From Candidatus Peribacteraceae bacterium (GTDB taxonomy: Bacteria; Patescibacteriota; Gracilibacteria; Peribacterales; Peribacteraceae), in contig JAQVMB010000003.1 in assembly GCA_028703835.1 (NCBI GenBank), positions 5,493 to 69,492 on the forward strand: DNA of 64,000 nt, in the 5' to 3' direction. The translations under genes were made by a program, and so were the position numbers. The notes beneath the pieces were generated by a model, which saw nothing but the letters and a program-made list of their open reading frames with translations, did not search any database and was not told where the DNA came from. Below, one piece after another: positions 1 to 64,000 of this stretch (positions within the stretch are counted from its first letter, which is position 1; the number at the start of each line of letters is the position of its first letter).

Positions 1-370
1 CGGGCTGTGGGAATCCCTTGTTCGCATCTTTCAGCCACTGCTGGTCCAATCCCTGGACTGTCCCGTACGCGACGGTGGACAGGCTGTACCGGTCGGAGAC
101 CACGACAGTCCCTTCCAGGAGTGCAGGTCGGATGACGCGTTCCACATGCCACGCGCGGTCCGCCGTGAAGAGCATCTGGAGGGCGGATGCAGGCATCACT
201 TCGCGTCCCCGCAATATTTCCCGGATCCACGCGCCGATGGGGCCCTCCGTCGGTTCGGCCGTCCGCAGCACTTTCTTGCCCGCCTGTTCCAGCCGTTCGG
301 CCAGCAGTTTCGCGTGGAGGGATGTGCCCGCCCCGTCGGGGCCTTCGAGGACGATGAAGGTGCCGTGCAT
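1..370 (-). CDS. tmk: thymidylate kinase (partial; C-terminus runs off window start)
   Basis: Own minus-strand translation from the ATG at 368-370 gives MHGTFIVLEGPDGAGTSLHAKLLAERLEQAGKKVLRTAEPTEGPIGAWIREIL...SDRYSLSTVAYG. The P-loop and DRY..S..AYG motifs fit dTMP kinase. Absent from the ORF track because it is truncated by the window edge. Confidence 0.75.
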   Translation of the reverse strand, partial: MHGTFIVLEGPDGAGTSLHAKLLAERLEQAGKKVLRTAEPTEGPIGAWIREILRGREVMPASALQMLFTADRAWHVERVIRPALLEGTVVVSDRYSLSTVAYGTVQGLDQQWLKDANKGFPQP

Positions 371-528
371 AGGAGACTGATTGTACATGAATTCCATTTT
401 CGAATCGTGTAGAGACTTCATGACACTGACGTCTCAACGGATACCTGCGACGGGACGATGGTGGACGGGGGAAACAAAAAACGCAGCCGGGAGACGAGCA
501 GAAACCCGGCCGCGCATGGTGTACTACG

Positions 529-3066
529 TTATTCCATGATGCAGGGAACACCTCTTCCGCACGGAGAGGGGTTTTCCGCAACGGGATACGTGACGCTGCC
601 CTGCTCCTTCAGGTCCGAGAGCGCGTTGGCTTGCACCACGCCGTCACTGACGGTGTAGAGGCTCTCGCCGATGCGCGTGACGCGCTGGATGTCCTTGCCC
701 GTGCCGTACCAGTAATCGCCGGCTTTCACGTACTCCTCGTCCGTGTAATGCGTGATCCGTCCGCGCAGCGTGAAACCGCTGAGGAGCGAGATGCGGTACA
801 CGTACGCTCCCTGGAAGACGGGAGAGCCGTACGCGCTGTCGTTGCCGGGCGTCTTCTGGTCCGCCGGAATCTCGTACACCGTCACGGGGAAGCTGAGCAG
901 GCCGCGCTGCTTGTCGAAGAGGAGTGCCTTGTGGTTTTGCAGCAGAGGACTGTCCGTCCCGCGGTCCCCGATGCCGGTCTGGAACATCTCCTTCGGGTTC
1001 GCCACGTCCGTCACGTCGAAGATGGCCATCTTCATGCCCTGTTGCCAGGCGAACGTGCCGTCTTTGGATTCCACCGCTTCTTTGCCGAAGCCGATGATGT
1101 GGTTCTCGTCGTACGGGTGGAGGTAATCGCTGAAGCCCGGAATTTTCAGCTTGCCGAGGATGGCGGGATTGCGCGGATCCGAGGTATCGATGACGAAGAG
1201 GGGATCGATGGTGCGGAACGTCACCATGTAGGCGCGGTCGCCGAGGAAGCGCACGGCGTAGATGGTTTCCCCGGGTGCGATCTCTTCGATCTTGCCCACG
1301 TTCTCCAGCGACATGTTCATGATGTAGAGGTTGTTCGTGGAGGGGGAATTGCCGTTGTTCCAGGATCGGCCCTTCGTCGTGGCGATGCGGAACGTGTTCT
1401 CGTGCTCATCCATGGAGAACTGGTTGAGGATGTGGCCGGGAACGGAGCCCTGGCTCTGCAGCGTCACGCCGCCGTCCGTGAACCGGAAGCGGTACACGTT
1501 CGTCTTCTCTTCGCCGCCGCCCGTTCTGTCCCAGTGATACGTCCATTCGGGCGCCGCCACGAACAGGTTCTGCAGCGAGGCGTAGACGTTCTGCGCGTTG
1601 CCCAGCACCGTCGTGCGGGCCACGTCGCCCGTCGGCTTCGACACGTCGATCACGCCGACCGTGAGGTACTGCGGCGAGGGCACGTGCGGGAGGATCATCA
1701 CGTTCCCGCACCGGGTGACGGGTTGCGCCGCATCGCCCACCTTCGAGTCGGAAAACTGGGGGAGCACCGTGTCTTCCGTCGCTTGCGTGAGGGGTTGTGC
1801 GCCGTCGTACCAGCGCATCGGCTGGTTCACCACCAGGTAGAGTTTGTGGCCGATCATGCGCGTGGAGACGGACGACCCGTCGAAGGAGACCTTGCGTTCC
1901 AGCGTCGGCTTCGCGCGGTCCGACACGTCGTAGATGCGCGCCTGCGTGCGCTGCACGGAAGGGTAGTACGGATAAACGGACGGCATCATCTTGCCGTTCA
2001 TGATGCGCGGCGTTCCCTGCGCGGCCCATGCGTTGCCGATGACGACCAGGCGGTCGCCGTCGATGTACAAGTCTTGCGGGCTGAACGTGGAATCTTCGTC
2101 GAAGATCTCGCTCATTTTCCGCATGCCGTCGGCGGGCACCGCCTTCACGATGCGGACGGCGCCGCCCGAAACGATGTAGAGGTACGTGCCGTCCGTCTTG
2201 ACGATGTCCCCTTCGTCCACGCCCTCGGTCTGGACGTTCGTGCGCGCGTAATCGCCGTCATTCCCGGCTTTCGCCGCCGAGTCCGTCATGGGGGCGGCCG
2301 TCGGCACGGCCTCGTTCCGCATGAGTTCCGCAGGCCCTCCTCCCACGCCCCAGCCGCCGCCGCTGCGGCTGCCGGCTTCGCGCATGAACGCCTGCAGGTC
2401 GGTGCAGGAAGCGGCGGTCTGCACGGTGTCGGCGGACAGGTTCACGGTCATGTCGGGGTACTTCACGTTGAGGTAGCCTATCGACGGCTGGTCGGTGACG
2501 TTCTCCGAAAGCCGCCACATCATTTCCGCCATCTCGGCGCGCGTGATCTGCTTCGTGAGGCCGTTCATCGTCGGCGGAATGGCCTTGGAGCTTTCCAACG
2601 CGCGGACGAAGCCCTCGTACCATTCGACGCCCGCTTGCGGATCCTGCTTGTAGGCGACGGAAAAGATTTTTGCCGCCTCCGCGAACGTGACGGGTTTTTC
2701 CGGCCGGAAGAGGCCGTCGTCGTAGCCGGCGACGATGCCCTGCTCCTTTGCCGTGCAGACGTAGGGCGCGAACCACTGTTCCTGCACGTCGGGGAAGCAC
2801 TGTGACGCCCCGGCAATGTCTTCTTTCTTCGCTTCGAGGATGATCTTCAGGAGTTCGGCGCGGTTGATCGTGGCGTCCGGCTTGAAGGTGCCGTCGGCGT
2901 AGCCTTCGATCACGTTCTCGTTCTTGAGGGTGCCGATGGCGCGGGCGTACGGGGTGGACGACGAGACGTCGCGGAACGCACTCGACGCCGCGAAAGCGGG
3001 GGCAAGCTGCATGGACACGGCGAGACCGAGAGCCGTGAACACCAGCCATCGCATGGGATGTCGCAT
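529..3066 (-). CDS. secreted SLH-domain protein with C-terminal beta-propeller domain (S-layer associated)
   Basis: ORF 529..3096. The internal ATG at 3066 gives signal peptide MRHPMRWLVFTALGLAVSMQLAPAFA. SLH-like repeats are present (EGYADGTFKPDATINRAELLKIIL; AGYDDGLFRPEKPVTFAEAAKIF). TNVQTEGVDEGDIVKTDGTYLYIV and the following region resemble the secreted beta-propeller family (PF09826-like, from memory). Confidence 0.75.
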   Translation of the reverse strand: MRHPMRWLVFTALGLAVSMQLAPAFAASSAFRDVSSSTPYARAIGTLKNENVIEGYADGTFKPDATINRAELLKIILEAKKEDIAGASQCFPDVQEQWFAPYVCTAKEQGIVAGYDDGLFRPEKPVTFAEAAKIFSVAYKQDPQAGVEWYEGFVRALESSKAIPPTMNGLTKQITRAEMAEMMWRLSENVTDQPSIGYLNVKYPDMTVNLSADTVQTAASCTDLQAFMREAGSRSGGGWGVGGGPAELMRNEAVPTAAPMTDSAAKAGNDGDYARTNVQTEGVDEGDIVKTDGTYLYIVSGGAVRIVKAVPADGMRKMSEIFDEDSTFSPQDLYIDGDRLVVIGNAWAAQGTPRIMNGKMMPSVYPYYPSVQRTQARIYDVSDRAKPTLERKVSFDGSSVSTRMIGHKLYLVVNQPMRWYDGAQPLTQATEDTVLPQFSDSKVGDAAQPVTRCGNVMILPHVPSPQYLTVGVIDVSKPTGDVARTTVLGNAQNVYASLQNLFVAAPEWTYHWDRTGGGEEKTNVYRFRFTDGGVTLQSQGSVPGHILNQFSMDEHENTFRIATTKGRSWNNGNSPSTNNLYIMNMSLENVGKIEEIAPGETIYAVRFLGDRAYMVTFRTIDPLFVIDTSDPRNPAILGKLKIPGFSDYLHPYDENHIIGFGKEAVESKDGTFAWQQGMKMAIFDVTDVANPKEMFQTGIGDRGTDSPLLQNHKALLFDKQRGLLSFPVTVYEIPADQKTPGNDSAYGSPVFQGAYVYRISLLSGFTLRGRITHYTDEEYVKAGDYWYGTGKDIQRVTRIGESLYTVSDGVVQANALSDLKEQGSVTYPVAENPSPCGRGVPCIME

Positions 3067-3170
3067 AGTAAAAAGGGGGAAGACGGACGTTGTCACCCTA
3101 TCCTACGTGCGTGGACCTCATTCGTTACACGGTTTGGTGTTGACGAAAGAATCGGGCATTGAGTATCGCG

Positions 3171-3359
3171 GTCATTCCCTTTGGTTCGATACCCCGAAGC
3201 CTGCTTCGGTTCCTTGTTTTCCCGCGGGACCATGACGCTGTTTTCTACCCCACCCCGCTCCCCCGCGGCGGCGGGGTCGCACCCCTCCCCATGACGGGGA
3301 GGGGTTGGATGTTCTTTTGCCGCCGGATACTGCGGCAGCTTGCCGCGCGGTAGTTCATT
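3171..3359 (+). repeat. dispersed ~185-bp hairpin-rich repeat, copy 1
   Basis: About 90% identical by eye to 52881..53060 in the same orientation. Contains ccgaag-CCTG-cttcgg, the cccgcggg palindrome and cccctcccc-atgac-ggggagggg hairpins. Lies between two minus-strand genes. Confidence 0.8.
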
Positions 3360-3368
3360 GTCCGTTCG

Positions 3369-3935
3369 TCAGCGGTAGTACGTGGACGTCGTGGTTTGAG
3401 CGGAGGACTTGGCGTACGGCGTGGATGCGATGACGGTGCCGTCGAAGAGGACGTAATCCACGCTGCCGTCCAGGAACGTGTCGCCCTGCTTGCGTCCGTG
3501 GTCGCGGATGGTGAGGGACGTGAAGGGGCGTTTGGATCCGGCGCCCGTGACGGCGACGCGTCCGGCGCGGAGGAGCGGCTGGATGAGCTCCAGGACGTAG
3601 GCGTCATCGAGGGGCACTTCGGGGATGCGCGTGATGTCCACGTCGTCGTAGACGGTGATGCGGCGCTGGATCTTCGCGCTGAGTTCCCGGCCCGTGTATT
3701 TGTGGTTGCCGCGCGGGATGACCAACGCGAGGATGTCGCGGTACGCCATGGTGAGCACGGTCTTCTTGCTCTCGACGGTGTAGGAGACGCTCTTGCGCGG
3801 CAGGCGCCGCAGGAGCCTGACCGTTTCGGTGCGGTCCCACGAAACGACGGGCACCGCGGGTGCGTTGTCGGCGAGGGCGGCGGGTGCGGCCCAGGCAAGG
3901 AAGAGTGCGGCGAGGAGAGGGCGGAGGAGCGTCAT
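3369..3935 (-). CDS. hypothetical secreted protein
   Basis: 188-aa ORF with an ATG start and signal peptide MTLLRPLLAALFLAWAAPAALA. No family recognised. Confidence 0.6.
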   Translation of the reverse strand: MTLLRPLLAALFLAWAAPAALADNAPAVPVVSWDRTETVRLLRRLPRKSVSYTVESKKTVLTMAYRDILALVIPRGNHKYTGRELSAKIQRRITVYDDVDITRIPEVPLDDAYVLELIQPLLRAGRVAVTGAGSKRPFTSLTIRDHGRKQGDTFLDGSVDYVLFDGTVIASTPYAKSSAQTTTSTYYR

Positions 3936-3980
3936 GGGATGCGGAGAGAAAAGGGACGTACCATACGCCGTTCCTTGCCT

Positions 3981-4629
3981 TCAGGGAAGCGGCCGGTGCG
4001 GTTCGTTGGGGAAATCGGTCTCTTCACGGAAGATTTCCCGCCGCAGGCGTTGCACTTCCCGCAACGAGAAGTAGCGGATTTGGATCGCGTCCAGGTTCGA
4101 CAGTGTTCCGCTGTGCCCCACGGTCAGCAGGCGGAGCAGCTTGGCGCGGATGAGGGACGCATCGAACAGGGGATCGTCTTCCCATCCGTGCATGGATTCC
4201 CCTTGCAAGGCATCGTACAGGCGGCGGCGGGCGAGCATGCGCGCGTGTGAAGACCCGGTCGGGCAGCATGAGGCCCGCCTCGAACGCAATGTCGTCAATG
4301 TTCGGGAAGGTGTAGCGCAGGAATCGCGTTTCGTCCGCGATCCAACACGGAACCGGGCGTGTGCCGTCTTGTTCCCAAATGCGTGTATCCATTTCCCGCC
4401 TGCGCCAAACGCGGACGCCGATCAGGGCGGGCGGCGCGGCAACGTGGTGCGGGAGGATCACTTCCGGCGGTGCCGCATACAGGGAGGGCGGGACATGTCC
4501 CCTGCATGCGTACTGGACTTCCGCGCGCGCCCATTCTCCGATCAATATTGCAGCCGTTCCGGCATCGAGGCATTGCTCATGGACCCGCCTGAGCAGCACG
4601 TCATCGGAAGGATACGAAATATGATTCAT
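3981..4629 (-). pseudogene. hypothetical protein, apparently frameshifted
   Basis: Protein-like sequence starts in ORF 4024..4629 (MNHISYPSDDVLLRRVHEQCLD...IAFEAGLMLPDRVFT). It continues in ORF 3981..4298 (HARMLARRRLYDALQGESMHGWEDDPLFDASLIRAKLL...). The frames switch at a cgcgcg tract near 4239-4246. Confidence 0.45.
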
Positions 4630-4745
4630 TTGAATTAATTATACTCAACATGTCAAGTTTCAGTACAGGCTTCTTTCGGCAGGAAATCCTTGCCTCCTTC
4701 CTCTGATCGTAGAGAATGAGAAGATGCTTCTTTCCCCCTTTACCC

Positions 4746-4982
4746 ATGAGGCTCAACGCCATCGACTGGATCTCGCAGGTCCTCATCATCATCGGCGCCC
4801 TCAACTGGGGCATCGTCGGTCTGTTCGGGATTGACGTCGTCGCGTCCGCGCTCGGCGGATTCACGGTCGCCGCCCGGACGGTGTACGTCCTTGTCGGTAT
4901 CGCCGGCATCTACGAAATCATCTCGCTGGGATACAAAGCATCGGCGCGGGGAGTCCGCGATACGCGCGAAACGGCGCGCTGA
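4746..4982 (+). CDS. DUF378-family small membrane protein
   Basis: Internal ATG of ORF 4716..4982 gives MRLNAIDWISQVLIIIGALNWGIVGLFGIDVV..., containing the GALNWG.VG motif typical of DUF378. Confidence 0.75.
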   Translation: MRLNAIDWISQVLIIIGALNWGIVGLFGIDVVASALGGFTVAARTVYVLVGIAGIYEIISLGYKASARGVRDTRETAR

Positions 4983-5011
4983 GGCGGCCGCATCCGGCAC
5001 GGCGGGCGGCG

Positions 5012-5149
5012 TCACGACGGCGTCCGCTCGTCGTCCGCTGCCTTTCGTTCCCCGTTTTTCCGGGCGGCGTTGTCTTGTCCGTTCCGTGCGGCGTAGGCCA
5101 GAAGGCCTGCGACGGCCACGAGGAGGATGATGGTGCCGAGCAACGCCAT
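5012..5149 (-). CDS. candidate 45-aa single-TM micro-protein
   Basis: Own translation: MALLGTIILLVAVAGLLAYAARNGQDNAARKNGERKAADDERTPS. One hydrophobic helix plus a charged tail. Below the ORF-track size cutoff. Same strand as the sortase cluster. Confidence 0.3.
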   Translation of the reverse strand: MALLGTIILLVAVAGLLAYAARNGQDNAARKNGERKAADDERTPS

Positions 5150-5154
5150 GATGG

Positions 5155-5295
5155 TCAAGGAAGGGAAGGGAAGGAGCCCGACGCACGGCGGTGCCGCGGA
5201 TGGGCGTGGTGGTGTTTGAGCGCGTCGGCTATCGCGGCGCCGATGAGGACGGGACCGGCTGCGAAGACGATGAGGAGGACGGCGAGAGAATCCAT
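5155..5295 (-). CDS. candidate 46-aa single-TM micro-protein
   Basis: Own translation: MDSLAVLLIVFAAGPVLIGAAIADALKHHHAHPRHRRASGSFPSLP. Hydrophobic helix followed by a His/Arg-rich tail. Its stop lies 5 nt upstream of the next micro-ORF start. Confidence 0.3.
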   Translation of the reverse strand: MDSLAVLLIVFAAGPVLIGAAIADALKHHHAHPRHRRASGSFPSLP

Positions 5296-5408
5296 GGCGG
5301 GCAGGGAAGCCTGTTGTATTGACGGGTGTCTCCGCCTGTCATTACGAAGAGCGCCCCCGTTCGTTACGGAGGACGCTCCATTTTCCGCAGATTCTTTCCT
5401 CGCTGCCG

Positions 5409-5585
5409 TCAGCGTCCGGCCGTTGCGCCGAAGCCGCCGCCGGTCTCCGGCAGGCCGCCGGGAACCGAACTGTCCATCAGGGAACTGCTGGAACTCTCGT
5501 CGAGCTGTGCGAAGGCGGCGCCGCCCGCGAAGAGGAGGCCGGTAAGGCCGGCCACCAGCGCCAAGGAGAGCATCAGGTGCTTCAT
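5409..5585 (-). CDS. 58-aa secreted mini-protein carrying an LPETG motif
   Basis: Own translation: MKHLMLSLALVAGLTGLLFAGGAAFAQLDESSSSSLMDSSVPGGLPETGGGFGATAGR. It has a signal peptide ending AFA-Q and an LPETG motif. It lies 90 nt downstream of the sortase homologue on the same strand. Confidence 0.5.
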   Translation of the reverse strand: MKHLMLSLALVAGLTGLLFAGGAAFAQLDESSSSSLMDSSVPGGLPETGGGFGATAGR

Positions 5586-5675
5586 GGGTAAAATGGGGAA
5601 AGGATGATACCTATCACGACGTCCGATGGCCGTCGCCCTTTCGCGGATCCTGCCGAATTGCGATGTACTTTTCCC

Positions 5676-6389
5676 TCATTGCATCGTCGCATACACCACC
5701 AACCTGCGGTCGTAGTGTCCGATGCCCGTGTCCCACGTCCCGTCGCACGTGATGAGGTGCAGGCCGGCGACGGAGGGGTCACCGCGGTAAATCCGTCGTA
5801 TCGGCGCGTCCTTGACGTGGTAGGACTCCGCAACGGTGACGAGGAACGTCCGCTCCCGCCCCTCGGCGTCCGTAACGACGATCGCGTCGCCGGTGCGGAG
5901 ATCCCGCAGGCGCCAGAACACCGCCGGTCCGCCCGCGGTATCGAGCACGCCGTCCATGACGGACGTCCCTTTCTCGCCGGGTTTCCTGCTGCCGCTGAAC
6001 CATCCCGCGCGATACGGGCTGGTCGGGACGCCGGGCTTCTTCCCGTCCGGCGTCAAGCCCACGGTTTCCACGGCCGTATCGAGGCCGATGGCGGGGATGC
6101 GCAGGCGGACGGGTGCGGCGGGGGGAAATGATTCCGCATGCGTGGTGGGGACCAATCCGATGGCATTTCGTTCGGGCGCCGCGGTTTGCGACGACGCCGA
6201 AGGTACGTCCGCTGCCGGCGGGTGCGGCGCCGTCTCCTCCCGTTCCCGCGTGAGGCTCACCGAGGCGTGTGGCGGGACGGATGACGCGGCGTGCATGGCG
6301 AGGCGCTGCATGCTCGGCGGAGCCTGCACGTCGGGAATCCACGCATAGGCGAGGATGGCGGCGCTTAGGAAAAGGGTGGGTCGCAACAA
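5676..6389 (-). CDS. membrane-anchored sortase homologue (class F-like)
   Basis: 237-aa ORF with a TTG start and N-terminal TM anchor. PVRLRIPAIGLD...GPAVFWRLRDLRTGDAIVV...LHLITCDG...YDRRLVVYA matches the class F sortase layout, with the Cys in LITC and the Arg retained. Confidence 0.75.
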   Translation of the reverse strand: MLRPTLFLSAAILAYAWIPDVQAPPSMQRLAMHAASSVPPHASVSLTREREETAPHPPAADVPSASSQTAAPERNAIGLVPTTHAESFPPAAPVRLRIPAIGLDTAVETVGLTPDGKKPGVPTSPYRAGWFSGSRKPGEKGTSVMDGVLDTAGGPAVFWRLRDLRTGDAIVVTDAEGRERTFLVTVAESYHVKDAPIRRIYRGDPSVAGLHLITCDGTWDTGIGHYDRRLVVYATMQ

Positions 6390-6542
6390 GGGAGCCGGGG
6401 CCGGGGTGCGGACACTCTAGGGAAGCCGCCGCCTCCGATGCACGGAAATTCCGGAAGAAATCATGAATCGTCAAACACAGTCCGTACACGGAAGTCTGGA
6501 CACACTGGACAAGATGGGTATCATCGCGTCTCTTCATCTTCC

Positions 6543-6963
6543 ATGCGACGCATTCTTCTCCTCGATGACGACTGTTCCATCCTCGAATCCGTCGGGACGA
6601 TGCTCCGGGAGGACCTGGACGCGGACGCCGGAGGAAGCCATCGACATCCTGCGGCGGCAATTTCTATCCCGTATGTCCGATGCGGGACTCAACGCATTCA
6701 TTGCGGATTTCCGGCTGGAACCGACGGGGACCATCACGTCACTCGAAGTATTCGAAGTGGTGCAAAGCATTGCGCCCCGCGATTTCGTGCGGTCACGGTC
6801 CGCTCTCTGCACCAGTGAGGAAGAACCGGCATTGAGGATTCTGTTCGAAACGAGACGGCTGTTGTTCCCCGGCAGGTTTCTCTCCAAGGCCAGACTGATC
6901 GACCTCCGCACGTTCGTACGTTCCGTACCGGATGACAATATGAGAGCTTCGCCCGGACCGTGA
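6543..6963 (+). pseudogene. receiver (REC) domain protein, apparently frameshifted
   Basis: MRRILLLDDDCSILESVGTMLREDLDADA is read from the ATG at 6543 in the ORF 6438..6818 frame. It continues as TPEEAIDILRRQFLSRMSDAGLNAFIADFRLEPTGTITSLEVFEVV... in the ORF 6463..6963 frame. The frame switch is near 6618-6630. Confidence 0.55.
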
Positions 6964-7073
6964 AGAATGATTGTTTCATACGTTTCCGCGCGTTTGTGCA
7001 GTTGAGAATTCCCCGAAGGGCGGGGAAAATGACGGGAAAGCCCCTTCGGGCCATCTCTCTTCCCCCTACCCGT

Positions 7074-7274
7074 ATGAAGATTCTGCAGAATCTCGTCATG
7101 CTTCTCCTCATCGTCGGAGGGCTTAACTGGGGCCTTGTCGGCCTCTGGAATTACGACCTCGTCGTGGAGCTCCTCGGTTCCATGCCCTCGGTCGTGACCG
7201 CCGTGTATGCGCTCGTCGGCCTCGCCGCGGTGCTGGCCGTCGTGCCGTACGTCACGAAATTGGTGCGCAAGTGA
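7074..7274 (+). CDS. DUF378-family small membrane protein (second copy)
   Basis: Internal ATG of ORF 6960..7274 gives MKILQNLVMLLLIVGGLNWGLVGLWNYDLV... Confidence 0.75.
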   Translation: MKILQNLVMLLLIVGGLNWGLVGLWNYDLVVELLGSMPSVVTAVYALVGLAAVLAVVPYVTKLVRK

Positions 7275-7292
7275 TACTCCGTTTCATCGGAA

Positions 7293-7322
7293 GACCGCTC
7301 CTGCAATCGGGGCGGTTTTTTT
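7293..7322 (+). terminator. putative intrinsic terminator
   Basis: gaccgc..(loop)..gcggt stem followed by a T7 run, 19 nt after the DUF378 stop. Confidence 0.45.
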
Positions 7323-7421
7323 GGACGGTCAGTTGTTTCGAACGTCGTGCCCGGTGGCGGAGAGCACATCCCGGCACAGTTGCGCGACTTCCGTGACCTC
7401 ATCGATGATCGCGGGGTCCCG

Positions 7422-7565
7422 CTACATCGCCGCTTCCATGCGCTCGATGAGGTCGTCCGGCGGCGGAACGCCCGTGTTCATTGATTCCGCATATGCGGCG
7501 ATGTCCTCGTCGGTGACGCCCGTGCGGGCGCGGAAATTGTCGGTGTCGGGGGGCAGTGAGACCAT
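7422..7565 (-). CDS. small acidic hypothetical protein
   Basis: MVSLPPDTDNFRARTGVTDEDIAAYAESMNTGVPPPDDLIERMEAAM. This is the protein-like C-terminal part of ORF 7422..7703. It may be the tail of a decayed larger gene. Confidence 0.25.
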   Translation of the reverse strand: MVSLPPDTDNFRARTGVTDEDIAAYAESMNTGVPPPDDLIERMEAAM

Positions 7566-7599
7566 GGGGGCGGGGGTGAGGACGAAGCAGAATGCACTG

Positions 7600-7839
7600 T
7601 CAATTGGCGCTCGGATGTCGTTCCGGGTGCAGCGTCGGTTCTTCGAGGGCAAGCAGCTGTTCCACGAACGCGCGGACATTCGGATCCGCACGCATGGATT
7701 CATCCACCCGTTTGGCTGCTTCCAGTTCCCGGAGGGTCCCGTCGCGCGTCAGGCGCACGTGCAAGTAATCGGCGACGTCATCCGGATGCACGTCCGGCGG
7801 GCCGGGAGGGAGAGGTGCGGTCATCGGGACAGTATACAT
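7600..7839 (-). CDS. small hypothetical protein
   Basis: 79-aa ORF with an ATG start: ...DVADYLHVRLTRDGTLRELEAAKRVDESMRADPNVRAFVEQLLALEE. Overlaps the next ORF in another frame, so a frameshift is possible. Confidence 0.3.
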   Translation of the reverse strand: MYTVPMTAPLPPGPPDVHPDDVADYLHVRLTRDGTLRELEAAKRVDESMRADPNVRAFVEQLLALEEPTLHPERHPSAN

Positions 7840-7872
7840 GAAATCCGCTTCCGTGTCAGTGCTTTTCGCCTT

Positions 7873-8136
7873 TCACGGGCACCGGAAAGCGCACGCGAAG
7901 CATCCCGCCACGCTCATGCCATCTACGCACTCCTTTTCATCCCGGGATGCCTTGGCGGTGAGGTTGGCACAGTTCTGCAATCCACCTTCTTTCAGTCGAA
8001 CCTGCTCGCACACTTCGGCCGGATCGCGCGTGTCGGCCACGAAGTCTCCCTGCGGGACGGAGCGGAGCACGATACGTGAGGAGGAGCAGGCGGTGAGGAG
8101 CGAGACGGAGGCGAGGGCGAGGAGGAAAAACTTCAT
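7873..8136 (-). CDS. small Cys-rich lipoprotein
   Basis: Internal ATG of ORF 7873..8241 gives MKFFLLALASVSLLTAC-SSS, containing a lipobox. The mature part has 6 Cys. Confidence 0.6.
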   Translation of the reverse strand: MKFFLLALASVSLLTACSSSRIVLRSVPQGDFVADTRDPAEVCEQVRLKEGGLQNCANLTAKASRDEKECVDGMSVAGCFACAFRCP

Positions 8137-8239
8137 GGGCGCAAGTGTACGCCTGACATTTTCGCATGACGAAGGACTATATGATAGGTGTCGTTGGTCG
8201 CTGCTTGCGTGACGCTTCCTACAGGGACAAAATGAAGAC

Positions 8240-8650
8240 ATGAATGAGAAGCGTTGTGTTCTGGTTGTGGAAGATGATGACGAGTTTCAGGAAATCCTGG
8301 TGGAAGGTCTTGGCAAGCGATTGCACGAAATGAGAATAGTGGTTGCTGCTACAGTTGAAGACGCCGTTGATGCGTTTCAGTCACAACCGAACTGCGCGGT
8401 GGTTCTTGACTACGACAACGGCGTGACAGGAAATCTTAACTACCTGCCCTTCTATCTGTGGCTGGAGCAGACGGCGCCGGATTTCGCTCGCGACCGCGTC
8501 ATCCTCCATACGGTACGATATCGCGATGAGATGCGGGAGATCTTTGAAGCGGCGCACACGAAATTCTTTCCCGCCTATGCCCATAAAGGAAAGATCGATC
8601 AACTCGCGACGTTCATCCAATCGTTGCCGCCGTTGTCGGAGAAGGAATAG
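8240..8650 (+). CDS. stand-alone receiver (REC) domain protein
   Basis: VLVVEDDDEFQEIL...AVVLDYDN...ILHTV...AHKGK gives the acidic pocket, phospho-acceptor Asp, and Thr and Lys at the expected spacing. GC is visibly lower than in neighbouring genes. Confidence 0.7.
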   Translation: MNEKRCVLVVEDDDEFQEILVEGLGKRLHEMRIVVAATVEDAVDAFQSQPNCAVVLDYDNGVTGNLNYLPFYLWLEQTAPDFARDRVILHTVRYRDEMREIFEAAHTKFFPAYAHKGKIDQLATFIQSLPPLSEKE

Positions 8651-8800
8651 TGATAGAACACAGGGTCAGTCTTCGAGGCTCCTTGCTCCGCAAGGAGAAC
8701 CTCAGGCTGACACGACACTTTGACTGAGCGCTATTGAAAGATAGTCGCGAAGGCAGGCTGTGCCTGCCTGGAGCGACACCTTGAAGGGAAGGGTTTATCA

Positions 8801-8830
8801 AAAAGGGGAACCGTCAAGGTTCCCCTTTTT
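8801..8830. terminator. bidirectional intrinsic terminator
   Basis: aaaa-ggggaacc-gtcaa-ggttcccc-ttttt lies between the convergent REC gene and groEL. Confidence 0.6.
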
Positions 8831-8837
8831 GCATTTC

Positions 8838-10481
8838 TCAGAAATCCATCCCTCCCATCCCGCCCATTCCTCCATCCCCGCCGGGCATCGCCGGAGCCTT
8901 TTCCTTCTCGGGGATATCGGTGACGGCGACTTCGAGGGTGAGGAACATCGCGGCGACGGAGGCCGCGTTTTCCAGCGCGGAGCGCGTCACCTTCTTCGGG
9001 TCGATGACCATGGCCTTCACGAGGTCCTCGTATTTGTGGGTCATGGCGTTGTAGCCCATGTTGCCCTTCTCGTGGCGGACCTTCTCGACGATCACCTTGC
9101 CCTCCACGCCCGCGTTGTTCGCGATGTGCATGCAGGGGGCGGTGAGCGCGCCCTTCACGATCTCGACGCCGATCTGCTCGTCTTCGTTGGCGCCCTTCAC
9201 CTTGTTCAGGGATTCGATGGCGCGGATGTACGCCGTGCCTCCGCCGGGGACGATGCCTTCTTCCGCGGCGGCGCGAGTGGCGGACAGGGCGTCCTCCACG
9301 CGGTGCTGCTTCTCCTTCTGCTCGATCTCCGTGGCCGCGCCGACCTTGATGACGGCGACGCCGCCGGAGAGCTTGGCCAGGCGTTCCTGGAGCTTCTCGC
9401 GGTCGAAGTCGGACTTCGTCGTCTCGATGAGCGCCTTGATCTCCTTCACGCGCGCTTCGATCTCCTTCTTATTGCCGCCGCCGTCGATGACGGTCGTGTC
9501 ATCCTTGGTGGCGATCACGCGGCGTGCGGTGCCGAGGTCGTCGAGCGTCGCGTTCTCCAGCTTCAGGCCCACCTCTTCCGAGATGACGCGTCCGCCCGTG
9601 AGGATGGCGATGTCCTTCAGCATGTCCTTGCGGCGGTCGCCGAAGGCAGGGGCCTTCACGGCGAGCGTCTGGAACGTGCCGCGCAACTTGTTCACCACGA
9701 GCGTGGCGAGCGCCTCGCCCTCCACGTTCTCGGAGATGATGACCAGTTCCTTGCGGCCGCGCTGCGCGAGCGCCTCGAGGAGCGGGAGGATCTCCTGGAT
9801 GGAGGAGATCTTCTTGTCCGTAATGAGGATGTAGGGCTTCTCGAAGACCGCCTTCATCCCGGCGGGATCCGTGACGAAGTAGGCGGAGATGTAGCCTTGG
9901 TCGAACTGCATGCCTTCCACGAATTCCTTCTCCAGGCCCAGCGTCTGGCCGGCTTCGACCGTGACGACGCCGTCCTTGCCCACCTGGTCGATGACGTCGG
10001 CGATCATGCCGCCGATCTCCGGGTCCTGCGCCGAGATCGTGGCGACGGCTGCGTACTCTTCTTTCTTGGAGACGTTCTTTTTGATGGTTTCGAGGAACGC
10101 ATCCACCGCATCCACGGCCTTCATGATCCCGTTCTTGATGGAGATGGCGTTCTTGCCGGAGCCGAGGTGTTTCAGGCCTTCCTGCATGATGGCGTGGGCC
10201 AGGACCGTGGCGGTCGTGGTGCCGTCGCCCGCGGCGTCATTCGTCTTCGTGGCGGCTTCCTTCACGAGCTGGGCGCCCATGTTCTCGAAAGCATCCGGCA
10301 GCTCGATTTCTTTCGCGACGGAGACGCCGTCTTTCGTGACGGTCGGCCCGCCGTACTTCTTCTCGATGCAAACGTTGCGGCCCATGGGGCCCATCGTGGC
10401 GGAGACGGCTTGGGCGAGCTTCGCGACGCCCTTGAGGAGCCGCTCGCGCGCTTCGTTGCTGAAGATCAATTGCTTTGCCAT
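8838..10481 (-). CDS. groL: chaperonin GroEL
   Basis: 547 aa. [19 protein letters not shown]...[12 protein letters not shown]...[12 protein letters not shown]-terminus. Confidence 0.97.
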
Positions 10482-10536
10482 GGTTCTGGATGGGGAAAGA
10501 AATGGTGAAGCGGCGGCCGTTCCCGGCCGCCGGATA

Positions 10537-10878
10537 TTAACGGACGATGCCGAGGATCGAATCGATGTGGAGAACCTTCACTTCCACATCCTTGCCGTCG
10601 GCGCCTTTCAGTTTCACATCATCGCCGGCGTACTTGCCGAAGAGGACGCGGTCGCCGACCTTGAGGAACTTGGTCGGATCGACGGTGTCCTTGCCGATGC
10701 CGCCCTTGCCGAGCGCCAGCACGACGCCTTCCTGCGGCTTCTCGCCGGAGGCGGTCTCCGGGATGACGATGCCGGAGGCGGTTGTGGTTTCCTTCTCCAG
10801 GGGATGGACGACGACGCGGTCGCCGATGGGCTCGATGGAGACGGCGAGCTTGGGAATATCCTTTTTTCCTGCGGACAT
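10537..10878 (-). CDS. groS: co-chaperonin GroES
   Basis: Internal ATG of ORF 10537..10977 gives [57 protein letters not shown]... Lies directly upstream of groEL. Confidence 0.9.
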
Positions 10879-10947
10879 AGAAAGTGGGGGAAAAGGGAGG
10901 GAAGTAACGGGAGGATTGCGCCTCGGAGGGATGTCGTTTTCCCTTCG

Positions 10948-10974
10948 TTGGCAGTCGTAATTTAGGAGTGCCAG
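10948..10974. promoter_or_regulatory. CIRCE-like inverted repeat upstream of groES
   Basis: TTGGCAGTC-N9-GAGTGCCAG compared with the CIRCE consensus TTAGCACTC-N9-GAGTGCTAA, 7/9 matches in each arm. Lies 70 nt upstream of the groES ATG. Confidence 0.4.
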
Positions 10975-11124
10975 CACTTGCAGTCAAGAGGTGCCAACAG
11001 CGGATCGTCAGAAGTTCGTGAAGTGATGGACGTACCTGGGAATCGATGCAAATATGAATTTTCTGCACGACGTACGTGCAGGGAATCGCTTCTTTCCCAT
11101 CGTCGGCACTCGGAGAAGAATGAC

Positions 11125-11499
11125 ATGATGGATCAGGAGTTTTTGCAGTTTGCCGCTTCGCTCGCGCTCGCGAGCAACCAACAGGATTCGGACATGCGGC
11201 TCGGCATCGAGGAGAGGAATCTCATTCTCAACTCTCTGCCCGGCATCCTCTGCGATGATGACCCGCAGCGGCGCAAGATGCTGGAAACCGCCGTGCTCAC
11301 GGGACGCAACGATCGGTCCGAAGCGTTCCTGGCTGCGGCTTCGGTGACGCGTTTCATGCGAAAAGGTTTGTACGGCGCGACCGATGAAGAGCTCCTGCAG
11401 TTCCTCCTGCATCCGGAACAGTGGACGCAGGTGCTGGAAGCCATTGTTTCCGCCGATCACCGCTGCCTGGTGCATGCCGATTGGCCGATTCGCCGGTGA
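11125..11499 (+). CDS. hypothetical protein
   Basis: Internal ATG of ORF 10978..11499 gives MMDQEFLQFAASLALASNQQDSDMRLGIEERNLILNSLPG... No family recognised. Confidence 0.45.
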   Translation: MMDQEFLQFAASLALASNQQDSDMRLGIEERNLILNSLPGILCDDDPQRRKMLETAVLTGRNDRSEAFLAAASVTRFMRKGLYGATDEELLQFLLHPEQWTQVLEAIVSADHRCLVHADWPIRR

Positions 11500-11627
11500 C
11501 AGACGTGCGGAAAGAAGCTCGAACCGTTCCGCAGTCGCGGAGCGGTTTTTTCGAAAGAATCACGGACCGCCGTCGTCCCATATACCGGAGGGAAGCCGGC
11601 GGGGTTTTACACTGTTCCCACGCGCAT

Positions 11628-12377
11628 ATGAAGAAACGGCAGCTCATCATCGGCGGCCTGACGGGGATCGTCCTGACGGGAACGGCGGGCCTCGCGGCGG
11701 TATCGCCCGCCTTTGCGGAACAGGTGATCGTCACCGTTCGCGACGGCATCGTGTCGGTGTCGGGCGATGAGGACATGCAGGTCACGCGTTCGCCCGACGG
11801 GTCGTCGGTGCGGGTGCAATCCCGCTACGGCGGCTCCACGCACATTTCCGTCTCGACGGAAGACGCGGGAAATTCCCGCATCGATGATTCCCGTCCGTCG
11901 GGATTGCTGGGTTCCGATATCCTTCCGACGGTGGACGATGCGATCCAGGATGGCTTGCAGGACGGTTCCGACGACCTGAGGCGGTTGGATTTGCCCTTGC
12001 CCGGCGGATTCGATTCCGCGTATGTGCCGCAAGGCATTGTCGCAGGAGAAGAGCAAGTGATCGTCGGGGAACCGTCGGCGCCGGTGTACTACATCGACGA
12101 GGACGGCGTCCGCACCGTGGACGTGTTGTCCGCGCAGCAGGCGTTGGAACGCAGCGGCGGCGAAAGCATTTACATCGGTGAGACGTCGGCGGGACGTTCC
12201 GACGGAACGAGTGTCGGGAACAACAGCCTGCTGACGGATTTGGGATTGGACATGACGTGCGGGGACGGCCTTGACGTTCTTCCCGATGAATTGCCGGGAA
12301 ACGGTGCGCGCTCCGCATGCATCCTCAAATCCCCGTTTACAGGAGGATTCGGTGAAGAATGGCTGAATGCGTGGTAA
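11628..12377 (+). CDS. hypothetical secreted protein (C-terminal Cys-Cys/SPF/LNAW motif)
   Basis: Internal ATG of ORF 11421..12377 gives signal peptide MKKRQLIIGGLTGIVLTGTAGLAAVSPAFA. The C-terminus is homologous to that of the next gene. Confidence 0.6.
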   Translation: MKKRQLIIGGLTGIVLTGTAGLAAVSPAFAEQVIVTVRDGIVSVSGDEDMQVTRSPDGSSVRVQSRYGGSTHISVSTEDAGNSRIDDSRPSGLLGSDILPTVDDAIQDGLQDGSDDLRRLDLPLPGGFDSAYVPQGIVAGEEQVIVGEPSAPVYYIDEDGVRTVDVLSAQQALERSGGESIYIGETSAGRSDGTSVGNNSLLTDLGLDMTCGDGLDVLPDELPGNGARSACILKSPFTGGFGEEWLNAW

Positions 12378-12423
12378 ATGCAGAACTTGATAAAGTTAGG
12401 AAAGTATGTAGGATATACTTTCC

Positions 12424-13353
12424 ATGGGCGGTCGGAGCATCATCATCGGCGGCGTGTGCACACTCCTGCTGGTGGCGTGCGGAGGAGGCGCTTCGCGGCA
12501 GGCGGAACCGCTCGTGCGCAACCGGCTTCCGCAGGAGGAGGGGATTGTCCGTTCGGAGCCCGTGGCCGGAGAACATGTTTCTTCCGCGTCCGGTCGCCGG
12601 TCGTCTTCCCAAAGGGAGCCCGGTGGTTTACGCAACAGGATTATCGAGGGGGGTGCATTCGGGAGCGGTGACGGTTCGTTTGCTTTCAATGACAGGGTAA
12701 CCCGCGGGCTCGGGGCATCGGGGAAGGGCACGAGTGCAGACTGGAGGACATGGCCTCTTGCGCGGTGGATTGTTTTTGCGGGGAACGGGACTGATCCGGG
12801 CGTGGCGGGATGGGGCGGCTTGTCGGGAAAGCCCGGTGCCATGCCATTGGGCGCATCGCAGCCGGCGCGGCAGGACGGCGCAAACGGGGGCGGGCCGGGG
12901 ACATCGGGTGGCGCAGGGAAAAATGGGAGATCCATCGTTGATCCTTCATCGCAGGGCGGGGATAGCGGCACGTCGGGCGGTGGGGCAGCCGGGGAAACGG
13001 GTACCGGCTCCGGTCTCGCATGGCCGGGCGGCCGATTGTCCGGGTTGAACGGCGGCATCAGGAGTGTGTCTTTCGGCAACCGCGCGCGGACCGGGGAGTA
13101 CGCATCCTACTTCCGTGAGAAGTACGGCATGTTGCCGCGCCTGCAAGCGCAACTCAATACGGGCTCTGCGCTGCGGGCCGGAGACGGCGATGCGTGGCGG
13201 TGGGGGGACAGCCTCTCCGTCCTGGACAGTACTTCCTGCGGAGGCGCCGGTTATCTCATCCCGGGGCTCCCCGGCGGCAACGATCCTCTGTCGTTCTGCA
13301 TCGCGCGGTCGCCGTTCGAGTCGCAAATCAGGTCCACGCTGAACGGCTGGTAG
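12424..13353 (+). CDS. hypothetical Gly-rich lipoprotein (C-terminal Cys-Cys/SPF/LNGW motif)
   Basis: MGGRSIIIGGVCTLLLVAC-GGG contains a lipobox. The C-terminus CGGAGYLIPGLPGGNDPLSFCIARSPFESQIRSTLNGW parallels that of the previous gene. Confidence 0.6.
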   Translation: MGGRSIIIGGVCTLLLVACGGGASRQAEPLVRNRLPQEEGIVRSEPVAGEHVSSASGRRSSSQREPGGLRNRIIEGGAFGSGDGSFAFNDRVTRGLGASGKGTSADWRTWPLARWIVFAGNGTDPGVAGWGGLSGKPGAMPLGASQPARQDGANGGGPGTSGGAGKNGRSIVDPSSQGGDSGTSGGGAAGETGTGSGLAWPGGRLSGLNGGIRSVSFGNRARTGEYASYFREKYGMLPRLQAQLNTGSALRAGDGDAWRWGDSLSVLDSTSCGGAGYLIPGLPGGNDPLSFCIARSPFESQIRSTLNGW

Positions 13354-13362
13354 GACGGATGT

Positions 13363-14697
13363 TCACCCGTCGGTCGCAAGCAGATCCCTTCTCCGCCGGA
13401 AGCCGAGAGCTTTGAGGCCGCGCTGCACGGGCGGAAACGCATGGAACGCATGGCGGATCCGATCGTCGTGCAAGTGATTGTCCAGGGCGAGCAGTGCGGC
13501 GCCGACATCGATCCCGACGACATCGCCGCTGACCCATGTTCCGTTTTCCAGGTTGATGTTGCCGTACCCGTAACGACCGCGTGCATTCGGTATGTCGTCC
13601 GCAAGAAGCAGGTTTCGCAGTACGGCGGCCTGGTCGTGCGCGATGGAAGCGACGGACGACATCACGTGCGCGGTGCCGTCGCAGGACCGTGGCGTGTAGA
13701 TGCGATAAGCGCTGTCCGGCCCGGACGGACCGTCCCCGGCCGAGAGCCCCCACAAGCCCGTCCGGAACGTGGAAAAATCTTTGCTCATCGCCTGCGACGC
13801 GAGAATGTTCGCGCGCGTGGCCAGACGCGCCTGTTCCAAGAGGTCTATCGAACCGGGATTCTTCCACTCCCGGAGATGCAGCAGATCGAATCCATACTGA
13901 TGCGCAAAGAGGCCAAGGTCCGCGCTTGCGAACTTCACGCCGGCTACTTCTCCGTCGAATGTGCCGAGCTGTTTCCAGGAAGAAAGGTCCAGACGCTTAT
14001 TTCCCTCTGCGCCGGCAGCGAGCACGTACATGAACGCAGTCTCGTTGTTGAGCCGGTCCCAGCGTCCGGGAAGCACGTCGCCGTCGCCGTTTTTCCCATG
14101 CAGGAGCATGCCCGTTTCCTTGCAGCTCCAGTACCGCCAATCCACCCGGTCGTGCAATGCGGCCGCCGCCTCGCGCAACGCATCGTCATGCAACAGTTCG
14201 GCGGCGCATCCGGCCCCCGCCACGAGCCACGCCGTTTCCACGGTGCTGCGGGCGTCATCGCCCCATACCGCCAATTGCTTTCCTTTCACGTAGTGGGGGA
14301 GGACGCCGTGGTCTTGCGGCAATTTGCCTCTCGCCGTATCGCATGTTTGCCCGCACCGTTCCGACGCTTCCGATGGCGTCAACAGCCGGTGCGGTTTCTG
14401 CGCGGCCACGGCGAGCGCGATCAGTCCCATCCCGGTTGCGCTGAGGCTGCAGGGCACGGCATCGAGATCGTAGCGTTCGCCGCGGTTGCGCTGGCGGTCT
14501 GCGAAGAGGCCTTCTTCCGTCCGGTTCTCCAGGAAGTAGAGGAGACAATCACGTTCGATCCGGTCGAGATCCGCGGCGCTTTCCCGGCCTTCCGCCGCGG
14601 CGGGAAAGCCGAACATGCCGACGGCGCCGCCCAACGTGCCGCGAAGGAAGTCCCTGCGGGGAAGCCTCTCCGGGGGAGGGGAGCGCTCCATTTCCAT
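13363..14697 (-). CDS. Tat-signal (alpha/alpha)6 glycoside-hydrolase-like protein (GH144/DUF3131-like)
   Basis: ORF 13363..14727, read from the ATG at 14697. Contains twin-arginine motif RRDFLRG. The C-terminal GRYGYGNINLENGTWVSGDVVGIDVGAALLALDN resembles the putative glucoamylase / beta-1,2-glucanase family (from memory). Confidence 0.5.
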   Translation of the reverse strand: MEMERSPPPERLPRRDFLRGTLGGAVGMFGFPAAAEGRESAADLDRIERDCLLYFLENRTEEGLFADRQRNRGERYDLDAVPCSLSATGMGLIALAVAAQKPHRLLTPSEASERCGQTCDTARGKLPQDHGVLPHYVKGKQLAVWGDDARSTVETAWLVAGAGCAAELLHDDALREAAAALHDRVDWRYWSCKETGMLLHGKNGDGDVLPGRWDRLNNETAFMYVLAAGAEGNKRLDLSSWKQLGTFDGEVAGVKFASADLGLFAHQYGFDLLHLREWKNPGSIDLLEQARLATRANILASQAMSKDFSTFRTGLWGLSAGDGPSGPDSAYRIYTPRSCDGTAHVMSSVASIAHDQAAVLRNLLLADDIPNARGRYGYGNINLENGTWVSGDVVGIDVGAALLALDNHLHDDRIRHAFHAFPPVQRGLKALGFRRRRDLLATDG

Positions 14698-14827
14698 CGA
14701 GACTACGTCGGTTGCCGCGAGAGTCAAATATCCGCGTCATCGGCGCGGCAAAGAAGGCTTACGGCCGTGCCGAAATGAATCGCTTCGCATCTCGTGTAAG
14801 ACGGCGATGCGCAGCGCGTCAGTGAAC

Positions 14828-15469
14828 ATGATGCATGGAATATCCGTCCACCGCCGCCCGGGAATGACGGCGTTTGCGGCCGCCGTCGTGGTGACGCTTG
14901 TCTCCGTGATCGGCCATGCGGAAGCCCGCAACGGCGCGCCGCCCGTCGCGGGGCCGTCGTCATACTTCATCCTTCCCGGAGAGGCGCTCGGATTCTGGGG
15001 CGACCACTTCCTGCCCAGAGAACGCATCGTCCTCACCGATGGCCGCGGAAGGCGCGCGACGTTCACGACGGACGGGAACGGTTCCTTCGTGTTTCCTTCC
15101 GCAGGGAAAGTGCCGTTTTCGTGGGCGGGAGCGGAGAAGACGTTCCGTTTCACCGGGGAGCGGATGAGCAGGAGCTACGCGTTCACGGTGACGGTCGGGC
15201 GGTTCTATCCGCAGATCGCGCCGTCGACCTACTACGTGCCCGTCGGATCGACATTCGTCGTGCGGGGGAGGGGATTCGCGCCGGGCGAGCCCGTGGAATT
15301 GCTCGTGGAAGGAAACCGGCAGGCCACTGCCAACGCTGACATTGGTGGTAATGTCATGTTCCGGTCCGCCACCATCCCCGTATCGTCAAACGGTGAGTGC
15401 TATCTGAGTGCACGAGGTTTGTGGAGCGGCGAGGAAAGCGCGCGGACGGTGACGGTGGCGCGGGAATAG
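14828..15469 (+). CDS. hypothetical secreted protein
   Basis: Internal ATG of ORF 14615..15469. Signal peptide ...MTAFAAAVVVTLVSVIGHAEA. Confidence 0.55.
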   Translation: MMHGISVHRRPGMTAFAAAVVVTLVSVIGHAEARNGAPPVAGPSSYFILPGEALGFWGDHFLPRERIVLTDGRGRRATFTTDGNGSFVFPSAGKVPFSWAGAEKTFRFTGERMSRSYAFTVTVGRFYPQIAPSTYYVPVGSTFVVRGRGFAPGEPVELLVEGNRQATANADIGGNVMFRSATIPVSSNGECYLSARGLWSGEESARTVTVARE

Positions 15470-15501
15470 TTTCCGGGGTTCTCTCGTCTAGCGCCCAGCG
15501 C

Positions 15502-16419
15502 ATGCGGTACAGTCATGTCATGCGCGTATGCTTCGTCCTGTGCCCGGTCTTCATGGCTGCACTCAGCCTTCCCGTCTTTGCATTTGCCTCCGGCAGCGGC
15601 TCTCTCGCCGTGACGGCCCGGCCTTCGCAGGCGCTGGTTTCCATTCCGCAGGGCGCGCAACGCGTGCGCATGCTCTCGCTTCGGCTTCAGGCATCCTGTG
15701 ACGCCGATGTCCAGGTCACTTCCCTGATGATGCGGCATGCGGGTCTCGGCGCCGTGACGGACATCCTGCGCATCTACATGCTGAACGGCGATCGTCGCAT
15801 TTCTTCCGCCGTGTCGGTGCCGGCGCGGGAGGACCGTGAGCTTCGTCTGCGCAGATTCACGGTACCTGCATGCGGTTCGGCGGAGGTGACGCTCGCAGCG
15901 GACTTCGCTTCGACGGCACAGTCCGGCGCGGAACACCGTTTCTCGCTTGCGGCCGTGAACGCAGACGCATCGGTGACGATCGGAGCGGACGGACAGGACC
16001 CGTTGTCCACGCTTCAGGTATCACCCCATACGAAGCAGGCTTCCGTGCGCGTGACGTTTCGCGATGTGCTGACGAGCCTGTATTACGGTTCCAACAGGAC
16101 CGTTGCCCGTCTGCTCCTCACGGGTATCGGCTCCGACCAACGCATCCGGTCGATCACGTTCACGAACGAAGGATCGGCGCGGGATGCGGATCTGCGCAAC
16201 CTTTTTCTGGAGACTGCGTCCGGCATTCGTCTTTCCGAAACGGTACCGCATATGGACGATCGCAGAGTGACGGTGATGCTGGATCCCGGTTTGGAACTGC
16301 GCCGCAACGAAGCGAAACTGCTGCATTTGAAAGCGGACATCCGGGCGGGACGGTCGCACACGATCGATTGGGCCATCGAAGAGCCGTCGGACATCATGGC
16401 GGAGGAGGTTAGTCGGTAA
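15502..16419 (+). CDS. hypothetical secreted protein
   Basis: Internal ATG of ORF 15397..16419. Signal peptide MRVCFVLCPVFMAALSLPVFAFA. The remainder is rich in beta-strand-like sequence. Confidence 0.55.
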   Translation: MRYSHVMRVCFVLCPVFMAALSLPVFAFASGSGSLAVTARPSQALVSIPQGAQRVRMLSLRLQASCDADVQVTSLMMRHAGLGAVTDILRIYMLNGDRRISSAVSVPAREDRELRLRRFTVPACGSAEVTLAADFASTAQSGAEHRFSLAAVNADASVTIGADGQDPLSTLQVSPHTKQASVRVTFRDVLTSLYYGSNRTVARLLLTGIGSDQRIRSITFTNEGSARDADLRNLFLETASGIRLSETVPHMDDRRVTVMLDPGLELRRNEAKLLHLKADIRAGRSHTIDWAIEEPSDIMAEEVSR

Positions 16420-16428
16420 TGCGACCTC

Positions 16429-16521
16429 GGCCCGCACGTCAAAGACGTGCTCTCGATTTGCGAAGAAGACGAATGGTCAAATGTTTCAATCACGAGAGCG
16501 GGTCTTCGACCCGCGGGCAAA
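16429..16521. repeat. REP doublet (two inverted palindromic units), left of RAYT
   Basis: ggcccgcacgtcAaagacgtgctctcg (16429-16455) and gagagcggGtcttcgaCccgcgggcaaa (16494-16521). Each unit is a hairpin, and the two are approximate reverse complements. Confidence 0.75.
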
Positions 16522-16558
16522 TACCCCAGAATTTCAATCAGGGGTATAGTAGTTCCTT

Positions 16559-16993
16559 ATGTCACAGCGGCATTTCATCCAAAACGACGAGATGATGTTG
16601 GTGACCACAATCACTTTCCGACGCCAGAAGTTCTTCTTGAATCCTGCACTGGCACGTGAAGCCATTGACCAACTCTATCGATTACAGCAGATCATTCCAT
16701 TTTTCCTGTTTGGTTTTGTCATTATGCCGAACCATTGTCATTTTCTCATTAATGTTCCGGCACCTGCGAGAATATCAAGCGTCATGCGGTCATTTAAAAT
16801 GGGATTGTCTTTTCAGACAGGCATTTCACCGCTCTGGCAACCGCGCTTCGATATTCGATGTGTGAAAAATGGTGGTGAGGCATTGCACTACATCCATTCG
16901 AATCCCGTCAAAGAACAACTTGTGAAAGACGCGAGGGATTATCCATGGTCCTCTGCAACCGGAACATGGGATGTGACACCATTAGGATTGTGA
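16559..16993 (+). CDS. REP-associated tyrosine transposase (RAYT; IS200/IS605 Y1 family)
   Basis: 144 aa. HUH motif in MPNHCHFLI and catalytic Tyr region ALHYIHSNPVKEQLV. GC is clearly lower than the surroundings. Confidence 0.8.
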   Translation: MSQRHFIQNDEMMLVTTITFRRQKFFLNPALAREAIDQLYRLQQIIPFFLFGFVIMPNHCHFLINVPAPARISSVMRSFKMGLSFQTGISPLWQPRFDIRCVKNGGEALHYIHSNPVKEQLVKDARDYPWSSATGTWDVTPLGL

Positions 16994-16995
16994 CC

Positions 16996-17102
16996 TTTTG
17001 CCCGCACGTCGAAGACGTGCTCTCGGTATAGGGGGTGCGAAGTCAGGGTGGGAAAGCGCCTCTCTACCAAAGATGAGAGCGGATCTTCGATCCGCGGGCA
17101 AA
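16996..17102. repeat. REP doublet, right of RAYT
   Basis: ttttgcccgcacgtcGaagacgtgctctcg (16996-17025) and gagagcggAtcttcgaTccgcgggcaaa (17075-17102). Near-identical to the left doublet. Confidence 0.75.
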
Positions 17103-17112
17103 CACACATTGT

Positions 17113-19359
17113 TCAGATCAGCGGCTCCTCGAACGTCTCCGAGACCATCGCCACTTCTTCTTTGGAGGGAGGCGCCGACGCGGCTTCGTCCCACTTCGCC
17201 AGCATCTCTTCCACCTCTTTGCGCGGCGTGCAGTATTTGCGCCGTGACGCGTCGATGATCTCCTTCGTGTAATCTTCGGCGGGTGCCGGAGCGTTCAGTG
17301 TCTTGCCGGAGAACGCATCGCGCAATTCGCCATTCACCGACATCTTGATGTAGAAATCGCGGACGCCCAAGTTGATGATGTCGCGCTCCTTGAAGACCGG
17401 GTTGTATTCGCCTTCCAGGATCATCGCGTCTTCGGCTCCGACGCGGAAACTGATCATGGAACCCACGTTGCCGAAGACCGTCTTGCGAACAAAGTCGGAG
17501 AGCTGGCCCATGTACTGGTGGGCGATGGTGAGGTTGAGCTTGTACTTGCGCGCCTCCGACAAGATTTCCGAAAACGTGTCCGTGGCGAAGTTCTGGAATT
17601 CGTCGACGTAGAAGTAGAAGTCTTTGCGCTGGTCTTCCGCGGTGTCCGCGCGGCTCATGGCGGCCTGGTAGAGCTTCGTGATGAACATCGCGCCGATGAG
17701 CGATGAGTTCTCCTCGCCGAGCAATCCTTTGGATACTTTCATCAGGAGGATCTTCTTCTTGTCCATGATCTCGCGGATGTCGAACTTGGTCTTCGGCTGG
17801 CCGATCATGTTGCGGATCATGTTCGTCGCCACGAACTGACCGACTTTGTTGAGGAGCGGCGTGATGGCGTCGGCGTCGAACTTTTCGGACCATGCGGCGA
17901 ATTCCGACACCCAGAAGTTTTTCACCACGGAGTCCTGGATGCGCGACACGATCTTCTGGCGGTAGTTCTTGTCCGTGAGCATCTTGAGGATGGACAGGAC
18001 CGTCGTGTTCGGGCTGTCGAGGAGGGCGAGCGTGGTGTAGCGCAGCACGTGTTCCAAACGGTCGGACCAGTTGTTGCCGAAAAGCTTTTTGAAGATCTGC
18101 AGGAAACCGATCGTCACTTGCATCTTGTACGCCTCCTCCACGCGCTCGAGCGGGTTGAAGGCGATGGGGAAGTCGATGTCGCCGGGATCCAGGAGCACGA
18201 CGTCTTCGATGCGGTGTTTCGGCACCATGCGCAGGACGGCGTCGACCAGGTCGCCGTGCGGGTCCAAGACGGAGATGCCTTCGCCGTTCTTCAGGTCTTC
18301 GTTGATGAGGAGCTCCAGCAGCTTGCTCTTCCCCACGCCGGACTTGCCGACGATGTAGAGGTGACGCCGGCGGTCGGCGCGGCGGATGCCGAAGGGGACG
18401 AAGTTGTTGTGGTAGTTCGTCACGCCGAAGCCGCTCACGTCGCTTTCTCCGATCTTGGGCAAGTCCTGCGGCGGGTCGGACTTGCGCGCGAGGACGTGGA
18501 CGATGTGCGGGACGTAATCCGCGTTCGGGAAGTGGAAGAGCGTGGCGACTTCCTTCGCGTTGAGGATACGCAGCGTCGCGTGGGACCGTTCGCGGTATTT
18601 CCGCAGGAACGAGGCGGCGTTCTTCACGGGTACGCCGTGGAACCCGTTGATATCCTTGTCGTTGAATTGCGAGAAACTGTCCGTGACGGCGTTGAGTTTC
18701 AGGCGGGCTGCCTCCTCGTTATCGCTGATGTACGCGCAGCGGATGCTGACGCGGTACGGCTTGATCTCCGCCTTGTCTTTTGCTTTCGCATGTCGAACTT
18801 CGCCGATCCCTTTGCGTCCTCCTTCGCGCAGGCGGTCGCGGATGCTGAAGAAGTGGCGGATGTGCGCCAGCCGGATGCGGATGCGGCGGGCGAGATGGAA
18901 GAAGCCCGTGTCATCGCAAGGTTCCGCGATGATCTGCACCCACACCTGGTCGCTCGGCCCGATCTTGGAGATGACGGAGAAGAGGCGCGACGCGCTGTCC
19001 TCCTCGAAGACGTCGAAGGTCTTGATGGGGTAGATGTCCGAATGCTTCAGTTCCACGTTGGCGCAGGCGATCGACTGTTTCTTGGGATCAAAGCGCGTCG
19101 TGTAATCGTCCGTCTCGCGGATTTCGGCGTCCGGGAACGTCGCGTAAATCAAGCTCTCCACCGTCGAGAACAACTGCTGGTCGACGACCATGAAGAAATA
19201 CGTGTACTGCGCGAAGCCGAAGAACTCCAGCGACACGCGCTTCCCCGTGAACGTGTTGCGCATGTTGATCAGAAGCTCCTGGAACTTGGATTCCAGCTTC
19301 TTGTTCCCTTCCGTGCCCTGGGGAATGACGATGTGGAGATAGCGGAGCGTACCGGCCAT
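17113..19359 (-). CDS. TraD/TraG/VirD4-like (FtsK/HerA-superfamily) ATPase with uncharacterised N-terminal domain, no TM helices
   Basis: ORF 17113..19362, read from the ATG at 19359. Contains Walker A GKSGVGKS, Walker B-like FYFYVDEFQNF, and ARKYKLNLTIAHQYMGQL. The N-terminal ~330 aa are not recognised. Confidence 0.75.
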   Translation of the reverse strand: MAGTLRYLHIVIPQGTEGNKKLESKFQELLINMRNTFTGKRVSLEFFGFAQYTYFFMVVDQQLFSTVESLIYATFPDAEIRETDDYTTRFDPKKQSIACANVELKHSDIYPIKTFDVFEEDSASRLFSVISKIGPSDQVWVQIIAEPCDDTGFFHLARRIRIRLAHIRHFFSIRDRLREGGRKGIGEVRHAKAKDKAEIKPYRVSIRCAYISDNEEAARLKLNAVTDSFSQFNDKDINGFHGVPVKNAASFLRKYRERSHATLRILNAKEVATLFHFPNADYVPHIVHVLARKSDPPQDLPKIGESDVSGFGVTNYHNNFVPFGIRRADRRRHLYIVGKSGVGKSKLLELLINEDLKNGEGISVLDPHGDLVDAVLRMVPKHRIEDVVLLDPGDIDFPIAFNPLERVEEAYKMQVTIGFLQIFKKLFGNNWSDRLEHVLRYTTLALLDSPNTTVLSILKMLTDKNYRQKIVSRIQDSVVKNFWVSEFAAWSEKFDADAITPLLNKVGQFVATNMIRNMIGQPKTKFDIREIMDKKKILLMKVSKGLLGEENSSLIGAMFITKLYQAAMSRADTAEDQRKDFYFYVDEFQNFATDTFSEILSEARKYKLNLTIAHQYMGQLSDFVRKTVFGNVGSMISFRVGAEDAMILEGEYNPVFKERDIINLGVRDFYIKMSVNGELRDAFSGKTLNAPAPAEDYTKEIIDASRRKYCTPRKEVEEMLAKWDEAASAPPSKEEVAMVSETFEEPLI

Positions 19360-19454
19360 CAAAGGAGGAGAATACGAATATTATAGCAGAAAATGAGCTT
19401 TTACTGAAGGATGAAGCGTTCTGCCAAAGGGGAATGGTAGCGGTAAAACGAGCA

Positions 19455-21131
19455 CTAATACACCATTTTCAGATAGCAGGATTCACAGTAGACGATCTCC
19501 GGTCTTTCCGGGGCGTAGTTCGTGCTGATGGCCGCGTTGCACCGGGCGCAGTTCCTCTGCCAGAGTTTCCGTGGATTTCGCAGTGCCATGCGGTCAGCAT
19601 GCCGTTGGTCGGGGCATCGGCGCGGGACGGGGAGGCCCATCGTGCGGTAGAACTTCAATTCCTGCGGGATGATCTTGAACGGTCTGCCTGTGGACTCGCA
19701 GATCAGGATCCGGTCGCAGATGTCGTCGGGAACGTCCCTGATTGCGGCGGGGACCGGGACGGGCGGCCCTTTGTATGATTCCTTCTTTTCCTGCGGTTCG
19801 TTGTACCAGTTCCATCCCTGCTTCTTCGCTTCTTCCTCCGTGAGCGGGAAATTCTCCTGCGCCAGCGTCTCGTTGTAGCCCATGTAAGAAAGATGCGGTT
19901 GCAGGTAATCGCCCCACTCGCCGGTCTTGCGCATGTGTTCAATGATGCGCGGCACGAGCGCTTCATACTCTTCCTTCGTGTACTGCTTGTTCAGGATGCA
20001 GTACTTCTTGCGTCGCATGCTGATGCAGCCGAAGACATTCTGGCAATGGTGAATTTCGCGGCTGTAGTAGTTGTCGCTACCGTACCAGCAGAGGAACGTA
20101 CCCATCGTTCGCTGTCCGCCGACGGTCGATCCCACATTGAAGCTGAACTCGATGCCGTCAGGTGCCGTGTAGTTTCCGTCCTGGCTGTACTTGCTCTTCG
20201 GCGAGTTCCACAGGTACGTGCAATCCTCGCATGCGGTGCAGTCAAACGTGTACTTGCAGTTCTTGCTGTTGAAGACCATGTCTCCCGTACAGTCCTCGCT
20301 GCCCAGGGTATGCGCTGCACGATGGGGGAGCGGCTTCTTCAACTCTTCGAACTTCTCACGCAGGAGGCGCATCTTTTCGGGCGTGAAGGGGCGCAGTTCT
20401 GCCAGACGCTTCTCATATTCTTCTTTGCTGAGAGGTTTGTTCAGGAAGCAGTATTCCTTGTTCTGCAGGCCGAAGCACAGAAAGCAGTTCTTGCACGACT
20501 GGCAATCTTCCACCATGAGGCAGTCGGTACAGTTGCGGCAGTTCATGAAGTGGAAGCATTGATAGCACTGTTGCGACGCGATGCCCTCGTAGCACCACTC
20601 GCAGGAGTAGAGCGACAGGCCGTCCACGACATCTTTGGAATCGATCACGAAGCGACCGTAGAGGCAGTTCTCGGCATTGGTGATGCCGGCGACGAGGTAG
20701 CAGTCGCGGCAGTTGAGGGAGTGGTTGGTGTAGTAGCTGTTCTGTTCGTTGGTGGTGAAGAGCGACTGGTGCGGGACCGCCAAACCCAGTGCGGCGAATT
20801 GTTCCGAGAAAGTCTCGTTGAAGTCGAAGGGGCGACCGTACGACAGCTCGTCCCACCTGTCGCTCCAGAACTCCTCCTGGTCGTAGACCTTGTACGGTTT
20901 GTCCGGAGCGTAGATGGAAACGATCTGCTTGCCGGAGAGATCGGATTTCCGGTGGTAGAGGTTCAGGTCGTTGCGGAAGGCAAGACGTCGGCGAAAGCGG
21001 CAGTCCGGGCAGAATACCGGCGGTGGGATCTGCTCCTTCTTGCCGTTGAAGACAGGGGAGACCGTGTCGTAAAACACGAGGTCATTCGGAGTGATCTCAA
21101 AGGCAGCCGAGCATTGTTTGCAGGTGGCCAT
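19455..21131 (-). CDS. Cys-rich zinc-ribbon paralogue A (unnamed family)
   Basis: ORF 19455..21239. The internal ATG at 21131 (MATCKQCSAAFEITPNDLVFY...) aligns with its sisters and overlaps the upstream stop by 1 nt (TAATG). About 35 Cys by hand count. Ends ...NCARCNAAISTNYAPERPEIVYCESCYLKMVY. Confidence 0.85.
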   Translation of the reverse strand: MATCKQCSAAFEITPNDLVFYDTVSPVFNGKKEQIPPPVFCPDCRFRRRLAFRNDLNLYHRKSDLSGKQIVSIYAPDKPYKVYDQEEFWSDRWDELSYGRPFDFNETFSEQFAALGLAVPHQSLFTTNEQNSYYTNHSLNCRDCYLVAGITNAENCLYGRFVIDSKDVVDGLSLYSCEWCYEGIASQQCYQCFHFMNCRNCTDCLMVEDCQSCKNCFLCFGLQNKEYCFLNKPLSKEEYEKRLAELRPFTPEKMRLLREKFEELKKPLPHRAAHTLGSEDCTGDMVFNSKNCKYTFDCTACEDCTYLWNSPKSKYSQDGNYTAPDGIEFSFNVGSTVGGQRTMGTFLCWYGSDNYYSREIHHCQNVFGCISMRRKKYCILNKQYTKEEYEALVPRIIEHMRKTGEWGDYLQPHLSYMGYNETLAQENFPLTEEEAKKQGWNWYNEPQEKKESYKGPPVPVPAAIRDVPDDICDRILICESTGRPFKIIPQELKFYRTMGLPVPRRCPDQRHADRMALRNPRKLWQRNCARCNAAISTNYAPERPEIVYCESCYLKMVY

Positions 21132-22819
21132 TAGTAGACGGAAGCGAGGTAACACTCTTCGCAGTAGACGATCTCGGAACGGTCGGGAGCGTAGGTTGTC
21201 CGCATCTCTTTGCTGCAGTTCATGCACGGACGAAGCCACAGCTGGCGGGGATTGCGGAGGGCAAGCCGCAGGTCGTAACGCACGTCAGGATGGAGGCGAG
21301 GAACGGGTAATCGCTGCTTCCTATAGAAGTCCAGTTCCTGCTTCGTCACTTTGAACGGACGCTTTGTTATGTCGCATTCGATGGCCCAGTTCGTTATGTC
21401 ATCGGGAATGTCATCGATGAAGTCGGGCAGGCGGGAAGCCGGGATGGTTTTCGCTACCTGCAATTGCTTCTCCTCGCTATCACGCCAATAAAAGCCCCGA
21501 GTGAGAGCTTCCTCTTTCGTCAGCGGCAGGTATTCCCCCGCGAGTGATTCGTTGTAACCGAAGGCGGAGAGTGCCGGCGGGAAGAATTTTCCCCATTCTT
21601 CCGTTCTCTTCATCTTCTCGATGATCTTGGGCACGAGCGACTCATACTCGCTCTTTGAATACTGTTTGTTCAGGATGCAGTACTGCTTGTGGCGCAGCGC
21701 GACGCAGCCGAAGCAGTCATGACAGTTGAAGCAGTATTCGCAATAGAGAAGGTTCTGGCTGTGGAAGACGTATAGACAGTAGGCCGTGCTGTAGGTCTCG
21801 ATCGTTCCGAGCGTTTCGTACGCAAGCTCTGGTTTGACGTACATGTTCGAGCAGTCGTAGTTGTCCTTTACCCCAACGCCCACGGTCACGTAGCGGCTGT
21901 CCTGGCTGTCGTTCACGTCGTAGCAGTCCAAACAACGTTGCGAATTCTCGATGTAATCACCGCTGCACACCTCGCTGTTCACGATGTTCGAGCCGCGATG
22001 GATGGTTGTCTGCCGCAAGGCAGCGAGTTTCCGCTTCAGCTCTTCCGACCGCGCATGGAACCCGCGCACTTCCCGGACTTTCCTCTCGTATTCTTCTCTC
22101 GGCAGGGGCTTGTTTTCAAAGTGATATTCCTTCTGCCGCAAGTTGCTGCAGAGGAAGCAGTTGCTGCATCCTACGAGGTTGAGGGACCAGGAACAGTCGC
22201 GGCAATTCTTGCTGAACGAGACGTGGTTGCAGTTATAGGAGTCATACACCGAGAAGCATTCGTAGCAGAGCTCGGAGTTGTAGAGGTAGGAGCAATCCAC
22301 CGAGCTCTTGCAGCTTTGGTAGAGCTTTCCATAGTAACAATCCTCGCAGTACTCCGAGGAGTTGATGAGGTAACAGTTTTTGCAGTAGGCGGTCCCTGCT
22401 GAAAAATCTGAATTCTCATTCTGCAGAATCATCATGCCGAGGCGCGGCGCATCTTTATGGAGAGCGGCAAACTGCGGGAAGAAAGGTTTGCCGAAGTCGT
22501 ACGGCCGTCCCAGTTCCGTGTTATCGAGCTTGTCGTCATAGAACTCATCGGAGGTGTAGACCTTGTCGGGCTTTCCCCACAGGGGAATCTCATGGAACGT
22601 CGAAACCATGTCTTTGCCCGAGAGCGTGGAAGAACGTTTATAGAAGCTGCGCTCGTTGCGGTGACAGGTGCGGATCCGCAGCCGACACTCCGGACAGAAG
22701 ACTGGCAGTGGCGGATGAATGGCTTGTTCCCCGAACGTAAACGTCATCTTCTGAACGAATGTTTCTTCGTCAGGAGCAATGGCGAACGGCGCCTGACAAC
22801 GAAGACACGTCTTCTGCAT
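21131..22819 (-). CDS. Cys-rich zinc-ribbon paralogue B
   Basis: 562 aa. Starts MQKTCLRCQAPFAIAPDEE... and ends ...CMNCSKEMRTTYAPDRSEIVYCEECYLASVY. Its start is 4 nt downstream of the stop of C. Confidence 0.85.
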   Translation of the reverse strand: MQKTCLRCQAPFAIAPDEETFVQKMTFTFGEQAIHPPLPVFCPECRLRIRTCHRNERSFYKRSSTLSGKDMVSTFHEIPLWGKPDKVYTSDEFYDDKLDNTELGRPYDFGKPFFPQFAALHKDAPRLGMMILQNENSDFSAGTAYCKNCYLINSSEYCEDCYYGKLYQSCKSSVDCSYLYNSELCYECFSVYDSYNCNHVSFSKNCRDCSWSLNLVGCSNCFLCSNLRQKEYHFENKPLPREEYERKVREVRGFHARSEELKRKLAALRQTTIHRGSNIVNSEVCSGDYIENSQRCLDCYDVNDSQDSRYVTVGVGVKDNYDCSNMYVKPELAYETLGTIETYSTAYCLYVFHSQNLLYCEYCFNCHDCFGCVALRHKQYCILNKQYSKSEYESLVPKIIEKMKRTEEWGKFFPPALSAFGYNESLAGEYLPLTKEEALTRGFYWRDSEEKQLQVAKTIPASRLPDFIDDIPDDITNWAIECDITKRPFKVTKQELDFYRKQRLPVPRLHPDVRYDLRLALRNPRQLWLRPCMNCSKEMRTTYAPDRSEIVYCEECYLASVY

Positions 22820-22823
22820 ACGT

Positions 22824-24503
22824 TCAATATACTTCCTTCAGATAGCATTCTTCGCAATAGACCTTTTCCGGCCGTTCGGGGGCGTAGGTCGTCTGCATCT
22901 CCTTTCCGCAATGCATGCACTTCCTTCCCCAAAGCGTGCGGGGATTGCGCCGGAGCATCCTCCGACGGTGTCGTTCGTCGGGATGGAAATGAGGAAGGGG
23001 GAATCCGCGTTCTCGGTAGAACTCCAGTTCCTTCTTCACGATTCTGAACGGGCGGTTTGTTGCTTCGCACTTGATTGCCCACTGGAGAATGTCGTCAGGT
23101 ACCTGCGTGATATCCGTCGGCAGCGTCGAGGCTGCGATGATTTTCTTCACGTCCGGCAATTCCGTTTCTTCCTCGCGCCACGGCCAGCCGCGGCTCTTCG
23201 ACTCCATTTCCGTAAGCGGGAAATACTGCTGCGCCGTCGTTTCGTTGTAGGCGAACGGTGAGATTCCTGCAGGAAAGAATTCTCCCCATTCTTGCGTTGA
23301 TCGCATGTGTTCGATCACTGTCGGTACGAGCGATTCATACTCTTCCTTCGTGTATTGCTTGTTCAGGATGCAGTGCTTCCCGGGCTTCATGGAGACGCAA
23401 CCGCACATGTGTGATCCAGACTGGACGATGTCGCAGTAGAGCAGGTGCTTGCTGCCCCAGGAGCCGTGCGTAAAGATGGCGTTGTAAGAGCCGTAGCCGA
23501 GGCTGAGCGATTCGTACCCTAGCTGGGCGTCCGTGGTGTGGCAGACATCCAATAGGTCTTTGATCTGAAAGCCGGTGAAAATGTTTGCACAGTCTTCGCC
23601 GTACGAAACGTCGAAGCAGTTCTGCAGGTTCCGCGAGTTCTTCAGGTAGTCGCCCGTCACGTTCTCGCAGCTCACTACTTCGCGCGCCCGATGGATGCTC
23701 TGCTCTTTGAAGCGGGAGAATTCTTGCCGCATCTTCGGCAGCCCGCCCTTTGCCATTTCTTGAAGCAGCGCGCGCTTCTCTTTCGCGTACTCTGCGGGAG
23801 TGAACGGCTTGTTGCGGATGTGGAAGCGTTTGTTGCGAAGATTGACGGAGAAGAGGCAGTCTGCGCAGCCTTTGCAGTCGAAGAGGAACATGCTGTCCGA
23901 GCAGTTGGTGCAGTTTTGGGAGAACGACACGGTGTGGCACTTGTCGACGTCGGTCACTTCGAAGCAGTACTGCGACTCCGTGCAGTCTCCGGCGTCGATG
24001 CAGCCCGTCGACTTGATGACCTGGTAGCCGTAGAGGCAGTCTTCGTTGAACTCCGCGGCGAAGAGCAGGTAGCAGTTCTTGTTGGAGCCGGAGAGATTGA
24101 TGAATTCCGAGTTCTCGTTATTCACCACGTTGAGCGCGAGGCGCGGAACGACGTTCTGCAGCTCATTGATCTGCGGGAAGAACGGACGGTTGAAATCGAC
24201 ATTCCGCCCGAAGCTGCGCGGGTCCCACTTGTCCGACCACCAGCACTCCGTGCAGTAGACGGGGAATGCGCTCTTCGTCGGGTAGACGGAGATGATGGAC
24301 TTCTTGCACGCGTCACAGGTGCGGCGGTACAGCGTCCGCTCGTTACGCCAGAAGAGCCTTCGCTGCTGACGGCAGTCGGGGCAGAGCGTGGGCGCAGGGA
24401 TCTCGAAGCGCTTGCCGCCGAACTCGGGCGCCATCTTGGCACGGAGCTCTTCTTCGAGCGGAGTGACGGTGAAGGCCGAGGAGCATTGCTTGCAGGTTGG
24501 CAT
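22824..24503 (-). CDS. Cys-rich zinc-ribbon paralogue C
   Basis: ORF 22824..24602, read from the internal ATG at 24503 (MPTCKQCSSAFTVTPLEE...). Ends ...CMHCGKEMQTTYAPERPEKVYCEECYLKEVY. Confidence 0.85.
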   Translation of the reverse strand: MPTCKQCSSAFTVTPLEEELRAKMAPEFGGKRFEIPAPTLCPDCRQQRRLFWRNERTLYRRTCDACKKSIISVYPTKSAFPVYCTECWWSDKWDPRSFGRNVDFNRPFFPQINELQNVVPRLALNVVNNENSEFINLSGSNKNCYLLFAAEFNEDCLYGYQVIKSTGCIDAGDCTESQYCFEVTDVDKCHTVSFSQNCTNCSDSMFLFDCKGCADCLFSVNLRNKRFHIRNKPFTPAEYAKEKRALLQEMAKGGLPKMRQEFSRFKEQSIHRAREVVSCENVTGDYLKNSRNLQNCFDVSYGEDCANIFTGFQIKDLLDVCHTTDAQLGYESLSLGYGSYNAIFTHGSWGSKHLLYCDIVQSGSHMCGCVSMKPGKHCILNKQYTKEEYESLVPTVIEHMRSTQEWGEFFPAGISPFAYNETTAQQYFPLTEMESKSRGWPWREEETELPDVKKIIAASTLPTDITQVPDDILQWAIKCEATNRPFRIVKKELEFYRERGFPLPHFHPDERHRRRMLRRNPRTLWGRKCMHCGKEMQTTYAPERPEKVYCEECYLKEVY

Positions 24504-24617
24504 CCAGCCCACTGTACGGCCGGATATGCCGTCATACAATTGTCGCATGAGGGTTTCCGATTTTGCCCTGGCAGAAGAGCCGTTCGTGAACCCGATATTC
24601 ACGCGCCACTGTGAAGA

Positions 24618-25406
24618 TCACGCCCCCACGCCCTGCTTCCACATCGATTCGAACTGGTTGCGATAGAGTTCGATAAGTTCCGGTTGCCGGATGACGATGA
24701 CGCGCGGGTTCGTGTCGTCACAGATGAAGTGGCTGACGTGGGCGTCGGCGAAGGCGAGGTAATCGTCCGTCACGGGGATGTCATCGACGAGGCGGCTTGT
24801 GCGCAGTTCACGTGAATCCCTCTTTGCGAATGTTTCCGCTTCGGGCGTGCGGGGATTGAAGATGCGGCAGTAGATGCCGCGGTCCAGACGCTTGCGGCGG
24901 AACGCCAATTCTTCGGGCGCCTCGTCGGACAGACCCGCCACTCGCCAGTAGTTCGCCATGTTTCCGAGATGCAGGTACTCGTCGGTGCAGCAATCGGGCA
25001 GCTTCAGATATTCCTCCCGGAACGCTTCCACCCCTTCCCGGATCTCCACGGGTTCCGCTTCGTCGATCTTCGCTTCGTTGTCCAGGTACGGAAGCAGCGA
25101 GTCCAGACCGGCCAAGGCCAGCCGGAGCTTTCGCATCTTCCGCTGGTCTGCGTCCAGCTTCGTGATGATGGCGCGGAGCGTGAGGGGCGAGAAGACCGAT
25201 TGCTTCCGGTTCAGCTTCATCGGGGAAACGAGTCCGCGATCCTGAAGTCTCTTCATGGTGCGATAGGCCGTCATCACGTTGAGGCCGCTCGCGGCGATCA
25301 GTTCCGTCATCGATGCACGGCGCAGCTTCAGCAGCTGCAGGTACAGCGCAATTTCCTCCTCGCGGAGTCCCGCCAGCCGAAGAAGATCCTGGATGCGGCT
25401 ACGCAT
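24618..25406 (-). CDS. TrmB-family winged-helix transcriptional regulator
   Basis: 262 aa. The N-terminal LGLREEEIALYLQLLKLRRASMTELIAASGLNVMTAYRTMKRLQDRGLV fits a TrmB-type wHTH. It is embedded between paralogues D and C on the same strand. Confidence 0.7.
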   Translation of the reverse strand: MRSRIQDLLRLAGLREEEIALYLQLLKLRRASMTELIAASGLNVMTAYRTMKRLQDRGLVSPMKLNRKQSVFSPLTLRAIITKLDADQRKMRKLRLALAGLDSLLPYLDNEAKIDEAEPVEIREGVEAFREEYLKLPDCCTDEYLHLGNMANYWRVAGLSDEAPEELAFRRKRLDRGIYCRIFNPRTPEAETFAKRDSRELRTSRLVDDIPVTDDYLAFADAHVSHFICDDTNPRVIVIRQPELIELYRNQFESMWKQGVGA

Positions 25407-25433
25407 GGAAGAGGCAGTATAGCTCAGTTGGCT

Positions 25434-27122
25434 TCAATACACCTCTTTGAGATAGCATTCTTCGCAATACACGATTTCCGGCCGCTCCGGAGCATACGTC
25501 GTCCTCATCTCCTTCCCGCATTTCATGCAGGAGCGGATCCAGAGTTTGCGGGGGTTGCGCAGCGCCATGCGTCGTTTATGTCGCTCGTCAGGATGGAAAT
25601 GCGGAATCGGAAGCCGCATCTTCCGGTAGAACTCCAGCTCTTGCTTGATGACCTTGAAGAGGCGCCCCGAGACCGGGCAGCGGATCGCCGCGTGCAGGAT
25701 GTCATCCATGACGTCGTTGATACGGTCGGGAAGATTCTTCGCGTCCAGCGTTCGCGTCGCTTGCGGCGGCTCTTCCGCTTCCTCCCGCCACGACCATCCG
25801 CGCTTACGAGCTTCTTCTTTGGTGACCGGGAAGTACTCGGGCTCGTTCGCCACCGATTCGTTGTAAGCGTACGGAGAGGCGTCGACGGGGAAGAACTCGC
25901 CCCATTCGCCCGTCTTCCGCATGTGTTCGATGATCTTCGGTACGAGCGTTTCGTATTCTTCCCTCGTGTACCGCTTGTTGAGGATGCAGTACTTTCCGTT
26001 CCTGATGCCCACGCAGCCGAAACAATCGGATGAAGTGATGGCCAAGTCGCAATAGAGGAGATCATGGTTCACCGTGCTGTAGCTCCCGTGCGTGAAGAGG
26101 ACGTTCCTGCCGGTGATCGTGAGGCCTTCGTACGCAAGTTCCTGGAATGCGCCGTGGTCGACATCCATCGACGAGACCACTTGCTCGTCGAGACGGGTGC
26201 AGTGCTTCAAGTCCTGGCATTTGTCGCCGTCGAAGCAGGAGTGGCAACGGAGAGAGTGTTGGAGGTAGTCGCCGGTGCAATCTTCGCATTGGATGTTGTG
26301 TGAAGCCCGTCGCAGGGCTTGCGGGAGAAGGTTCTTGAACGTTTCACGATGTTTCTCGAATGCGGCATGCGAACCGGACAGGATATCCGCGACCGTACGC
26401 TCAAATGCTTCCTTGCCGACTTCTTCATTGAAGATGCAGTACTTTTTCCCGCGAAGATTGCTGCAGAACGCGATGTTCTGGCATTGCTGGCAGTCGATGC
26501 TGAAGAATGCGTCGGAGCAGTTCTTACAGTCCACGAGAGAGACGCAGTGATAGCAGAGAGTGGAGTCGAGGAGGTCATAGCTGCGCTCCGCGTCGCGGGA
26601 GAAGGCGCAGTCGGAGGAATCTTTCGAATGGTACGTGGCGTGACAGTACAGGTCGTTCTCATTGAATCCGCCGTCGATGCACATGTAGCAATTCTTGGAC
26701 TGCCAGACTTGGTTCACGTAGGGGCAGTTTTCATTGTTGATGACCGCGAGCGACAGGCGCGGGACGTTGTTCCGCAGTTCCCGGAATTGATCGAAGAAGG
26801 GCCGGTAGAAGTCGAACGGACGGCCGTAGGAGAACGGGTCCCACGCATCCGTGTACCACGCCTCCGTCTCGAAGACGGGAAAGGGCTTCTCCGGGGCGTA
26901 GGTCGAGATGATGGGTTTGTTCGTCAGGCCGCACTGTCGACGGTACAGGTTCCGTTCATTGCGAAATGACAGGCGACGTTGCGAGCGGCAATCCGGACAC
27001 AGCGTCGGAGGCGGGATCAACTTTTTCTTTCCGCTGAAGACGGGCGATACTTTCTCGTAGAACACGAGATCGTCGGGAGTGATGTCGAAGGAAGCCCGGC
27101 ATTGGCGACACGTTCTATGCAT
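25434..27122 (-). CDS. Cys-rich zinc-ribbon paralogue D
   Basis: ORF 25434..27221, read from the internal ATG at 27122 (MHRTCRQCRASFDITPDDLVFYEKVSPVF...). Ends ...CMKCGKEMRTTYAPERPEIVYCEECYLKEVY. Confidence 0.85.
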   Translation of the reverse strand: MHRTCRQCRASFDITPDDLVFYEKVSPVFSGKKKLIPPPTLCPDCRSQRRLSFRNERNLYRRQCGLTNKPIISTYAPEKPFPVFETEAWYTDAWDPFSYGRPFDFYRPFFDQFRELRNNVPRLSLAVINNENCPYVNQVWQSKNCYMCIDGGFNENDLYCHATYHSKDSSDCAFSRDAERSYDLLDSTLCYHCVSLVDCKNCSDAFFSIDCQQCQNIAFCSNLRGKKYCIFNEEVGKEAFERTVADILSGSHAAFEKHRETFKNLLPQALRRASHNIQCEDCTGDYLQHSLRCHSCFDGDKCQDLKHCTRLDEQVVSSMDVDHGAFQELAYEGLTITGRNVLFTHGSYSTVNHDLLYCDLAITSSDCFGCVGIRNGKYCILNKRYTREEYETLVPKIIEHMRKTGEWGEFFPVDASPYAYNESVANEPEYFPVTKEEARKRGWSWREEAEEPPQATRTLDAKNLPDRINDVMDDILHAAIRCPVSGRLFKVIKQELEFYRKMRLPIPHFHPDERHKRRMALRNPRKLWIRSCMKCGKEMRTTYAPERPEIVYCEECYLKEVY

Positions 27123-27229
27123 GGATGGAACGTTGGGAAGTGTTTGCAGATGCGGAAAATGCCGGATGCAAGTGAATATTCTCCCCATCCGCTGTCTGCT
27201 GCTTACTGTCGCCGCTATCATGACCGTCC

Positions 27230-27490
27230 ATGGCGAAGAAGCCCGCCCCCATCACGCTCCGTACCGTCCTGCGGCACATGCAGGAGATGAAGCAGGACCT
27301 CCTGCAGCATATGCAGGGGATGAAACGGGAACTTGTGACGAAGGTGGACGCCGTGGAGATGCGTTTGACGGAGCGTATCGACCGCGTCGAACGGAATCTG
27401 ACGATGCAGATCGACGGATTGGACAAGCGCCTCGATGACATCGAAGTGTTCCAACTCCCGAAGCTGAAGAAAGCGGTCGGCATGCGTTAA
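27230..27490 (+). CDS. small coiled-coil protein
   Basis: 86 aa. Heptad-rich MQEMKQDLLQHMQGMKRELVTKVDAVEMRLTERIDRVERNLTMQIDGLDKRLDDIE. Divergent from D. Its stop overlaps the stop of E (TTAA). Confidence 0.55.
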   Translation: MAKKPAPITLRTVLRHMQEMKQDLLQHMQGMKRELVTKVDAVEMRLTERIDRVERNLTMQIDGLDKRLDDIEVFQLPKLKKAVGMR

Positions 27491-29136
27491 TAGACTTCTT
27501 TAAGGTAGCACTCCTCGCACAGGGTCCTCCCGTCATATTCCTGGGGCCAGCTCGTCTGCGTCTCCTTCTTGCACTTGCCGCAGGCGACCGTCCGCAGTTC
27601 GCCGTTGAACGGAATGAGGCGGAAGTTTTCCTGCAGGCGGCGCATGTAATAGGTGTGCGGTAACGGCGCGCAAAGGTCTTTCGCGAACGCGATGTCCACG
27701 TCCGCGATCTGGAACGGCCGCTTTGCGACAGGATCCCAGAACACTTTCTTGGACAGATCCGTACCGGCATCATCGCTCCGGTCGGGGACCTGTGATGCGT
27801 CGATGGCGTCGGATATCCGTTCCGGCTTCTCCGTGCTCATGCGGAACCCGCGCTTCGTTCCTTCTTCCCGCGTGAGCGGCCAGTAGAAACCGGCAAGGCT
27901 TTCTTCATAGGGATTCGCCGCGAAGTGTCCGGGAAAGAATTGTCCGTACTCTCCGGTTCTCTTCATCGCCGCGATGATGTCCGCTTTGCGTTTCTCATAC
28001 TCCTCCGGTGTGTACGGTTTGTTGAAAATGTGATATTTCTTCCCGACCAACCCGCAGCAGCCGAAGCAGTGCTGGCACTGGAAGCAGTGTGCACTGTATT
28101 CCATTTCTTTGGATTGGACGACAAGATAGGAAAAGCGAACATTATAACACTTATCGAGTGCCGAAGAGCTGAAAAATACTAATTCATCTTCGTAAAAATT
28201 CGTATTGTCTAAACAATCTTTGGAATGAACACCTCCCCGGAAGCAGTTTATGCAATCCTCGGCTCCAGTCGATGTAAAATAACAATTTACGCAATTTCTG
28301 CATTCCTCGAGGTAGTTGCCAGTCGAATCTTCCGACTGGTCGAGCATTTGTGATCGATGCCAAGCGTTTGTCCGCAGCATATTACGGAAAGATATGTGAG
28401 TGGCTTCATAGATTTTCCACGACCGCAGATTTAGTTCACGAAGCTTCTGCAAATATTCCTCCTTCGAAAATTGGCGGTTGCCAATGCAATATTGCTTGTT
28501 TCGCAAATTGCAACATAGAACGCAATTGCTGCAATTTCGGCAATCATAGAGAAATGCGCTGTCGCTGCATTGCCAGCAGTTGAGTGCAAAAATAGTCTGA
28601 AAGCAGAAGTGACTGAAAGTGATATCAATACAACGCTGCGAGTCGAAGGAAAAAACTGCATATTGGGAATCCTTCACGCGTAAAACACGAAAACAATAAC
28701 GTACATCTTCGTCCTCCACTCCCGAATGACTTAAATAGCAATTCTTTGAGTACCACCAATCATCGGTGTATTCACAGTTTTCGTTTCCAGCGCCTAAATT
28801 ATGTGCGATGGGAGAATTTTGAAAAATCTCCCACATTTGAGGGAACAGCGGCTTCGTCAGATCCGCGTCCGCGGACGGAGGATTCGCATTCTTGATCCAC
28901 TCGTCCTTGTGCCACACGGGATACGGGCAGTCCTCGGAAAACACGGAGATGATCTGCTTGCCGGTCTTGTCGCACTTTCGTTTATGCAGCGTCCAATGCT
29001 GCCAAAATGCTCCAACGATTTGCCAGCGGACAATGGGGTGGAGGTCCGGCTCGCCGTCGATGCCGAGTTTCTTCCGCAAAGCTGTCTCCTGTTCACTGAC
29101 CGTGAACGTCCTGCCGGTGACGCGGCAAACGGGCAT
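27487..29136 (-). CDS. Cys-rich paralogue E (divergent; N-terminal zinc ligands lost; low-GC core)
   Basis: ORF 27487..29142, read from the ATG at 29136 (MPVCRVTGRTFTVSEQE...). Shares KYHIFNKPYTPEEYEKRKADIIAAMKRTGEYGQFFP and ...CGKCKKETQTSWPQEYDGRTLCEECYLKEVY with its sisters. Confidence 0.8.
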   Translation of the reverse strand: MPVCRVTGRTFTVSEQETALRKKLGIDGEPDLHPIVRWQIVGAFWQHWTLHKRKCDKTGKQIISVFSEDCPYPVWHKDEWIKNANPPSADADLTKPLFPQMWEIFQNSPIAHNLGAGNENCEYTDDWWYSKNCYLSHSGVEDEDVRYCFRVLRVKDSQYAVFSFDSQRCIDITFSHFCFQTIFALNCWQCSDSAFLYDCRNCSNCVLCCNLRNKQYCIGNRQFSKEEYLQKLRELNLRSWKIYEATHISFRNMLRTNAWHRSQMLDQSEDSTGNYLEECRNCVNCYFTSTGAEDCINCFRGGVHSKDCLDNTNFYEDELVFFSSSALDKCYNVRFSYLVVQSKEMEYSAHCFQCQHCFGCCGLVGKKYHIFNKPYTPEEYEKRKADIIAAMKRTGEYGQFFPGHFAANPYEESLAGFYWPLTREEGTKRGFRMSTEKPERISDAIDASQVPDRSDDAGTDLSKKVFWDPVAKRPFQIADVDIAFAKDLCAPLPHTYYMRRLQENFRLIPFNGELRTVACGKCKKETQTSWPQEYDGRTLCEECYLKEVY

Positions 29137-29172
29137 GGCCACAAGTGTACCAAACTTACCTTTCGTTCACTA

Positions 29173-29733
29173 TCATCCGCGCAGTTGCCACTCTTTCACC
29201 GCCGTGAGCGGATAGAGCAGCATGAGAATATTCAGGGTCAGGTTATCGCGGAAAAACCAAAGCATCAGCAGTTCCACGGCAATCACGAGAAGAACGGAAA
29301 CCCAGCGGGGAAGTTTCCATGCCAGGTAATAGCCGAACGCCGCGGCGAGCATGTCGCCGGTGGAGTTGAGGATGCTGTCGCCTTCATACCCGAGGGCGGC
29401 CGTCTGCGTGCGGTACCGGTCGATGACGAAGGGGGTGTTCTCCAGGATCTCCCATCCCGCCTCGAGCACGAGCGCGATGAGCAAGCGTTGGCGGACGGGG
29501 AGGCGGCGCAGGAGGAGCCAGAGCAGTGCGAAGAAGAGAAAGCCGTGCAGCAGGTGGGAAAAGGTGTACGGGTCCGCAAGGAGCTGTGATGTGCACGGGC
29601 TTGCGATATCCGTCGTCCATAGCCCGAAGCCGCCGGCACACCACGGGATCCTCCCCATGAGAGCCAGGATGACGCCGGACACGACCATGATCGCAGCCGC
29701 CCCCGCGCCGATGATGAGCGTGGAACGCTTCAT
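29173..29733 (-). CDS. DUF2585/UPF0314-family membrane protein
   Basis: DPYTFSHLLHGFLFFALLW...EAGWEILENTPFVIDRYR...GDSILNS...FRDNLTLNILMLLYPLTAVKEWQ matches the UPF0314 pattern as remembered. Confidence 0.7.
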   Translation of the reverse strand: MKRSTLIIGAGAAAIMVVSGVILALMGRIPWCAGGFGLWTTDIASPCTSQLLADPYTFSHLLHGFLFFALLWLLLRRLPVRQRLLIALVLEAGWEILENTPFVIDRYRTQTAALGYEGDSILNSTGDMLAAAFGYYLAWKLPRWVSVLLVIAVELLMLWFFRDNLTLNILMLLYPLTAVKEWQLRG

Positions 29734-30368
29734 TCGCTCTCAGGTGCCGCGCAGAGCGGCGGGGGAGGGGAGGAGAAAGGGGTTCCGTAGTGCACGGTGA
29801 GGTAGTACTTGTCCTTCTCCGGACTCAGCCCCAATCCGACGCCGATGGATGTGAAATGCGCATTCACGATGCTGTTGTAGTGGGCGCGGGAAGCTTTGTT
29901 CCGTTCCGCAAGATAGAAGCGGAACGTTTTGCGGATGGCGTCGATGGCCGCAAGCGTGCAGTCATTGTCCTTGCAGGCGTAGGTTCCCCAGCCGATGTTC
30001 TCCGTGAACGTGATGCGCTCGATGTTCTTGAAGTGGAGCCCGCGGTTGGCGAACCACTGCTCGATGGCGGGATAGTCGTAGTACGCCGCATCTGCCGCCC
30101 GCTTATGGTCGATGAAACCACGCTGCACGGCATAGATCGACCAGTTCGTTGCGGAGGCATTGAGGTGCCCGTCGAGCGCGTACGGTTGCAGCTTGAGGCG
30201 CCGGCGCAGGCGGTTATTCCAGCCCAGCCAAGTCTTGCGCACCCGTTCCATATCGATGCTCGGCCCGTTCGTCGCGGATGTCGTCAAACAGAGCGGTTCT
30301 TCGGCCTTCGCGACCGGGATGGCGAGCAGGCAAAAGACGAACAATGTCCGGATGGATAGGGAAGTCAT
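29730..30368 (-). CDS. secreted CAP/SCP (PR-1-like) domain protein
   Basis: Has a signal peptide. ...RAHYNSIVNAHFTSIGVGLG...YYLTVHYG is typical of the CAP domain. ATGA overlap with the downstream gene. Confidence 0.65.
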   Translation of the reverse strand: MTSLSIRTLFVFCLLAIPVAKAEEPLCLTTSATNGPSIDMERVRKTWLGWNNRLRRRLKLQPYALDGHLNASATNWSIYAVQRGFIDHKRAADAAYYDYPAIEQWFANRGLHFKNIERITFTENIGWGTYACKDNDCTLAAIDAIRKTFRFYLAERNKASRAHYNSIVNAHFTSIGVGLGLSPEKDKYYLTVHYGTPFSSPPPPLCAAPESE

Positions 30369-30510
30369 GGGGGCATCCTATCGCTTCCGGTCTGCATTTT
30401 CAGAATGACCGAAGCTCTGTACAATGTCCTCGTGCCGATGTGGCGGCCCTTCGTCTGCGCTCAGGACCGCTCGCAGACAGTATGGGCACTGATCTTTCCT
30501 CATTATTTGT

Positions 30511-30597
30511 GCCGATGTGGCGGAATTGGTAGACGCGCACGCTTCAGGAGCGTGTATCCGTAAGGATGTGAGAGTTCGAGTCTCTCCATCGGCACCA
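30511..30597 (+). tRNA. tRNA-Leu (anticodon CAG), CCA encoded
   Basis: GCCGATG acceptor stem pairs with CATCGGC. GGAATTGGTAGAC D-loop, anticodon loop cTTCAGGa, long variable arm, GTTCGAGTC T-loop. Confidence 0.9.
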
Positions 30598-30644
30598 GAG
30601 AATCAGGACTGCACGAATCTCAAAAGTTATGCCACTATAAAGGT

Positions 30645-32591
30645 ATGAACTCCAAAGCCCTCGAAACGATCAGTCATTTCCTGCTCTTCGCGCTCCTCGT
30701 CTTCGTCATCTTCTGGCGCGGGGGAAAGGGGATAGAGGCCACGTGGCTCCTCACCGGAGCGGCGGGAGTAGCGGTCCTCATTCAAGCATGGATCCGTCGG
30801 AAGGACGGAGGCGGGGCGGAGGTGCCTGCATTCGTCTGGACGGCGGGTGTGGCATTCTTCCTGTGGACGGTGCTCAGTTACGTTTTTTCCCGCACGCAGA
30901 ATTACGGTCTTGATGAAGTGCTGCGGGACGGGTCATTGCTCCTTCTCTTATTCTGGATCGTGCGGTGGCAGAAGAAAGAAGGAAGCCTCTCACCCTTCCT
31001 CGATCGATTCTTCCGCCTTCTCGTTTGGTTCACGGCGGCCGCTTCCATCGTTGGGTTGGCGGTCTACGTTCTGCAGCCGGTGAACCGTTTCGTGGGCACC
31101 TTCTTTTACGTCGGCGCCGTCACGGATTACTGGCCGAACGCCTGGGCTGAATTCGTCCTGCTCACGTGGCCGGTCATTCTCTGGTGGGCGCTGCGCGGGC
31201 GGGCCGGGAAGAACCGCGCACTGCGTTTCCTCCTCCTCGGCTTCGTAATCGGGTGCCTCTTCCTCAGTTATTCCCGCGGCGGTGTCATCGCCTTCGCCGG
31301 GCAGGTCGTCCTCCTTGCCCTTGTCCGGCTTCCCGCCGTTCGCGGCATGCGATGGAGGACTGCCTTGGGTGACGCCGCGCTTGTCGCCGTCATGGCCATT
31401 GGCGTCTTCTTCGGTGCGAATGCGCTGCGCGGACAGTTCCATGACGTCGAATCCATCGGGCGCAAAGTGACGTTTACGGCCGCGGAGGGCGCGTCGTCCC
31501 TGACGGAGCGCACGGCTTTCTACCGTCAGGCGTGGGAGCTCTCGCTCCGGCATCCGTTCGTCGGCTGGGGGCCGTACAGCTTCCGGTTCGTGCAGACCCG
31601 CCTGCAGGAAGATGTGACGGTGACATCCGACCATCCGCATAACGTGTTCCTGAAGGTCGCCGTGGAGCGCGGCTGGCCGGCGGCATTGCTGCTGGCACTC
31701 CTTGCCGCGGCGATTCTGCTTCCCGCGGCGCGGCGTTCTTTCGCGGAAAGAACCGCGGAGGGATCCGTCACGCCGTTCCTCCTCACGGCCGCAGCCGGGG
31801 TCCTGGCGCACAACCTCATCGACTTCAACCTGCAGTTCGTCGCCATCGCCTATCCCGGCGTCGTCCTCCTCGGGGCGTTGCTTCCCGCGTCCGCCCGCAC
31901 CGCATCACGCGGGAGTACCGCGCGGCGCCGGATGGAGATCGCGCTTGCGGTTTTCCTCCTGCTGGCAGCTTTCGTCGAAGGAGTGTTCCTTGTCACTTCC
32001 TCCCTCGGGAGGCATGCGGAGGTTGCGGGCAGGACTGATGCCGCCGTGTCATGGTATGCGAGGTCGCAACGGCAGTTCTTTGACCGGGACCTGCGTCTCA
32101 GCCAAGCGCACATATTGCTGGAACGCCAAAACTTCACGGGCGCGGAACAGGCGATGCTCACGTACGTTCGCCGCAATCCGGAGGATGCGCGCGGATGGAA
32201 GCTCTTGGGTGAAATCCATACGACATTGTTCCGCTATCCCGAAGCGCGCAGGGATTATGAACAGGCCTTCGTCCTGAACCGTTACAACGATCCGGGCGCA
32301 GCGGTCGATTACCTGATGGCCCTCGCACGGACGGGCGACGGGACGGACGTTGAGGCCGCCCGAGAAGAAACCGTTCATCTCGTGCGTGCCTATGCGGATG
32401 CCATCATACGCAACACCCATTTCATCGCGATATCGCCGCGGGTGAAAGATGTCGCGGAACTGGTGCGCATCGCGTCGATCCTCTACCCGCAGCACAAGGA
32501 AGAATTGGAGCGTTTGGGCGGACAGGGATTGATACAAGCCGAAAGGACACGGGAGCGGTTCGAGAACTCACAAGCCGGCTACCTTTGGTGA
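30645..32591 (+). CDS. O-antigen ligase-like (Wzy_C) polytopic membrane protein with C-terminal TPR-like repeats
   Basis: 648 aa with many TM segments. LFLSYSRGGVIAFAG and HPHNVFLKVAVERGW motifs are present. The C-terminal ~200 aa are helical-repeat-like. Confidence 0.7.
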   Translation: MNSKALETISHFLLFALLVFVIFWRGGKGIEATWLLTGAAGVAVLIQAWIRRKDGGGAEVPAFVWTAGVAFFLWTVLSYVFSRTQNYGLDEVLRDGSLLLLLFWIVRWQKKEGSLSPFLDRFFRLLVWFTAAASIVGLAVYVLQPVNRFVGTFFYVGAVTDYWPNAWAEFVLLTWPVILWWALRGRAGKNRALRFLLLGFVIGCLFLSYSRGGVIAFAGQVVLLALVRLPAVRGMRWRTALGDAALVAVMAIGVFFGANALRGQFHDVESIGRKVTFTAAEGASSLTERTAFYRQAWELSLRHPFVGWGPYSFRFVQTRLQEDVTVTSDHPHNVFLKVAVERGWPAALLLALLAAAILLPAARRSFAERTAEGSVTPFLLTAAAGVLAHNLIDFNLQFVAIAYPGVVLLGALLPASARTASRGSTARRRMEIALAVFLLLAAFVEGVFLVTSSLGRHAEVAGRTDAAVSWYARSQRQFFDRDLRLSQAHILLERQNFTGAEQAMLTYVRRNPEDARGWKLLGEIHTTLFRYPEARRDYEQAFVLNRYNDPGAAVDYLMALARTGDGTDVEAAREETVHLVRAYADAIIRNTHFIAISPRVKDVAELVRIASILYPQHKEELERLGGQGLIQAERTRERFENSQAGYLW

Positions 32592-33245
32592 CATGACTGA
32601 ATAACGTTTGTTGCGCTTGTCAACTTTCAAGACGTTCGTCTTTACCTGTGTCCGCGGGGCGAAGCGGGAAGAAGAATGCATCCCGGCGGGCAGCTGCGCA
32701 GGGTTCAAAGAACCTCCCGTCGCCGGAGCGAGGAGGTGTGGTGGGGTGTGTCTGTCGCCCTGCGTCCGCGGGGCGTCGTGGCGTTCACTCCTTTACCCGA
32801 ATGCCGGGAAGCGCATCACCATGTTCACTGCGAGGAGGGTGATGAGCGCCGCGTGCATGAGCACGTGGGGGAGTGAAGCGTTGTCTGTGAATTGCTTCAC
32901 GCGTTTCATAATAGCCTCTGTGGAAGAGGGGGAGAGTGTACGGATCTGAGATGTCATGTCCAGTATGCATTGACGACAGTTTCCAGCTTGTGATCTTACA
33001 ACGTTAGACGACATATTTTGCATTAGAAAGGAGAACAAAGCATGAATTCAGTATGTAGTATTACACAATAACGAATAAGGTTTGTGTTCACTTGAAAGCA
33101 AAATTCAATAATACCACACTATAAATAATATGAATGTCCATCTTGCGACGCATGGTCATGTCAAATCGGCGGGAGACGACAAGTGACCCCGGCCGATACA
33201 GATGCACTGTTCAGAGTGAAGAAGCATGCTACTATCCCGTGGCTT

Positions 33246-33322
33246 CGGGGCGTAGCTCAGTTGGCTAGAGCGCACGGTTCGGGACCGTGAGGTCGAAGGT
33301 TCGAGTCCTTTCGCCCCGACCA
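33246..33322 (+). tRNA. tRNA-Pro (anticodon CGG), CCA encoded
   Basis: CGGGGCG/CGCCCCG acceptor stem, anticodon loop tTCGGGa, GGTTCGAGTCC T-arm. Confidence 0.9.
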
Positions 33323-33415
33323 GAGTCATTACATCAAACAACATTCCGTAAGAAAGGATTATCTGCGAACGAAAGGCGAGAAGTATATGGTGAGCGAGCG
33401 ATGTGAGTCGAACCA

Positions 33416-33434
33416 AGTCCTTTCGCCCCGACCA
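33416..33434 (+). repeat. displaced copy of tRNA-Pro 3' end (19 nt)
   Basis: agtcctttcgccccgacca is identical to 33304-33322 and lies 93 nt downstream of the tRNA. Confidence 0.85.
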
Positions 33435-33574
33435 TTCGTCACCCCGCGTTCGCGAGGCTACTCATGGCAGCCCGTCAGGTTCGAGCTTGTTCTGAGGAAC
33501 GTACGTCGTGGTCTTGTCGAACGCAAAGATTGGAACGATCTGCTATACTGGGCAGGTTCTTTCCCCGTTCTCAC

Positions 33575-34141
33575 ATGAAGACACGTTCCATCCTCATCGG
33601 CGTCGGCATCGTCGTCGTCGCCATCCTTGCGTGGGCATGGTCCGGCTACAACGGCCTCATCGGCGCGCGCGAAGGCGTGGACGCAAGCTGGGCCCAAGTG
33701 CAGACCACGTACCAGCGACGGTTCGACCTGGTGCCGAATCTCGTGAGCACCGTGCGCGGCGCGGCCGCCTTCGAGCAGCAGACGTTCACGGCCATCACCC
33801 AGGCCCGCAGCGCCTGGCAGGGGGCGCAGACCCGCGAACAGCAGATCTCCGCGGCCCAGGGGCTGGACGGCGCTCTCGCGCGCCTGCTCGTCACCGTCGA
33901 GAATTATCCGCAACTCCAGGCGACGCAGGCTTTCCGCGACCTCATGACGCAGCTGGAGGGCACGGAGAACCGGATTTCCACCGCGCGCCGCGATTACAAT
34001 GAGACCGTGCGCGGATACAACATCCGCGTGAAACGCTTCCCCACGAACGTGCTTGCGGGGACGTTCGGGTTTGAGCCCGCGGAGCTCTTCGAGAGCGCGC
34101 AAGGGGCGGAGACGGCTCCCGCCGTTAATTTTGAACAGTAA
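33575..34141 (+). CDS. lemA: LemA-family protein
   Basis: Internal ATG of ORF 33464..34141. N-terminal TM helix, then YNGLIGAREGVDASWAQVQTTYQRRFDLVPNLV...NYPQLQATQAFRDLMTQLEGTENRISTARRDYN. Confidence 0.85.
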   Translation: MKTRSILIGVGIVVVAILAWAWSGYNGLIGAREGVDASWAQVQTTYQRRFDLVPNLVSTVRGAAAFEQQTFTAITQARSAWQGAQTREQQISAAQGLDGALARLLVTVENYPQLQATQAFRDLMTQLEGTENRISTARRDYNETVRGYNIRVKRFPTNVLAGTFGFEPAELFESAQGAETAPAVNFEQ

Positions 34142-34158
34142 CCGTTCTCTCTTCGACC

Positions 34159-35031
34159 ATGAGTTTCTTCGAATGTTCCGCCTCCCGGCGCATCCATCGG
34201 GCGATGGCAGTCCTGCCGCTGCTGGCGCTCCTTCCGCTTCTGGCCGCCTTCACGGTCCCGCCGAATGACGGGTTCGTGACGGACTCAGCGAACGTCCTGA
34301 CGCAGCAGCAGAAGAGCGAACTGGACGCGACGCTCGCGGCGTACCGCAACGAGACGAGCAACGAGATCGCCATCCTTCTCGTGCCGTCCTTGGGCGGCGA
34401 AGCCATCGACGAGGTGGGCGTGCAGGTAGGCAGGGCGTGGGGCGTCGGGGCGAAGGAGAAGAACAACGGCATCTTGGTCCTTGCGGCGTTGGAGGAACGG
34501 CAAGTGACGATCCAAACCGGTTACGGACTCGAAGGCGCGGTGCCGGACATCGTCGCCAAAGGCATCATCGACGAGGACATCGTCCCGCGGTTCCGCGACG
34601 GCAAGTACTACGAAGGATTGCTGGCGGCGACGGAGTCCCTCCGGAAGCACATCGGAGGCGAATACACGGCCGATCGGTACGCGGAAGGCGGCATGCCGGA
34701 CGCGGCGGGGTTCGTGTTTTTCCTGGGTTTCATGGTGCTGAATTTTCTCGGCGCTTTCCTCGCACGGTCCAAGTCCTGGTGGATGGGCGGCGTGCTGGGC
34801 GGCGTGTTCGGGCTCATCCTCACGGTGATGTTTTCCTGGTGGTTGGCCATTCCCGGGCTGATTCTCCTCGGCCTGATCTTCGATTTCATCGTCTCCCGCA
34901 TGCCGCGATCCCGTCACGGCCGCGGCCGCTGGTGGGGAGGAGGCCTCGGCGGCGGAGGGTTCGGGGGAAGGGGGGGAGGCGGATTCGGCGGCGGGTCGTT
35001 CGGAGGGGGCGGTGCGTCGGGGAGGTGGTGA
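34159..35031 (+). CDS. TPM-domain (YgcG-like) membrane protein with Gly-rich tail
   Basis: FVTDSANVLTQQQKSELDATLAAYRNETSNEIAILLVPSLGGE...NNGILVLAALEERQVTIQTGYGLEG. Has TM helices and a GGGFGGRGGGGFGGG tail. This is the classic partner of LemA. Confidence 0.8.
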   Translation: MSFFECSASRRIHRAMAVLPLLALLPLLAAFTVPPNDGFVTDSANVLTQQQKSELDATLAAYRNETSNEIAILLVPSLGGEAIDEVGVQVGRAWGVGAKEKNNGILVLAALEERQVTIQTGYGLEGAVPDIVAKGIIDEDIVPRFRDGKYYEGLLAATESLRKHIGGEYTADRYAEGGMPDAAGFVFFLGFMVLNFLGAFLARSKSWWMGGVLGGVFGLILTVMFSWWLAIPGLILLGLIFDFIVSRMPRSRHGRGRWWGGGLGGGGFGGRGGGGFGGGSFGGGGASGRW

Positions 35032-35143
35032 GTGTCGAAGGAGACCGACGAAGCCTTTCCTTCGCCATGTCCTTTCGCGCTTGAATCCCACTGGAGATTC
35101 CCGCGCATATGGTGCACACTGACATCCGGTCTTTTACCCGCCC

Positions 35144-36049
35144 ATGCGCCGTCTGACGATCCACGGCATCATCGGGGTCCTGCTGCTGGCTGGCTGCGGA
35201 TGGAACCGCTTGCCGCCCGAGGAAATGCTCCAGAGGGCCGTGGCGCAGAACCGAACCCTAGGTTCGGCCCGCTTCGAAGCGGAGGGATTGCTTCGCGGCA
35301 CGCTGGCGGGAAGCACGCGGACGATGCGGTTTCTCGTGACGGACGGTCTCGTGCACGAAGGCGGGAAACAAGTGAAAGGCGACGTGCAGGTTTGGCAGGA
35401 AGGGGAAAACGACGCGGAGAGGTTTCGCGCCGAAGCCGTGATTTTGCAGGAATCGGAAGCGTACGTGCGTGTCGCCTCCGAAGGCTCCGTCGCCCCGTTC
35501 CTTCCGTTTTCACTGTCGTCGCTTCGACTGTCCAGCGGCGCCTGGTTGCGGCTCCCGTTGCGCCCGGACCATGTGTCGACCGGAGCCATCACGCCCGATC
35601 CGCGCCTGTTGCGGGAACAGGGCGACGTCATACGGGTGCTCTCGGACGCCGGGGAGGAAGAAGTGGACGGACGGAAAACGCGTCACTTGTTCATAGCAGT
35701 GGACACGGAGAAATTGTCGAAATTCTTGTCCCGCGTGACTGCGGAAGAACGCCGGTCCATGGAAGGGGACCTGCTTGCATCGTTCCTTATGGCATCGCAA
35801 GCGCACGGAGAGATCTGGATCGACCGACAGTCATTGCACATCCGGCGCCTGTCATGGGTGATCAAGGAGCAAGACAAGGATGCCGAGATCAGTTTTTTGC
35901 TGACACTGCGCGATCACGACGCCGCTCCCGCCATAGAACCGCCCCGCGCGGATGAAGTCATTCGGACCGAACCGTCGGGAGCGCAGGAAGAAAGCGGCGA
36001 GGCCGAACGCGGCGACAGTCTCCGATCTTCTTCCGTTTCCGTCCCGTAA
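35144..36049 (+). CDS. hypothetical lipoprotein
   Basis: MRRLTIHGIIGVLLLAGC-GW contains a lipobox. No family recognised. Confidence 0.6.
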   Translation: MRRLTIHGIIGVLLLAGCGWNRLPPEEMLQRAVAQNRTLGSARFEAEGLLRGTLAGSTRTMRFLVTDGLVHEGGKQVKGDVQVWQEGENDAERFRAEAVILQESEAYVRVASEGSVAPFLPFSLSSLRLSSGAWLRLPLRPDHVSTGAITPDPRLLREQGDVIRVLSDAGEEEVDGRKTRHLFIAVDTEKLSKFLSRVTAEERRSMEGDLLASFLMASQAHGEIWIDRQSLHIRRLSWVIKEQDKDAEISFLLTLRDHDAAPAIEPPRADEVIRTEPSGAQEESGEAERGDSLRSSSVSVP

Positions 36050-36051
36050 CT

Positions 36052-38127
36052 ATGGACACCCAGCCCGCCCCGCTTCCGAATCCGGACGTTTCCGTGCCGG
36101 CATCCGTCGACGGACTCACGTCAGCCCCGCAGCCTGCCCCCGTCAGCGCGCCGCCTCCGGTGGCACCGACGGCAGTCAGGGCGCAGAAGCGGGTATTGGT
36201 CGGCATCGGATTTCTTTTCTACGCACTGTATGCGGGTTGGTGCCTCTGGATCATGGCTCAGTTGCCCACCATTGACATCCAATTGTCACGTTTGCAACAG
36301 CCCGCACTGGCCAGCGTCGCCATCGGGGGCGTCTTCTTCATCGGGCTTGCGTTGATCCTGTTGCAACGGGTGGCGCGCGCGGACGTGGGCATGGGTACGC
36401 GGCAGCAGGGGTTGATACGTGTGCTGCTGGCCGTGGTTCCCGGGATTGCGCTCAGTGCGGCCGTTCCTTTCGTCATCCTGCAGGCGCCGTCGTTTCCCAT
36501 GGATACCGATCCCGCTGACGCCGCTTCTTTTGTTGCTCCGCTCTCCATCACGCTCAATGTCGCAAGAAGCGCCGCGTTTCTCCAGGCACAGGGGAAGAAG
36601 CCGTCCAAATACATGTGGTACACGGATGCGAGCGGGAAGGCCACGGAGACGACGGTGGCGCCGGAGACGACGATGGTCTTTCAGCGTGCGGGCATCTATC
36701 CCATAAGCGTTCGCCTCGTGTATGCGGACGGCACGTATCAGAAAATCTCAAAGCAGATCATCATCGGCGATGAGGTATTCGCGGTATCGCCGTTGTACCC
36801 CATCGTCGACCAGCCCGCCCGTTTCAGCATCGCGCAGTTGATCCCGGACGTGAAGCAGCTCAAGCAGGCGCAATGGGATTTTGACGGAGACGGGACGGCG
36901 GAAGAAACGACGAAAGGGACGGATGCCGTCCATACGTACTACGCGACGGGAGACGTGACGGTGACCGTTATCGTCGATCTCGCCAACCAGACACAGAAGA
37001 CATATTCACGCATGGTCACGGTTCAGGATCCTCCGTCGTTGCCGTTTCCGGTAACGCTCAAGACGGAACCCAAGACATTGCTCGGGCCGTCGCCGTTCGG
37101 CGTGCTCTTCACGTTGGAAACGGAGGAGTCTCTCAAGGAAATCACGTGGTCGTTCGGTGACGGCAAACAGGAGAGAGGCGCGGATCTCACACGCATCGGA
37201 CACTCCTTCGACAAACCCGGCATCTATTCCGTCATGGCGCGTGCGCGTTCCGGCAGCGGGAAATTGGCGGAGCTCTCCGCGCTCGTTCGTGTGACGGACA
37301 CGTTGCAGATCGCGGATCTGACATATGAGGGGAAGCCGGAAGTTCGGAACAATATCGTCACGGGCGAAGTGCCGCTCACTGTTCAGCTCACGCCCAAGAC
37401 GGCGCTTCCGCTCATCCAGTTTTCCTGGGAAGCACCGGATGAAATGGGCGCGGAGATCACGGGAAACACCGTTGCGGCCGTCCTCCGGCGCGAAGGGGCG
37501 TATACCTTGACGCTCATCGCGCAGGGTCCCGACGGGAACACCATGCGCCAACCGATCAAGATCAACGTTCGCCCGCCCGCCGCGGAACCGGTCATCGACA
37601 TGCGTCCGGAGGGAGGAACGGCGCCCCTGCGCGTGACGTTCGACGCGTCACGCACGTACGTTCCGCCCAACGAAGTGATCGCGGGTTTCCGTTGGCAATT
37701 CGGCGACGAAGCGCAAGGTGCGACGCCCGAACTGGGCGGTTCGAGGCTGGAACATACGTACGAAAAAGCGGGTGAATACAAGGTGAAACTGACCCTGGTG
37801 ACGACGAAAGGGAAGGAATATTCCGCCGAGCGGACGCTCATCATCCGGAAACCCGTCCTCTCCGCATGCGCGACGGCAAGCCGCGTGCAATTGAGCGCCG
37901 GCGGAGGCGTGCGTTTTGACGCATCCTGCACGACGGGCAAGCCCACCCAGTATCTTTGGGATGTCCGTTCGGAAGCCAGGCCGGGCACGACGTTGGCGCA
38001 GAGCGAAGAGAAGACCTACGATCACGTGTTCGCGGAACCGGGCGAGTACCGCGTGACGCTGACGGTGCATGACGGTGCGGGCAGCCAGGATGCCAAGACC
38101 TTATCCATTTCCGTTTCCGCGCCATGA
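36052..38127 (+). CDS. membrane protein with multiple PKD-like domains
   Basis: N-terminal TM helices followed by repeats such as WDFDGDGTAEETTKGTDAVHTYYATGDVTVTVIV, WSFGDGKQE...HSFDKPGIYSV and WQFGDEAQ...HTYEKAGEYKVKLTLV. Confidence 0.75.
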   Translation: MDTQPAPLPNPDVSVPASVDGLTSAPQPAPVSAPPPVAPTAVRAQKRVLVGIGFLFYALYAGWCLWIMAQLPTIDIQLSRLQQPALASVAIGGVFFIGLALILLQRVARADVGMGTRQQGLIRVLLAVVPGIALSAAVPFVILQAPSFPMDTDPADAASFVAPLSITLNVARSAAFLQAQGKKPSKYMWYTDASGKATETTVAPETTMVFQRAGIYPISVRLVYADGTYQKISKQIIIGDEVFAVSPLYPIVDQPARFSIAQLIPDVKQLKQAQWDFDGDGTAEETTKGTDAVHTYYATGDVTVTVIVDLANQTQKTYSRMVTVQDPPSLPFPVTLKTEPKTLLGPSPFGVLFTLETEESLKEITWSFGDGKQERGADLTRIGHSFDKPGIYSVMARARSGSGKLAELSALVRVTDTLQIADLTYEGKPEVRNNIVTGEVPLTVQLTPKTALPLIQFSWEAPDEMGAEITGNTVAAVLRREGAYTLTLIAQGPDGNTMRQPIKINVRPPAAEPVIDMRPEGGTAPLRVTFDASRTYVPPNEVIAGFRWQFGDEAQGATPELGGSRLEHTYEKAGEYKVKLTLVTTKGKEYSAERTLIIRKPVLSACATASRVQLSAGGGVRFDASCTTGKPTQYLWDVRSEARPGTTLAQSEEKTYDHVFAEPGEYRVTLTVHDGAGSQDAKTLSISVSAP

Positions 38128-38210
38128 AAAAGTCCACCATCCGCATTGCGGCCGTCATCGGCCTTCTCGCCATCGTCATGGGCGCCGTTTTGCCCGGGCT
38201 CGCGTTCTGA
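38124..38210 (+). CDS. candidate 28-aa TM micro-protein, translationally coupled (ATGA) to the PKD gene
   Basis: Own translation: MKKSTIRIAAVIGLLAIVMGAVLPGLAF. Confidence 0.3.
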   Translation: MKKSTIRIAAVIGLLAIVMGAVLPGLAF

Positions 38211-38286
38211 TGCTCTGACCATTCCGGCCCCATAGTAGAACATTTCTTCCTCGCAGACCGATGCGATGGAAGCGCCACGAATCAGG

Positions 38287-39327
38287 TTATTTTTGGGATA
38301 ACGTGTCGTTGAGCGGAAGTGCTGCGACTGTCCGGAAAGCCGCATCTACGGCATCGGGCTGTTCCAGGCGAAGGAAGAAGCCCGCCGCGGCGATCATGGC
38401 TGCGTTGTCCGTGCAGTATGCGATGGCGGAGGGATGGCGGAGAGTGACGCGGCGGTCCCGGCAAACGTCCGCGGCAAGCGTTCGCAAATGCAGGTTGGCG
38501 GACACGCCGCCGACCAGGTGCACTTCACGGATGTCTTGATGCGTCCGAAGCGCCCGCCCGAGACGGTCGCAGAGATGGAGGCAGAGCGCGTGTTCGTACG
38601 AAGCGGCGACATTCCGCGTGTCGTCGCGCGCGTCGCTGCGGTCGCGCAGGAGGTATTTGAGCGAAGTTTTCAAGCCCGAGAAACTGAAATCCAACGTCGC
38701 GTCCTCATGCAAAGGCATGGGGAAATCGTACAGGTGTATATCACCGTGTTCCGCCGCCGCGGCGATGCTCGGTCCGCCGGGATACGGGAGGCCCAGCATG
38801 CTCGCGCCTTTGTCGAACGCTTCGCCCGCGGCATCATCGCGCGTCCGTGCGATGAGACGACCTTCGAGGTGCGAGGTGCGGTGCCAGAGGTCCGTGTGCC
38901 CCCCGGATGCCGACAGCGTCAGGACGGGGAAACGGATACCGGCTTCAGGTTGACCTGCGGGAACCAGCCAAGGGGAGCTGAGATGTCCGAGCGTGTGGTG
39001 GACGCCGATGACGGGGATTCCCCATGTCGCGCCCAGCACGCGCGCCGAAGTCGTGCCGACCAGGAGGGACCCCAGCAAACCGGGGCCTTTCGTGACGGCG
39101 ATGAGGCTGATATCCCTCCATGTGCAGCGGGCTTCTTTCAGCGCCGCATCGAGGACGGGCGTCATGCAGGCCACCTGCTGCCGTGCCGCTTCCTCGGGAA
39201 TCACGCCGGCCAGACGCTCAAACGATTTCTTCGAACTCGAAATGACATTCGACAGCACCTGCGTGCCGTCGCGTACGACGGCAACTGATGTTTCATCGCA
39301 CGATGTTTCGATCCCGAGCGTCAGCAT
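38287..39327 (-). CDS. tsaD: tRNA N6-adenosine threonylcarbamoyltransferase TsaD
   Basis: MLTLGIETSCDETSVAVV...GVHHTLGHL...SGGHT... is the canonical Kae1/TsaD pattern. Confidence 0.93.
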   Translation of the reverse strand: MLTLGIETSCDETSVAVVRDGTQVLSNVISSSKKSFERLAGVIPEEAARQQVACMTPVLDAALKEARCTWRDISLIAVTKGPGLLGSLLVGTTSARVLGATWGIPVIGVHHTLGHLSSPWLVPAGQPEAGIRFPVLTLSASGGHTDLWHRTSHLEGRLIARTRDDAAGEAFDKGASMLGLPYPGGPSIAAAAEHGDIHLYDFPMPLHEDATLDFSFSGLKTSLKYLLRDRSDARDDTRNVAASYEHALCLHLCDRLGRALRTHQDIREVHLVGGVSANLHLRTLAADVCRDRRVTLRHPSAIAYCTDNAAMIAAAGFFLRLEQPDAVDAAFRTVAALPLNDTLSQK

Positions 39328-39458
39328 TTAAGGAAGAATATTCAAGGATACAAGAGAGCAAGAGACAACATCCGGACGCTTCGCATTATACATTTCTTGT
39401 CTCTTGGACATCGGATATTGAACATTGAATTGTTGACAGGGGATTCTACACTGGAAGC

Positions 39459-40238
39459 ATGTTTGACTTGTTTCCGTCGCGGACCGTGGCCGTGGAGATC
39501 CTCGGCTTCCCAATTCACTGGTACGGTATCCTGTACGTTCTGTCCTTCATCATAGCGATGGTTCTGCTGCCGCGCTTGCAGCGGTACAGGAGTCTTTCGC
39601 TCCGTTCGGAGCAATGGCTTGACGTCATCTCGTGGGGCATCGTCGGCGTGCTCGTGGGGGGACGGCTGGGCTTCGTGCTCTTCTATGAACCCTCGTATTT
39701 CCTGCAGGCTCCCTGGAAAATCATCGCGGTGTGGGAGGGCGGCATGTCTTCGCATGGCGGGTTCATCGGCGTTGCGGTTGCGATGCTTCATGCGTTTCGC
39801 AAGCACGGCATTCCCGTCTGGAAAGCGGCGGATCTCGTGAGCGTTCCCGCCGCCATCGGGTTGTCATTCGGCCGCATGGGCAACTTCATCAACGGAGAAC
39901 TGTACGGCACCGTGACCGATCTTCCGTGGGGCATGGCTTTTCCCGGCGCACAAGGACTCCGGCATCCCGTGCAGTTGTACGCCGTGGCGCTCGACCTGTG
40001 CATCGCTTTGGCGTGTTTCTTCCTGCTTGCCCGGGGAACGCCGAAAACGGACGGGCGCCTCTTCGCCGTTTTCCTCATGCTCTATGGCATCGTCCGGTTC
40101 TCCCTGGAATTCCTGCGTGACCAAACATATGAGCCGTTGTTGTTCCTCACGCGCGGACAGGCGCTGACAGTGCCCCTGTTGCTGGCCGGTTTGGCGTTGT
40201 GGTTTGTCCTTCCGAACTTGGCCAAAGATACGCGCTGA
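39459..40238 (+). CDS. lgt: prolipoprotein diacylglyceryl transferase
   Basis: IHWYGILYVLSF...WEGGMSSHGGFIG...GRMGNFINGELYG... Confidence 0.92.
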   Translation: MFDLFPSRTVAVEILGFPIHWYGILYVLSFIIAMVLLPRLQRYRSLSLRSEQWLDVISWGIVGVLVGGRLGFVLFYEPSYFLQAPWKIIAVWEGGMSSHGGFIGVAVAMLHAFRKHGIPVWKAADLVSVPAAIGLSFGRMGNFINGELYGTVTDLPWGMAFPGAQGLRHPVQLYAVALDLCIALACFFLLARGTPKTDGRLFAVFLMLYGIVRFSLEFLRDQTYEPLLFLTRGQALTVPLLLAGLALWFVLPNLAKDTR

Positions 40239-40263
40239 TATTCCCGCGTCCGGGATTCGAGGT

Positions 40264-40905
40264 TTACTGCCGCGGCGGGGAAAGAATGTTCGCCAGAAAA
40301 CTGCGGCGATGCAGCGGACACGGCCCGTGCCGCTTGATCCGCATGCAATGCTCTTCCGTTCCGTAGCCTTTGTGTTTGTCGAAACCGAAGGCGGGAATCA
40401 GAGAGCCCCAGCGCCGCATGATCCTGTCACGCGTCACCTTTGCGAGAATGGATGCGGCGGCGATGCAAGGCTCCGTTTGATCTCCGCGAATCACGGAAAT
40501 ATGGGGAAGGTCGAACCGGAAACGGTCCCGGCCATCTACGAGAAGAAATTGCGGATCTGCACGGAGACGAAGCCTTCTCACTGCTTCTTGCATGGACAGT
40601 TCCGTGGCCCGCAAGATGCCGTCACGCTCGATGATTTCTTGTGACACGATGCCGATGCCGTACGCACAATGCGTCGCAATCCATTCATAGGAAATTGATC
40701 GCTGTTCCGGCGTGAGCACCTTACTGTCTGCGATCTTCACGCCCTTCCCGAGACGCCGGGGTGACCAGCAGGGGAATGGTGTCCTTCGCTTTCGGACGAG
40801 AGGCTCCGTCAGGATGGCTGCCGCGGCGACCACCGGCCCCGCGAGCGCGCCCCTGCCTGCTTCATCGATGCCTGCGATGAGTGAAATGGAAGTTGACAGG
40901 AACAT
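40264..40905 (-). CDS. rnhB: ribonuclease HII
   Basis: IAGIDEAGRGALAGPVVAAA...DSKVLTPEQR...LVDG... Confidence 0.9.
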   Translation of the reverse strand: MFLSTSISLIAGIDEAGRGALAGPVVAAAAILTEPLVRKRRTPFPCWSPRRLGKGVKIADSKVLTPEQRSISYEWIATHCAYGIGIVSQEIIERDGILRATELSMQEAVRRLRLRADPQFLLVDGRDRFRFDLPHISVIRGDQTEPCIAAASILAKVTRDRIMRRWGSLIPAFGFDKHKGYGTEEHCMRIKRHGPCPLHRRSFLANILSPPRQ

Positions 40906-41036
40906 ATAATCAATTAATATACACTTTCAGTTCTTTCTTACAGTACAACGAAATCAACAGTGTTTCATTGAGGATCAGTCGGATGGCACGCTGTTGATTT
41001 CTCAGGGGGGTTCCCTAACCGAAAGGAGGAGCAAAC

Positions 41037-41159
41037 ATGAATGCTCTCCGGGAGCTTCTCTCCATGGACGAGGGATTGCGAATGCAAGCATTTGCAATCG
41101 TCTGTCTTGCACTCTTTGCCGCCGTCGGCGGTCTCTGGACCGTCATACGAAAGCGCTGA
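41037..41159 (+). CDS. candidate 40-aa TM micro-protein with strong Shine-Dalgarno
   Basis: AAAGGAGGAGCAAAC-ATG. Own translation: MNALRELLSMDEGLRMQAFAIVCLALFAAVGGLWTVIRKR. Confidence 0.45.
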   Translation: MNALRELLSMDEGLRMQAFAIVCLALFAAVGGLWTVIRKR

Positions 41160-41222
41160 GTGCGGAGAGGGAATCAACAACGAATGCCGCCGACACTCCT
41201 TCGGGAGCTGAAGGCGGTATTT

Positions 41223-42542
41223 TTATTGCCTGACAGCGTTGAGCAACATCCGTGCGATCTCCCGTTCATTCCAGGGAATCTGACCAACGTTCGTCATCAT
41301 CGTCGTATCGCTGCCTTTGCCGCAGAGAAGGACCACGTCTCCTTCCTTCGCCTGTGAGAAGAGATAGCGGATGGCTTCCAGACGATCCGGAATCTTCCGT
41401 GCGATCGCGCGTGATTGGTCGATGCCCGACCACACTTCCTCGATGATGCGTCCCGGATCTTCGGTATAGGGGTCTTCGTTGCTCACCACCACGACGTCCG
41501 CATACGAACTGCAAATGCGGCCCACTTCCGGACGCTTCTCGCGCATGCGGTCGCCGCAGCTGCCCGTGAGCACCAGCAGGCGCTTGCCTTCGGTCAACGA
41601 GGAGCGGATGGACGACAGTGTTTTCTCATATGCGACGGGCGTGACGGTGAAATCCACATAGACCGTGAACGATTGCGGCCCCTCGATCGATTCGAGGCGG
41701 CCGGGAATGCCCGTGAAGGTTTCCAGGGACCTGACGCTTTGCGCCGGGGAAATGCCCGCCGCTTCAGCGCACGCCAGCGCGCAGAGCGCGTTCTCCACAT
41801 TGAAAAGCCCCGGGACGGAGAGCCGCAGCAATCCCGCGTCTTCCGTATTTCCGTTGCGAGCCGTCCTGTGCAGGGAAGCGGTAACGCCGGGGGGTCCGGA
41901 ACGCAATGCGTCCGCCCACAAAATCGTGTCTTCACGGACGGATTCGGTCGAGGGGGCTGCTGTGGCGTAGCCGATGGTCCGCTCTGACGGATAGGAGCAG
42001 TAGGGCGCAAACGTGGGATCTTCCCGGTGCAGGACTTTCGTGCCGCGGCCGCGCAGCATGGCGAAGAGCAAGCCTTTGTCCCGCCGGTACTGTTCCATGC
42101 TGCCGTGGTAGTCGAGGTGCTCGAACGACGTGTTCGTGATGGCTGCGACGGAAGGCCATGTCCATCCGCTGCGTCCTTGCACAAGGCCGTGCGACGAGTA
42201 TTCCAGGACCGCGTGCGTGCACCCGGCGCGGACCAGCGTGCGCAGGAAACGCTGGATGACGAAGGGAGACGGGGACGTCTTCTGCGTCGCGTTCCATGTG
42301 ACATCGTCCTTCACGCGGAAGAACGCCGTGGACAGCGCTCCCGTGGAGAAACCCGATGCCTGCAGGATGTGCGCCGTCATGCCCACCGTCGTTGTTTTTC
42401 CATCCGTGCCGGTGATGCCGATGACGGTGAGGCGGCGCGCTGGAAAACCATACAACGCCGCCGCCGCCAAAGCTTTGCCGCGATGCCACAGGAGGCGAAG
42501 CGGATTGCGCGCGTGGATGAGGCGTTTGAGTCGTCGGATCAT
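41223..42542 (-). CDS. murE: Mur ligase family protein (MurE-like)
   Basis: VIGITGTDGKTTT P-loop, central and C-terminal Mur ligase domains. VVVSNEDPYTEDP occupies the position of the MurE DNPR motif. Confidence 0.7.
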   Translation of the reverse strand: MIRRLKRLIHARNPLRLLWHRGKALAAAALYGFPARRLTVIGITGTDGKTTTVGMTAHILQASGFSTGALSTAFFRVKDDVTWNATQKTSPSPFVIQRFLRTLVRAGCTHAVLEYSSHGLVQGRSGWTWPSVAAITNTSFEHLDYHGSMEQYRRDKGLLFAMLRGRGTKVLHREDPTFAPYCSYPSERTIGYATAAPSTESVREDTILWADALRSGPPGVTASLHRTARNGNTEDAGLLRLSVPGLFNVENALCALACAEAAGISPAQSVRSLETFTGIPGRLESIEGPQSFTVYVDFTVTPVAYEKTLSSIRSSLTEGKRLLVLTGSCGDRMREKRPEVGRICSSYADVVVVSNEDPYTEDPGRIIEEVWSGIDQSRAIARKIPDRLEAIRYLFSQAKEGDVVLLCGKGSDTTMMTNVGQIPWNEREIARMLLNAVRQ

Positions 42543-42970
42543 GGCTGCTGCGGAGACGACAGGATAGCATGCGCCACCTTGATGTCGGACTTGATTTGTT
42601 CCTGCAGCACTTCGCGCAGTGGAAAGTCCGTGACGTCGCGGATGAATGCCACGACGTGTATGCGAAGAGCGTCGGGCGCATCGGGAATCGCTTCGCCCGG
42701 GACGTGCACTTCGCAGGAAATCGTGTCGTCGTACACCGGACGAGGCCCGTAGTGCATCACCGCTTCTTTTCGTTCATCGTCCAGCCACGTGAAGCAGGCG
42801 TAGATGCCCTGCGCCAGTTCCGCGGGCACGTCCTTCAAATGGAGATTGATGGTCGGCGTCCCGATCGTCCTACCTCGTTTCCTGCCCGGAACAACGCGTG
42901 CGGTGAAATCGATGGCAGATGCTTGTGGCACGGCGAAAGAATAGGGGATCGGCGGGTGAGACGGAAGCAT
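42539..42970 (-). CDS. monofunctional riboflavin kinase (RibF C-terminal-domain type)
   Basis: Internal ATG of ORF 42539..43072. VVPGRKRGRTIGTPTINL...MHYGPRPV... ATGA overlap with the Mur ligase start. Confidence 0.7.
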   Translation of the reverse strand: MLPSHPPIPYSFAVPQASAIDFTARVVPGRKRGRTIGTPTINLHLKDVPAELAQGIYACFTWLDDERKEAVMHYGPRPVYDDTISCEVHVPGEAIPDAPDALRIHVVAFIRDVTDFPLREVLQEQIKSDIKVAHAILSSPQQP

Positions 42971-43269
42971 TATCGCGCCGTAGCGGTCGGTATGACGGGC
43001 GCTTGCAGCACGGCTTTGCCCGCCAGGCGAGCCGTCCCGCCGATGAGCGCGGCGATGCGTCCCCAGGTCCATCCAGCAATGCCTCCGATCGCACGGGTGG
43101 TCAGGCGAAGCGGTTCTTCAACCGCAACCTTCGAAAGCGTGCCTCCCACGGCATTGCTGATGTTCGCATGCAATCCTTTCGATCGGTCATATTTCAAAGG
43201 ACTGAGAATATTCTTCCCCGTTTGGACCACTTCCTTCCCGGCCGTATTGACGAAGCCTTCAATACTCAT
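42970..43269 (-). CDS. hypothetical protein
   Basis: Internal ATG of ORF 42970..43287 (MSIEGFVNTAGKEVVQTGKN...). TAATG overlap with the riboflavin kinase start. Confidence 0.45.
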   Translation of the reverse strand: MSIEGFVNTAGKEVVQTGKNILSPLKYDRSKGLHANISNAVGGTLSKVAVEEPLRLTTRAIGGIAGWTWGRIAALIGGTARLAGKAVLQAPVIPTATAR

Positions 43270-43374
43270 GTGTATATTATACAACAAAGTTCATTCCGGT
43301 ACAATCTGCCGATTCAACGTTGCCTTCTGTCAGATGAGTATTCGAAAACCGTATGAGGCTTGTATACTGCCTGT

Positions 43375-43465
43375 GGTGGGATGGCCGAGTGGTCGAAGGC
43401 GACCGACTTGAAATCGGTTAAACCTCATAAGGGTTTCGTGGGTTCGAATCCCACTCCCACCGCCA
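43375..43465 (+). tRNA. tRNA-Ser (anticodon UGA), CCA encoded
   Basis: GGTGGGA/TCCCACC acceptor stem, GCCGAGTGGTCGAAGGC D-arm, loop cTTGAAa, long variable arm, GTGGGTTCGAATCCCAC T-arm. Confidence 0.9.
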
Positions 43466-43564
43466 TCCGGCTTCGTGTGATTCACTTCGTTCATCACACT
43501 ACGCCGTGATTGTCTGCTACCACAGGCTCGGCGAAGTTCCGAACGAAGCGAGGAACGAAGACGG

Positions 43565-43580
43565 CCCACTCCCACCGCCA
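43565..43580 (+). repeat. displaced copy of tRNA-Ser 3' end (16 nt)
   Basis: cccactcccaccgcca is identical to 43450-43465. Confidence 0.8.
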
Positions 43581-43656
43581 GAATTGTTTGCGTCAAACCG
43601 ACCCAGTTACATTATGATCTGCGATAAAGCCCGCGAAGCCCGGAGGGCGAAGTGGG

Positions 43657-43668
43657 CTCCCACCGCCA
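43657..43668 (+). repeat. second, shorter displaced copy of tRNA-Ser 3' end (12 nt)
   Basis: ctcccaccgcca is identical to 43454-43465. Confidence 0.6.
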
Positions 43669-43816
43669 TGAACCAGAGCTCGCTTCGCTCGCTCGGTTCA
43701 TGGCAAGCCACCCCTTACACACGCCAAACACTCGAGGCGCTCTTGGTTCCAGGCAACGCCATCATACTTCATTCAATGCTCTCTGCATGCCGAACTGTGC
43801 AGGAATTGACGGCGGA

Positions 43817-46114
43817 TCATTCATCTCCCGCAAGCCTTCGTCGCAGTTGTTCATTGGAAGGAAGCCTGTCCGGAGAGACCGTCCGCTTCCTCCAAATCTC
43901 CCGCAGCAGGTCCAGGTACGCAGGGTCCGTTTGCAGCCTGTCTACGAAAATTTTTGCGCTCTCGAGGAAGCGGCTCTGTTTTTGGTTGGCTGCAAATGCA
44001 AAGATGGCCGTAACAAATATATCTTCGCCCCCCGTCACTTCCGAGCGCACCTCATCCTGCACGGCATCCATAATGCTGTCGACATCCAATCCTGCGAGGA
44101 ACTTCAGGTCCTCCGCAGTACCCGAGGGGAAGTAGTGGTTCACGCCGAGGCGGCGCAAGGAAGCGGGGAGCTGGAAATCCGCGATGACATCTGCAACTTG
44201 CGAAGCAAGTCCGCCTTCACTGTGGTGATCTTCCACCACGATGAGATGCATCGTTTCCAATGCGGCCTGGAGAATCGCCGAAGCATCCAGCGGGCGGATG
44301 CAGGAGACGTTGAGGACGCGCACCTGGATCTTCTCTTCTGCCAGAAGCCGGTCGGCGGCTTTCACGGCGTCATGCACGGTGATGCCCGTGGCGATGATCG
44401 TCGCGCGGTCGGAGACGTCGCCCGCGCCGCGCACGATGTCGATCTTTCCGTCGAAGACGTAGTCCTTGCCGTAGAGGACGTGCCCCTCCGGCGTCTTCAG
44501 TTGCTCGTGGCCGGTACGCGCGAAGAATGTGTAGACGCTCTGCTCACCCTCCGCCACCAATTGCATGGCCCGTTCAGCCGTCGCCCCCGCTTGGTTCGAA
44601 TCGGCCGGCATCCACACTTGCGTGCGATCGAAGGGAATATTCAGGTAATTGCGGTCCTGGTGCGTTTCGCCGTCTTCCCCGACGGACAATCCCGCGTGCG
44701 TACAATCGTGGAGAACGGAGCAAGGGATATGTCCGGCATTGATATCGATGAGCCGCGCATTCGCCCTGGCCTCATTCGTGCCGAAGGCTGCGAAGGTGTA
44801 CGTGAGCGGAAGGAAGCCTGCCTGCCGCATTCCCGACGCCATCATGTACATGTTCGCTTCCGCGGCGCCGCAGTTGATGACGCGGCCGGGGAACTCCTTC
44901 TCGACGACGTTGAAGCCCCCGGATCCGGCCAAATCCCCGTGAAGGACAACGATACGCGGATCCGCTTTCATTAAATTCTTCAGGTGCACCGCGCCGAAAT
45001 CCGTGCGTGCCGCGCCTTTCTCCGTCGTGATGATACGGTCGACGGGAGCAGGCGGGGGGAGGGGAGTGGAAGCGGGAGGGGCGCCTTCATAGCGCTGCTG
45101 CAAGCGGAGACGGTGCTTCTCATACTTCTGCGTCACTTCCGCCAGGGGGGGAAGATTCTTCAGTTCCTTCTCCGCGTCGGGATCTTTCATCGGGGAGCCG
45201 TGGAAAGCGGCGGAACCCTTGTTCGCAGCCGCTTCCATGGTGGGGATGCCGTGCCCCATCGTCGTGTAGTAACAGACGAACACCGGACGACCGTTACCGG
45301 CCAGGGTATCCGCCGCATCCAATCCCGCTTCCACCTGCGCGGGGTCATTGCCATTCTGCACTTCCACGACCGCCCATCCCATGGATTGGAATATCGCTGC
45401 GATGTCCGATGCCGCGACTGTCGACGGGATCCCCGACAATTGGATGTCATTGATATCACCGTGTACGACGAGCCTGTCCGTACCGAGCTTGCTCGCCTGA
45501 CGCGCCGCTTCCAAGACCTGCCCCTCCTGCGAGTCGCCGTCGCCGATGAGGACGTCGGTGAAGCCGGTTTTCCCTAGCATCTTCCATCCCAGCGCATGGC
45601 CGAGACCGTTACTCATGCCTTTCCCGAGCGGGCCGAAGCCGAACGGAATGTCGCCGATGCCCGCTTCCACGTGTCCGGGGAGTCCGTCCGGCACTCGGAA
45701 TGCGTCGATGATGGCTTGCGGGGACGCGAGGCGGGGATCGCGGATGCCGCGGCCTCCCAAGTACTGCAATCCGTACGCGAGGACGGAAAGATGGCCGGCG
45801 CTCATGCGCAGGGCGGCGTCCTTCTGCGGATCACGCCGTCGCAGGAGCGCGTAGGCGAACGTGAAGGCGGAAAGCGGCCCGCCCGGATGCCCGGACTTGT
45901 GCTTCCGCGGCGCTTCGATGGCCAGATGCATCAGGATCTTGTGTGCCAAGTCGTACGCTTCCGTTTCGTCGGAGGTGAGCGTCTTCGCTTCATCCGGCCC
46001 TATCCAAATGCGGGGCGTTTGTGATTCTGCGGCGAGGATGCGCTGCGCGGAAAGGGGGACGACGGAGGGATCCTGCCCGACGAGCGTGTGTGGATCAGGA
46101 CGAGAGTGCGGCAT
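43817..46114 (-). CDS. tkt: transketolase (single-chain, with linker insert and ~100-aa C-terminal extension)
   Basis: ORF 43817..46240, read from the ATG at 46114. HPGGPLS, GDGDSQEG (TPP/Mg motif) and the Pyr domain ...GEDGETHQ... are present, followed by a C-terminal domain and an extra tail. Confidence 0.88.
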   Translation of the reverse strand: MPHSRPDPHTLVGQDPSVVPLSAQRILAAESQTPRIWIGPDEAKTLTSDETEAYDLAHKILMHLAIEAPRKHKSGHPGGPLSAFTFAYALLRRRDPQKDAALRMSAGHLSVLAYGLQYLGGRGIRDPRLASPQAIIDAFRVPDGLPGHVEAGIGDIPFGFGPLGKGMSNGLGHALGWKMLGKTGFTDVLIGDGDSQEGQVLEAARQASKLGTDRLVVHGDINDIQLSGIPSTVAASDIAAIFQSMGWAVVEVQNGNDPAQVEAGLDAADTLAGNGRPVFVCYYTTMGHGIPTMEAAANKGSAAFHGSPMKDPDAEKELKNLPPLAEVTQKYEKHRLRLQQRYEGAPPASTPLPPPAPVDRIITTEKGAARTDFGAVHLKNLMKADPRIVVLHGDLAGSGGFNVVEKEFPGRVINCGAAEANMYMMASGMRQAGFLPLTYTFAAFGTNEARANARLIDINAGHIPCSVLHDCTHAGLSVGEDGETHQDRNYLNIPFDRTQVWMPADSNQAGATAERAMQLVAEGEQSVYTFFARTGHEQLKTPEGHVLYGKDYVFDGKIDIVRGAGDVSDRATIIATGITVHDAVKAADRLLAEEKIQVRVLNVSCIRPLDASAILQAALETMHLIVVEDHHSEGGLASQVADVIADFQLPASLRRLGVNHYFPSGTAEDLKFLAGLDVDSIMDAVQDEVRSEVTGGEDIFVTAIFAFAANQKQSRFLESAKIFVDRLQTDPAYLDLLREIWRKRTVSPDRLPSNEQLRRRLAGDE

Positions 46115-46451
46115 GCGCCGAGTGTATGGCTCCGTGTCCCGTTCGTAAAGAATCAGAGGGGCTTGCAGGCGCGCCTGCGATGCACAGGGAAACCTGCTGC
46201 AACGCCGCAAGCCTCTTGTCGATAAGCCGCCCCGGATCACCCGAAGCTTTCAGGACATGCAATGCTTGTTGGCGTACCAGGAGCGCTTCATGGAGCGCAT
46301 GCTGTGTCTCCCCTCCGAATAAGACGTGCAACGCCAAGCGGTACCGGTCATGGAGCGTCAAGACAGTGCAACCGTTCCGCATCATTTCATCACTGTGGTG
46401 CAGGGCGATGTTCTCGCCGCAGCCGACCAGGATGTCCGCAAAGGTCCGCAT
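46095..46451 (-). CDS. hypothetical helical protein
   Basis: 118-aa ORF with an ATG start: MRTFADILVGCGENIALHHSDEMMRNGCTVLTLHDRYRLALHVLFGGETQHALHEALLVRQQALHVLK. Its tail overlaps the tkt start by 20 nt. Confidence 0.35.
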   Translation of the reverse strand: MRTFADILVGCGENIALHHSDEMMRNGCTVLTLHDRYRLALHVLFGGETQHALHEALLVRQQALHVLKASGDPGRLIDKRLAALQQVSLCIAGAPASPSDSLRTGHGAIHSAHAALSS

Positions 46452-46487
46452 GAAATTGAAGTATACGACGACAGCATCATGCGTCCA

Positions 46488-47282
46488 TCACGGTTCGATG
46501 ATGAGCATCGCCTTTCGCCCTTCCCGGACCGTTTCTTTGACGCCCGTCCAATCATGGATGGCGGTGAGAAGGATGTCTTTGTCATACCGGTAGCGTTCAC
46601 CGCGCCGCGTGCCGGGGTCATTGACGATGAAATGGTCCTTGTCATACCCGATGATCACGAGCATGTGGTACCAGGGACCGTCGCCGCTGAAGAACGGGTT
46701 GCCGAGATCTCTTCCCGCAGCGGGGACGATGACGGGTTTCCCCGTACGAAGAATACCTTCCAAGGATTCCCTCGTGACGTCCGTCCGGACGGACGCCGAA
46801 AGGCCGAACCGTTCCCGAGCGATGGCCGCGAGTTGTTCCACGGTCACGTCATCGGGAAAATCCCTCTCTTGCTCCCACGCGATGAGCGCTTGCAACCGGT
46901 CTTCCGCGCCTTGGCGATCCAGCGGTTCGCCCAAAATATAGTGCATAACCATCAGGAGTGACATTTCTTCGCACGCCTCTTCATGCAAGGCGTCCCAGAG
47001 GGCGAACGGGGCTTGCGGCGAAAACGGCACGTCGATGAGGACGCTGGAGGGCATAGAAGACGATGACGGCGTTACGGGCGCAATCCCTCTGTCTGAAGAA
47101 AGGAAACCGCTTCCTGCGGCGGACGAGGCACGGCTGTCCGCAGGTGACCGGTACAACACTTCCATTTGCCGCGGGTCCGCGGGCACCGGCTCCCCCGTGC
47201 ACCCCCACAGAAGCAGTGCGAAGCCGCAAACAATGACACGACGCATGGCCGGAGCGTACCGCAACGGCGTCTTCTTGCCCAT
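46488..47282 (-). CDS. peptidase C39-like domain lipoprotein
   Basis: ORF 46488..47360, read from the ATG at 47282. ...VIVCGFALLLWGC contains a lipobox. HEEACEEMSLLMV (Cys), WYHMLVIIGYD (His) and VNDP fit C39_2-like papain-fold peptidases. Confidence 0.6.
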   Translation of the reverse strand: MGKKTPLRYAPAMRRVIVCGFALLLWGCTGEPVPADPRQMEVLYRSPADSRASSAAGSGFLSSDRGIAPVTPSSSSMPSSVLIDVPFSPQAPFALWDALHEEACEEMSLLMVMHYILGEPLDRQGAEDRLQALIAWEQERDFPDDVTVEQLAAIARERFGLSASVRTDVTRESLEGILRTGKPVIVPAAGRDLGNPFFSGDGPWYHMLVIIGYDKDHFIVNDPGTRRGERYRYDKDILLTAIHDWTGVKETVREGRKAMLIIEP

Positions 47283-47354
47283 TTTCTCCCGTAAACGCTG
47301 TACAGCATCCGCGAAAGGAACGATCATGATCGCTTCACACATTCCCCAGACACT

Positions 47355-48479
47355 ATGCACAAGAGTATTCCATCATTGCTGATGTTCCTGACGCTCCCGT
47401 TGTCTGCGGCGGCCGCCGTGACCGATCCGGTCATCGTCACGGTGGAAGGCCAAACGGTCGTCCTGACCGATGTCGCTTCCGACCGGTGGTATGCCACGTT
47501 CATCCGTGATGCCGTCGCATCGGAAATCGTCAGCGGGTATCGGGACGAAGAAGGCAACCCCACGGGCAAGTTCGGGCCCGCCGACGACGTGACGATCTCA
47601 CAGGCGTTGAAGATCGCCGTACTCGGCGCGGGATACGATCCGGACCGCTTCCCCGCCGTGGAAACCGACCTCGGCGCACATTGGGTCCTGCCGTACCTGT
47701 CGGTTGCCTCTTCGGAGGAATTCACGTTATTCGACCAGCGCATTGCCATAGACCGTCCCGCCACACGGGCGGAAGTGGCGAGCCTTTTCGCGGACGCCTT
47801 CCGCATCGATACCGAGACATCCGTCGGCAACAGATATGACGACGTCGGCTTCTCCACTCCCTACGCATTTCCCATCGAAGCCCTCAGCAGGGACGGCGTC
47901 CTCAACGGTGACACGGATGACCGCGGCAATCCTGTCGGTCGTTTCCGGCCGATGAGTTTCATCAACAGGGCGGAAGTGACCAAGATGATCATGGTGGCCC
48001 GTTCCAAATACGGCATGCCGGGCGAAGGCAGAGGAGAAACGCAGTCGTCCTCGTCGTTCACCTCCTCGGCACGCTCGTCATCCTCATCAAGCAGGTCATC
48101 CTTGTCATCTGCATCGTCATTCTCTTCCTCTTCCGCCTCATCGCATTCAGGTTCGTCACGTTCCGGCCTCAGCAGCAGCGCGGTTTCTTCGTCGGCCTCA
48201 TCGGTCTTGTCCGCAACCGTCACGCTGACCGATGCCGGCTTCTCCCCGTCCGAGTTGCGGATCCAGGCGGGCGCCACCGTACGATTCCGGAACGATTCCT
48301 CGGGACTGATGCGTATCGTTTCCGATCCCCACCCCGCCCATACGGATTTCCCGGCGCTCGACGCTCTGCAGAATTACAACCCCGGCGAAAGCTTCTATTT
48401 CACGTTTGCCCAGCAAGGGACTTGGGGATACCACAACGAAACGACGCCGACGACAGGGGGAACGGTCGTCGTCGAATAA
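47355..48479 (+). CDS. secreted SLH-domain protein with Ser-rich linker and C-terminal cupredoxin-like domain
   Basis: Signal peptide MHKSIPSLLMFLTLPLSAAAA. SLH-like repeats (SGYRDEEGNPTGKFGPADDVTISQALKI; NGDTDDRGNPVGRFRPMSFINRAEVTKMI). Poly-Ser linker. C-terminal TVTLTDAGFSPSELRIQAGATVRFRNDS...GGTVVVE. Confidence 0.7.
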   Translation: MHKSIPSLLMFLTLPLSAAAAVTDPVIVTVEGQTVVLTDVASDRWYATFIRDAVASEIVSGYRDEEGNPTGKFGPADDVTISQALKIAVLGAGYDPDRFPAVETDLGAHWVLPYLSVASSEEFTLFDQRIAIDRPATRAEVASLFADAFRIDTETSVGNRYDDVGFSTPYAFPIEALSRDGVLNGDTDDRGNPVGRFRPMSFINRAEVTKMIMVARSKYGMPGEGRGETQSSSSFTSSARSSSSSSRSSLSSASSFSSSSASSHSGSSRSGLSSSAVSSSASSVLSATVTLTDAGFSPSELRIQAGATVRFRNDSSGLMRIVSDPHPAHTDFPALDALQNYNPGESFYFTFAQQGTWGYHNETTPTTGGTVVVE

Positions 48480-48671
48480 GGGTCCAAGAATTCAGGATTG
48501 CATGAAAAGAAGGTGGATTCCAAGGATCATGATGCCAATGGCCCTTGGAATCTGTCATGTGTGTTCGTTTCTGTATTCCTGAAATCATGAAATCCTGCAA
48601 TCCTTGAGTCACACATGGATTCTCCCGCAATCCCGGAGCATACTGTCCGCGTCATTCCCTTCCGCTCCCCC

Positions 48672-49313
48672 ATGAAACTTTTCCTTGATACGGCCAATGT
48701 CGCCCACGTCGCCGAAATCGCCTCGTGGGGCGTCCTCGACGGCGTCACCACGAATCCCAGCCTGGTGGCCAAAGAAGGGAAGGACTTCAAGCAGACGGTC
48801 CTGGAAATGTGCAAGCTCGTTCCGTGCGTGAGCGCGCAAGTGACCGCCGCGGATGCCCCGGGCATGATGGAACAGGGGGAAGAATACGCGGGCTGGCACA
48901 AGCATGTGGTGGTGAAAGTGCCGATGACAACGGAAGGCTTGAAGGCGCTCACGCATTTCAAATCCAAAGGCATCAAGACGAATACGACGCTTGTTTTTTC
49001 CGTCACGCAGGCGATCCTCGCGGCCAAGGCCGGGGCGACGATCATCAGCCCCTTCGTGGGGCGCATCGATGATACGGGAGAAAACGGCATGGCGCTCATC
49101 GCCGACATCATGCGTGCGTGGGAGCACTACGGTTTCGACTGCGAGGTGCTCGTCGCATCCACGCGCAATACGGAACACATCACGGAAGCGGCGCGGCTCG
49201 GTGCCCACATCTGCACCATCCCGTACGCGGTTTTCAAAGAACTCCCGCAGCATCCGCTCACGGATACGGGCTTGAAGAAGTTCCAGGATGATTGGGAGAA
49301 GGTGAAAAAATGA
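48672..49313 (+). CDS. tal: transaldolase (short, Fsa/TalC type)
   Basis: Internal ATG of ORF 48615..49313. MKLFLDTANVAHVAEIASWGVLDGVTTNPSL...VKVP...ISPFVGR. Confidence 0.92.
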   Translation: MKLFLDTANVAHVAEIASWGVLDGVTTNPSLVAKEGKDFKQTVLEMCKLVPCVSAQVTAADAPGMMEQGEEYAGWHKHVVVKVPMTTEGLKALTHFKSKGIKTNTTLVFSVTQAILAAKAGATIISPFVGRIDDTGENGMALIADIMRAWEHYGFDCEVLVASTRNTEHITEAARLGAHICTIPYAVFKELPQHPLTDTGLKKFQDDWEKVKK

Positions 49314-50737
49314 GAGAGAAGGTGCACACTGTCCGCATGATCAACCACATAGGCGTCATCGGTCTCGGTACCATGGGCGCGAATCTCGCACGGAATGCCG
49401 CCCGCAACGGCGCGACGGTCGCCGTTTTCAACAGAACCGGCGTAAAGACCGAAACATTCATCAAAGAACATGGGAAGGAAGGAACATTCCTGGCTTGTCA
49501 TACGGCGAAGGAATTTTGCATGAAGCTTCCTCAACCGCGCGCGCTTCTGCTGATGGTCAAAGCCGGCGAAGCGGTGGACGACATGATTGCCGAGCTGACG
49601 CCGCATCTTGAGCGCGATGACATTCTCATCGACGGAGGCAACAGCCACTACGCGGATACCGAACGGCGTTGCCGTGAACTCGCGAAGCACGGCATCCGCT
49701 TCGTCGGCATGGGCGTAAGCGGAGGCGAGAAAGGCGCGCTCGAAGGACCGAGCATGATGCCGGGCGGCGATCCCGAAGCCGTGGAACTCCTGCTTCCTCT
49801 TTTGCGCACGATGGCTGCGGATGACGGGGAAGGCGGAAAATGCGTGGCGTATATGGGACCGGGAGGAGCCGGCCACTTCGTGAAGATGGTGCATAACGGC
49901 ATCGAGTACGGCGTGATGCAGCTGATCGCGGAGGCGTACGCCATTCTTCAAAGTATGGGCTTGGATCAAGCGAAGATCGCGACGACAGTGAAGGGCTGGA
50001 ACACGGGTGACCTTCAAAGCTATCTCATCGAAATCACCGCAAAGGTTCTGGCGAAGAAAGATCCGGAAACGGGAAAGTATCTGGTCGAGCTGATCAAGGA
50101 CGAAGCGGGACAGAAAGGGACGGGACGATGGACCGTGGAAGCGGCGATGCGATACGGAACGTCCGTTCCCGTGATGACGGCAGCGGTGGAGGCGCGCGAG
50201 CTCTCGGCACATCGGGAGCATCGAGTGAAGCGGAGCGAAACATTCCCTTCTGCAACGATGGAGACGTCGATGGAGCCGTTCGGAACGGACGCCGTCAAGT
50301 CGGCTCTGACATTGGCGACGATCGCAACGTATGGACAGGGTTTCGAATTACTCGACGCTGCGTCGAAAGAAGAAGGATGGTCCCTGTCATTGGCGGAGAT
50401 CGTACGCATCTGGCGGGGAGGCTGCATCATCCGTTCCTCGCTCCTCGGAACCCTCCAAGAAATCTATCAAGAAAAGGAAACGACACAGAAGAAACTGAAA
50501 CGAGAATGCCTGAAGCGATTCGAAGGGCAACCACAGCTCTCTTGGCGTATCACGACGGCGTACGCGATCAGCCGCGGGATCCCGGCGCCCGCCCTCGCCG
50601 CTTCCATCGCATACTATGACACCCTTCGTGCCGCATCACTCCCGCAGAACCTGATCCAGGCGCAGCGGGATTTCTTCGGCGCGCATACGTACGAACGGAC
50701 GGACAAGGACGGCGCATTCCATACCGAATGGGAGTAA
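49310..50737 (+). CDS. gnd: 6-phosphogluconate dehydrogenase, decarboxylating
   Basis: IGVIGLGTMGANLARNAARNG..., GGNSHY, GVSGGE. The ATG at 49310 overlaps the tal stop (ATGA). An alternative start is at 49337. Confidence 0.92.
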   Translation: MREKVHTVRMINHIGVIGLGTMGANLARNAARNGATVAVFNRTGVKTETFIKEHGKEGTFLACHTAKEFCMKLPQPRALLLMVKAGEAVDDMIAELTPHLERDDILIDGGNSHYADTERRCRELAKHGIRFVGMGVSGGEKGALEGPSMMPGGDPEAVELLLPLLRTMAADDGEGGKCVAYMGPGGAGHFVKMVHNGIEYGVMQLIAEAYAILQSMGLDQAKIATTVKGWNTGDLQSYLIEITAKVLAKKDPETGKYLVELIKDEAGQKGTGRWTVEAAMRYGTSVPVMTAAVEARELSAHREHRVKRSETFPSATMETSMEPFGTDAVKSALTLATIATYGQGFELLDAASKEEGWSLSLAEIVRIWRGGCIIRSSLLGTLQEIYQEKETTQKKLKRECLKRFEGQPQLSWRITTAYAISRGIPAPALAASIAYYDTLRAASLPQNLIQAQRDFFGAHTYERTDKDGAFHTEWE

Positions 50738-50747
50738 CCTAGCAGCC

Positions 50748-51281
50748 ATGATTTTCTCGCCTCTGCCCGGCACGCCGCTCATCACCCAAGGGTTTGGCCA
50801 GAATCCGGATCTCTATGCGCCGTACGGGTATGCCGGTCATAACGGCTTCGATTTCGGCGTGCCGGAAGGGACGCCCGTCTTCGCCCCGCATGACGGCGTC
50901 GCCGCCGTGAAAGACGACGGGCCGAACGGATACGGTTTGTACATCGTCATCGAGGCGCCGAACCGCCGCAGCATCCTTGCACACCTGTCGCAGACGACGC
51001 TCGTGAACGGCCAAACCGTGTACCAAGGCGATCCGATTGCGGCGAGTGGATCCTCCGGAACCGGTACCGGCCCGCACCTCCATTGGACGTTCAAGATCCT
51101 GAAGAATGGCGCCGTCCAGAACAAATCCAACGGCTACGACGGCGCGATGGACGTTTCGGAATTGACGCGCCTGCGGCTCCCGCAGGATTTGCATGCGGAT
51201 GCGCTGTACGCCGGCGACGCAACACCGTACCTTTCCGCGGTTTTCGCCGCCGATCAAGTCCTGCACAGGGTCGTATCATGA
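50748..51281 (+). CDS. M23-family metallopeptidase
   Basis: HNGFDF (HxxxD) and GPHLHW (HxH) motifs. Confidence 0.8.
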   Translation: MIFSPLPGTPLITQGFGQNPDLYAPYGYAGHNGFDFGVPEGTPVFAPHDGVAAVKDDGPNGYGLYIVIEAPNRRSILAHLSQTTLVNGQTVYQGDPIAASGSSGTGTGPHLHWTFKILKNGAVQNKSNGYDGAMDVSELTRLRLPQDLHADALYAGDATPYLSAVFAADQVLHRVVS

Positions 51282-51322
51282 GAAATTCTGTCCCCATAGA
51301 GAACGAACCCCCGACGATATCG

Positions 51323-52204
51323 TCAGTTTGATGTCGGTGATGCGTCCAGTGCCAGCATCGCCGCACCGCGCGTCGCGGCATCGTCCAGCATTCTGATGGC
51401 GAGGGAGGGGAGGGGAGTGCCGGGCAACGTCCAACGTGCGAGTTCTTTCCCTATGGCAGGCAAGAACGGACGCAGCGCCCTGCCCGTGCTGCCGCCGAAG
51501 ACGATGATCGAGGGGTTCAGGAAATGCGTCAGGTTCGTGCAGAGCCAAGCGGTTTCGAGCACGACGTGCGGGTGGAGGAACGCGCATGCCTCACCCGCGA
51601 GCAGGTCATCGGGTTTCTCGGCCGCCGCACAACGTTTCCTCATGGCGGTTCCGGAGAGGAATTGCTCCGTCTCGCCGCGCTTTTCGTCCGTTTCGTACGG
51701 AGGGAGACCCGGGACAAGGAGCGTATGGCCGATTTCCCCGGCGCAGCCGTCCGCGCCCGCGTAGAGCTTGCCGTCGATGACGATGCCGCCGCCCACGCCC
51801 GTCCCCATCGTGACGCCCACGACGACGCGCAAACCTTTTCCCGCACCCGCGCGCGCTTCCCCGAGCGCGAAACACTGAGAATCGTTCCCGACAGCGACTT
51901 TCATGCCCAATCGTTCCGAAAGGAGGTCCCGCAGGGGGAACCCGTCGCCGCCTTCGATGTTGGGAATGCGGAGAATGGACCCGTTCCCTTGCGAAACGAG
52001 GCCGGGTACGCCGATGCCGCACGCGACCGTATCTGGGCGTTTCCAAGCGGACGCGTGGCGAATGACGTCGTCCACGACGGCTGCGAACCCTCTCTCGCGC
52101 TCCGTCGGCACCCGTTCCGACCGCAAGAGTTCCAGCGTCGACGCATCGTACAAGCCGTAGAGTACTTTCGTGCCGCCGATATCGATACCGAGGACGGTCT
52201 CCAT
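51323..52204 (-). CDS. ROK-family sugar kinase (glucokinase-like)
   Basis: ORF 51323..52291, read from the ATG at 52204. METVLGIDIGGTK..., GVPG, GCAGEIGH. Confidence 0.8.
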   Translation of the reverse strand: METVLGIDIGGTKVLYGLYDASTLELLRSERVPTERERGFAAVVDDVIRHASAWKRPDTVACGIGVPGLVSQGNGSILRIPNIEGGDGFPLRDLLSERLGMKVAVGNDSQCFALGEARAGAGKGLRVVVGVTMGTGVGGGIVIDGKLYAGADGCAGEIGHTLLVPGLPPYETDEKRGETEQFLSGTAMRKRCAAAEKPDDLLAGEACAFLHPHVVLETAWLCTNLTHFLNPSIIVFGGSTGRALRPFLPAIGKELARWTLPGTPLPSLAIRMLDDAATRGAAMLALDASPTSN

Positions 52205-52327
52205 GGCGCCACTGTACCACAGCGTGCCGCCCATCCTCACGACGAATTGCTGGTTCGATGGACGGGACTTTTGGTATACTGCATTCCTCACCGATTTCCA
52301 GAGGTTGAGTACGGTTCTCTCCCGAGC

Positions 52328-52846
52328 ATGGCACGTTCATCCCCCACACCGGAAGAAGAGCTGGCCGATGCGTACGGCAAGTATGCCGATGCCATATTTC
52401 GACACTGCTATTTCCGCGTGTTTGACCGTGAGCGCGGGAAGGAGCTGATGCAGGAAACGTTCATGCGCGCGTGGACGTATGTGGCGGACGGCAAGAAGAA
52501 GAAAGTGGAAAACATGCGGGCATTCCTCTACCGGATCGCGAATAACCTCATCGTCGACGAAGTGCGCAAGAAGAAGGAACTGTCGTTGGATGAACTGCAG
52601 AAAGGAGGGTGGGATCCCGGCTATGACGGCCTTGCGGACATGCAAAAGAAAGTCGAACAGAACAAAATTTTCTCCCTCTTGCATAAGGTGCCCCGTGACT
52701 ACCGCGAAGTGCTGGTGATGCGGTACATCGACGGCCTGACCCCCGCGGAAATCGCCGAGATTCTCGGGGAATCACCCAATGCCGTGTCGGTGCGCCTCCA
52801 CCGCGGAATCAAGCAACTCCATGCGCTCATGGGAGGGGGGCATTGA
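52328..52846 (+). CDS. ECF-type sigma-70 family RNA polymerase sigma factor
   Basis: Internal ATG within ORF 51524..52846. Region 2 (AIFRHCYFRVFDRERGKELMQETFMRAW) and region 4 (YREVLVMRYIDGLTPAEIAEILGESPNAVSVRLHRGIKQL). Confidence 0.85.
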   Translation: MARSSPTPEEELADAYGKYADAIFRHCYFRVFDRERGKELMQETFMRAWTYVADGKKKKVENMRAFLYRIANNLIVDEVRKKKELSLDELQKGGWDPGYDGLADMQKKVEQNKIFSLLHKVPRDYREVLVMRYIDGLTPAEIAEILGESPNAVSVRLHRGIKQLHALMGGGH

Positions 52847-52880
52847 TGCTTCAACGTTCCGCGCCATCCTTCTTCATCAC

Positions 52881-53060
52881 GTCATTCCCCGTGGTTTGAT
52901 ACCCCGAAGCTTGCTTCGGTTCCTTGTTTTCCCGCGGGACCATGACGCTGTTTTCTACCCCACCCCGCTCACTCCGTTCGCACCCCTCCCCATGACGGGG
53001 AGGGGTTGGATGTTCTTCTGCCGCCGGATACCGCTTCAGCTTGCTGCGCGGTAGTTCATT
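52881..53060 (+). repeat. dispersed ~185-bp hairpin-rich repeat, copy 2
   Basis: See copy 1 (3171-3359). Inserted between the sigma factor stop and the DUF5667 gene start. Confidence 0.8.
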
Positions 53061-53126
53061 TCCGTCGGTCCAATCAAATACACATCGTTGTAAGCCGGGT
53101 TCGCGGCAGTCGTCTACTACTCGTAG

Positions 53127-54488
53127 ATGAAAGACGGGCCGACCATCCTGAGGGCAGCGGGGACATCAGTCTTCCTTTCGCCGGAAGAAAAGGAGGCTCT
53201 GTGGCAACCAATCCTCAGGCTCACGATAGCGGAGAGATCGCAACCGATGCCTTGGCTTGCATTGCAAAGACTCTCCCGATTCAGTCTTGCGGCGACGGGC
53301 TTGTTCGCAGGCGTCGTCCTGTTGTTTGCGCTGGCACATGCCGCCTCCGACCGTGCCATGCCGGGAGACATGCTGTACGCCGTCAAACTGCGCATCCTGG
53401 AGCCGATCGTCGGTGCCATCCGTTTGACGCCCATGGCGAAAGCGCAGTGGGAGGGGGAACGCGCGCTGCGCCGTCTCGAAGAAGCGGAAAAATTGGCTGC
53501 GGTCGCCGCCCTCGACGGAATGAAGCAGGAAGTGCTGATGCGCAACATGACGGAACACCTGACGCAGGCGGAACGGCATGCCGGCGACCTATCTGCGCAA
53601 GGCGATCCCGAAGGCGCGACCAGCCTCCTCGATGACTTGGAAACATCGCTGGGCGCCCATGCGGCGGTACTGCGGGTCATACGACAGATCCAACCGCAGG
53701 AATCGGGTGAGTATACGGCGGTAGGGGGCTTCCTTGACTCCGTGCAGGAAGCCGAGGAAGAAATCTCCGTTTCGCGGGAACGTCACGAACGGACCGTTGC
53801 GGAGACGCAAGGATCGGATGCCGCCTTGGCGTCCGCAAAAATCGAACAAACGGAGCGTCGGTTGAATGAAGCACTCGCCCTGTTCCGCGAGTCGGACGGT
53901 CTTCCCCACGCCGCGATGAGGGAGGCGGCGGCGAAAATCTCTTTCGCCGACAGGATGCTGTCGTATGCACGGACCTACGAACGAAACGGCAAAGAAGAGG
54001 ATGCTCTTGCCTTGGCACGCACGGCATACAAGTCCGTGGAGGAAGCGCACGTGCTGTTGCGCATGCAAGCGGGCGGCCTGACGGCATCGGGCACCGTGTC
54101 ATTACCCGGGGGCGAAGATGATGCAATGACCGCTTCAGGTGCCAGCGTGTCGCCGTCGGCAATCTCGGCTGAGCGGGTGACGGAAAGCATCAGGATGACG
54201 GACGAAGGGTTGCAGGATGCGCGAGCGGTTTGGATGCGGTACGGCGGCACGGCGGATCCGATGGAAACCGATGAGGCGCGGCGCCTGTTCACGGAGTCCG
54301 AAGACGCCCTGCAATTGGCCCGCGGCCTTTTGGATCGGGGAGAAACCGACGAGGCCTATCGCCAGGTGCAACGGGCGCAGCAGACACTCTGGCACGTCGG
54401 ACAAATGCAATATCCGCCGTCATCTGCCACAGAAGACAATTCGCCTTACGGCGAAAACGGCCCCGATCCATCCGACGGAAACGGCTGA
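53127..54488 (+). CDS. DUF5667-domain membrane protein (sigma-factor partner, anti-sigma-like)
   Basis: One TM helix, then PGDMLYAVKLRILEPI, which is typical of the DUF5667 N-terminus. Long helical Ala/Glu-rich remainder. Confidence 0.65.
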   Translation: MKDGPTILRAAGTSVFLSPEEKEALWQPILRLTIAERSQPMPWLALQRLSRFSLAATGLFAGVVLLFALAHAASDRAMPGDMLYAVKLRILEPIVGAIRLTPMAKAQWEGERALRRLEEAEKLAAVAALDGMKQEVLMRNMTEHLTQAERHAGDLSAQGDPEGATSLLDDLETSLGAHAAVLRVIRQIQPQESGEYTAVGGFLDSVQEAEEEISVSRERHERTVAETQGSDAALASAKIEQTERRLNEALALFRESDGLPHAAMREAAAKISFADRMLSYARTYERNGKEEDALALARTAYKSVEEAHVLLRMQAGGLTASGTVSLPGGEDDAMTASGASVSPSAISAERVTESIRMTDEGLQDARAVWMRYGGTADPMETDEARRLFTESEDALQLARGLLDRGETDEAYRQVQRAQQTLWHVGQMQYPPSSATEDNSPYGENGPDPSDGNG

Positions 54489-54686
54489 ATGGTCATGGGG
54501 AAAGCGGGCGAACAGCTTTTCCCGTGATTATGGCATGTCCGATGTAAGAAGCCGCGAGAGCGCGCGTCTACATCATCAGTTTCTCATGTCACACGCGTTG
54601 CTCCGAAGGGCAAACACCATTCCATCTTTATTTCTTTCCTTCATACAAATCTATGTCTATACATAGAAAAAGGCCAAATACACGTT

Positions 54687-54703
54687 CCGTACGGACCGTA
54701 CGG
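54687..54703. promoter_or_regulatory. tandem 8-bp palindromes CCGTACGG-A-CCGTACGG in leader of repeat-protein gene
   Basis: Seen directly. Lies 31 nt upstream of the ATG at 54734. Function unknown. Confidence 0.2.
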
Positions 54704-54733
54704 CGATTGGGCCAGCGAAATCCGGACGCGTCG

Positions 54734-57700
54734 ATGCACCCCATGACCAGGACGGTCGCATCGGTCAGCGCCATCGCTGTCCTGTTCGCATCGGTGGCGT
54801 CGGGCATGACGTACGCCGCAGGCGATTCGTTCGCGGGCGTGGGCAGCAGCCTGATGCAGCTTGCATGGTCGCCTTTCTGGGCGTATCAGGATGCGACGGA
54901 CGCGTCGAACGCGGACACGGACGTCGATGCGTTGGTCAATGCCGGCACATCGAACGAGACGCTCCTCCTGCAGGACGGAGACGGCCTGCTCCCGGGGTTT
55001 TCGTTCCAGCATGCCGATGTCTTCAACGCCGCGGATACGGACGTCCTTTCTCCCGTCAATGCGGGGGCGTGGAACGAGTCGTTGATCCTCCAAACGGGAG
55101 GCGGCTTCCAGACGGCGGCTGCGGCGGCTGACGCCGCGACGGACGTCCAGTCGCTCATCAACGCCGGTTCGTCCAACGACACGGGCGTCATCCAGAGCGG
55201 CGGCGGCGTACAAGACGCAACGGTGGTCAATACGGCCTCCACCGGAGTGGATTCGCAGATCAATGCGGGTTCCTCGAACACCATCGGCATTTTCCAGGGT
55301 AACTCCCCGTACGTCGGAGGAGTGTCCTGGGGTCCTTCCGTCGGCGGCAGCACGCAGACGTCGGGCGGATGCGGAACGAATTGCAGTTCCTCGTCCGTGA
55401 GCGGAGGTTGCGGATCTAACTGCAGCTCATCGTCCAGTCTGCCGTGTACATCTGACTGCGGCTCTTCTTCTTCGAGCGTAAGCTCCTATTCGTCAAGCAA
55501 CGGCTGCGGTTACGGCTGCAGCTCGTCATCCAGCAGCCCGTGTACTTCCGGCTGCGGCGGCGTCCTCGGGAATCAGGCTGCGGAAATCATCGCTTCTGCA
55601 AACACAAACGTTGACTCCACCAACAACGCCGGCAGCCAGAACAACACGACGGTCGCCCAGAACGGAACGGGCGGCTGGGATTGGCTGGGTGGTTGCGGTT
55701 CCTCCGGTTGTCCAAGCGGCTGCCAGTACGGCGGCTACGGATGCCAGCAGCCATGTGATGACGGTTGCGGAGGCGGCACGCCTGCCGTCCAGAACGCGGA
55801 CGTGACGAGCGTGGCCCTCTCGGGAATCGGATCGATGATCAACGCGGGTTCCGAGAATAATCTGGGCATCTTCCAGCTCGGCGATGCATGGAACACCTTC
55901 CAGACGGCGCTCCTTGCCGCGTCGGCAAACACCAATGTCAATTCCACGAACAATTCCGGTGCCAGCAATTCCACGGGCATCTTCCAGAACGCTGCCGGAT
56001 GGGGAGTGTCCCAGAACGCAGACGCGACGAATGTCGCTCTGTCGGGGATTGACTCTCTCATCAACGCAGGCTCCCAAAACAACCTTGGCATCTTCCAGGT
56101 GGGAGGTGGAGTAGTGGGTGGAGGATCTGCGGAGCAGTACGCAGCGATTGGCGCGTCAGCGGATACGTCTGTTGATTCCATGAACAATTCAACGGCTACG
56201 AACGATCTTGGTATTTTCCAGAACGCCGTTGGCGGCGGATTGGGCGTTTCCCAGGATGCCGATGCGACGAACGTCGCCGCTTCCGGTATCGACTCCGACA
56301 TCAATGCGGGTTCCCAAAATAACATCGGCCTCGCGCAAATCGGAGGGCCGGTATTGGACGGCACCGCTTCGCAGTATGCCGAAGTGGTCGCTCCGGCCAT
56401 GACGGTCGTGAACTCCACGAACAACTCCGGCGCAGACAACAACCTCGGCATCTTCCAGAATGCCGTCGGGTCCGACCCGTGCGGCGACGGTTGCGCTGAC
56501 GGTGTCGCCCTCCAAGATGCGGATGCGACGAACGTCGCCGCTTCCGGTATCGACTCGGACATCAATGCGGGATCGGTCAATAACATCGGGCTCCTGCAGG
56601 TGGGAGGCAACGTCAATAACGGTGCCGCTTCACAATATGCGGGTATTTACGCGCCCGCAACGACGGTCGTGGACTCCACGAACAACTCGGGGGCAAATAA
56701 CGACCTCGGCATCTTCCAGAACAGCGTGAACGGTGACGGGACGTCCGCTCAGGACGCAGACGCCACGAACGTCGCGCTCTCCGGCATCGACTCGGACATC
56801 AACGCCGGTTCGGTCAATAACATCGGCGTGAACCAGGTCGGCGGCAACGTCAACCACGGCGCTGCGGCGCAGTACATCGAAGTGAATGCGCCCGCAACGA
56901 CAGTCGTGGACTCCACGAACAACTCAGGTGCGGAGAATGACCTCGGCATCTTCCAGAACAGCGTCGGCGGAGAATGCGGGGACGGATGCGCCGACGGCGT
57001 CGCAGTCCAGGATGCGGATGCGACGAACGTCGCGGAATCCGGCATCGACTCCGACATCAACGCCGGAGCGGTGAACAATATCGGCGTGAACCAGGTCGGC
57101 GGGAACGTCGATCACGGCGCCATGGCCCAGTACGTTGAAATCAACGCACCGTCCACGACGGTCGTCGATTCCACGAACAATTCCAACGCATCCAATGACG
57201 CGGGCATCGTCCAGAACCAGGGAGGCACGACGGTTTACACCGCCGGCTTCCAGGGCGCTTCCATGGGCAATACCGCCGGTTCGGGCATCGACTCGGACAT
57301 CAACGCCGGTTCCCAGAACAACATCGGCGTCAACCAGCTGGGCGGCGACGTGAACCACGGCGCCATGGCCCAGTACGTTGAAATCAACGCACCGTCCACG
57401 ACGACCGTCGATTCCACGAACAATTCCAACGCATCCAATGACGCGGGCATCGTCCAGAACGCGGAAGGCGGTGCCGATTGTGACGGCGACGGTTGCGCCG
57501 ACGGCATCGTTCTTCAGGATGCCACGAACTGCAACGATGCAGAGTCCGCGGTGGACTCGGACATCAACGCGGGTTCGGAGAACAACATCGGCATCGTGCA
57601 GGCGGGCGGTTCCGTCTCGGACGGCGGTGTAGCCAATCAGGAGGTCGTGGTGACGACTCCTGCGACGACAGCGGTAGATTCCACGATCAACGCGGGCGCG

Positions 57701-58024
57701 TCCAATGACTCCGGCATCGTCCAGAACGCCGAAGGTAGGGAGGGATGCGACCCCTGCGAAGCTGACGGCGGCGCGGTGCAACAAGCTTCCGCCGGCAACA
57801 GCGCGGACACGGATGTCGATTCCGACATCAACGCCGGTTCGGAAAACAACATCGGCGTGGTGCAGGAAGGCGGTGACAATCAGTCCGCCGAGATCTGCAC
57901 GACGGCGGACACGACCGTCGATTCCACCATCAACGCGGGTTCCTCCAACAACACGGGCATCGTCCAGAACGGCGGCGGCGCCCCGGTCATGCCGGTCTTC
58001 ACCATGCCGGCTTTCAGTTTCTGA
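54734..58024 (+). CDS. large secreted curlin-like Q/N-ladder repeat protein with Cys-rich inserts
   Basis: ORF 54653..58024, read from the ATG at 54734, which gives signal peptide MHPMTRTVASVSAIAVLFASVASGMTYA. About 23 copies of the motif D-S-x-[IN]-N-[AS]-G-x-x-N-x-x-G-[IV]-x-Q, for example SDINAGSQNNIGVNQ and STNNSGANNDLGIFQ. Confidence 0.8.
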   Translation: MHPMTRTVASVSAIAVLFASVASGMTYAAGDSFAGVGSSLMQLAWSPFWAYQDATDASNADTDVDALVNAGTSNETLLLQDGDGLLPGFSFQHADVFNAADTDVLSPVNAGAWNESLILQTGGGFQTAAAAADAATDVQSLINAGSSNDTGVIQSGGGVQDATVVNTASTGVDSQINAGSSNTIGIFQGNSPYVGGVSWGPSVGGSTQTSGGCGTNCSSSSVSGGCGSNCSSSSSLPCTSDCGSSSSSVSSYSSSNGCGYGCSSSSSSPCTSGCGGVLGNQAAEIIASANTNVDSTNNAGSQNNTTVAQNGTGGWDWLGGCGSSGCPSGCQYGGYGCQQPCDDGCGGGTPAVQNADVTSVALSGIGSMINAGSENNLGIFQLGDAWNTFQTALLAASANTNVNSTNNSGASNSTGIFQNAAGWGVSQNADATNVALSGIDSLINAGSQNNLGIFQVGGGVVGGGSAEQYAAIGASADTSVDSMNNSTATNDLGIFQNAVGGGLGVSQDADATNVAASGIDSDINAGSQNNIGLAQIGGPVLDGTASQYAEVVAPAMTVVNSTNNSGADNNLGIFQNAVGSDPCGDGCADGVALQDADATNVAASGIDSDINAGSVNNIGLLQVGGNVNNGAASQYAGIYAPATTVVDSTNNSGANNDLGIFQNSVNGDGTSAQDADATNVALSGIDSDINAGSVNNIGVNQVGGNVNHGAAAQYIEVNAPATTVVDSTNNSGAENDLGIFQNSVGGECGDGCADGVAVQDADATNVAESGIDSDINAGAVNNIGVNQVGGNVDHGAMAQYVEINAPSTTVVDSTNNSNASNDAGIVQNQGGTTVYTAGFQGASMGNTAGSGIDSDINAGSQNNIGVNQLGGDVNHGAMAQYVEINAPSTTTVDSTNNSNASNDAGIVQNAEGGADCDGDGCADGIVLQDATNCNDAESAVDSDINAGSENNIGIVQAGGSVSDGGVANQEVVVTTPATTAVDSTINAGASNDSGIVQNAEGREGCDPCEADGGAVQQASAGNSADTDVDSDINAGSENNIGVVQEGGDNQSAEICTTADTTVDSTINAGSSNNTGIVQNGGGAPVMPVFTMPAFSF

Positions 58025-58046
58025 CGGAGAATATGGAATGACGGTT

Positions 58047-58081
58047 GCGGGGGAAGGGTCAGCCCTTCCCCCGCGTTTTTC
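58047..58081. terminator. bidirectional intrinsic terminator
   Basis: gcgggggaaggg-tcag-cccttcccccgc followed by a T run. Lies between the convergent repeat-protein gene and mscL. Confidence 0.7.
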
Positions 58082-58568
58082 ATGCGGCCAGCAATTGCGA
58101 CGTGCACTGCGGACAGCGCGTCGCTTTCATCGCCACGTTCGTGAAGCAGAAAGGACACTCTTTCGTGTCGGGCGGCGGCGGTTCCAGCCCCTTGCGTTTC
58201 CAGCGGTTGATTTGTCGCACCACGAAGAACGTCACGACGGCGACAATGGTAAAATCCAGCAGTGTATTGAGGAAAAGGCCGTAATTTACGGTTGCCGCGC
58301 CCGCGGCCTTTGCCTGCGCCACGGACTCATATTCATCGCCGGACAAATTGATGAACAGATTGGCAAAATCCATCCTCCCGACGATGACGCCGATGGGCGG
58401 CATGATGATGTCATTGACGAGAGACGTGACGATCTTGTTGAAACCGCCGCCGATCATGATGCCGACGGCAAGGTCGATGACATTGCCGCGAACCGCGAAT
58501 TCACGGAATTCCCGCAGGATCTTGCTCTCTTTCACGCGATGGATGTGTTCGGTCGCTTTCTGCAGCAT
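58080..58568 (-). CDS. mscL: large-conductance mechanosensitive channel MscL with C-terminal CxxC...CxxC tail
   Basis: Internal ATG (58568) of ORF 58080..59117. [40 protein letters not shown]. Ends [27 protein letters not shown]. Confidence 0.88.
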
Positions 58569-58649
58569 GTTGCCAGCATAGGACAACCATCCGGATGATG
58601 CGAGACGGTTGCATTGCGGGGGAAGGCCGGGAAACCGTACGATGGTTCC

Positions 58650-59390
58650 ATGAGTGCCGTCCGAACCCGCAACATCTTTGACCCGATGTCCCAAGAGCCC
58701 TTCAAGCTCAGCAGGAGCAAATTGGAGGCGTTCCTGAACTGTCCGCGCTGCTTTTACCTGGACCGGCGATGCGGCATCGGCCAACCGCCCATGCCTGCTT
58801 TCACGCTCAATTCCGCAGTGGATGTCTTGCTGAAGAGAGAATTTGATACGTACCGGCACCAGGCGAAACCGCACCCCCTCATGCTTTTGCACGACATCGA
58901 AGCCGTCCCCTTCGCACATCCTTCGTTGGAACAATGGAGGGACAACCGCACGGGCGTTCGGCACCTGCATGAACGGACGAACTTCCTCGTTTTCGGCGCC
59001 ATCGATGATGCGTGGGTGACTGCAGAAGGCGAACTGCATGTCGTGGATTACAAGTCCACCAGCTCCGACCACGAAGTATCCCTCGATGGACCGTGGAAAG
59101 AAGCCTACAAACGACAAGCGGAAATCTACCAGTGGTTGCTGCGGCGCAATGGTTTCGCCGTCTCCGATACGGCGTACTTCGTGTACGTGAACGCGGACAA
59201 GTCGAAGCCCTCGTTCAACGGCAAGCTCGAATTCAGCACCCGCCTCTTGCCGTACGAAGGGAAAGATGACTGGATCGACGATGCGCTCGGCGAAGCGCGG
59301 CTTTGTCTGGAACGTTCAAGCCCGCCCCTGCCTCACCCGGAATGTCCGTGGTGCGCGTACCGGGCGGCGGCAAGTACTGTGCAGCAATGA
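58650..59390 (+). CDS. PD-(D/E)XK nuclease, Cas4/AddB-like with 4-Cys cluster
   Basis: CPRCFY near the N-terminus, GAIDD...VVDYKS (D..DxK), QAEIYQWLL (QxxxY), and C-terminal CPWCAY. Confidence 0.65.
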
Positions 59391-59578
59391 TCGAATTTTT
59401 GCTTATCAAGAGTGGCGTGCCACGTGACGGCACCGCCGTTGTACGTAGCTGTGCGCAATCACGTGGTACGTAAAAATTTGCTGCTCGCTTTGCTCGCTTA
59501 CCATAAACTTCTCATCCCCCCGCTTCCTGATTGAAGGTATTGGAAATCACGGCATAGCTCCCATGGAGCGGAGCCCGA

Positions 59579-59672
59579 TGGCGGAGAGGGGGGGATTCGA
59601 ACCCCCGATACGGGTTTAATACCGTATACCACATTAGCAGTGTGGCGCTTTCGACCACTCAGCCACCTCTCC
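59579..59672 (-). tRNA. tRNA-Ser (anticodon GCU), CCA encoded
   Basis: Reverse complement reads GGAGAGGTGGCTGAGTGGTCGAAAGCGCCACACTGCTAATGTGG...GGGGGTTCGAATCCCCCCCTCTCCGCCA. Long variable arm. Confidence 0.88.
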
Positions 59673-59711
59673 GCGCCTTGGGAGTATAATCGAGCCTTGG
59701 CGGGGCGCCAG

Positions 59712-60281
59712 TCACTTTCGAGCCGCAGTGAAGGCTGTTTTTTCTGTCGGAAGTAATGCCGTCTCGGCCTTCCTGGTCGTGATTACCCTCAAAGTTCCTC
59801 CGTTCGCGTCGAGCGTTCGCGCAACGATGTCCAAGATCGGTTCACTGACAATGATACATCCCATGCTCCGGTAACGCTTTTCTTCTGACAGCATCTCTTC
59901 GGCGCTCATATGCCCGTGGATCCCGTACGCCGTCCGCTCACCGTCATCCAAGAATAGCCGCAGGAAGCGACCCGACGGGCCGAACGTGACGGACTTCCCC
60001 TTGTTTTCGTGCGTTCGTACCGTCCACTGCCGTTCCGGCGTCGCCGCGAAATACGTCAATCCGATGTAGTGAACGGTGCGGCGCTGTCCGGTGACAACGG
60101 GAAAGGAGAAGACATCGCCGTTTTCGTGAACCAAATAGCCGATGTTTTCCTGCACATCGACGACGAAACGGTCGTTCGTACGGGGAATCCAAAAATTGCC
60201 TGTATCCATTCCTTCCGCGTGGGCCGTTTGGGCGGACCATGCGAAAACCAAGCCGATGAACAAAAGGGCCTTAGGGAACAA
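59712..60281 (-). CDS. L,D-transpeptidase (YkuD domain), secreted
   Basis: TTG start. Signal peptide FPKALLFIGLVFAWSAQTAHA. YGIHG...SMGCIIV catalytic His/Cys motif. Confidence 0.75.
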   Translation of the reverse strand: MFPKALLFIGLVFAWSAQTAHAEGMDTGNFWIPRTNDRFVVDVQENIGYLVHENGDVFSFPVVTGQRRTVHYIGLTYFAATPERQWTVRTHENKGKSVTFGPSGRFLRLFLDDGERTAYGIHGHMSAEEMLSEEKRYRSMGCIIVSEPILDIVARTLDANGGTLRVITTRKAETALLPTEKTAFTAARK

Positions 60282-60439
60282 AGTAAAACATTCTACTATC
60301 TATCGTATTTATGTCAATACCTCTTCAATGCGATTTATCGCTGTATACAGCGGGAATCAGAAGTTTCTAGCATGGAGAATCAGCGGTTGGAGCGGAACAA
60401 GAAACGGGGATCGAACGAAAGGGGATTGCACGGTATCCT

Positions 60440-61378
60440 TTGCCGGTGACCGCCACCCCCCGACACCGTTCCGTCCTGGGCGAAAACTCAGGAAGCCTTT
60501 CCGTCTTCGACATCTTGCAACCGCAACCCGGTGATGCAGTCTTGGACGCGACACTGGGACTCGGGGGTCATGCTGAAGGATTTCTTCGGGCGACAGTACC
60601 TGACGGGCGTTTGTTCGGTGTTGATGCCGATGAACGGAATTTGGACGTTGCGCGCAAGCGTTTGGAACCTTTCGGGGACCGTTGCACGTTCATCAAGGGC
60701 AATTTCCGGGATATCGCTTCGTGTGGTCTCCCACCCTTGGATGTCATTTTTGCAGATCTCGGCGTCAGTTCGCCGCACTTTGATGATCCGGAGAGGGGAT
60801 TCACATTCCGCGACGACGCGCCGTTGGACATGCGGTACGACCGGTCGAAAGGCGAGACGGCATCGGAGCTCATCGCGAAGGCGTCTGAAGAAGATTTGAA
60901 GCACGTGTTCCGGTCCTATGGTGAATTACAGGACGCCGGACGCCTCGCCAGGGCCGTGTACGGAACCGCAAGGCATGCCGGCATCGCGCGAACCGCCGAT
61001 GTGCGAAAGGTCGTCGAAACTCTGTTCGGCTACAAGGCAGATGCGATGTTGCCGCAAGTATTTCAGGCGCTTCGCATCTGGACCAATGACGAACTCGGCG
61101 CGCTTGAACAATTTTTGCGAGACGCTTCGGGCATGCTTGCTTCCGGAGGGCGAATAGGCGTCATCAGCTACCACTCCCTGGAAGACAGGATGGCGAAACA
61201 AGCATTCCGTTCCCTGACGACGGTGACGAAAGACGTGCTCACGGGCGCACCGGTCGGCCCGGCAACATTCGAACTTCTCACGAAGAAGCCTGTCGTACCG
61301 TCACAGCATGAGCAGTCGGAGAATCCAAGGTCACGGAGCGCCAAATTCCGGGCAATGAAACGCCTGTCCCGCTCTTGA
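60440..61378 (+). CDS. rsmH: 16S rRNA (cytosine1402-N4)-methyltransferase RsmH
   Basis: TTG start. HRSVL...DATLGLGGHAEG...FADLGVSSPHFDDPERGFTF...SYHSLEDRMAK. Confidence 0.88.
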   Translation: MPVTATPRHRSVLGENSGSLSVFDILQPQPGDAVLDATLGLGGHAEGFLRATVPDGRLFGVDADERNLDVARKRLEPFGDRCTFIKGNFRDIASCGLPPLDVIFADLGVSSPHFDDPERGFTFRDDAPLDMRYDRSKGETASELIAKASEEDLKHVFRSYGELQDAGRLARAVYGTARHAGIARTADVRKVVETLFGYKADAMLPQVFQALRIWTNDELGALEQFLRDASGMLASGGRIGVISYHSLEDRMAKQAFRSLTTVTKDVLTGAPVGPATFELLTKKPVVPSQHEQSENPRSRSAKFRAMKRLSRS

Positions 61379-61468
61379 TCACCCCTGCGTGCCCCCGCAA
61401 CGTCTGCTACACTCTGCGCGTTGGACTCCACGGTTTCTCCATCAACGGAACGAAAGCGTCGTCCTTCC

Positions 61469-61771
61469 ATGGGCAGGCTGGTGACGCAGAGCACCGTTTT
61501 GCTGATGTCCAGCATCGGCGCCATCATTCTCGCGCTCGCGCTCCTGATCCTCTTTCATGAGAACGCCAATGCCACGAAGGGGTATCAGCTGCGCGGTCTG
61601 GAGAAAGAGAGATCCATGCTGTTGCTGGAACAGGAAATACTCAACATGCAGATCGCGGAAGCCCAATCCCTCGGGCGTTTGCAGGGCGATGCGCAGATCC
61701 AGTCCATGACGGCGGCAACGAAGCCGCGTTTCGTGACGCAGGATTTGTCCGTCCCGGCAGGCAATCCATGA
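61469..61771 (+). CDS. FtsL-like cell-division protein (TM + coiled coil)
   Basis: Internal ATG of ORF 61421..61771. TM helix LLMSSIGAIILALALLILF, then KGYQLRGLEKERSMLLLEQEILNMQIAEAQS. The position after rsmH fits the dcw gene order. Confidence 0.55.
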   Translation: MGRLVTQSTVLLMSSIGAIILALALLILFHENANATKGYQLRGLEKERSMLLLEQEILNMQIAEAQSLGRLQGDAQIQSMTAATKPRFVTQDLSVPAGNP

Positions 61772-61777
61772 TGCGGT

Positions 61778-63208
61778 TCAGGGGATGCGCCGCAATTGCA
61801 CGGTGTTGACGGATTCATCGCCCGCTTTCGAGTCGGAGACGAGGACGACATGGTCTCCTTTGTGGAGGACATCCATCGCCTTGCCTGCGGCGATGGCATC
61901 CCGCACCGTCTTCTCAGGATCCTTGCTACTGAAAGGAATGAGGATGGGCACGACGCCGAACGTGAGTTGGAGTGCACGCTGTGTCTCCACCACGTCCGTG
62001 AAAGCGATAATGGGGACATTCGGACGATACTTAGCGACATCGCGGGCGGTCTGGCCGCTGCGGGTCATGACGAACAGGGAATCCGCGCGCGTCGTGACCG
62101 CAAGCGTGACGGCGGCATGCGCCCGTGCGGCGCGTTCATTTTCCACGGGCGATTCCTCCATGGCCGTGTTTTGCGTGATGTGTTCTTCCGTCGCGAGGAG
62201 GACGCGGTCCATCGCACCGACGGACTCGAACGGAAACTCACCGCTCGCCGTTTCACCGGAAAGCATCGTCGCATCGGTGCGGCTCATCGCCGCGTGTGCG
62301 ATGTCCGTCACCTCCGCGCGGGTCGGCATCGGCTGGTCGATCATACTTTCCAGCATGTGCGTCGCCACGATCACCGGCTTGCCCGCGCGTCTGCTGCTCA
62401 GCACCAAGTCGTCCTGGATGGCCGGAACGGATTCAAAGGGCACTTCCACTCCCAGATCCCCCCGCGCGACCATGATGCCGTCGGACGCCTCGATGATTTC
62501 CTGGATATTCCGGACGGCCTGTCGCGTCTCGATCTTCGAAATGAGCGCGATGCGTGCACTGTGGCCCGTCAGGAATCCGCGCACTTCTTCCACTTCCTTG
62601 GCTTCTCGGATGAACGACAAGGCGAGGAAGTCGACGCCCTCCTTCGCGGCGAACGCGATATCCTCCCAATCCTTGGGGGTGATGGACGGCATGGAAAGGT
62701 TGGCGCCCGGCAGGTTGACGTGTCGGCGCGATCCGATGGAGCCGTTCTCCAGCGCCTTCGCGGTCACCGTGCCGGATTTTCGGTCGGTGGAAACGATATC
62801 GAAACTCAGAAGCCCGTTATCGATGAGTATGAGCTCCGCTTCCAGCACGTCCTTGTCGAAGTGTTCATGGTTGACCATGATCACCGTCCGCTTTTCCTTC
62901 GGAAGGGGCTTCGATGAGAAGAGCACTTCCTGGCCCGCTTTGATCTGGATCTTTTCCGTGACATCGCCCGTGCGGATCTCCGCACCCTTGGTGTCGAGGA
63001 GGATGCCGACGCATGTGGGGATGCGTGCGGCCGCCTTGAGTTCTTCATTGATCTCCTTCACGGTTCTGATCGTCTGCAAATGTTGCTCCAGTGAACCGTG
63101 GGAGAGGTTGATGCGCGCGACGTTCATGCCCGCATCCACGAGTGATCGGATACTTTCTTTCGTGTTCGTGGAAGGGCCGAGGGTACAAACAATTTTTGTG
63201 AAACGCAT
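61778..63208 (-). CDS. pyk: pyruvate kinase
   Basis: ORF 61778..63295, read from the ATG at 63208. MRFTKIVCTLGPST...NVARINLSHG...MVARGDLGVE... Confidence 0.93.
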   Translation of the reverse strand: MRFTKIVCTLGPSTNTKESIRSLVDAGMNVARINLSHGSLEQHLQTIRTVKEINEELKAAARIPTCVGILLDTKGAEIRTGDVTEKIQIKAGQEVLFSSKPLPKEKRTVIMVNHEHFDKDVLEAELILIDNGLLSFDIVSTDRKSGTVTAKALENGSIGSRRHVNLPGANLSMPSITPKDWEDIAFAAKEGVDFLALSFIREAKEVEEVRGFLTGHSARIALISKIETRQAVRNIQEIIEASDGIMVARGDLGVEVPFESVPAIQDDLVLSSRRAGKPVIVATHMLESMIDQPMPTRAEVTDIAHAAMSRTDATMLSGETASGEFPFESVGAMDRVLLATEEHITQNTAMEESPVENERAARAHAAVTLAVTTRADSLFVMTRSGQTARDVAKYRPNVPIIAFTDVVETQRALQLTFGVVPILIPFSSKDPEKTVRDAIAAGKAMDVLHKGDHVVLVSDSKAGDESVNTVQLRRIP

Positions 63209-63310
63209 ACGTATGGAAGCAAGGGAAGCCATGCAGGTGCAAGGCGGCGCAAGTATGCACGCGGCAGAACCGCCGCGCAACGTACCTGCGCGCATGACGG
63301 CCTCGGGAAT

Positions 63311-64000
63311 TCAGCGTTTGGCGCGGGCGTCCGCCGCGAGCAATTCCGCATTCGTTTTCACGCTCACGGCGAGAGAAGCCACGGAAGGAGACAGTTCCGT
63401 CGCCTTGTCCGCGATGAACCAACTGTCCTTCGACAATCCGATCGCCTCTTCGTACCGTTTCTCGGTCAGAGCGCGGTAGCCCCGCACGAGCGCCCGATAG
63501 GCTTCCGTCAGCTTCAGTGCGCCCTTCACCAGGGATTCATCCGGCATGGACGTGAGTGCCCCGCGCGCAGCAAGGAGCGCGCGCGCCGAAGCATATTCCG
63601 CCGTCCGGACATCTTTGGCGTTCAAGGCCCGAACCGTCGCGAGCGCATCTTCCTCCACCGATTCCAGCAGTGCTTGGACACGCTCACCGTCCTTGTATTG
63701 CAGCAAACGGTACAGGAACAGCGCGACGTCCCCCCTGGTGAGGTCACGTTCCGGCCCCAGATACCCCGTTTTCCCCACCTGCGTGACGGACATGGCTATG
63801 GCAAGGCGGCAAAAAGGATAATGCCACGCGGACACGTCACTCTCGTCCGGAGCGAGCGGAAGACGTATCTCCCCGTACGCGTCCTTGTCCATGCCGTGCG
63901 CGAGGAGCAGCATTTTGAGGAATTCCGCTTTCTTCACAATACGACCCGGGTGGAATTGCTGCGTTTCGGATGCATCGTCGATGATGCGTGCCTCGACCGC
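63311..64000 (-). CDS. hypothetical protein, partial (N-terminus beyond window end; SLH-like segment at edge)
   Basis: ORF 63311..63937 stays open upstream to the window end (own translation ...AVEARIIDDASETQQFHPGRIVKKAEFLKMLLLAHG). The FHPGRIVKKAEFLKML stretch is SLH-like. Confidence 0.5.
   Translation of the reverse strand, partial: AVEARIIDDASETQQFHPGRIVKKAEFLKMLLLAHGMDKDAYGEIRLPLAPDESDVSAWHYPFCRLAIAMSVTQVGKTGYLGPERDLTRGDVALFLYRLLQYKDGERVQALLESVEEDALATVRALNAKDVRTAEYASARALLAARGALTSMPDESLVKGALKLTEAYRALVRGYRALTEKRYEEAIGLSKDSWFIADKATELSPSVASLAVSVKTNAELLAADARAKR

What the first reader, a model, noticed from the sequence alone, without database searches (positions are those of the whole stretch)
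5012..6389. Sortase homologue apparently lacking the catalytic His, followed by an LPETG mini-peptide and two micro-TM ORFs
Seen in sequence:
- The 237-aa membrane-anchored protein follows the class F sortase layout: PVRLRIPAIGLD, GPAVFWRLRDLRTGD, LITC, YDRRLVVYA.
- Where class F sortases have ...AVIAGHVD..GPAVF (as I remember the consensus), it reads SVMDGVLDTAGGPAVF. That puts Val at the catalytic His position.
- Ninety nt downstream is an unannotated 58-aa ORF. It has a signal peptide, and its mature 32-aa part is QLDESSSSSLMDSSVPGGLPETGGGFGATAGR.
- That ORF has an LPETG motif but no hydrophobic/charged sorting tail.
- Two further micro-ORFs follow on the same strand, of 46 and 45 aa. Each is a single hydrophobic helix plus a basic tail. 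That is the part a canonical cell-wall sorting signal would need.

Inference: three readings are possible.
- A degenerate sortase/substrate pair.
- A non-canonical system in which a tiny LPETG peptide is processed or ligated.
- A substrate gene that has been broken up.
Basis: partly seen in the sequence, partly recalled or inferred. Interest (0 to 1): 0.7.

Follow-up and report, generated by a model that had tools for sequence, protein, structure and literature searches.

The report
His-less sortase with tail-less LPETG mini-protein
A groundwater bacterium (Candidatus Peribacteraceae) keeps, under selection, a sortase-type surface-anchoring enzyme that lacks the histidine all known sortases use. 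Next to it sits a tiny secreted LPETG protein from a previously undescribed family whose sorting signal has no membrane-spanning tail.

Summary
On the minus strand lie a 237-aa sortase homologue (5676-6389), a 58-aa signal-peptide/LPETG ORF (5409-5585) and two micro single-helix ORFs (5155-5295, 5012-5149).

- **His loss.** The sortase has Val148 where 188 of 192 closest relatives have the catalytic His. The only other exceptions are two further Ca. Peribacteraceae lineages, which use different Val codons. Cys215, Arg229 and 28-30 of 32 highly conserved positions are kept, so this is an old, selected change, not decay.
- **The LPETG ORF is not a broken gene.** Five other contigs carry the same kind of small Ser/Thr/Gly-rich secreted protein ending in PGLPxTGGG plus 3-9 residues. 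None has a membrane helix. Each lies directly beside one or two related His-containing sortases. A Patescibacteria relative has the same protein with a full tail.
- **The micro-ORFs are a separate unit.** The tandem pair recurs, in the same order, at the sortase locus of the other two His-less genomes, which lack an LPETG ORF nearby. They are independent small membrane proteins, not sorting-signal fragments.

Best reading: a non-canonical sortase/substrate module. How catalysis proceeds without the His is unresolved. Clade-specific His84 and Tyr201 are candidate replacements; a non-catalytic binding role is the alternative.

The parts
5676..6389 (-). Class-F-type sortase homologue, 237 aa, lacking the catalytic His. 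It has an N-terminal signal-anchor (residues 1-23, ...VQA|PP, with Pro at +1), a variable linker, and a catalytic domain from about residue 93 to 237.
   Evidence: Pfam PF04203 E=6.9e-18. NCBIfam class F 124.7 bits, below the 166 cut-off. AlphaFold model of residues 79-237 has pLDDT 95. Foldseek probability 1.0 to solved sortases. Orthologues P0002 and P0050 lie in syntenic loci.
5946..5948 (-). Codon GTG = Val148, at the position of the catalytic His.
   Evidence: The column is H in 188 of 192 relatives and V only in the Peribacteraceae trio. Codons are GTG/GTA/GTT in the three lineages. The column aligns to the catalytic His of T. fusca SrtE.
5745..5747 (-). Codon TGC = Cys215 of the I-T-C motif (catalytic Cys retained).
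   Evidence: Invariant in 192 of 192 sequences.
5703..5705 (-). Codon AGG = Arg229 of H-Y-D-R-R-L-V-V (catalytic Arg retained).
   Evidence: R in 150 of 192 relatives and in all type-2 relatives. Aligns to the Arg of SrtE.
6132..6149 (-). Clade-specific N-terminal motif P81-T-T-H84-A-E86 ([VT]-P-x-T-H-A-[EQ]), placed 10 residues before strand beta1. It is a candidate lid-like or pseudo-substrate segment, or a relocated His.
   Evidence: Present at identical spacing in all three His-less proteins despite otherwise unalignable linkers. His84 is trio-specific. Block 79-88 has pLDDT 79 in the truncated model.
5787..5789 (-). Codon TAC = Tyr201. It replaces a Phe that is 96% conserved in relatives, and is the second trio-specific change inside the catalytic domain.
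5409..5585 (-). 58-aa secreted mini-protein: signal peptide (MKH...AFA|Q), then a 32-aa Ser/Gly/acidic mature part, QLDESSSSSLMDSSVPGGLPETGGGFGATAGR. LPETG is at 5439-5453. There is no hydrophobic tail.
   Evidence: ORF. GC3 0.86 in this frame. GenBank hypothetical PHW10_01175. Homologous tail-less mini-proteins lie beside related sortases.
5593..5603 (-). Pyrimidine-rich leader CCTTTCCCCAT, 7 nt before the mini-protein ATG.
   Evidence: The only other exact match to the searched pattern in the 64-kb window (TCTTTCCCCAT) lies 8 nt before the groEL ATG. Mini-protein genes in L042-L045 have similar CU-rich leaders.
5155..5295 (-). Micro membrane protein A, 46 aa: N-terminal helix plus a His/Arg-rich tail.
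   Evidence: One of only two such ORFs in the window. Positional counterparts are L001 9168-9266 and L038 9665-9781.
5012..5149 (-). Micro membrane protein B, 45 aa: starts MALL..., then a helix plus a mixed-charge tail.
   Evidence: Counterparts L001 9342-9431 (MAILL...) and L038 9798-9920 (MALLS...) are likewise second in the pair.
4716..4982 (+). DUF378 small membrane protein. It is a conserved neighbour of the sortase in all three genomes; a second copy lies at 6960-7274 (+).
   Evidence: Pfam PF04070 E=1.3e-18 and 2.6e-16. Synteny.
529..3096 (-). 855-aa SLH + beta-propeller envelope protein, a conserved syntenic neighbour. It has no LPXTG ending and is not a predicted sortase substrate.
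   Evidence: Pfam SLH and Beta_propel. 62-63% identical orthologues in L001 and L038.

Best explanation
The locus is a working cell-envelope module of a Candidatus Peribacteraceae bacterium. It is built on a subfamily of class-F-type sortases whose natural partner is a small, Lys-free, Ser/Thr/Gly-rich secreted protein ending in PGLPxTGGG plus a few residues, that is, a sorting signal without the usual membrane helix.

Proposed mechanism:
- The 58-aa protein is exported by Sec. (Inferred from its signal peptide.)
- Its LPETG is captured by the membrane-tethered sortase. (Shown: conserved gene adjacency across six loci. Inferred: binding.)
- The sortase's signal peptide probably stays uncleaved, because Pro follows the AXA site. 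(Inferred.)
- The sortase attacks through Cys215 with help from Arg229, giving a thioacyl intermediate that passes the 22-residue peptide QLDE...LPET to an envelope acceptor. (Inferred.)

In the Peribacteraceae lineage the canonical general acid/base His has been replaced by Val. I think it most likely that catalysis persists, perhaps slowly, with another group taking that role. The candidates are the two other clade-specific changes: Tyr201 (Phe in relatives) and His84 of a conserved N-terminal VPxTH segment. This step is inferred and not tested.

The two micro-helix proteins are separate, conserved small membrane proteins that travel with this sortase. They may act on its membrane anchor, by analogy only with actinobacterial SafA.
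For: - His-to-Val is shared by three lineages with different Val codons.
- Cys, Arg and 28-30 of 32 positions that are at least 90% conserved are retained; bona fide relatives average 31, minimum 27.
- Only three trio-specific changes exist: H148V, F201Y and gain of H84 in a motif with fixed spacing.
- Six tail-less mini-proteins each sit beside type-2 sortases. A full-tail version lies 2 nt upstream of a sortase in a Patescibacteria MAG.
- Other class F loci also put their LPXTG substrate next to the sortase.
- LPETG is unlikely by chance, about 0.003.
- The mini-protein gene shares its leader motif with groEL.
- Codon-position GC fits coding on the minus strand.
- The micro-helix ORF pair is locus-specific in three genomes.
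- No other sortase is present in the 64-kb window. No second sortase from the 1.38-Mb contig of P0002 appeared among the hits (weak evidence).
Against: - Reviews state that all sortases carry a His-Cys-Arg triad (PMC8225981). From my own knowledge, His mutants of S. aureus SrtA are essentially inactive, so a dead enzyme is a serious alternative.
- The other two His-less genomes have no LPXTG mini-protein within 10 kb.
- No coordinates were available, so the distances from His84 or Tyr201 to Cys215 are unknown.
- His225, shared with His-containing relatives, sits at the far end of the beta7-beta8 hairpin in the model's strand register and is an unlikely substitute.
- The three His-less proteins are not robustly monophyletic in a neighbour-joining tree (19 of 100 bootstraps), although shared motifs and synteny argue for one origin.
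- There is no expression or biochemical data.
Confidence: 0.4

Rival explanations
1. Pseudo-sortase. The His-less protein no longer catalyses transpeptidation. It is kept as a membrane-tethered LPXTG-binding or scaffolding protein, for example holding the mini-protein at the surface, or forming a long-lived thioester adduct that itself serves as the anchor.
For: - The residue regarded as universal in sortases is missing (PMC8225981).
- Related modules usually contain two sortase paralogues (L042, L044, L045 and the P0195 contig). The window's protein descends from the 'type 2' paralogue, so a division of labour could predate the loss.
- Two of the three His-less loci lack a nearby LPXTG gene.
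Against: - Cys215 and Arg229 are retained in all three lineages at about 50% overall divergence. Pure binding would not need the Cys.
- It appears to be the only sortase at hand (weak evidence).
- F201Y and the gained His84 look like compensation rather than abandonment.
Confidence: 0.3
2. Degenerating remnant: a sortase and its substrate both on the way to loss in a reduced genome.
For: - His is lost and the sorting tail is missing.
- The sortase scores below the NCBIfam class F cut-off.
- The sortase is only 46-52% identical between genomes whose GroEL is 85-92% identical.
Against: - All ORFs are intact in three lineages.
- Conserved-position retention equals that of bona fide sortases.
- Synonymous variation at the Val codon.
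- The tail-less ending is conserved in six independent mini-proteins beside His-containing sortases, so it is not a truncation.
Confidence: 0.07
3. Fragmented substrate gene: the LPETG ORF and the two helix-plus-basic-tail ORFs are pieces of one former LPXTG protein.
For: Together the pieces would supply motif, helix and basic tail, and they lie on the same strand.
Against: - The frames differ and 113 nt separate them. Read-through gives about 50 charged residues before any helix.
- The micro-ORF pair exists without any LPETG ORF in L001 and L038, upstream of the sortase.
- Tail-less mini-proteins exist without micro-ORFs in L042-L045.
Confidence: 0.02
4. The small ORFs are not translated, and the LPETG is a coincidence in a GC-rich intergenic region.
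For: - GC-rich DNA yields many open frames.
- A word-based search of 5.8 billion proteins with the 58-aa ORF alone found only itself.
- There is no expression data.
Against: - A profile search and neighbour inspection found five homologues with the same architecture and position.
- groEL-type leader motif.
- GC3 of 0.76-0.86 in frame.
- The micro-helix ORFs are unique in six-frame scans and recur at the locus in three genomes, against a background of about 1 per 40 kb in unrelated loci.
Confidence: 0.05

Closest known systems
Class F sortases (NCBIfam NF033748; the characterised example is the Cutibacterium/Propionibacterium acnes housekeeping sortase, which recognises LPXTG, as cited in PMC8225981)
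   Same: Best-matching sortase class. Same domain layout and motifs: PVRLRIP, GPAVFW, LITC, YDRRLVVYA. Same N-terminal membrane tether. As in many class F loci, an LPXTG gene lies adjacent.
   Different: The catalytic His is replaced by Val. The score is below the curated family cut-off. There is a clade-specific N-terminal VPxTH motif and an F201Y change. The partner protein lacks the hydrophobic part of the sorting signal.
Canonical LPXTG cell-wall sorting signal proteins (TIGR01167-type: LPXTG, hydrophobic helix, basic tail)
   Same: N-terminal signal peptide. LPETG near the C terminus. A terminal Arg. Adjacency to a sortase. A close relative (P0196) has the full signal.
   Different: Only 3-9 residues follow LPxTG and there is no membrane helix. 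The protein is very small (25-89 mature residues), low-complexity and Lys-free. No curated NCBIfam or Pfam model matches it.
SafA, the 52-aa sortase-associated membrane protein of Actinobacteria (PMC9282373)
   Same: A very small single-helix membrane protein encoded right beside a sortase whose N-terminal signal peptide must stay uncleaved.
   Different: There is no sequence similarity and no FPW motif. SafA is N-in/C-out with an exoplasmic motif. Here the helix starts at the N terminus and the charged tail predicts the opposite topology. Here there are two (or three) such genes. No function has been tested.
Lid of class C (pilin) sortases
   Same: From my own knowledge, a conserved short motif in the segment just N-terminal to beta1 reaches into the active site. 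The VPxTH motif sits 10 residues before beta1. Lid-bearing sortases are among the top Foldseek hits.
   Different: The motif differs (DP[WFY] in class C). Contact with the active site was not shown here. There is no pilin-type substrate: the mini-proteins contain no Lys.

Membership tests
Sortase superfamily (Pfam PF04203, MEROPS C60) | Sortase beta-barrel domain | tested here: met
   Pfam E=6.9e-18, covering 124 of 125 profile positions. AlphaFold model pLDDT 95. Foldseek probability 1.0 to many solved sortases.
Sortase superfamily (Pfam PF04203, MEROPS C60) | Catalytic Cys in a TLxTC-type motif | tested here: met
   L-I-T-C215, invariant in 192 of 192 sequences.
Sortase superfamily (Pfam PF04203, MEROPS C60) | Catalytic Arg on beta8 | tested here: met
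   Arg229 in YDRRLVV. It aligns to the Arg of T. fusca SrtE.
Sortase superfamily (Pfam PF04203, MEROPS C60) | Catalytic His at the end of beta4 | tested here: not met
   Val148 stands where 188 of 192 relatives, and solved SrtE, have His. There is no other His in that segment.
Sortase superfamily (Pfam PF04203, MEROPS C60) | Transpeptidase activity on an LPXTG-type motif | not testable with these tools
   Needs an enzyme assay.
Class F sortase (NCBIfam NF033748) | Score at or above the curated cut-off (166 bits) | tested here: not met
   124.7 bits. It is still far the best class: class E scores 25.1 bits. NCBI names the orthologue P0002 'class F sortase'.
LPXTG cell-wall sorting signal substrate | N-terminal signal peptide and an LPXTG motif near the C terminus | tested here: met
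   MKHLMLSLALVAGLTGLLFAGGAAFA|Q..., with LPETG at residues 45-49 of 58. The signal peptide was judged by inspection only.
LPXTG cell-wall sorting signal substrate | Hydrophobic membrane-spanning segment after the motif | tested here: not met
   Only GGFGATAGR follows. The same holds in five homologues.
LPXTG cell-wall sorting signal substrate | Positively charged C-terminal tail | tested here: inconclusive
   A single terminal Arg in four of the six family members. L042 ends RGL and P0195 ends AAAQ.
SafA (sortase-associated factor A) | Small single-helix protein encoded next to the sortase | tested here: met
SafA (sortase-associated factor A) | Conserved exoplasmic FPW motif and N-in/C-out topology (PMC9282373) | tested here: not met
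   None of the seven micro-ORFs has FPW. The helix is at the N terminus and the charged tail at the C terminus. Topology itself is only predicted.

The most novel reading that the evidence does not exclude
A sortase lineage has rebuilt its active site. The universal beta4 His is gone, and its role is supplied either by a His on an N-terminal, substrate-like VPxTH segment (lid-like) or by a new Tyr in the beta6/beta7 region. This enzyme serves a previously unrecognised type of sortase substrate: tiny, Lys-free, Ser/Thr-rich secreted peptides whose sorting signal ends a few residues after LPxTGGG, with no membrane helix. Similar short endings beside class F sortases of Dormibacterota and Anaerolineales (L015, L035, L010) hint that tail-less signals may be widespread.
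Probability: 0.2. Interest if true: 0.8.

Novelty: new variant of a known kind. Interest (0 to 1): 0.62.

Why it matters
Sortases are textbook His-Cys-Arg enzymes and widely used protein-ligation tools.

- A naturally selected His-less sortase would either reveal an alternative catalytic solution, of interest for mechanism and engineering, or be the first clear pseudo-sortase.
- The tail-less LPxTGGG mini-proteins challenge the rule that sortase substrates need a membrane-retention helix. They point to an unstudied surface decoration in Patescibacteria/Peribacteria, whose envelopes and cell-cell attachment are poorly understood.
- The recurrent micro membrane proteins add candidates to the very short list of known sortase accessory factors.

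Tried and rejected
- **Alternative genetic code.** I asked whether TGA could be a sense codon (code 25), since Peribacteria are related to Gracilibacteria. Both the sortase and the 58-aa ORF end in TGA, and the two are in the same frame. Rejected: GroEL, the 855-aa SLH protein and the sortase are intact under code 11. The sortase ends where its homologues end. Read-through adds only charged residues and further stops.
- **Frameshift joining LPETG to a micro-helix.** Rejected.
- **Asp146 or His225 as compensating residues.** Both are already present in the nearest His-containing relatives (DGH..., GHYD[KR]R). His225 lies at the far tip of the beta7-beta8 hairpin by strand register.
- **Scan of GTDB species genomes with the two-sequence alignment.** It returned 32 class F loci, all with His, and no further His-less member.
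- **Degenerate DNA pattern for G-[hydrophobic]-[hydrophobic]-D-x3-GPAVFW on JGI metagenomes.** It found only the P0002 contig plus two chance hits.
- **Word-based protein search with the 58-aa ORF alone.** It found only itself. Homologues emerged only from reading the neighbourhoods of related sortases and from a four-sequence profile.
- **Search for canonical LPXTG + helix + basic-tail ORFs.** None in the window or in L001 and L038.
- **Neighbour-joining tree.** It did not resolve monophyly of the His-less trio.
- **Literature searches for His-less or pseudo-sortases.** Nothing found. The Peribacteria genome paper mentions only 'a sortase A'.
- **Rfam.** No RNA family in the region.
- **Terminator scan.** No terminator-like site on the minus strand between the four ORFs.
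- **Model coordinates.** They are not returned by the structure tool, so active-site distances could not be measured.
Full report
**What is there**

The window is GC-rich (60%). It comes from a Candidatus Peribacteraceae MAG: the 58-aa ORF is GenBank PHW10_01175, and a Logan contig is 100% identical over window positions 3287-8773. On the minus strand between 5012 and 6389 lie four ORFs:
- a 237-aa sortase homologue (5676-6389);
- after 90 nt, a 58-aa ORF (5409-5585);
- after 113 nt, a 46-aa ORF (5155-5295);
- after 5 nt, a 45-aa ORF (5012-5149).

All four have the codon-position GC pattern of real genes in this window: GC3 0.76-0.86 and GC2 lowest. No terminator-like site separates them on that strand.

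**The sortase and its missing His**

Pfam calls a full-length Sortase domain (E=6.9e-18). NCBIfam's class F model is by far the best class, at 124.7 bits against a 166 cut-off. AlphaFold models are confident (pLDDT 95 for residues 79-237). Foldseek matches solved sortases at probability 1.0.

In alignments with the closest relatives from a 5.8-billion-protein index and from an exhaustive 1.84-billion-representative HMMER search, the column after the invariant Gly147 is His in 188 of 192 sequences. It is Val in four: the window protein, its identical copy P0001, P0002 and P0050. A family profile aligned to solved structures puts this column on the catalytic His of Thermobifida fusca SrtE, and the ITC and YDRR motifs on its Cys and Arg.

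P0002 and P0050 are also Peribacteraceae. They sit in the same neighbourhood: groES-groEL, small ORFs, sortase, DUF378, SLH/beta-propeller protein. The three proteins are only 46-52% identical, while GroEL is 85-92% identical. They use GTG, GTA and GTT for the Val. They keep 28-30 of the 32 positions that are at least 90% conserved in relatives (relatives: mean 31, minimum 27). The loss is therefore old and the protein remains under purifying selection. It is neither a sequencing error nor a decaying gene.

Only three changes are specific to the trio:
- His148 to Val;
- Phe201 to Tyr (Phe in 96% of relatives);
- a His at position 84, inside a motif [VT]-P-x-T-H-A-[EQ]. The motif is held exactly 10 residues before strand beta1, although the surrounding linkers differ in length from about 15 to about 60 residues.

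Asp146 and His225, which I first suspected of compensating, are already present in the nearest His-containing relatives. All three proteins also have Pro directly after the AXA-like end of the N-terminal hydrophobic segment (VQA|P, VEA|P, VVA|P). From general knowledge of signal peptidase I, this should block cleavage and leave the segment as a membrane tether.

**The LPETG mini-protein is a member of a family**

Searched alone, the 58-aa ORF found only itself. I then read the neighbourhoods of the closest His-containing sortases. This showed the same kind of gene directly beside them:
- L042, 65 aa, ending ...STPGLPDTGRGL;
- L043, 97 aa, ending ...RRPGLPNTGGGGMAAYVR;
- L044, 112 aa, ending ...GTPGLPATGGGGAAHLR.

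A four-sequence profile then recovered two more:
- P0194, 88 aa, ending ...LPGLPNTGGGWGGR;
- P0195, 93 aa, ending ...GTPGLPNTGGGAAAQ.

Each of these is immediately followed by two sortase genes.

All six proteins share these features:
- a signal peptide ending A|Q;
- a mature part that is 42-65% Ser+Thr+Gly;
- no Lys and no Cys;
- only 3-9 residues after LPxTG, with no hydrophobic helix.

P0196, from a Patescibacteria MAG, is the same kind of protein with a full helix and an RTRKVA tail. It lies 2 nt upstream of a His-containing sortase. Other class F loci likewise carry their canonical LPNTG substrate next to the sortase.

The window's mini-protein is therefore the cognate partner of this sortase subfamily, and its short tail is a conserved trait, not a truncation. 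No curated Pfam or NCBIfam model covers it.

Two further points support expression:
- LP.TG would arise by chance in 58 residues with probability about 0.003.
- Its ATG is preceded at 7 nt by CCTTTCCCCAT. The only other exact match to the searched pattern in the window (TCTTTCCCCAT) lies 8 nt before the groEL ATG. The mini-protein genes in L042-L045 have similar pyrimidine-rich leaders.

**The micro-ORFs**

I used a simple rule: ATG, a helix of about 19 residues within the first 8 positions, then a charged tail, with total length 25-65 aa. Applied to all six frames, it finds:
- exactly two ORFs in the 64-kb window, the two in question;
- exactly two in the 20.7-kb L001;
- three in the 20.6-kb L038.

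All lie within about 1 kb of the sortase, on its strand. Unrelated class F loci give scattered singles at about one per 40 kb, and L042-L045 give none apart from a mini-protein signal peptide. In each genome the second ORF of the tandem pair begins MA[IL]L.

In L001 and L038 the pair lies upstream of the sortase and no LPETG ORF is present within 10 kb. The micro-ORFs are therefore a conserved, independent unit linked to the His-less sortase locus. They are not the missing half of a sorting signal.

The only known precedent for a tiny membrane protein encoded beside a sortase is actinobacterial SafA, which shields the sortase signal peptide from signal peptidase (PMC9282373). The resemblance is positional only: there is no FPW motif and the predicted topology is opposite.

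**How it most likely works**

Shown:
- the gene set;
- its conservation and linkage;
- the His loss, with retention of Cys and Arg.

Inferred:
- The mini-protein is exported and its LPETG is engaged by the tethered sortase.
- Cys215 forms a thioacyl intermediate.
- The short Ser-rich peptide is passed to an envelope acceptor.

Reviews state that all sortases use His-Cys-Arg (PMC8225981). Either another group replaces the His, or the protein has become a non-catalytic LPXTG binder. I favour retained catalysis (about 0.4) over a pseudo-sortase (about 0.3), for three reasons:
- the nucleophile and Arg are kept;
- it seems to be the only sortase available (weak evidence);
- the two accompanying clade-specific changes look compensatory.

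The VPxTH motif resembles the substrate motif, with Pro at position 2, Thr at position 4 and His where Gly would be. It lies where class C sortases carry their active-site lid (my recollection, not tested). It is modelled with intermediate confidence (pLDDT 79), which suggests it packs on the domain. The tools do not return coordinates, so none of this geometry could be checked.

**Comparison and novelty**

By fold, motifs and best-scoring model this is a class-F-type sortase. It fails one defining feature of the superfamily (the catalytic His) and the curated class F score. I file it as a divergent relative that probably works like a sortase, not as a regular member. The mini-protein meets two of the features of an LPXTG sorting signal and fails the hydrophobic segment.

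I found no literature on His-less sortases and no curated family for tail-less LPxTGGG mini-proteins. Similar short endings beside class F sortases in Dormibacterota and Anaerolineales suggest the phenomenon may be broader.

Verdict: a real feature and a new variant of a known kind, with moderately high interest. The central biochemical question remains open.

Noticed in passing
window 3171-3359 and 52881-53060: A repeat of about 190 nt, 94-96% identical, containing the hairpin CCCCTCCCCATGACGGGGAGGGG. One copy lies in the 5' region of the SLH/beta-propeller gene. The other lies between an ECF-type sigma factor gene (51524-52846) and a DUF5667 gene (53127-54488). It may be a shared regulatory or leader element for envelope genes.
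   Followed up: partly
window-wide, e.g. 10490-10500, 5593-5603; L038 6741-6780; L042-L045 upstream of the mini-protein genes: Genes here lack Shine-Dalgarno sequences. Many, including groEL, have pyrimidine-rich CTTTCC-type leaders 5-20 nt before the start codon. The pattern YYTTTCCCCAT with at most 1 mismatch occurs 10 times against 2.9 expected. This may be an unusual translation-initiation signal in Peribacteria.
   Followed up: partly
L015 4817-6184, L035 2-388, L010 6036-7115: Larger proteins encoded next to class F sortases of Dormibacterota and Anaerolineales also end a few residues after an LPXTG-like motif, with no membrane helix...KAKLPGTGHPPTYK*...SLPDTGFGG*...KIAETGYGGMAR*. Tail-less sorting signals may not be limited to the mini-protein family.
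   Followed up: partly
window 19455-29142 (- strand): Five tandem paralogous genes (594, 562, 592, 595 and 551 aa) with conserved 3' ends. The C termini resemble a treble-clef zinc finger. Function is unknown.
   Followed up: no
window 54653-58024 (+): A 1123-aa ORF built from tandem repeats of about 81 aa (243 nt), with recurring ...DSxINAGSxNNxGIxQ... units. No Pfam match. Probably a large surface protein.
   Followed up: no
L042, L044, L045 and the contig of P0195: The mini-protein modules of the His-containing relatives usually carry two divergent sortase paralogues: type 1 with AGH...YSDRLVV and type 2 with DGH...HYDxRLVV. The Peribacteraceae loci keep only the type 2 paralogue.
   Followed up: partly
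window 3369-3935 (-) and L038 10928-11464: A conserved secreted protein of about 180-190 aa with no Pfam match (40% identical between genomes). It lies between the sortase cluster and the SLH/beta-propeller gene.
   Followed up: no
window 6390-6425; L038 and L001 upstream of the sortase: A conserved sequence, TTCCCTAG(A/T)GTGTCCGC...CCCCGGC, lies 5-35 nt upstream of the sortase start in the window and L038, with a looser version in L001. It supports the TTG start at 6389 and may be a promoter or leader element.
   Followed up: no

What the first reader, a model, noticed from the sequence alone, without database searches (positions are those of the whole stretch)
19455..29136. Tandem array of five large Cys-rich, zinc-ribbon-ended paralogues of an unnamed family
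Seen in sequence:
- There are five co-directional minus-strand genes of 550-562 aa: A 19455-21131, B 21131-22819, C 22824-24503, D 25434-27122 and E 27487-29136.
- They are homologous over their whole length.
- They share an N-terminal module M..C.QC..F.ITP.DL.FY...CPDCR..RRL.FRNER.LY.R.
- They share central Cys-dense blocks, for example NCRNCTDCLMVEDCQSCKNCFLC in A and NCTNCSDSMFLFDCKGCADCLFS in C.
- They share a conserved core KYCILNKQYTKEEYE.LVP.IIEHM..TGEWG.FFP.
- Their C-termini are almost identical: RNPR.LW.R.C..C....TYAPERPE.VYCEECYLKEVY.
- C, B and A are separated by 4 nt and by a 1-nt TAATG overlap, so they look translationally coupled.
- None has a signal peptide or a TM helix.
- Paralogue A has about 35 Cys by hand count, mostly in CxxC pairs.

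I cannot attach a named family from memory.

Inference:
- These are probably cytoplasmic multi-zinc proteins from a lineage-specific expansion.
- The tandem amplification with strong divergence suggests an accessory role, possibly in conflict or host interaction, rather than housekeeping.
- The location supports this: the array sits just upstream of a TraD/VirD4-like ATPase, beyond which lies a REP/RAYT element.
Basis: partly seen in the sequence, partly recalled or inferred. Interest (0 to 1): 0.9.

Follow-up and report, generated by a model that had tools for sequence, protein, structure and literature searches.

The report
Unnamed cysteine-lined solenoid zinc-protein gene array
Five old, diverged copies of a large unnamed protein family found only in one branch of the ultra-small "candidate phyla" bacteria sit in an operon with a secretion-type motor ATPase; the family is real, has no known structural relative, and its function is unknown.

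Summary
Five co-directional minus-strand genes (549-562 aa, 32-35 Cys, 29-47% identical) lie at the stated coordinates. They are not an assembly artefact, because the DNA copies are at most 79% alike.

The window comes from a Candidatus Peribacteraceae genome. The family is very large (5,981 clusters at 50% identity) and every named hit is from Peribacteria, Peregrinibacteria, Gracilibacteria, Abawacabacteria or unclassified Patescibacteria.

Each protein has this layout:
- a double treble-clef zinc module;
- two homologous repeat regions with a 12-residue period, whose cysteines sit on a strict every-third-residue lattice;
- a conserved alpha/beta core;
- a second double zinc module.

No Pfam or NCBIfam model covers the central ~350 residues. 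No PDB or BFVD structure matches.

Arrays are the rule: 62 of 83 related loci hold two or more copies, up to 10. The only recurrent neighbours are TrmB-like regulators (37/82 loci) and a soluble VirD4/VirB4-superfamily ATPase (22/82 by ORF clustering, 24/83 by tblastn), usually same-strand just downstream.

The paralogues are ancient and under purifying selection, and they are absent from phage and defence libraries. The "conflict/accessory" reading is therefore not supported.

My best guess, at low confidence, is cytoplasmic multi-metal scaffolds or adaptors that work with the ATPase.

The parts
27487..29136 (-). Paralogue E (549 aa, 33 Cys). It is the most divergent copy (29-33% to A-D). Its N-terminal zinc site 1 and Arg-rich linkers have degenerated, but the solenoids, core and C-terminal CxxC-x17-CxxC are retained.
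   Evidence: orthologues at 65-72% identity in L085, L052, L004 and L066
27230..27490 (+). 86-aa coiled-coil ORF in the D-E gap, on the opposite strand and divergent from D. It is conserved inside arrays of close relatives, so it is probably a real small gene embedded in the array.
   Evidence: 45-54% identity, two copies each in L004 and L052, always antisense to the family genes
25434..27122 (-). Paralogue D (562 aa, 33 Cys). It is probably the first gene of a D-TrmB-C-B-A-ATPase transcription unit, with gaps of 27, 114, 4, -1 and 92 nt.
24618..25406 (-). TrmB-family winged-helix regulator (262 aa) embedded in the array, directly upstream of C. The TrmB-then-C pairing is conserved in L001 and L085.
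   Evidence: Pfam TrmB 35.3 bits against a cutoff of 25.6. Orthologues at 60% identity lie upstream of the C orthologue. TrmB-like ORFs occur in 37/82 related loci.
22824..24503 (-). Paralogue C (559 aa, 32 Cys). It is the reference for residue numbering and the only window copy with all four terminal zinc sites intact.
   Evidence: 100% identical to PHW10_01275; AF2 pLDDT 84, pTM 0.86
24228..24503 (-). C residues 1-92: the N-terminal double treble-clef module. It comprises site 1 (C4, C7, C41, C44), the Arg-rich linker CPDCRxQRRLxxRNERxLYxRxC, and site 2 (C63, C66, C84, C87).
   Evidence: hhalign against the C-terminal module gives 99.8% probability, E 6.6e-28
23808..24113 (-). C residues 131-232: repeat region (solenoid) 1, about eight 12-residue coils. 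Every cysteine falls in one mod-3 phase. The region ends in NLRNKxYxIxNK followed by a helix.
   Evidence: The only PDB sequence hit at E<=10 is Tenebrio antifreeze 1EZG, E 5.7, which is not significant.
23349..23687 (-). C residues 273-385: repeat region (solenoid) 2, homologous to region 1. It ends in FGCxGLxxKxYCILNKQY followed by a helix.
   Evidence: hhalign of region 1 + helix against region 2 + helix gives 99.8% probability, E 9e-30. A 54-nt DNA motif occurs twice per gene, about 450 nt apart.
23154..23348 (-). C residues 386-450: one of the two best-conserved segments of the family, with consensus KEEYExLVPxIIEHMxxTGEWGEFFPxxxSPFxYNETxAQxYFPLTxEEAxxxGxxW.
   Evidence: 19 of 65 columns >=80% conserved over 249 sequences; pLDDT 90-97
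22827..23078 (-). C residues 476-559: the C-terminal double treble-clef module. Site 1 has degenerated (C479, H507, H512). Site 2 is invariant (C529, C532, C550, C553). Net charge is +5 to +10 in A-D.
   Evidence: BLAST E 3e-6 to a bona fide 93-aa zf_Tbcl+zf_Tbcl_2 protein.
21131..22819 (-). Paralogue B (562 aa, 35 Cys), 4 nt downstream of C.
19455..21131 (-). Paralogue A (558 aa, 35 Cys, 14 CxxC). Its start overlaps the B stop codon (TAATG).
17113..19362 (-). Soluble VirD4/VirB4-superfamily P-loop ATPase (749 aa). It has a DUF8128 N-terminal domain, an intact Walker A (GKSGVGKS) and Walker B (YFYVDEF), and no TM segment. It lies 92 nt downstream of A.
   Evidence: - Pfam T4SS-DNA_transf 35.4 bits, TrwB_AAD_bind 24.4, TraG-D_C 22.1.
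- PF26449 is precomputed on the identical protein P0271.
- Foldseek of the AF2 model: TrwK/VirB4 1e-10, TrwB 3e-9.
- Maximum KD19 is 1.01.
- 70-89% identical across 120 clusters.
17079..17095 (-). Terminator-like hairpin (GCGGATC-GAA-GATCCGC followed by a T-rich tail) 18 nt after the ATPase stop codon. It is a possible end of the operon.
   Evidence: The number of such sites in the region is no more than chance; only the position is suggestive.

Best explanation
**What it is (shown).** The array is one local instance of an ancient, clade-wide, chromosomally encoded gene family of the Peribacteria / Peregrinibacteria / Gracilibacteria / Abawacabacteria branch of the candidate phyla radiation. 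It is kept in 5-10 or more diverged copies per roughly 1-Mb genome.

Each protein is a compact, signal-less protein of about 560 aa with four kinds of part:
- **Two basic end modules.** Each is a zf_Tbcl-like plus zf_Tbcl_2-like treble-clef pair joined by a nearly invariant Arg-rich linker.
- **Two homologous repeat regions with a 12-residue period.** Every-third-residue positions are 44% Cys and 18% Ser.
- **A helical hairpin** between the two repeat regions.
- **A highly conserved alpha/beta core.**

**How it most likely works (inferred).**
1. The proteins stay in the cytoplasm. They are held rigid by several Zn(Cys)4 sites at the ends and by thiolate or metal clusters where CxxC knuckles stack in the repeat region (for example C198/C201/C210/C213/C216/C219).
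2. The conserved ends and core give all paralogues one common docking or nucleic-acid-binding function. The variable repeat surfaces, helical hairpin and linker give each paralogue its own specificity.
3. They act as adaptors or cargo for the co-transcribed soluble VirD4/VirB4-type hexameric ATPase, in a DNA or nucleoprotein transaction that is core to this lineage.
4. Expression is set by the TrmB-like repressors embedded in the array.
For: **Shown**
- Architecture and internal duplications.
- The period-3 Cys lattice. Spacings of 3, 6, 9 and 12 residues are counted 3568, 1744, 2366 and 2420 times, against 83 and 139 for spacings of 2 and 4. In A-D, 11-15 of 11-15 region-1 Cys share one phase.
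- No TM segment or signal-like N-terminus.
- Family size and taxonomy.
- Arrays in 62/83 loci. The ATPase is within 10 kb in 24/83 loci and 12/27 full-length loci. It is on the same strand as the nearest family gene in 21/25 cases, mostly less than 200 nt away, in Peribacteria, Peregrinibacteria, Gracilibacteria and Abawacabacteria.
- TrmB-like and ATPase are the only recurrent neighbours.
- The paralogues are old and have orthologues, with dN/dS about 0.12-0.2.
- The ATPase has intact Walker motifs, an all-alpha-domain hit (TrwB_AAD_bind) and TrwB/VirB4-like structure.

**Suggestive**
- The Arg residues of the linkers (R45, R48, R49, R53, R61; R511, R515, R519, R522, R527) are at least 90% conserved, and the end modules carry net positive charge.
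- A published survey found 5,713 VirD4-like genes in Patescibacteria. Only 148 lie near virB4, and its authors raise exaptation (PMC12102498).
Against: - No experiment and no homologue of known function supports any step of the mechanism.
- Metal binding is inferred from Cys patterns only. I could not inspect model coordinates, and the pLDDT of the repeat regions is only 63-74.
- The proteins are near-neutral overall (pI 6.1-7.4) and the repeat regions are mildly acidic. That is not typical of nucleic-acid binders.
- The family gene next to the ATPase is not one orthologous subtype, so no specific partner is defined.
- Many arrays (59/83 loci) show no ATPase within reach. Many of those contigs are short, so this is weak evidence.
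- Paralogue E has lost most of the Arg-rich linker residues yet is conserved.
Confidence: 0.3

Rival explanations
1. Exported cargo. The paralogues are substrates of a type-IV-like export route. The conserved, basic C-terminal zinc module is the signal recognised by the VirD4-like ATPase. After export the cysteine-lined repeat regions are oxidised to disulfide-braced rods, like the beetle antifreeze, and act at the cell surface or in the host cell of these probably episymbiotic bacteria.
For: - Operonic link to a coupling-protein-like ATPase.
- Highly conserved, positively charged C-terminus.
- The nearest sequence pattern in the PDB is the secreted, fully disulfide-bonded Tenebrio antifreeze (not significant).
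- Non-core repeat positions are rich in Tyr, Asp and Asn, like carbohydrate-binding faces.
- Peribacteria invest heavily in Cys-rich surface proteins (PMC4736985).
- T4SS genes are important in other Patescibacteria (PMC12102498).
Against: - The ATPase has no membrane anchor.
- Among the ten large and ten flanking ORFs of the window that were scanned, no VirB4, VirB6 or other channel gene appeared. None is a recurrent neighbour either.
- VirB6 is reported as scarce or absent in Gracilibacteria.
- The whole protein is conserved rather than a variable effector domain joined to a signal, and it evolves slowly.
- Many core Cys lack the cross-coil partner that a Tenebrio-type disulfide needs. For example, C144 and C156 face Ala and Val.
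- Tightly folded zinc modules are poor translocation substrates (established knowledge of T4SS).
Confidence: 0.15
2. Metal or redox proteins. The cysteine-lined repeat core strings Zn, Fe-S or Cu-thiolate centres along its axis, so that the family serves metal storage or buffering, sulfur relay or electron transfer. The ATPase link would be incidental or serve metallation.
For: - Median 38 Cys (6.8%) per protein, on a strict every-third-residue lattice.
- A near-complete ring of core Cys, C210-x2-C213-x2-C216-x2-C219, conserved at 71-95%.
- Weak Foldseek similarity to WhiB-type and zinc-ribbon phage proteins (E>0.03).
Against: - Only about 20 of about 35 Cys positions are conserved across the family. 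Core positions are freely replaced by Ser, Leu, Val and Ala, which suits packing better than obligatory ligands.
- There is no canonical Fe-S motif and no Fe-S or metal-trafficking neighbour.
- Five to ten diverged paralogues with conserved non-Cys surfaces argue for recognition functions.
Confidence: 0.12
3. Hetero-oligomeric structure. The co-directional, partly translationally coupled paralogues are subunits of one cytoplasmic assembly or filament in which the beta-helical repeat regions stack end to end, as bactofilins do. The ATPase would assemble, remodel or move along it.
For: - Tight gene spacing (a 1-nt overlap and a 4-nt gap) suggests coupled, stoichiometric expression.
- Ancient paralogues are kept together in arrays across orders.
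- Beta-helices are known polymerisation modules (established knowledge of bactofilins).
- pTM 0.86 indicates one rigid body per chain.
Against: - Copy number and array order vary between close relatives: 5 here, at least 8 in L085, at least 10 in L001. The gene next to the ATPase also varies. Fixed-stoichiometry complexes usually keep a fixed gene set.
- Both repeat regions are capped by helices and zinc modules in the model, which would block end-to-end stacking.
- No oligomer prediction could be run.
Confidence: 0.1
4. Conflict system. The array is an accessory, fast-evolving set of proteins used in defence or host manipulation, amplified recently in this lineage.
For: - A tandem multi-copy family restricted to episymbiotic-type bacteria.
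- Weak PHROG hits for the repeat region and a strong one for the ATPase.
- A RAYT element and a tRNA gene lie near the array ends.
- Slightly lower G+C than the flanks.
Against: - The paralogues are old (1 of 420 pairs at >=70% identity) and have conserved orthologues.
- Purifying selection.
- The array is present in at least four named lineages in the same arrangement.
- No PADLOC hit and no phage or IMG/VR homologues.
- Housekeeping flanks.
Confidence: 0.04
5. Artefact. The copies are assembly duplications or mis-called ORFs in high-G+C DNA.
For: The source is a metagenome-assembled genome, and long spurious antisense ORFs do occur in this window.
Against: - The copies differ by 53-71% at the protein level and by at least 21% in their best DNA stretches.
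- Thousands of full-length homologues from independent assemblies have the same length.
- The AF2 model is confident.
Confidence: 0.005

Closest known systems
zf_Tbcl (PF13451) + zf_Tbcl_2 (PF23477; TIGR04272 CxxC-x17-CxxC) small zinc proteins
   Same: Both end modules have the same order of two treble-clef-type CxxC...CxxC fingers with a basic linker. The C-terminal module of A matches a bona fide 93-aa member at E 3e-6. Weak HMM hits fall in the right places.
   Different: The hits are below the curated thresholds. The module occurs twice here, flanking about 380 residues that these families do not contain. The known families themselves have no established function, and I found no papers on them.
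Tenebrio molitor antifreeze protein beta-helix (PDB 1EZG; Pfam PF02420)
   Same: Both have a 12-residue repeat with Cys (or Ser/Ala) at every-third-residue positions. 1EZG is the only PDB sequence touched by the region-1 profile.
   Different: The match is not significant (E 5.7), and there is no Pfam PF02420 hit. Homology is not claimed; the resemblance rests on repeat period and residue pattern alone. No signal peptide was predicted. The Cys positions are often unpaired across the coil, and there is no TxT ice-binding ladder. The regions form part of a 560-aa multidomain protein.
Type IV coupling proteins (VirD4 / TrwB / TraD / DotL) and VirB4
   Same: The co-operonic ATPase scores above the Pfam thresholds for T4SS-DNA_transf and TrwB_AAD_bind. 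Its model matches TrwK/VirB4 (1e-10), TrwB (3e-9), DotL and Cag-beta. It belongs to the population of "orphan" VirD4-like genes reported across Patescibacteria (PMC12102498).
   Different: It has no N-terminal membrane anchor. It carries a DUF8128 N-terminal domain instead. No T4SS channel, relaxase or virB4 gene was found nearby. It is highly conserved (70-89% identity) and of constant length, like a core gene.
Large secreted Cys-rich proteins of Peribacteria (Anantharaman et al. 2016, PMC4736985)
   Same: Same lineage, high cysteine content and clustered genes.
   Different: Those are 580-3860 aa proteins, mostly with signal peptides and pappalysin- or integrin-like annotations. No protein with the length and Cys count of this family appears in that table, and the family has no signal peptide.
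(CxxC)n phage proteins (PHROG 15341; Campylobacter phage CPt10 gp169)
   Same: The repeat regions of A, B, C and E hit phrog_15341 (best E 3.6e-7). The phage protein has Cys at every third residue for about 80 residues.
   Different: The phage proteins are small (about 140-280 aa) and of unknown function. They lack the zinc end modules and the core. BLAST similarity is not significant (E 0.06-0.6).

Membership tests
zf_Tbcl (PF13451) / zf_Tbcl_2 (PF23477) / TIGR04272 CxxC-x17-CxxC (terminal modules only) | HMM score at or above the curated cut-off | tested here: not met
   zf_Tbcl_2 scores 16.5-25.1 bits against a cut-off of 27. zf_Tbcl scores 16 against 24 (D only). TIGR04272 scores 13.5-20.3 against 36. 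E has no hit. Some orthologues carry precomputed PF23477 or PF13451 hits.
zf_Tbcl (PF13451) / zf_Tbcl_2 (PF23477) / TIGR04272 CxxC-x17-CxxC (terminal modules only) | Two CxxC pairs per finger, in the order zf_Tbcl then zf_Tbcl_2, with significant similarity to a bona fide member | tested here: met
   C4/C7/C41/C44 plus C63/C66/C84/C87, and C529/C532/C550/C553. BLAST E 3e-6 from the C-terminal module of A to a 93-aa protein that scores 88.7 and 72 bits on the two models.
Type IV coupling protein (VirD4/TrwB/TraD), for the ATPase at 17113-19362 | P-loop NTPase domain of the T4SS-DNA_transf / TrwB type with an all-alpha domain | tested here: met
   PF02534 scores 35.4 bits (cut-off 20.1) and PF10412 scores 24.4 (cut-off 20.5). 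Foldseek to TrwB gives E 3e-9 with TM 0.53 to the target. Walker A and B are read from the sequence.
Type IV coupling protein (VirD4/TrwB/TraD), for the ATPase at 17113-19362 | N-terminal transmembrane anchor | tested here: not met
   The maximum 19-residue hydropathy is 1.01. The N-terminus is a soluble alpha/beta domain, DUF8128.
Type IV coupling protein (VirD4/TrwB/TraD), for the ATPase at 17113-19362 | Encoded with a T4SS channel (VirB4/VirB6/VirB8) or a relaxase | tested here: not met
   None appeared among the 20 window ORFs scanned, and none is a recurrent neighbour in 82 loci. The rest of the genome was not examined.
Tenebrio-type insect antifreeze beta-helix (PF02420) | 12-residue repeats with Cys at regular repeat positions (inward-facing in Tenebrio) | tested here: met
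   Period 12 and an every-third-residue Cys lattice. The DSSP of the model shows one bridge per 12 residues in region 2.
Tenebrio-type insect antifreeze beta-helix (PF02420) | Significant sequence or structure match; TxT ice-binding ladder; secretion with one cross-coil disulfide per coil | tested here: not met
   - No PF02420 hit at E<=1.
- 1EZG is matched only at E 5.7.
- Foldseek against the PDB gives nothing below E 1.
- The positions flanking the core Cys are N/D and Y/L/V, not Thr.
- There is no signal peptide.
Left-handed beta-helix hexapeptide acyltransferases | Significant structural match and 18-residue coils | tested here: not met
   The best Foldseek E-values are 1.3-10 with TM scores of 0.2 or less. 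The observed period is 12, not 18.
TrmB family transcription regulators, for 24618-25406 | N-terminal TrmB winged helix-turn-helix above threshold | tested here: met
   PF01978 scores 35.3 bits against a cut-off of 25.6, over residues 12-66.
TrmB family transcription regulators, for 24618-25406 | C-terminal sugar-binding effector domain | tested here: not met
   No Pfam or NCBIfam hit beyond residue 90. The ligand is unknown.
Known anti-phage defence systems (PADLOC-DB 2.0) | Any component model matching the paralogues | tested here: not met
   There are no hits for A-E at E<=0.01. The ATPase gives only generic mad8 and HerA P-loop hits.

The most novel reading that the evidence does not exclude
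The repeat regions are a new kind of metalloprotein element: a 12-residue beta-helix whose core is lined with cysteine thiolates that hold a string of metal ions or clusters. On this reading, the 5-10 diverged paralogues per genome are the dedicated clients (cargo or adaptors) of an orphan, soluble VirD4/VirB4-type motor. That would give the thousands of unexplained "coupling protein" genes of the candidate phyla radiation a first defined partner and a function outside conjugation.
Probability: 0.12. Interest if true: 0.85.

Novelty: categorically new. Interest (0 to 1): 0.66.

Why it matters
These bacteria have genomes of about 1 Mb and have shed most biosynthesis. Even so, this lineage spends roughly 1-1.5% of its coding capacity on 5-10 or more old copies of one unnamed 560-aa protein, and keeps them under purifying selection next to a highly conserved motor ATPase. 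That marks the family as part of the core biology of Peregrinibacteria and Gracilibacteria rather than decoration.

- **A protein-family gap.** The family has at least 5,981 clusters at 50% identity. No Pfam model covers its centre, and no structural relative exists in the PDB or BFVD.
- **A structural curiosity.** It contains a repeat with a cysteine-rich every-third-residue lattice in a protein with no predicted signal peptide.
- **A handle on an open question.** Why do Patescibacteria carry thousands of VirD4-like genes away from any type IV secretion system (PMC12102498)? This conserved operon names candidate partners that can be tested with recombinant proteins.

Tried and rejected
**Family and structure searches**
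- Pfam, NCBIfam, PADLOC and PHROGs scans of all five proteins gave only sub-threshold terminal zinc-finger hits and a weak phrog_15341 hit.
- A PDB sequence search with the 78-sequence profile returned only 30-residue LIM-like matches at E>=0.003.
- Foldseek of a confident model found nothing below E 1 in the PDB and nothing below E 0.03 in BFVD.
- I considered left-handed beta-helix acyltransferases, the top Foldseek rows, and rejected them on score and on repeat period.

**Mobile-element searches**
- tblastn against 50,697 phage genomes found no full-length relative.
- An IMG/VR scan found none.

**Literature**
- Four searches for descriptions of this family returned none.
- The Cys-rich proteins of Anantharaman et al. 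2016 were checked in their Table S4 and are a different set.

**Other checks**
- I looked for one fixed orthologous subtype next to the ATPase and found none.
- The promoter and terminator scan found no more sites than chance.
- dN/dS between paralogues is meaningless because dS is saturated.
- The look-up of the sixth paralogue of this genome (P0078) failed because it is not on record.
- My first attempt to assign genetic code 25 versus 11 to loci by ORF length was wrong for high-GC loci, so I replaced it with tblastn-based counting.
- I could not obtain model coordinates, so Cys-Cys geometry was not measured.

Full report
**1.

| Gene | Coordinates | Length | Cys |
|---|---|---|---|
| A | 19455-21131 | 558 aa | 35 |
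| B | 21131-22819 | 562 aa | 35 |
| C | 22824-24503 | 559 aa | 32 |
| D | 25434-27122 | 562 aa | 33 |
| E | 27487-29136 | 549 aa | 33 |

- The five align from end to end at 29-47% identity.
- The B/A junction is TAATG and the C/B gap is 4 nt.
- None has a hydrophobic segment.
- At the DNA level the copies share only 60-79% identity over short conserved stretches. Collapsed or duplicated assembly is therefore excluded.
- One correction: paralogue E has lost the first zinc site of the N-terminal module and most linker arginines.

**2. Source and size of the family**

- Paralogue C is 100% identical to PHW10_01275 of a Candidatus Peribacteraceae metagenome-assembled genome. This genome belongs to the phylum Peregrinibacteriota.
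- A word-indexed search found more than 6,854 relatives, all "hypothetical".
- An exhaustive HMMER search of 1.84 billion representatives found 5,981 clusters at E<=1e-3 and 2,493 at E<=1e-30. Almost all are 540-580 aa.
- At least 597 matching stretches occur in GTDB species representatives. The 80 returned are Peribacteria, Peregrinibacteria, Gracilibacteria (including a dolphin-mouth genome), Abawacabacteria or unclassified Patescibacteria.
- I could not list the weakest hits, so presence elsewhere is not excluded.

**3. Anatomy**

A 78-sequence alignment gave a confident AlphaFold2 model of C (pLDDT 84, pTM 0.86). The termini and core score above 90 and the two repeat regions score 63-74.

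- **End modules.** Profile-profile comparison shows that residues 3-90 are homologous to residues 478-556 (E 6.6e-28). Each end module is a zf_Tbcl-like finger, an Arg-rich linker and a CxxC-x17-CxxC finger. The curated models score below threshold. However, the C-terminal module of A matches a genuine 93-aa zf_Tbcl+zf_Tbcl_2 protein at E 3e-6.
- **Repeat regions.** Residues 126-252 are homologous to residues 276-402 (E 9e-30). Both regions have a 12-residue period.
- **The cysteine lattice.** Across 249 family members, Cys-Cys spacings are almost always multiples of three. Spacings of 3, 6, 9 and 12 are counted 3568, 1744, 2366 and 2420 times, against 83 and 139 for spacings of 2 and 4. In region 1 of A-D every cysteine (11-15 per protein) lies in one phase.
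- **Residue composition by phase.** That phase is 44% Cys and 18% Ser family-wide. The other two phases are rich in Tyr, Asp, Asn and Phe. This is the pattern of a narrow beta-helix with four three-residue sides per coil and small residues pointing inward.
- **Nearest solved pattern.** The pattern matches the Tenebrio antifreeze protein. That protein (1EZG) is the only PDB sequence the region-1 profile touches, though at a non-significant E of 5.7.
- **No fold match.** Foldseek found no structural neighbour in the PDB (best E 1.3, left-handed beta-helices) or in BFVD (best E 0.03, a zinc-ribbon protein).
- **Conservation.** The best-conserved parts are the core (386-450) and the last zinc finger. 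The most variable are the helical hairpin (233-272), the linker (451-475) and parts of the repeat regions.

**4. Genomic context**

- **Local operon layout.** In the window, D, TrmB, C, B, A and the ATPase follow one another on one strand with gaps of 27, 114, 4, -1 and 92 nt. A terminator-like hairpin follows the ATPase.
- **Arrays elsewhere.** In 83 related loci, 62 have two or more family genes, up to 10 in 21.7 kb.
- **Recurrent neighbours.** Clustering all ORFs of these loci gave only two real ones: a TrmB-like regulator of about 256 aa in 37/82 loci, and an ATPase of about 747 aa in 22/82. tblastn counts the ATPase in 24/83 loci.
- **Position of the ATPase.** It is on the same strand as the nearest family gene in 21/25 cases. 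It is usually immediately downstream at less than 200 nt, in all four named lineages.
- **Nature of the ATPase.** It is a VirD4/VirB4-superfamily P-loop protein with a DUF8128 N-terminal domain and no membrane anchor. It is 70-89% identical over 120 clusters, which is core-gene behaviour.
- **Fit with the literature.** A published survey found 5,713 VirD4-like genes in Patescibacteria. Only 148 are near virB4, and its authors suggest exaptation (PMC12102498).
- **Flanks.** The array is flanked by ordinary chromosomal genes: GroEL, glucoamylase, DUF2585, a CAP-domain protein, O-antigen ligase, transketolase, 6PGD and pyruvate kinase.

**5. Age and selection**

- Paralogues within a locus are uniformly old. 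Median identity is 41.6%, the 5th-95th percentiles are 34-49%, and one pair in 420 reaches 70%.
- Every window paralogue has a closer orthologue in another genome (A 67%, B 58%, C 74%, D 63%, E 72%) than any sister copy.
- C has dN 0.19 against its orthologue in L085, compared with 0.23 for the ATPase. dN/dS is about 0.12-0.2, with dS saturated.
- The family is absent from phage genomes, from IMG/VR and from defence-system models.
The set looks like a stable, subfunctionalised complement.

**6. Mechanism**

Nothing here has a characterised homologue, so the mechanism is inference.

- **Main model (confidence about 0.3).** I commit to cytoplasmic, metal-stiffened scaffolds. Their conserved ends and core perform a common docking or nucleic-acid-binding task. 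Their variable repeat surfaces give paralogue-specific recognition. They work as adaptors or cargo of the co-transcribed hexameric motor, under TrmB-like control.
- **Rivals.** These are export through a type-IV-like route followed by disulfide bracing (0.15), metal or redox function proper (0.12), and hetero-oligomeric filaments (0.1). Conflict or defence (0.04) and artefact (0.005) are minor.
- **Evidence against a purely disulfide-based fold.** Many core cysteines lack the cross-coil partner that a Tenebrio-type disulfide needs.
- **A candidate metal site.** The conserved C198/C201/C210/C213/C216/C219 cluster is one.

**7. Novelty**

- The terminal modules are divergent members of two Pfam families of unknown function.
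- The ATPase is a new-context member of a known superfamily.
- The central 350 residues match no curated family or solved structure, and four literature searches found no description of this family or operon type (literature).
- I rate the finding as categorically new in the sense of undescribed. It has not been shown to work by a new principle.

Noticed in passing
window 27230-27490 (+): An 86-aa heptad-rich (coiled-coil-like) ORF lies in the D-E gap, divergent from D. It is conserved at 45-54% identity, in two copies each, on the strand opposite to the family genes in the arrays of L004 and L052. It is probably a real small gene that belongs to Peribacteraceae arrays.
   Followed up: partly
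window 16430-17025: A RAYT-like IS200/Y1 transposase ORF at 16559-16993 (+) scores 27.4 bits on PF01797. It is bracketed by two copies of a 26-nt element, GCCCGCACGTC(A/G)AAGACGTGCTCTCG, at 16430-16455 and 17000-17025. Each copy contains a GCACGTC/GACGTGC palindrome. This is a REP/RAYT unit just downstream of the ATPase operon.
   Followed up: partly
window 17113-19362 (-): The ATPase matches phrog_5156 (unknown function) at E 2e-72. It has distant relatives in Bacillus phages SPO1 (gp27.4) and G (gp156) at 22-25% identity. Soluble VirD4-like ATPases therefore also circulate in large phages.
   Followed up: partly
L084 (Campylobacter phage CPt10, gp169) 1381-1806: This 141-aa phage protein has Cys at every third residue for about 80 residues, (CxxC)n. 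Its depositors annotated it with insect antifreeze repeats. It shares the every-third-residue Cys lattice with the repeat regions studied here. Its function is unknown.
   Followed up: no
window 16000-30000 vs flanks: The array region has a lower G+C content (0.53-0.59) than the flanks (0.60-0.65). tRNA-Leu lies at 30511-30597 near its upstream end. The lower G+C could reflect codon or amino-acid composition (Cys, Asn, Tyr, Lys) rather than foreign origin, since the array is conserved in relatives.
   Followed up: no
window 529-3096 (-), 36052-38127 (+), 54653-58024 (+): Three large envelope-type ORFs were noticed. One is an SLH + beta-propeller protein (855 aa). One is a PKD-repeat protein (691 aa). 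One is a 1123-aa ORF with no Pfam hit.
   Followed up: no
L001/L002 and L085: Related genomes carry three different TrmB-like genes per array, one of them on the opposite strand. The number of family genes differs between close relatives (at least 10 and at least 8, against 5 here plus at least one elsewhere, PHW10_00185). The complement therefore turns over even though the individual orthologues are conserved.
   Followed up: partly

What the first reader, a model, noticed from the sequence alone, without database searches (positions are those of the whole stretch)
22824..24503. Pseudo-twofold internal architecture: homologous N- and C-terminal zinc-ribbon modules and a duplicated Cys-block/KEEYE unit
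Seen in sequence, and clearest in paralogue C:
- The N-terminal segment is CKQCSSAFTVTPLEE...LCPDCRQQRRLFWRNERTLYRRTCDACKKSIISVYPTKSAFPVYCTECWW.
- The C-terminal segment is NRPFRIVKKELEFYRERGFPLPHFHPDERHRRRMLRRNPRTLWGRKCMHCGKEMQTTYAPERPEKVYCEECYL.
- Both share the pattern R..RR...RN[EP]RTL[YW].R.C..C.K.[IM].[ST].Y...VYC.EC[WY].
- The interior also looks duplicated. Each Cys-rich block ends in a similar linker: in A, LQNKEYCFLNKPLSKEEYEKRL and RRKKYCILNKQYTKEEYEALV.
- In A and D the third and fourth Cys pairs of the N-terminal module are lost.
- In E the first two pairs are lost as well.
- The C-terminal module is intact in all five copies.

Inference: the family arose by internal duplication. 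The C-terminal ribbon is under the strongest constraint. The N-terminal copy is free to decay or diversify.
Basis: seen in the sequence. Interest (0 to 1): 0.7.

Follow-up and report, generated by a model that had tools for sequence, protein, structure and literature searches.

The report
Internally duplicated CPR zinc-finger protein family
Five neighbouring genes of a Peribacteria (candidate phyla radiation) genome encode an uncharacterised, cysteine-rich protein with matching double zinc-finger modules at both ends and a duplicated core. The family is large and sits next to the same regulator and ATPase genes in many genomes, but its function is unknown.

Summary
The repeats are real. In paralogue C (22824-24503, minus strand) the N-terminal ~90 residues and the C-terminal ~85 residues are homologous (shuffle z 14-19 in A, C and D; profile-profile E 1.5e-27). 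So are the two Cys-rich core blocks with their KEEYE linkers (E 1.7e-32). Cross-controls are negative.

Three details need correcting:
- Each end module is a pair of treble-clef-like fingers (Pfam zf_Tbcl + zf_Tbcl_2), not a zinc ribbon.
- The C-terminal module is not intact. Its first finger is degenerate in all five copies.
- Paralogue B has also lost the second N-terminal finger.

Across 352 relatives the outer fingers are kept (N1 77%, C2 94%) and the inner ones are usually lost (N2 26%, C1 18%).

The domain order Z-B-B-Z cannot come from one tandem duplication. Block duplication is supported by single-block and hybrid variants. A free-standing Z protein exists in Firmicutes, so the origin of the two Z modules is unresolved.

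The family is known only from Patescibacteria and forms arrays of up to 10 genes. These arrays are tightly linked to a TrmB-like regulator and a soluble VirD4/HerA-like ATPase. Function is unknown. My low-confidence guess is a zinc-stabilised scaffold with two binding ends.

The parts
24348..24503 (-). Paralogue C, finger N1 (residues 1-52): CxxC ... helix ... CPDC followed by an Arg-rich helix. It is zf_Tbcl-like.
   Evidence: All four Cys are present. The AF2 model shows a knuckle plus helix 42-50 at pLDDT >90. This finger is intact in 270 of 352 relatives. PF13451 hits this position in relatives at 23-24 bits.
24228..24347 (-). Paralogue C, finger N2 (residues 53-92): RNERTLYRRTC..C ... VYC..C. 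It is zf_Tbcl_2-like.
   Evidence: CCCC in C only. It is lost in A, B, D and E and intact in 92 of 352 relatives. Cys 66, 84 and 87 co-occur perfectly (r = 1.00).
23700..24146 (-). Paralogue C, core block B1 (residues 120-268): Cys-ladder repeats of 9-12 residues, the LRNK..NK..EY linker, and a long helix.
   Evidence: hhalign against B2 gives E 1.7e-32. Cys columns follow a strict period-3 register. AF2 shows short strands and helix 236-268, with pLDDT 65-67 over residues 150-210.
23298..23699 (-). Paralogue C, core block B2 (residues 269-402): homologous block, the YCILNKQYTKEEYE linker, and a helix.
   Evidence: hhalign. AF2 pLDDT is mostly >90. The linker helix is among the most conserved segments, with pairwise identity 0.57.
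23079..23297 (-). Paralogue C, acidic middle segment (residues 403-475) with the motif EWGEFFP..SPFAYNET.
   Evidence: Mean net charge is -7.3. It has no counterpart elsewhere in the chain.
22950..23078 (-). Paralogue C, finger C1 (residues 476-518): a degenerate copy of N1, with CEAT... / HPDE in place of CxxC / CPDC.
   Evidence: It aligns with N1. Its ligand positions read CTHE. This finger is intact in only 65 of 352 relatives.
22827..22949 (-). Paralogue C, finger C2 (residues 519-559): CxxC-x17-CxxC, the end of the protein.
   Evidence: CCCC in all five paralogues and in 330 of 352 relatives. PF23477 scores 25 bits and TIGR04272 20 bits, both below their cut-offs.
19455..21131 (-). Paralogue A (558 aa, counted from M37 of the longest ORF).
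   Evidence: Same five-part architecture by HMM. 41% identical to C. Its start codon overlaps the stop codon of B (TAATG).
21131..22819 (-). Paralogue B (562 aa).
   Evidence: 39% identical to C. It starts 4 nt after the stop codon of C.
25434..27122 (-). Paralogue D (562 aa, counted from M34 of the longest ORF).
   Evidence: 48% identical to C.
27487..29136 (-). Paralogue E (549 aa), the most divergent copy.
   Evidence: 33% identical to C. Its N module still scores as N-type (66 bits against 23 bits for the C-type HMM).
24618..25406 (-). TrmB-like winged-helix regulator gene lying inside the array.
   Evidence: PF01978 E 1e-8, 35.3 bits, above its cut-off. Relatives lie within 300 nt of a family gene for 51 of 57 such genes in 80 other loci.
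17113..19362 (-). Soluble VirD4/TraG/HerA-like P-loop ATPase gene immediately downstream of paralogue A.
   Evidence: PF02534 E 7e-9, plus PF01935 and PF10412. No transmembrane segment. Relatives occur in 24 of 80 loci, always within 300 nt of a family gene and on the same strand. Orthologous neighbours also carry DUF8128.

Best explanation
WHAT IT IS. The five genes are anciently diverged paralogues of a soluble, cytoplasmic, roughly 560-residue Cys-rich protein known only from Patescibacteria. Its architecture is Z-B-B-mid-Z.

THE Z MODULE. Z is an ~85-residue pair of treble-clef-like Cys4 fingers (Pfam zf_Tbcl followed by zf_Tbcl_2) joined by a conserved Arg-rich helix. The same pair exists as a free-standing small protein in other bacteria.

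THE B BLOCK. B is a ~140-residue block with no curated family. It consists of 9-12-residue rungs carrying Cys (or Ser) in a fixed register, then a conserved '..YC.LNK.Y.KEEYE' turn and a helix.

HOW THE REPEATS AROSE. B was duplicated in tandem. The second Z arose either by intragenic duplication or by a second capture of the module. Both events predate the spread of the family.

DECAY OF THE FINGERS. The four potential zinc sites then decayed in a complementary way. The outermost fingers (N1 and C2) are kept, and the inner ones (N2 and C1) are dispensable.

FUNCTION (inferred, low confidence). The protein is a compact, zinc-stabilised scaffold that presents two related basic finger modules. 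It binds a nucleic acid or an acidic partner at both ends. It works together with the co-transcribed soluble VirD4/HerA-like ATPase, under control of the embedded TrmB-like regulators. The paralogues supply different specificities.
For: SHOWN
- Both repeats are statistically solid.
- The Z module matches a bona fide PF13451 + PF23477 protein over its full length, E 1e-14 to 1e-18.
- Finger Cys are all-or-none, with r = 1.00 within a site. This is how ligand sets behave.
- The ligand census gives N1 270, N2 92, C1 65 and C2 330 of 352, and an independent sample reproduces the order.
- 358 of 437 family ORFs have the same five-part architecture.
- Single-block and hybrid-block variants exist.
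- N-to-C identity is the same within a protein (0.295) as between proteins (0.288), so the duplication is old and there is no gene conversion.
- Paralogue C is 74% identical to proteins of other genomes but only 33-48% identical to its neighbours.
- There is no hydrophobic segment.
- The AF2 model has pLDDT 87 and pTM 0.86, which implies a defined compact arrangement of the domains.
- Arg 45, 48, 49, 53, 61 and Arg 511, 515, 519, 522, 527 are at least 90% conserved. The Z modules are basic, and the core and middle segment are acidic.

GENE LINKAGE
- 60 of 80 loci hold at least 2 copies, and one locus holds 10.
- The TrmB-like gene lies within 300 nt of a family gene in 51 of 57 cases.
- The ATPase is always adjacent and co-directional, 27 of 27 genes.
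- C, B and A are packed with a 4-nt gap and a TAATG overlap.
Against: - No experiment or annotated relative bears on function. Every named relative is 'hypothetical protein'.
- The conserved Arg stripe could be an internal salt-bridge partner of the acidic KEEYE helices or the middle segment rather than a ligand-binding surface.
- No nucleic-acid-binding family is hit. The closest sequence match to a solved structure is the second finger of LIM domains (E 1.5e-3), and from general knowledge LIM domains bind proteins.
- Metal content is inferred from Cys patterns only.
- The block 1 model is only moderately confident (pLDDT 65-67).
- Whether the second Z arose by intragenic duplication or by a second capture is unresolved.
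- The ATPase is present in only 24 of 80 loci (11 of the 26 full-size loci), so it is not an obligate partner in cis.
Confidence: 0.8

Rival explanations
1. A single internal duplication of a [zinc module + Cys block + KEEYE] unit gave a pseudo-twofold protein. The C-terminal copy stays constrained while the N-terminal copy decays.
For: Both kinds of unit are duplicated. C2 is the most conserved finger. In this window the N2 finger is lost in four of five copies.
Against: The order is Z-B-B-mid-Z, not Z-B-Z-B, so one tandem event cannot produce it. N1 is intact in 77% of relatives, whereas C1 is intact in 18%, so each module loses a different finger. N-module conservation equals that of C1. 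The middle segment has no N-terminal counterpart.
Confidence: 0.1
2. The two end modules were acquired independently. Each arose by fusion of a free-standing zf_Tbcl + zf_Tbcl_2 gene to one end of a B-B core. Only the core was duplicated inside the gene.
For: A free-standing 92-aa Z protein exists. It scores 40-54 bits against the N- and C-module HMMs, about the same as N and C score against each other (44-52 bits). A rare 157-aa Z-Z protein (P0266) shows that the modules can exist without the core.
Against: N and C are slightly closer to each other (29% identity) than to the outgroup (24.5%). Only one outgroup lineage was sampled, and it comes from a distant phylum. P0266 looks like an internal deletion of a full-length gene.
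Confidence: 0.3
3. The proteins are substrates or effectors handed to a type IV secretion system by the adjacent VirD4-like coupling ATPase. The arrays would then be effector repertoires of an episymbiont.
For: The ATPase hits T4SS-DNA_transf, TrwB and TraG families and is always co-directional with and adjacent to family genes. Patescibacteria carry thousands of VirD4-like genes away from virB4 whose role is unknown (PMC12102498). Diversified tandem arrays and a basic, highly conserved C-terminus fit effector families.
Against: The ATPase has no membrane anchor. No other T4SS gene was found among the window ORFs scanned. Compact proteins held together by several zinc sites are poor candidates for unfolding-dependent export. 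No signal peptide is present. 56 of 80 loci lack the ATPase.
Confidence: 0.12
4. The repeats are an artefact of Cys/Arg-rich low-complexity composition.
For: The proteins contain 32-35 Cys and the Z modules are Arg-rich. For E alone the N/C similarity is not significant (z = 0.3).
Against: Composition-preserving shuffles never reach the observed scores in A-D. Profile comparisons give E 1e-27 and 1e-32, while equally Cys-rich cross-controls give E >= 0.019.
Confidence: 0.01
5. The family is mainly a thiol-rich metal or redox buffer, and the fingers and ladders are simply Cys carriers.
For: There are about 38 Cys per protein and many gene copies in small genomes. Peribacteria proteomes are noted as Cys-rich (PMC4736985).
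Against: Block Cys are replaced mostly by Ser, Leu or Val and are only weakly coupled to each other, as expected for core packing positions. Non-Cys motifs (KEEYE, EWGEFFP, the Arg stripe) are strongly conserved, and the paralogues have been kept distinct for a long time. This points to specific interactions.
Confidence: 0.07

Closest known systems
Free-standing zf_Tbcl (PF13451) + zf_Tbcl_2 (PF23477 / TIGR04272 CxxC-x17-CxxC) small proteins, e.g. WP_187028406.1 of Pusillibacter faecalis, annotated 'zinc-ribbon domain containing protein'
   Same: The same two-finger module in the same order and of the same length: CxxC..F.F...E.EFY....P..C..CR, a basic linker, then CxxC-x17-CxxC. It aligns end to end with both the N and C modules (E 1e-14 to 1e-18).
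   Different: It is a 92-aa single module with no core. All eight Cys are kept. It lies downstream of an ECF-type sigma factor gene. Its function is also unknown. In the window proteins the module is divergent (sub-threshold Pfam scores), occurs twice, and has lost one finger per copy.
LIM domains (for example CRP1/CRP2, PDB 1ctl and 1b8t)
   Same: Two consecutive treble-clef-type zinc fingers form one module. The last finger matches the second LIM finger (E 1.5e-3; Pfam LIM 17.5 bits).
   Different: Only half of the LIM profile is matched and the score is below the cut-off. The fingers are about 18 residues apart with an Arg-rich helix between them, rather than contiguous. There is no significant fold match.
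Beta-solenoid proteins: left-handed beta-helix enzymes, and (from memory) the 12-residue Cys-ladder beta-helix of Tenebrio antifreeze protein
   Same: Short repeats with a fixed inward-facing position. The weak top Foldseek hits are all left-handed beta-helix proteins. The Cys register is periodic, with rungs of 9-12 residues.
   Different: No significant structural match (best E 0.04, TM <= 0.28). There is no hexapeptide-repeat Pfam hit. The protein is cytoplasmic, so a disulfide ladder is unlikely. The antifreeze comparison is recalled from memory and was not tested.
Orphan VirD4-like coupling-protein homologues of Patescibacteria (PMC12102498)
   Same: The neighbouring ATPase belongs to this set. 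The paper counts 5,713 such genes, of which only 148 lie near virB4, and their role is unknown.
   Different: That paper does not mention the Z-B-B-Z family or the TrmB-like genes among the passages I searched. The ATPase here has no membrane anchor, and orthologous neighbours carry an N-terminal DUF8128.

Membership tests
Pfam PF13451 zf_Tbcl (first finger of each Z module) | Score at or above the gathering threshold (24 bits) | tested here: inconclusive
   The window proteins score at most 15.9 bits (D, residues 35-83). Fully liganded relatives score 23.3-24.1 bits at both N1 and C1. Some relatives carry the precomputed hit.
Pfam PF13451 zf_Tbcl (first finger of each Z module) | Homology to a bona fide member over the whole finger | tested here: met
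   The Pusillibacter protein scores 88.3 bits for PF13451. It matches the N- and C-module HMMs at E 1e-14 to 1e-18 across both fingers.
Pfam PF23477 zf_Tbcl_2 / NCBIfam TIGR04272 (last finger) | Two CxxC motifs 17 residues apart | tested here: met
   C529-x2-C532, then 17 residues, then C550-x2-C553 in paralogue C. All five paralogues read CCCC at these positions.
Pfam PF23477 zf_Tbcl_2 / NCBIfam TIGR04272 (last finger) | Score at or above the curated cut-off (27 bits for Pfam, 36 bits for TIGR04272) | tested here: not met
   PF23477 scores 16.4-25.0 bits in A-D and gives no hit in E. TIGR04272 scores 13.4-20.2 bits. These are divergent relatives, not members by the curated thresholds.
   In the AF2 models the second CxxC of each finger starts a helix (helices 42-50, 85-88 and 551-558). 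This is the treble-clef arrangement. The evidence is a model only.
LIM domain (PF00412) | Full two-finger profile match above the cut-off, with contiguous fingers | tested here: not met
   Only profile positions 28-57 of 58 are matched, at 17.5 bits against a cut-off of 22.9. The PDB hits cover one finger only.
Left-handed beta-helix / hexapeptide-repeat proteins (for the core blocks) | Significant fold or profile match | tested here: not met
   Best Foldseek PDB E 0.044, probability <= 0.28, TM <= 0.28. No Pfam hit in the blocks at E <= 1.
Known anti-phage defence systems (PADLOC-DB) | Any model hit to the Z-B-B-Z proteins | tested here: not met
   No hit for any of the five paralogues. The ATPase gives only weak mad8 and HerA hits.
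Type IV coupling protein (VirD4/TraG), for the neighbouring ATPase | P-loop T4CP domain | tested here: met
   PF02534 E 7.3e-9 and PF10412 E 1.6e-5, both above their cut-offs.
Type IV coupling protein (VirD4/TraG), for the neighbouring ATPase | N-terminal membrane anchor and a linked T4SS channel (a general property of T4CPs; PMC12102498) | tested here: not met
   The maximum 19-residue hydropathy is 1.01, so there is no transmembrane segment. No other T4SS family appeared among the 20 window ORFs scanned.
TrmB family regulator, for the embedded 262-aa gene | N-terminal TrmB winged helix above the cut-off | tested here: met
   PF01978 scores 35.3 bits against a cut-off of 25.6. No match was found for the C-terminal ~190 residues.

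The most novel reading that the evidence does not exclude
The Z-B-B-Z arrays, the embedded TrmB-like regulators and the soluble DUF8128/VirD4-like ATPase together form a previously undescribed functional system specific to Patescibacteria. It might handle or discriminate nucleic acids, or deliver proteins during episymbiosis. The diversified paralogues would act as interchangeable specificity subunits, and the core block would be a new Cys-ladder fold.
Probability: 0.3. Interest if true: 0.75.

Novelty: new variant of a known kind. Interest (0 to 1): 0.5.

Why it matters
Patescibacteria have genomes of about 1 Mb. Even so, some carry up to 10 copies of this 1.7-kb gene in one locus, and further copies lie on other contigs of the same assemblies. 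That is a large investment in a protein nobody has characterised.

This work gives the family a domain map:
- a known but unstudied two-finger module at both ends;
- a duplicated core with no curated family and no fold match;
- a clear rule for which zinc sites matter (outer kept, inner expendable);
- two conserved gene partners.

This makes the family experimentally approachable. It also offers a possible role for some of the thousands of orphan VirD4-like ATPases reported in these bacteria. The internal duplication on its own is ordinary protein evolution.

Tried and rejected
- Pfam, NCBIfam and PADLOC gave no family for the protein body. PHROGs gave only phrog_15341, of unknown function, for block 1.
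- A profile search of PDB sequences found only the second LIM finger.
- Foldseek with the full model against PDB and BFVD, and with a Z-module-only model against PDB, found nothing with E < 0.04.
- IMG/VR holds one fragmentary hit, so this is not a phage family.
- I guessed that the C-terminal extension of P0252 was a TrmB-like winged helix, which would have been a fusion linking the two families. Pfam and BLASTP did not support it.
- I asked whether E's degenerate N module is really a C-type module. It is not: it scores 66 bits as N-type against 23 bits as C-type.
- I considered discrete Cys4 zinc sites inside the blocks. This is disfavoured because block Cys are weakly coupled and are mostly replaced by Ser, Leu or Val. 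The highly conserved Cys 213, 216, 219, 369 and 378 remain candidates.
- All-against-all clustering of neighbouring ORFs found no further widely conserved partner. The second-largest cluster consists of antisense shadow ORFs inside the family genes.
- Literature searches for the Pfam names, for DUF8128, and for CPR Cys-rich families found no description of this family. The Cys-rich proteins of PMC4736985 are large exported proteins, a different set.
- Three-dimensional pseudo-symmetry could not be tested, because the tools return no coordinates or contact maps.
Full report
WHAT IS THERE

The region 19455-29142 of the minus strand carries five paralogous ORFs: A 19455-21131, B 21131-22819, C 22824-24503, D 25434-27122 and E 27487-29136. 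A 262-aa gene lies between D and C. The finding's coordinates are paralogue C read from its Met34, which matches the 559-aa NCBI protein of a Candidatus Peribacteraceae MAG at 100% identity. The paralogues are 33-48% identical to C, whereas proteins of other genomes reach 74%. The copies are therefore old and have been kept distinct. C, B and A are tightly packed: a 4-nt gap, then a TAATG stop/start overlap. No paralogue has a hydrophobic segment (maximum 19-residue hydropathy 1.33), and each contains 32-35 Cys.

CHECKING THE OBSERVATION

Every quoted peptide is present.

- Local alignment of the first 125 residues against the last 110, compared with 500 shuffles, gives z = 17.0, 6.7, 14.4 and 18.7 for A-D. 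No shuffle reaches the real score. E gives z = 0.3.
- I built a 118-sequence family alignment, cut it into segments and compared them with hhalign. N module versus C module gives probability 99.8%, E 1.5e-27 over 77 columns. Block 1 versus block 2 gives probability 99.9%, E 1.7e-32 over 130 columns. The six cross-comparisons of equally Cys-rich segments give E between 0.019 and 0.28.
- HMMER profiles of one block hit the other at 62-70 bits.
- Single-sequence block comparisons give z = 4.7-14.9.

Both duplications are real.

The N/C similarity begins at the very first CxxC. Each terminal module (Z) therefore has two potential four-Cys sites, which I call N1, N2, C1 and C2.

The ligand residues in the window are:

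| Paralogue | N1 | N2 | C1 | C2 |
|---|---|---|---|---|
| A | CCCC | SSDE | CTCQ | CCCC |
| B | CCCC | SSTE | CTHV | CCCC |
| C | CCCC | CCCC | CTHE | CCCC |
| D | CCCC | CTEA | CSHE | CCCC |
| E | CTHV | CTHE | DAYR | CCCC |

So B has also lost N2. The C-terminal module is not intact in any copy, because its first finger is degenerate.

In 352 distinct full-length relatives taken from 84 loci plus the window, all four Cys are present at N1 in 270, at N2 in 92, at C1 in 65 and at C2 in 330. The commonest pattern is + - - + (154 proteins), and 19 proteins keep all four sites. A separate sample of 138 cluster representatives gives the same order: 117, 56, 41 and 137.

Within a finger the Cys are all-or-none (r = 1.00 for columns 66/84/87 and for 482/510; r = 0.72 for 7/44). 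That is how metal-ligand sets behave.

Conservation by segment:
- C2 and the second KEEYE helix are the most conserved, with pairwise identity 0.57-0.58.
- N1, N2 and C1 are equal at 0.45.
- The solenoid parts are at 0.32-0.36.

NATURE OF THE MODULES

The Z module:
- An AlphaFold2 model of C built with 105 sequences has mean pLDDT 87 and pTM 0.86.
- In each finger the first CxxC lies on a hairpin and the second starts a helix. This is treble-clef rather than zinc-ribbon topology.
- Pfam gives sub-threshold zf_Tbcl_2 hits at the C-terminus and one sub-threshold zf_Tbcl hit at an N-terminus. In fully liganded relatives zf_Tbcl hits both N1 and C1 at about the threshold.
- A tblastn search with the N module found a 92-aa free-standing protein on a Pusillibacter faecalis replicon and an almost identical one on a gut 'phage' contig. 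This protein is a clear zf_Tbcl (88 bits) plus zf_Tbcl_2 (68 bits) pair. It matches both module HMMs end to end at E 1e-14 to 1e-18.
- Z is therefore a divergent copy of a known but functionally unstudied two-finger module. In both records the free-standing gene follows an ECF-type sigma factor gene. That is a single lead, not a test.

The B block:
- No Pfam or NCBIfam family matches it. Only phrog_15341, of unknown function, does.
- There is no significant fold match. The best Foldseek E is 0.04, and the weak top hits are all left-handed beta-helix proteins.
- Cys columns keep a strict register of three over about 90 residues (autocorrelation +0.5 to +0.7 at every multiple of 3 and about -0.3 elsewhere), with rungs of 9-12 residues.
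- Unlike finger Cys, block Cys are only weakly coupled (maximum r 0.42, mostly at separations of 9 or 12). They are replaced mainly by Ser, then Leu, Val, Ile or Ala. I read them as a core ladder rather than obligate Cys4 sites. The nearly invariant Cys 213, 216, 219, 369 and 378 are possible exceptions.

EVOLUTION

The order Z-B-B-mid-Z is found in 358 of 437 family ORFs in the loci examined. Most of the remaining ORFs look truncated or run together. This order cannot arise from one tandem duplication of a Z-B unit.

For B, tandem duplication is well supported. Among 150 cluster representatives there are three single-block proteins (P0153, P0122, P0171) and two hybrids that join the N-part of block 1 to the C-part of block 2 (P0154, P0160).

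For Z the evidence is weaker:
- N and C modules are 29% identical, and the value is the same within a protein (0.295) as between proteins (0.288). The event therefore predates the family's radiation, and there is no gene conversion.
- Each module is 24.5% identical to the free-standing outgroup.
- HMM cross-scores are about equal.

Intragenic duplication is thus only slightly favoured over two captures of a free-standing gene.

DISTRIBUTION AND CONTEXT

- More than 6,800 proteins match C at E <= 1e-5. All named sources are Peribacteria, Peregrinibacteria, Gracilibacteria or Patescibacteria, and all are called hypothetical.
- A Z-module profile finds 3,275 clusters at 50% identity among 1.84 billion representatives. 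Among the 150 best, 138 are 500-620 residues long and all match the profile at least twice.
- A scan of GTDB species representatives found at least 594 loci. The 80 loci kept are all from Patescibacteria lineages or from unclassified bacteria.
- Within 10 kb of these 80 loci there are on average 3.4 copies. 60 loci have at least two, and one Peregrinibacteria locus has ten.
- A profile for the embedded TrmB-like gene finds it in 38 of 80 loci. Of 57 such genes, 51 lie within 300 nt of a family gene and 50 lie on the opposite strand. In the 64-kb window the only copy is the one inside the array.
- The downstream 749-aa ATPase (T4SS-DNA_transf, DUF87 and TrwB hits) recurs in 24 of 80 loci. All 27 copies lie within 300 nt of a family gene and on the same strand. 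It has no membrane segment, and orthologous neighbours carry DUF8128.
- A 2025 survey counted 5,713 VirD4-like genes in Patescibacteria, with only 148 near virB4 (PMC12102498). This ATPase belongs to that unexplained set.
- The rest of the window is housekeeping: GroEL, transketolase, pyruvate kinase, 6-phosphogluconate dehydrogenase, a Mur ligase and cell-surface proteins.
- One relative is fused to a GNAT acetyltransferase domain.

MECHANISM

Shown:
- two related double-finger modules at the chain ends;
- a duplicated Cys-ladder core;
- complementary loss of the inner zinc sites;
- cytoplasmic character;
- a confidently predicted compact arrangement;
- tight gene linkage to a winged-helix regulator and a soluble P-loop ATPase.

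Inferred at low confidence: the protein is a rigid, zinc-stabilised scaffold. Its two basic modules carry invariant Arg stripes on helices 42-52 and about 508-516, and they bind a nucleic acid or an acidic partner. The ATPase acts on the same substrate, and the paralogues provide different specificities. The Arg stripes could instead pair internally with the acidic KEEYE helices or with the middle segment (net charge -7). Only coordinates or experiments can tell.

VERDICT

The evolutionary reading needs two changes: there were two events rather than one, and the fingers decayed in a complementary way rather than only at the N-terminus. The repeat on its own is ordinary. The family, its unmatched core block and its conserved gene partners are undescribed in the sources I could search, and they are moderately interesting.

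Noticed in passing
window 24618-25406 (-): A TrmB-like winged-helix gene sits inside the paralogue array. In other genomes the same kind of gene lies within 300 nt of a family gene in 51 of 57 cases, usually on the opposite strand. Here it is on the same strand.
   Followed up: yes
window 17113-19362 (-): A soluble VirD4/TraG/HerA-like ATPase with no membrane segment lies directly downstream of paralogue A. It hits phrog_5156 (unknown function) at E 2e-72. It recurs next to family genes on the same strand in 24 of 80 loci.
   Followed up: partly
L086:2980-3258 (Pusillibacter faecalis NZ_AP023421.1) and L087:1977-2258 (MT837064.1): A free-standing 92-93-aa zf_Tbcl + zf_Tbcl_2 protein, homologous to both terminal modules, lies immediately downstream of an ECF-type sigma-70 gene in both records. 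The two records are nearly identical, so this is effectively one observation.
   Followed up: partly
window 27230-27490 (+): An 86-aa ORF with a heptad-like, charged sequence (MAKKPAPITLRTVLRHMQEMKQDLL...) lies on the opposite strand in the 364-nt spacer between paralogues E and D. It overlaps the stop codon of E by 4 nt.
   Followed up: no
window 19893-21134 (+), 23691-24614 (+), 24969-26033 (+), and equivalents in L005-L084: Long antisense 'shadow' ORFs (200-400 aa) run through the family genes. They cluster as an apparent second family: 353 of 453 lie more than 80% inside a family ORF, and none of these is on the same strand as that ORF. These are artefacts to ignore in gene calling.
   Followed up: yes
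window 21129-21133 and 22820-22826 (-): The stop codon of B and the start codon of A overlap (TAATG). C and B are 4 nt apart. This suggests that C, B and A are translationally coupled in one operon.
   Followed up: partly
proteins P0266, P0216, P0204, P0153, P0122, P0171, P0154, P0160: Rare short family members exist: Z-Z only (157 aa), single-block forms (391-424 aa) and hybrid-block forms (450-499 aa). They look like in-register deletions between the internal repeats. Whether any of them is ancestral is unknown.
   Followed up: partly
protein P0263 (731 aa): One relative has an N-terminal GNAT acetyltransferase domain (Pfam E 3e-8) fused to a full Z-B-B-Z body. In that protein the outer fingers are degenerate.
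   Followed up: partly
paralogue C residues 140-232 and 276-382 (window about 23358-24086): Cys-bearing alignment columns keep an exact modulo-3 register across each block in 334 relatives. This implies that no frame-breaking insertions or deletions are tolerated there. The structural reason is not established.
   Followed up: partly
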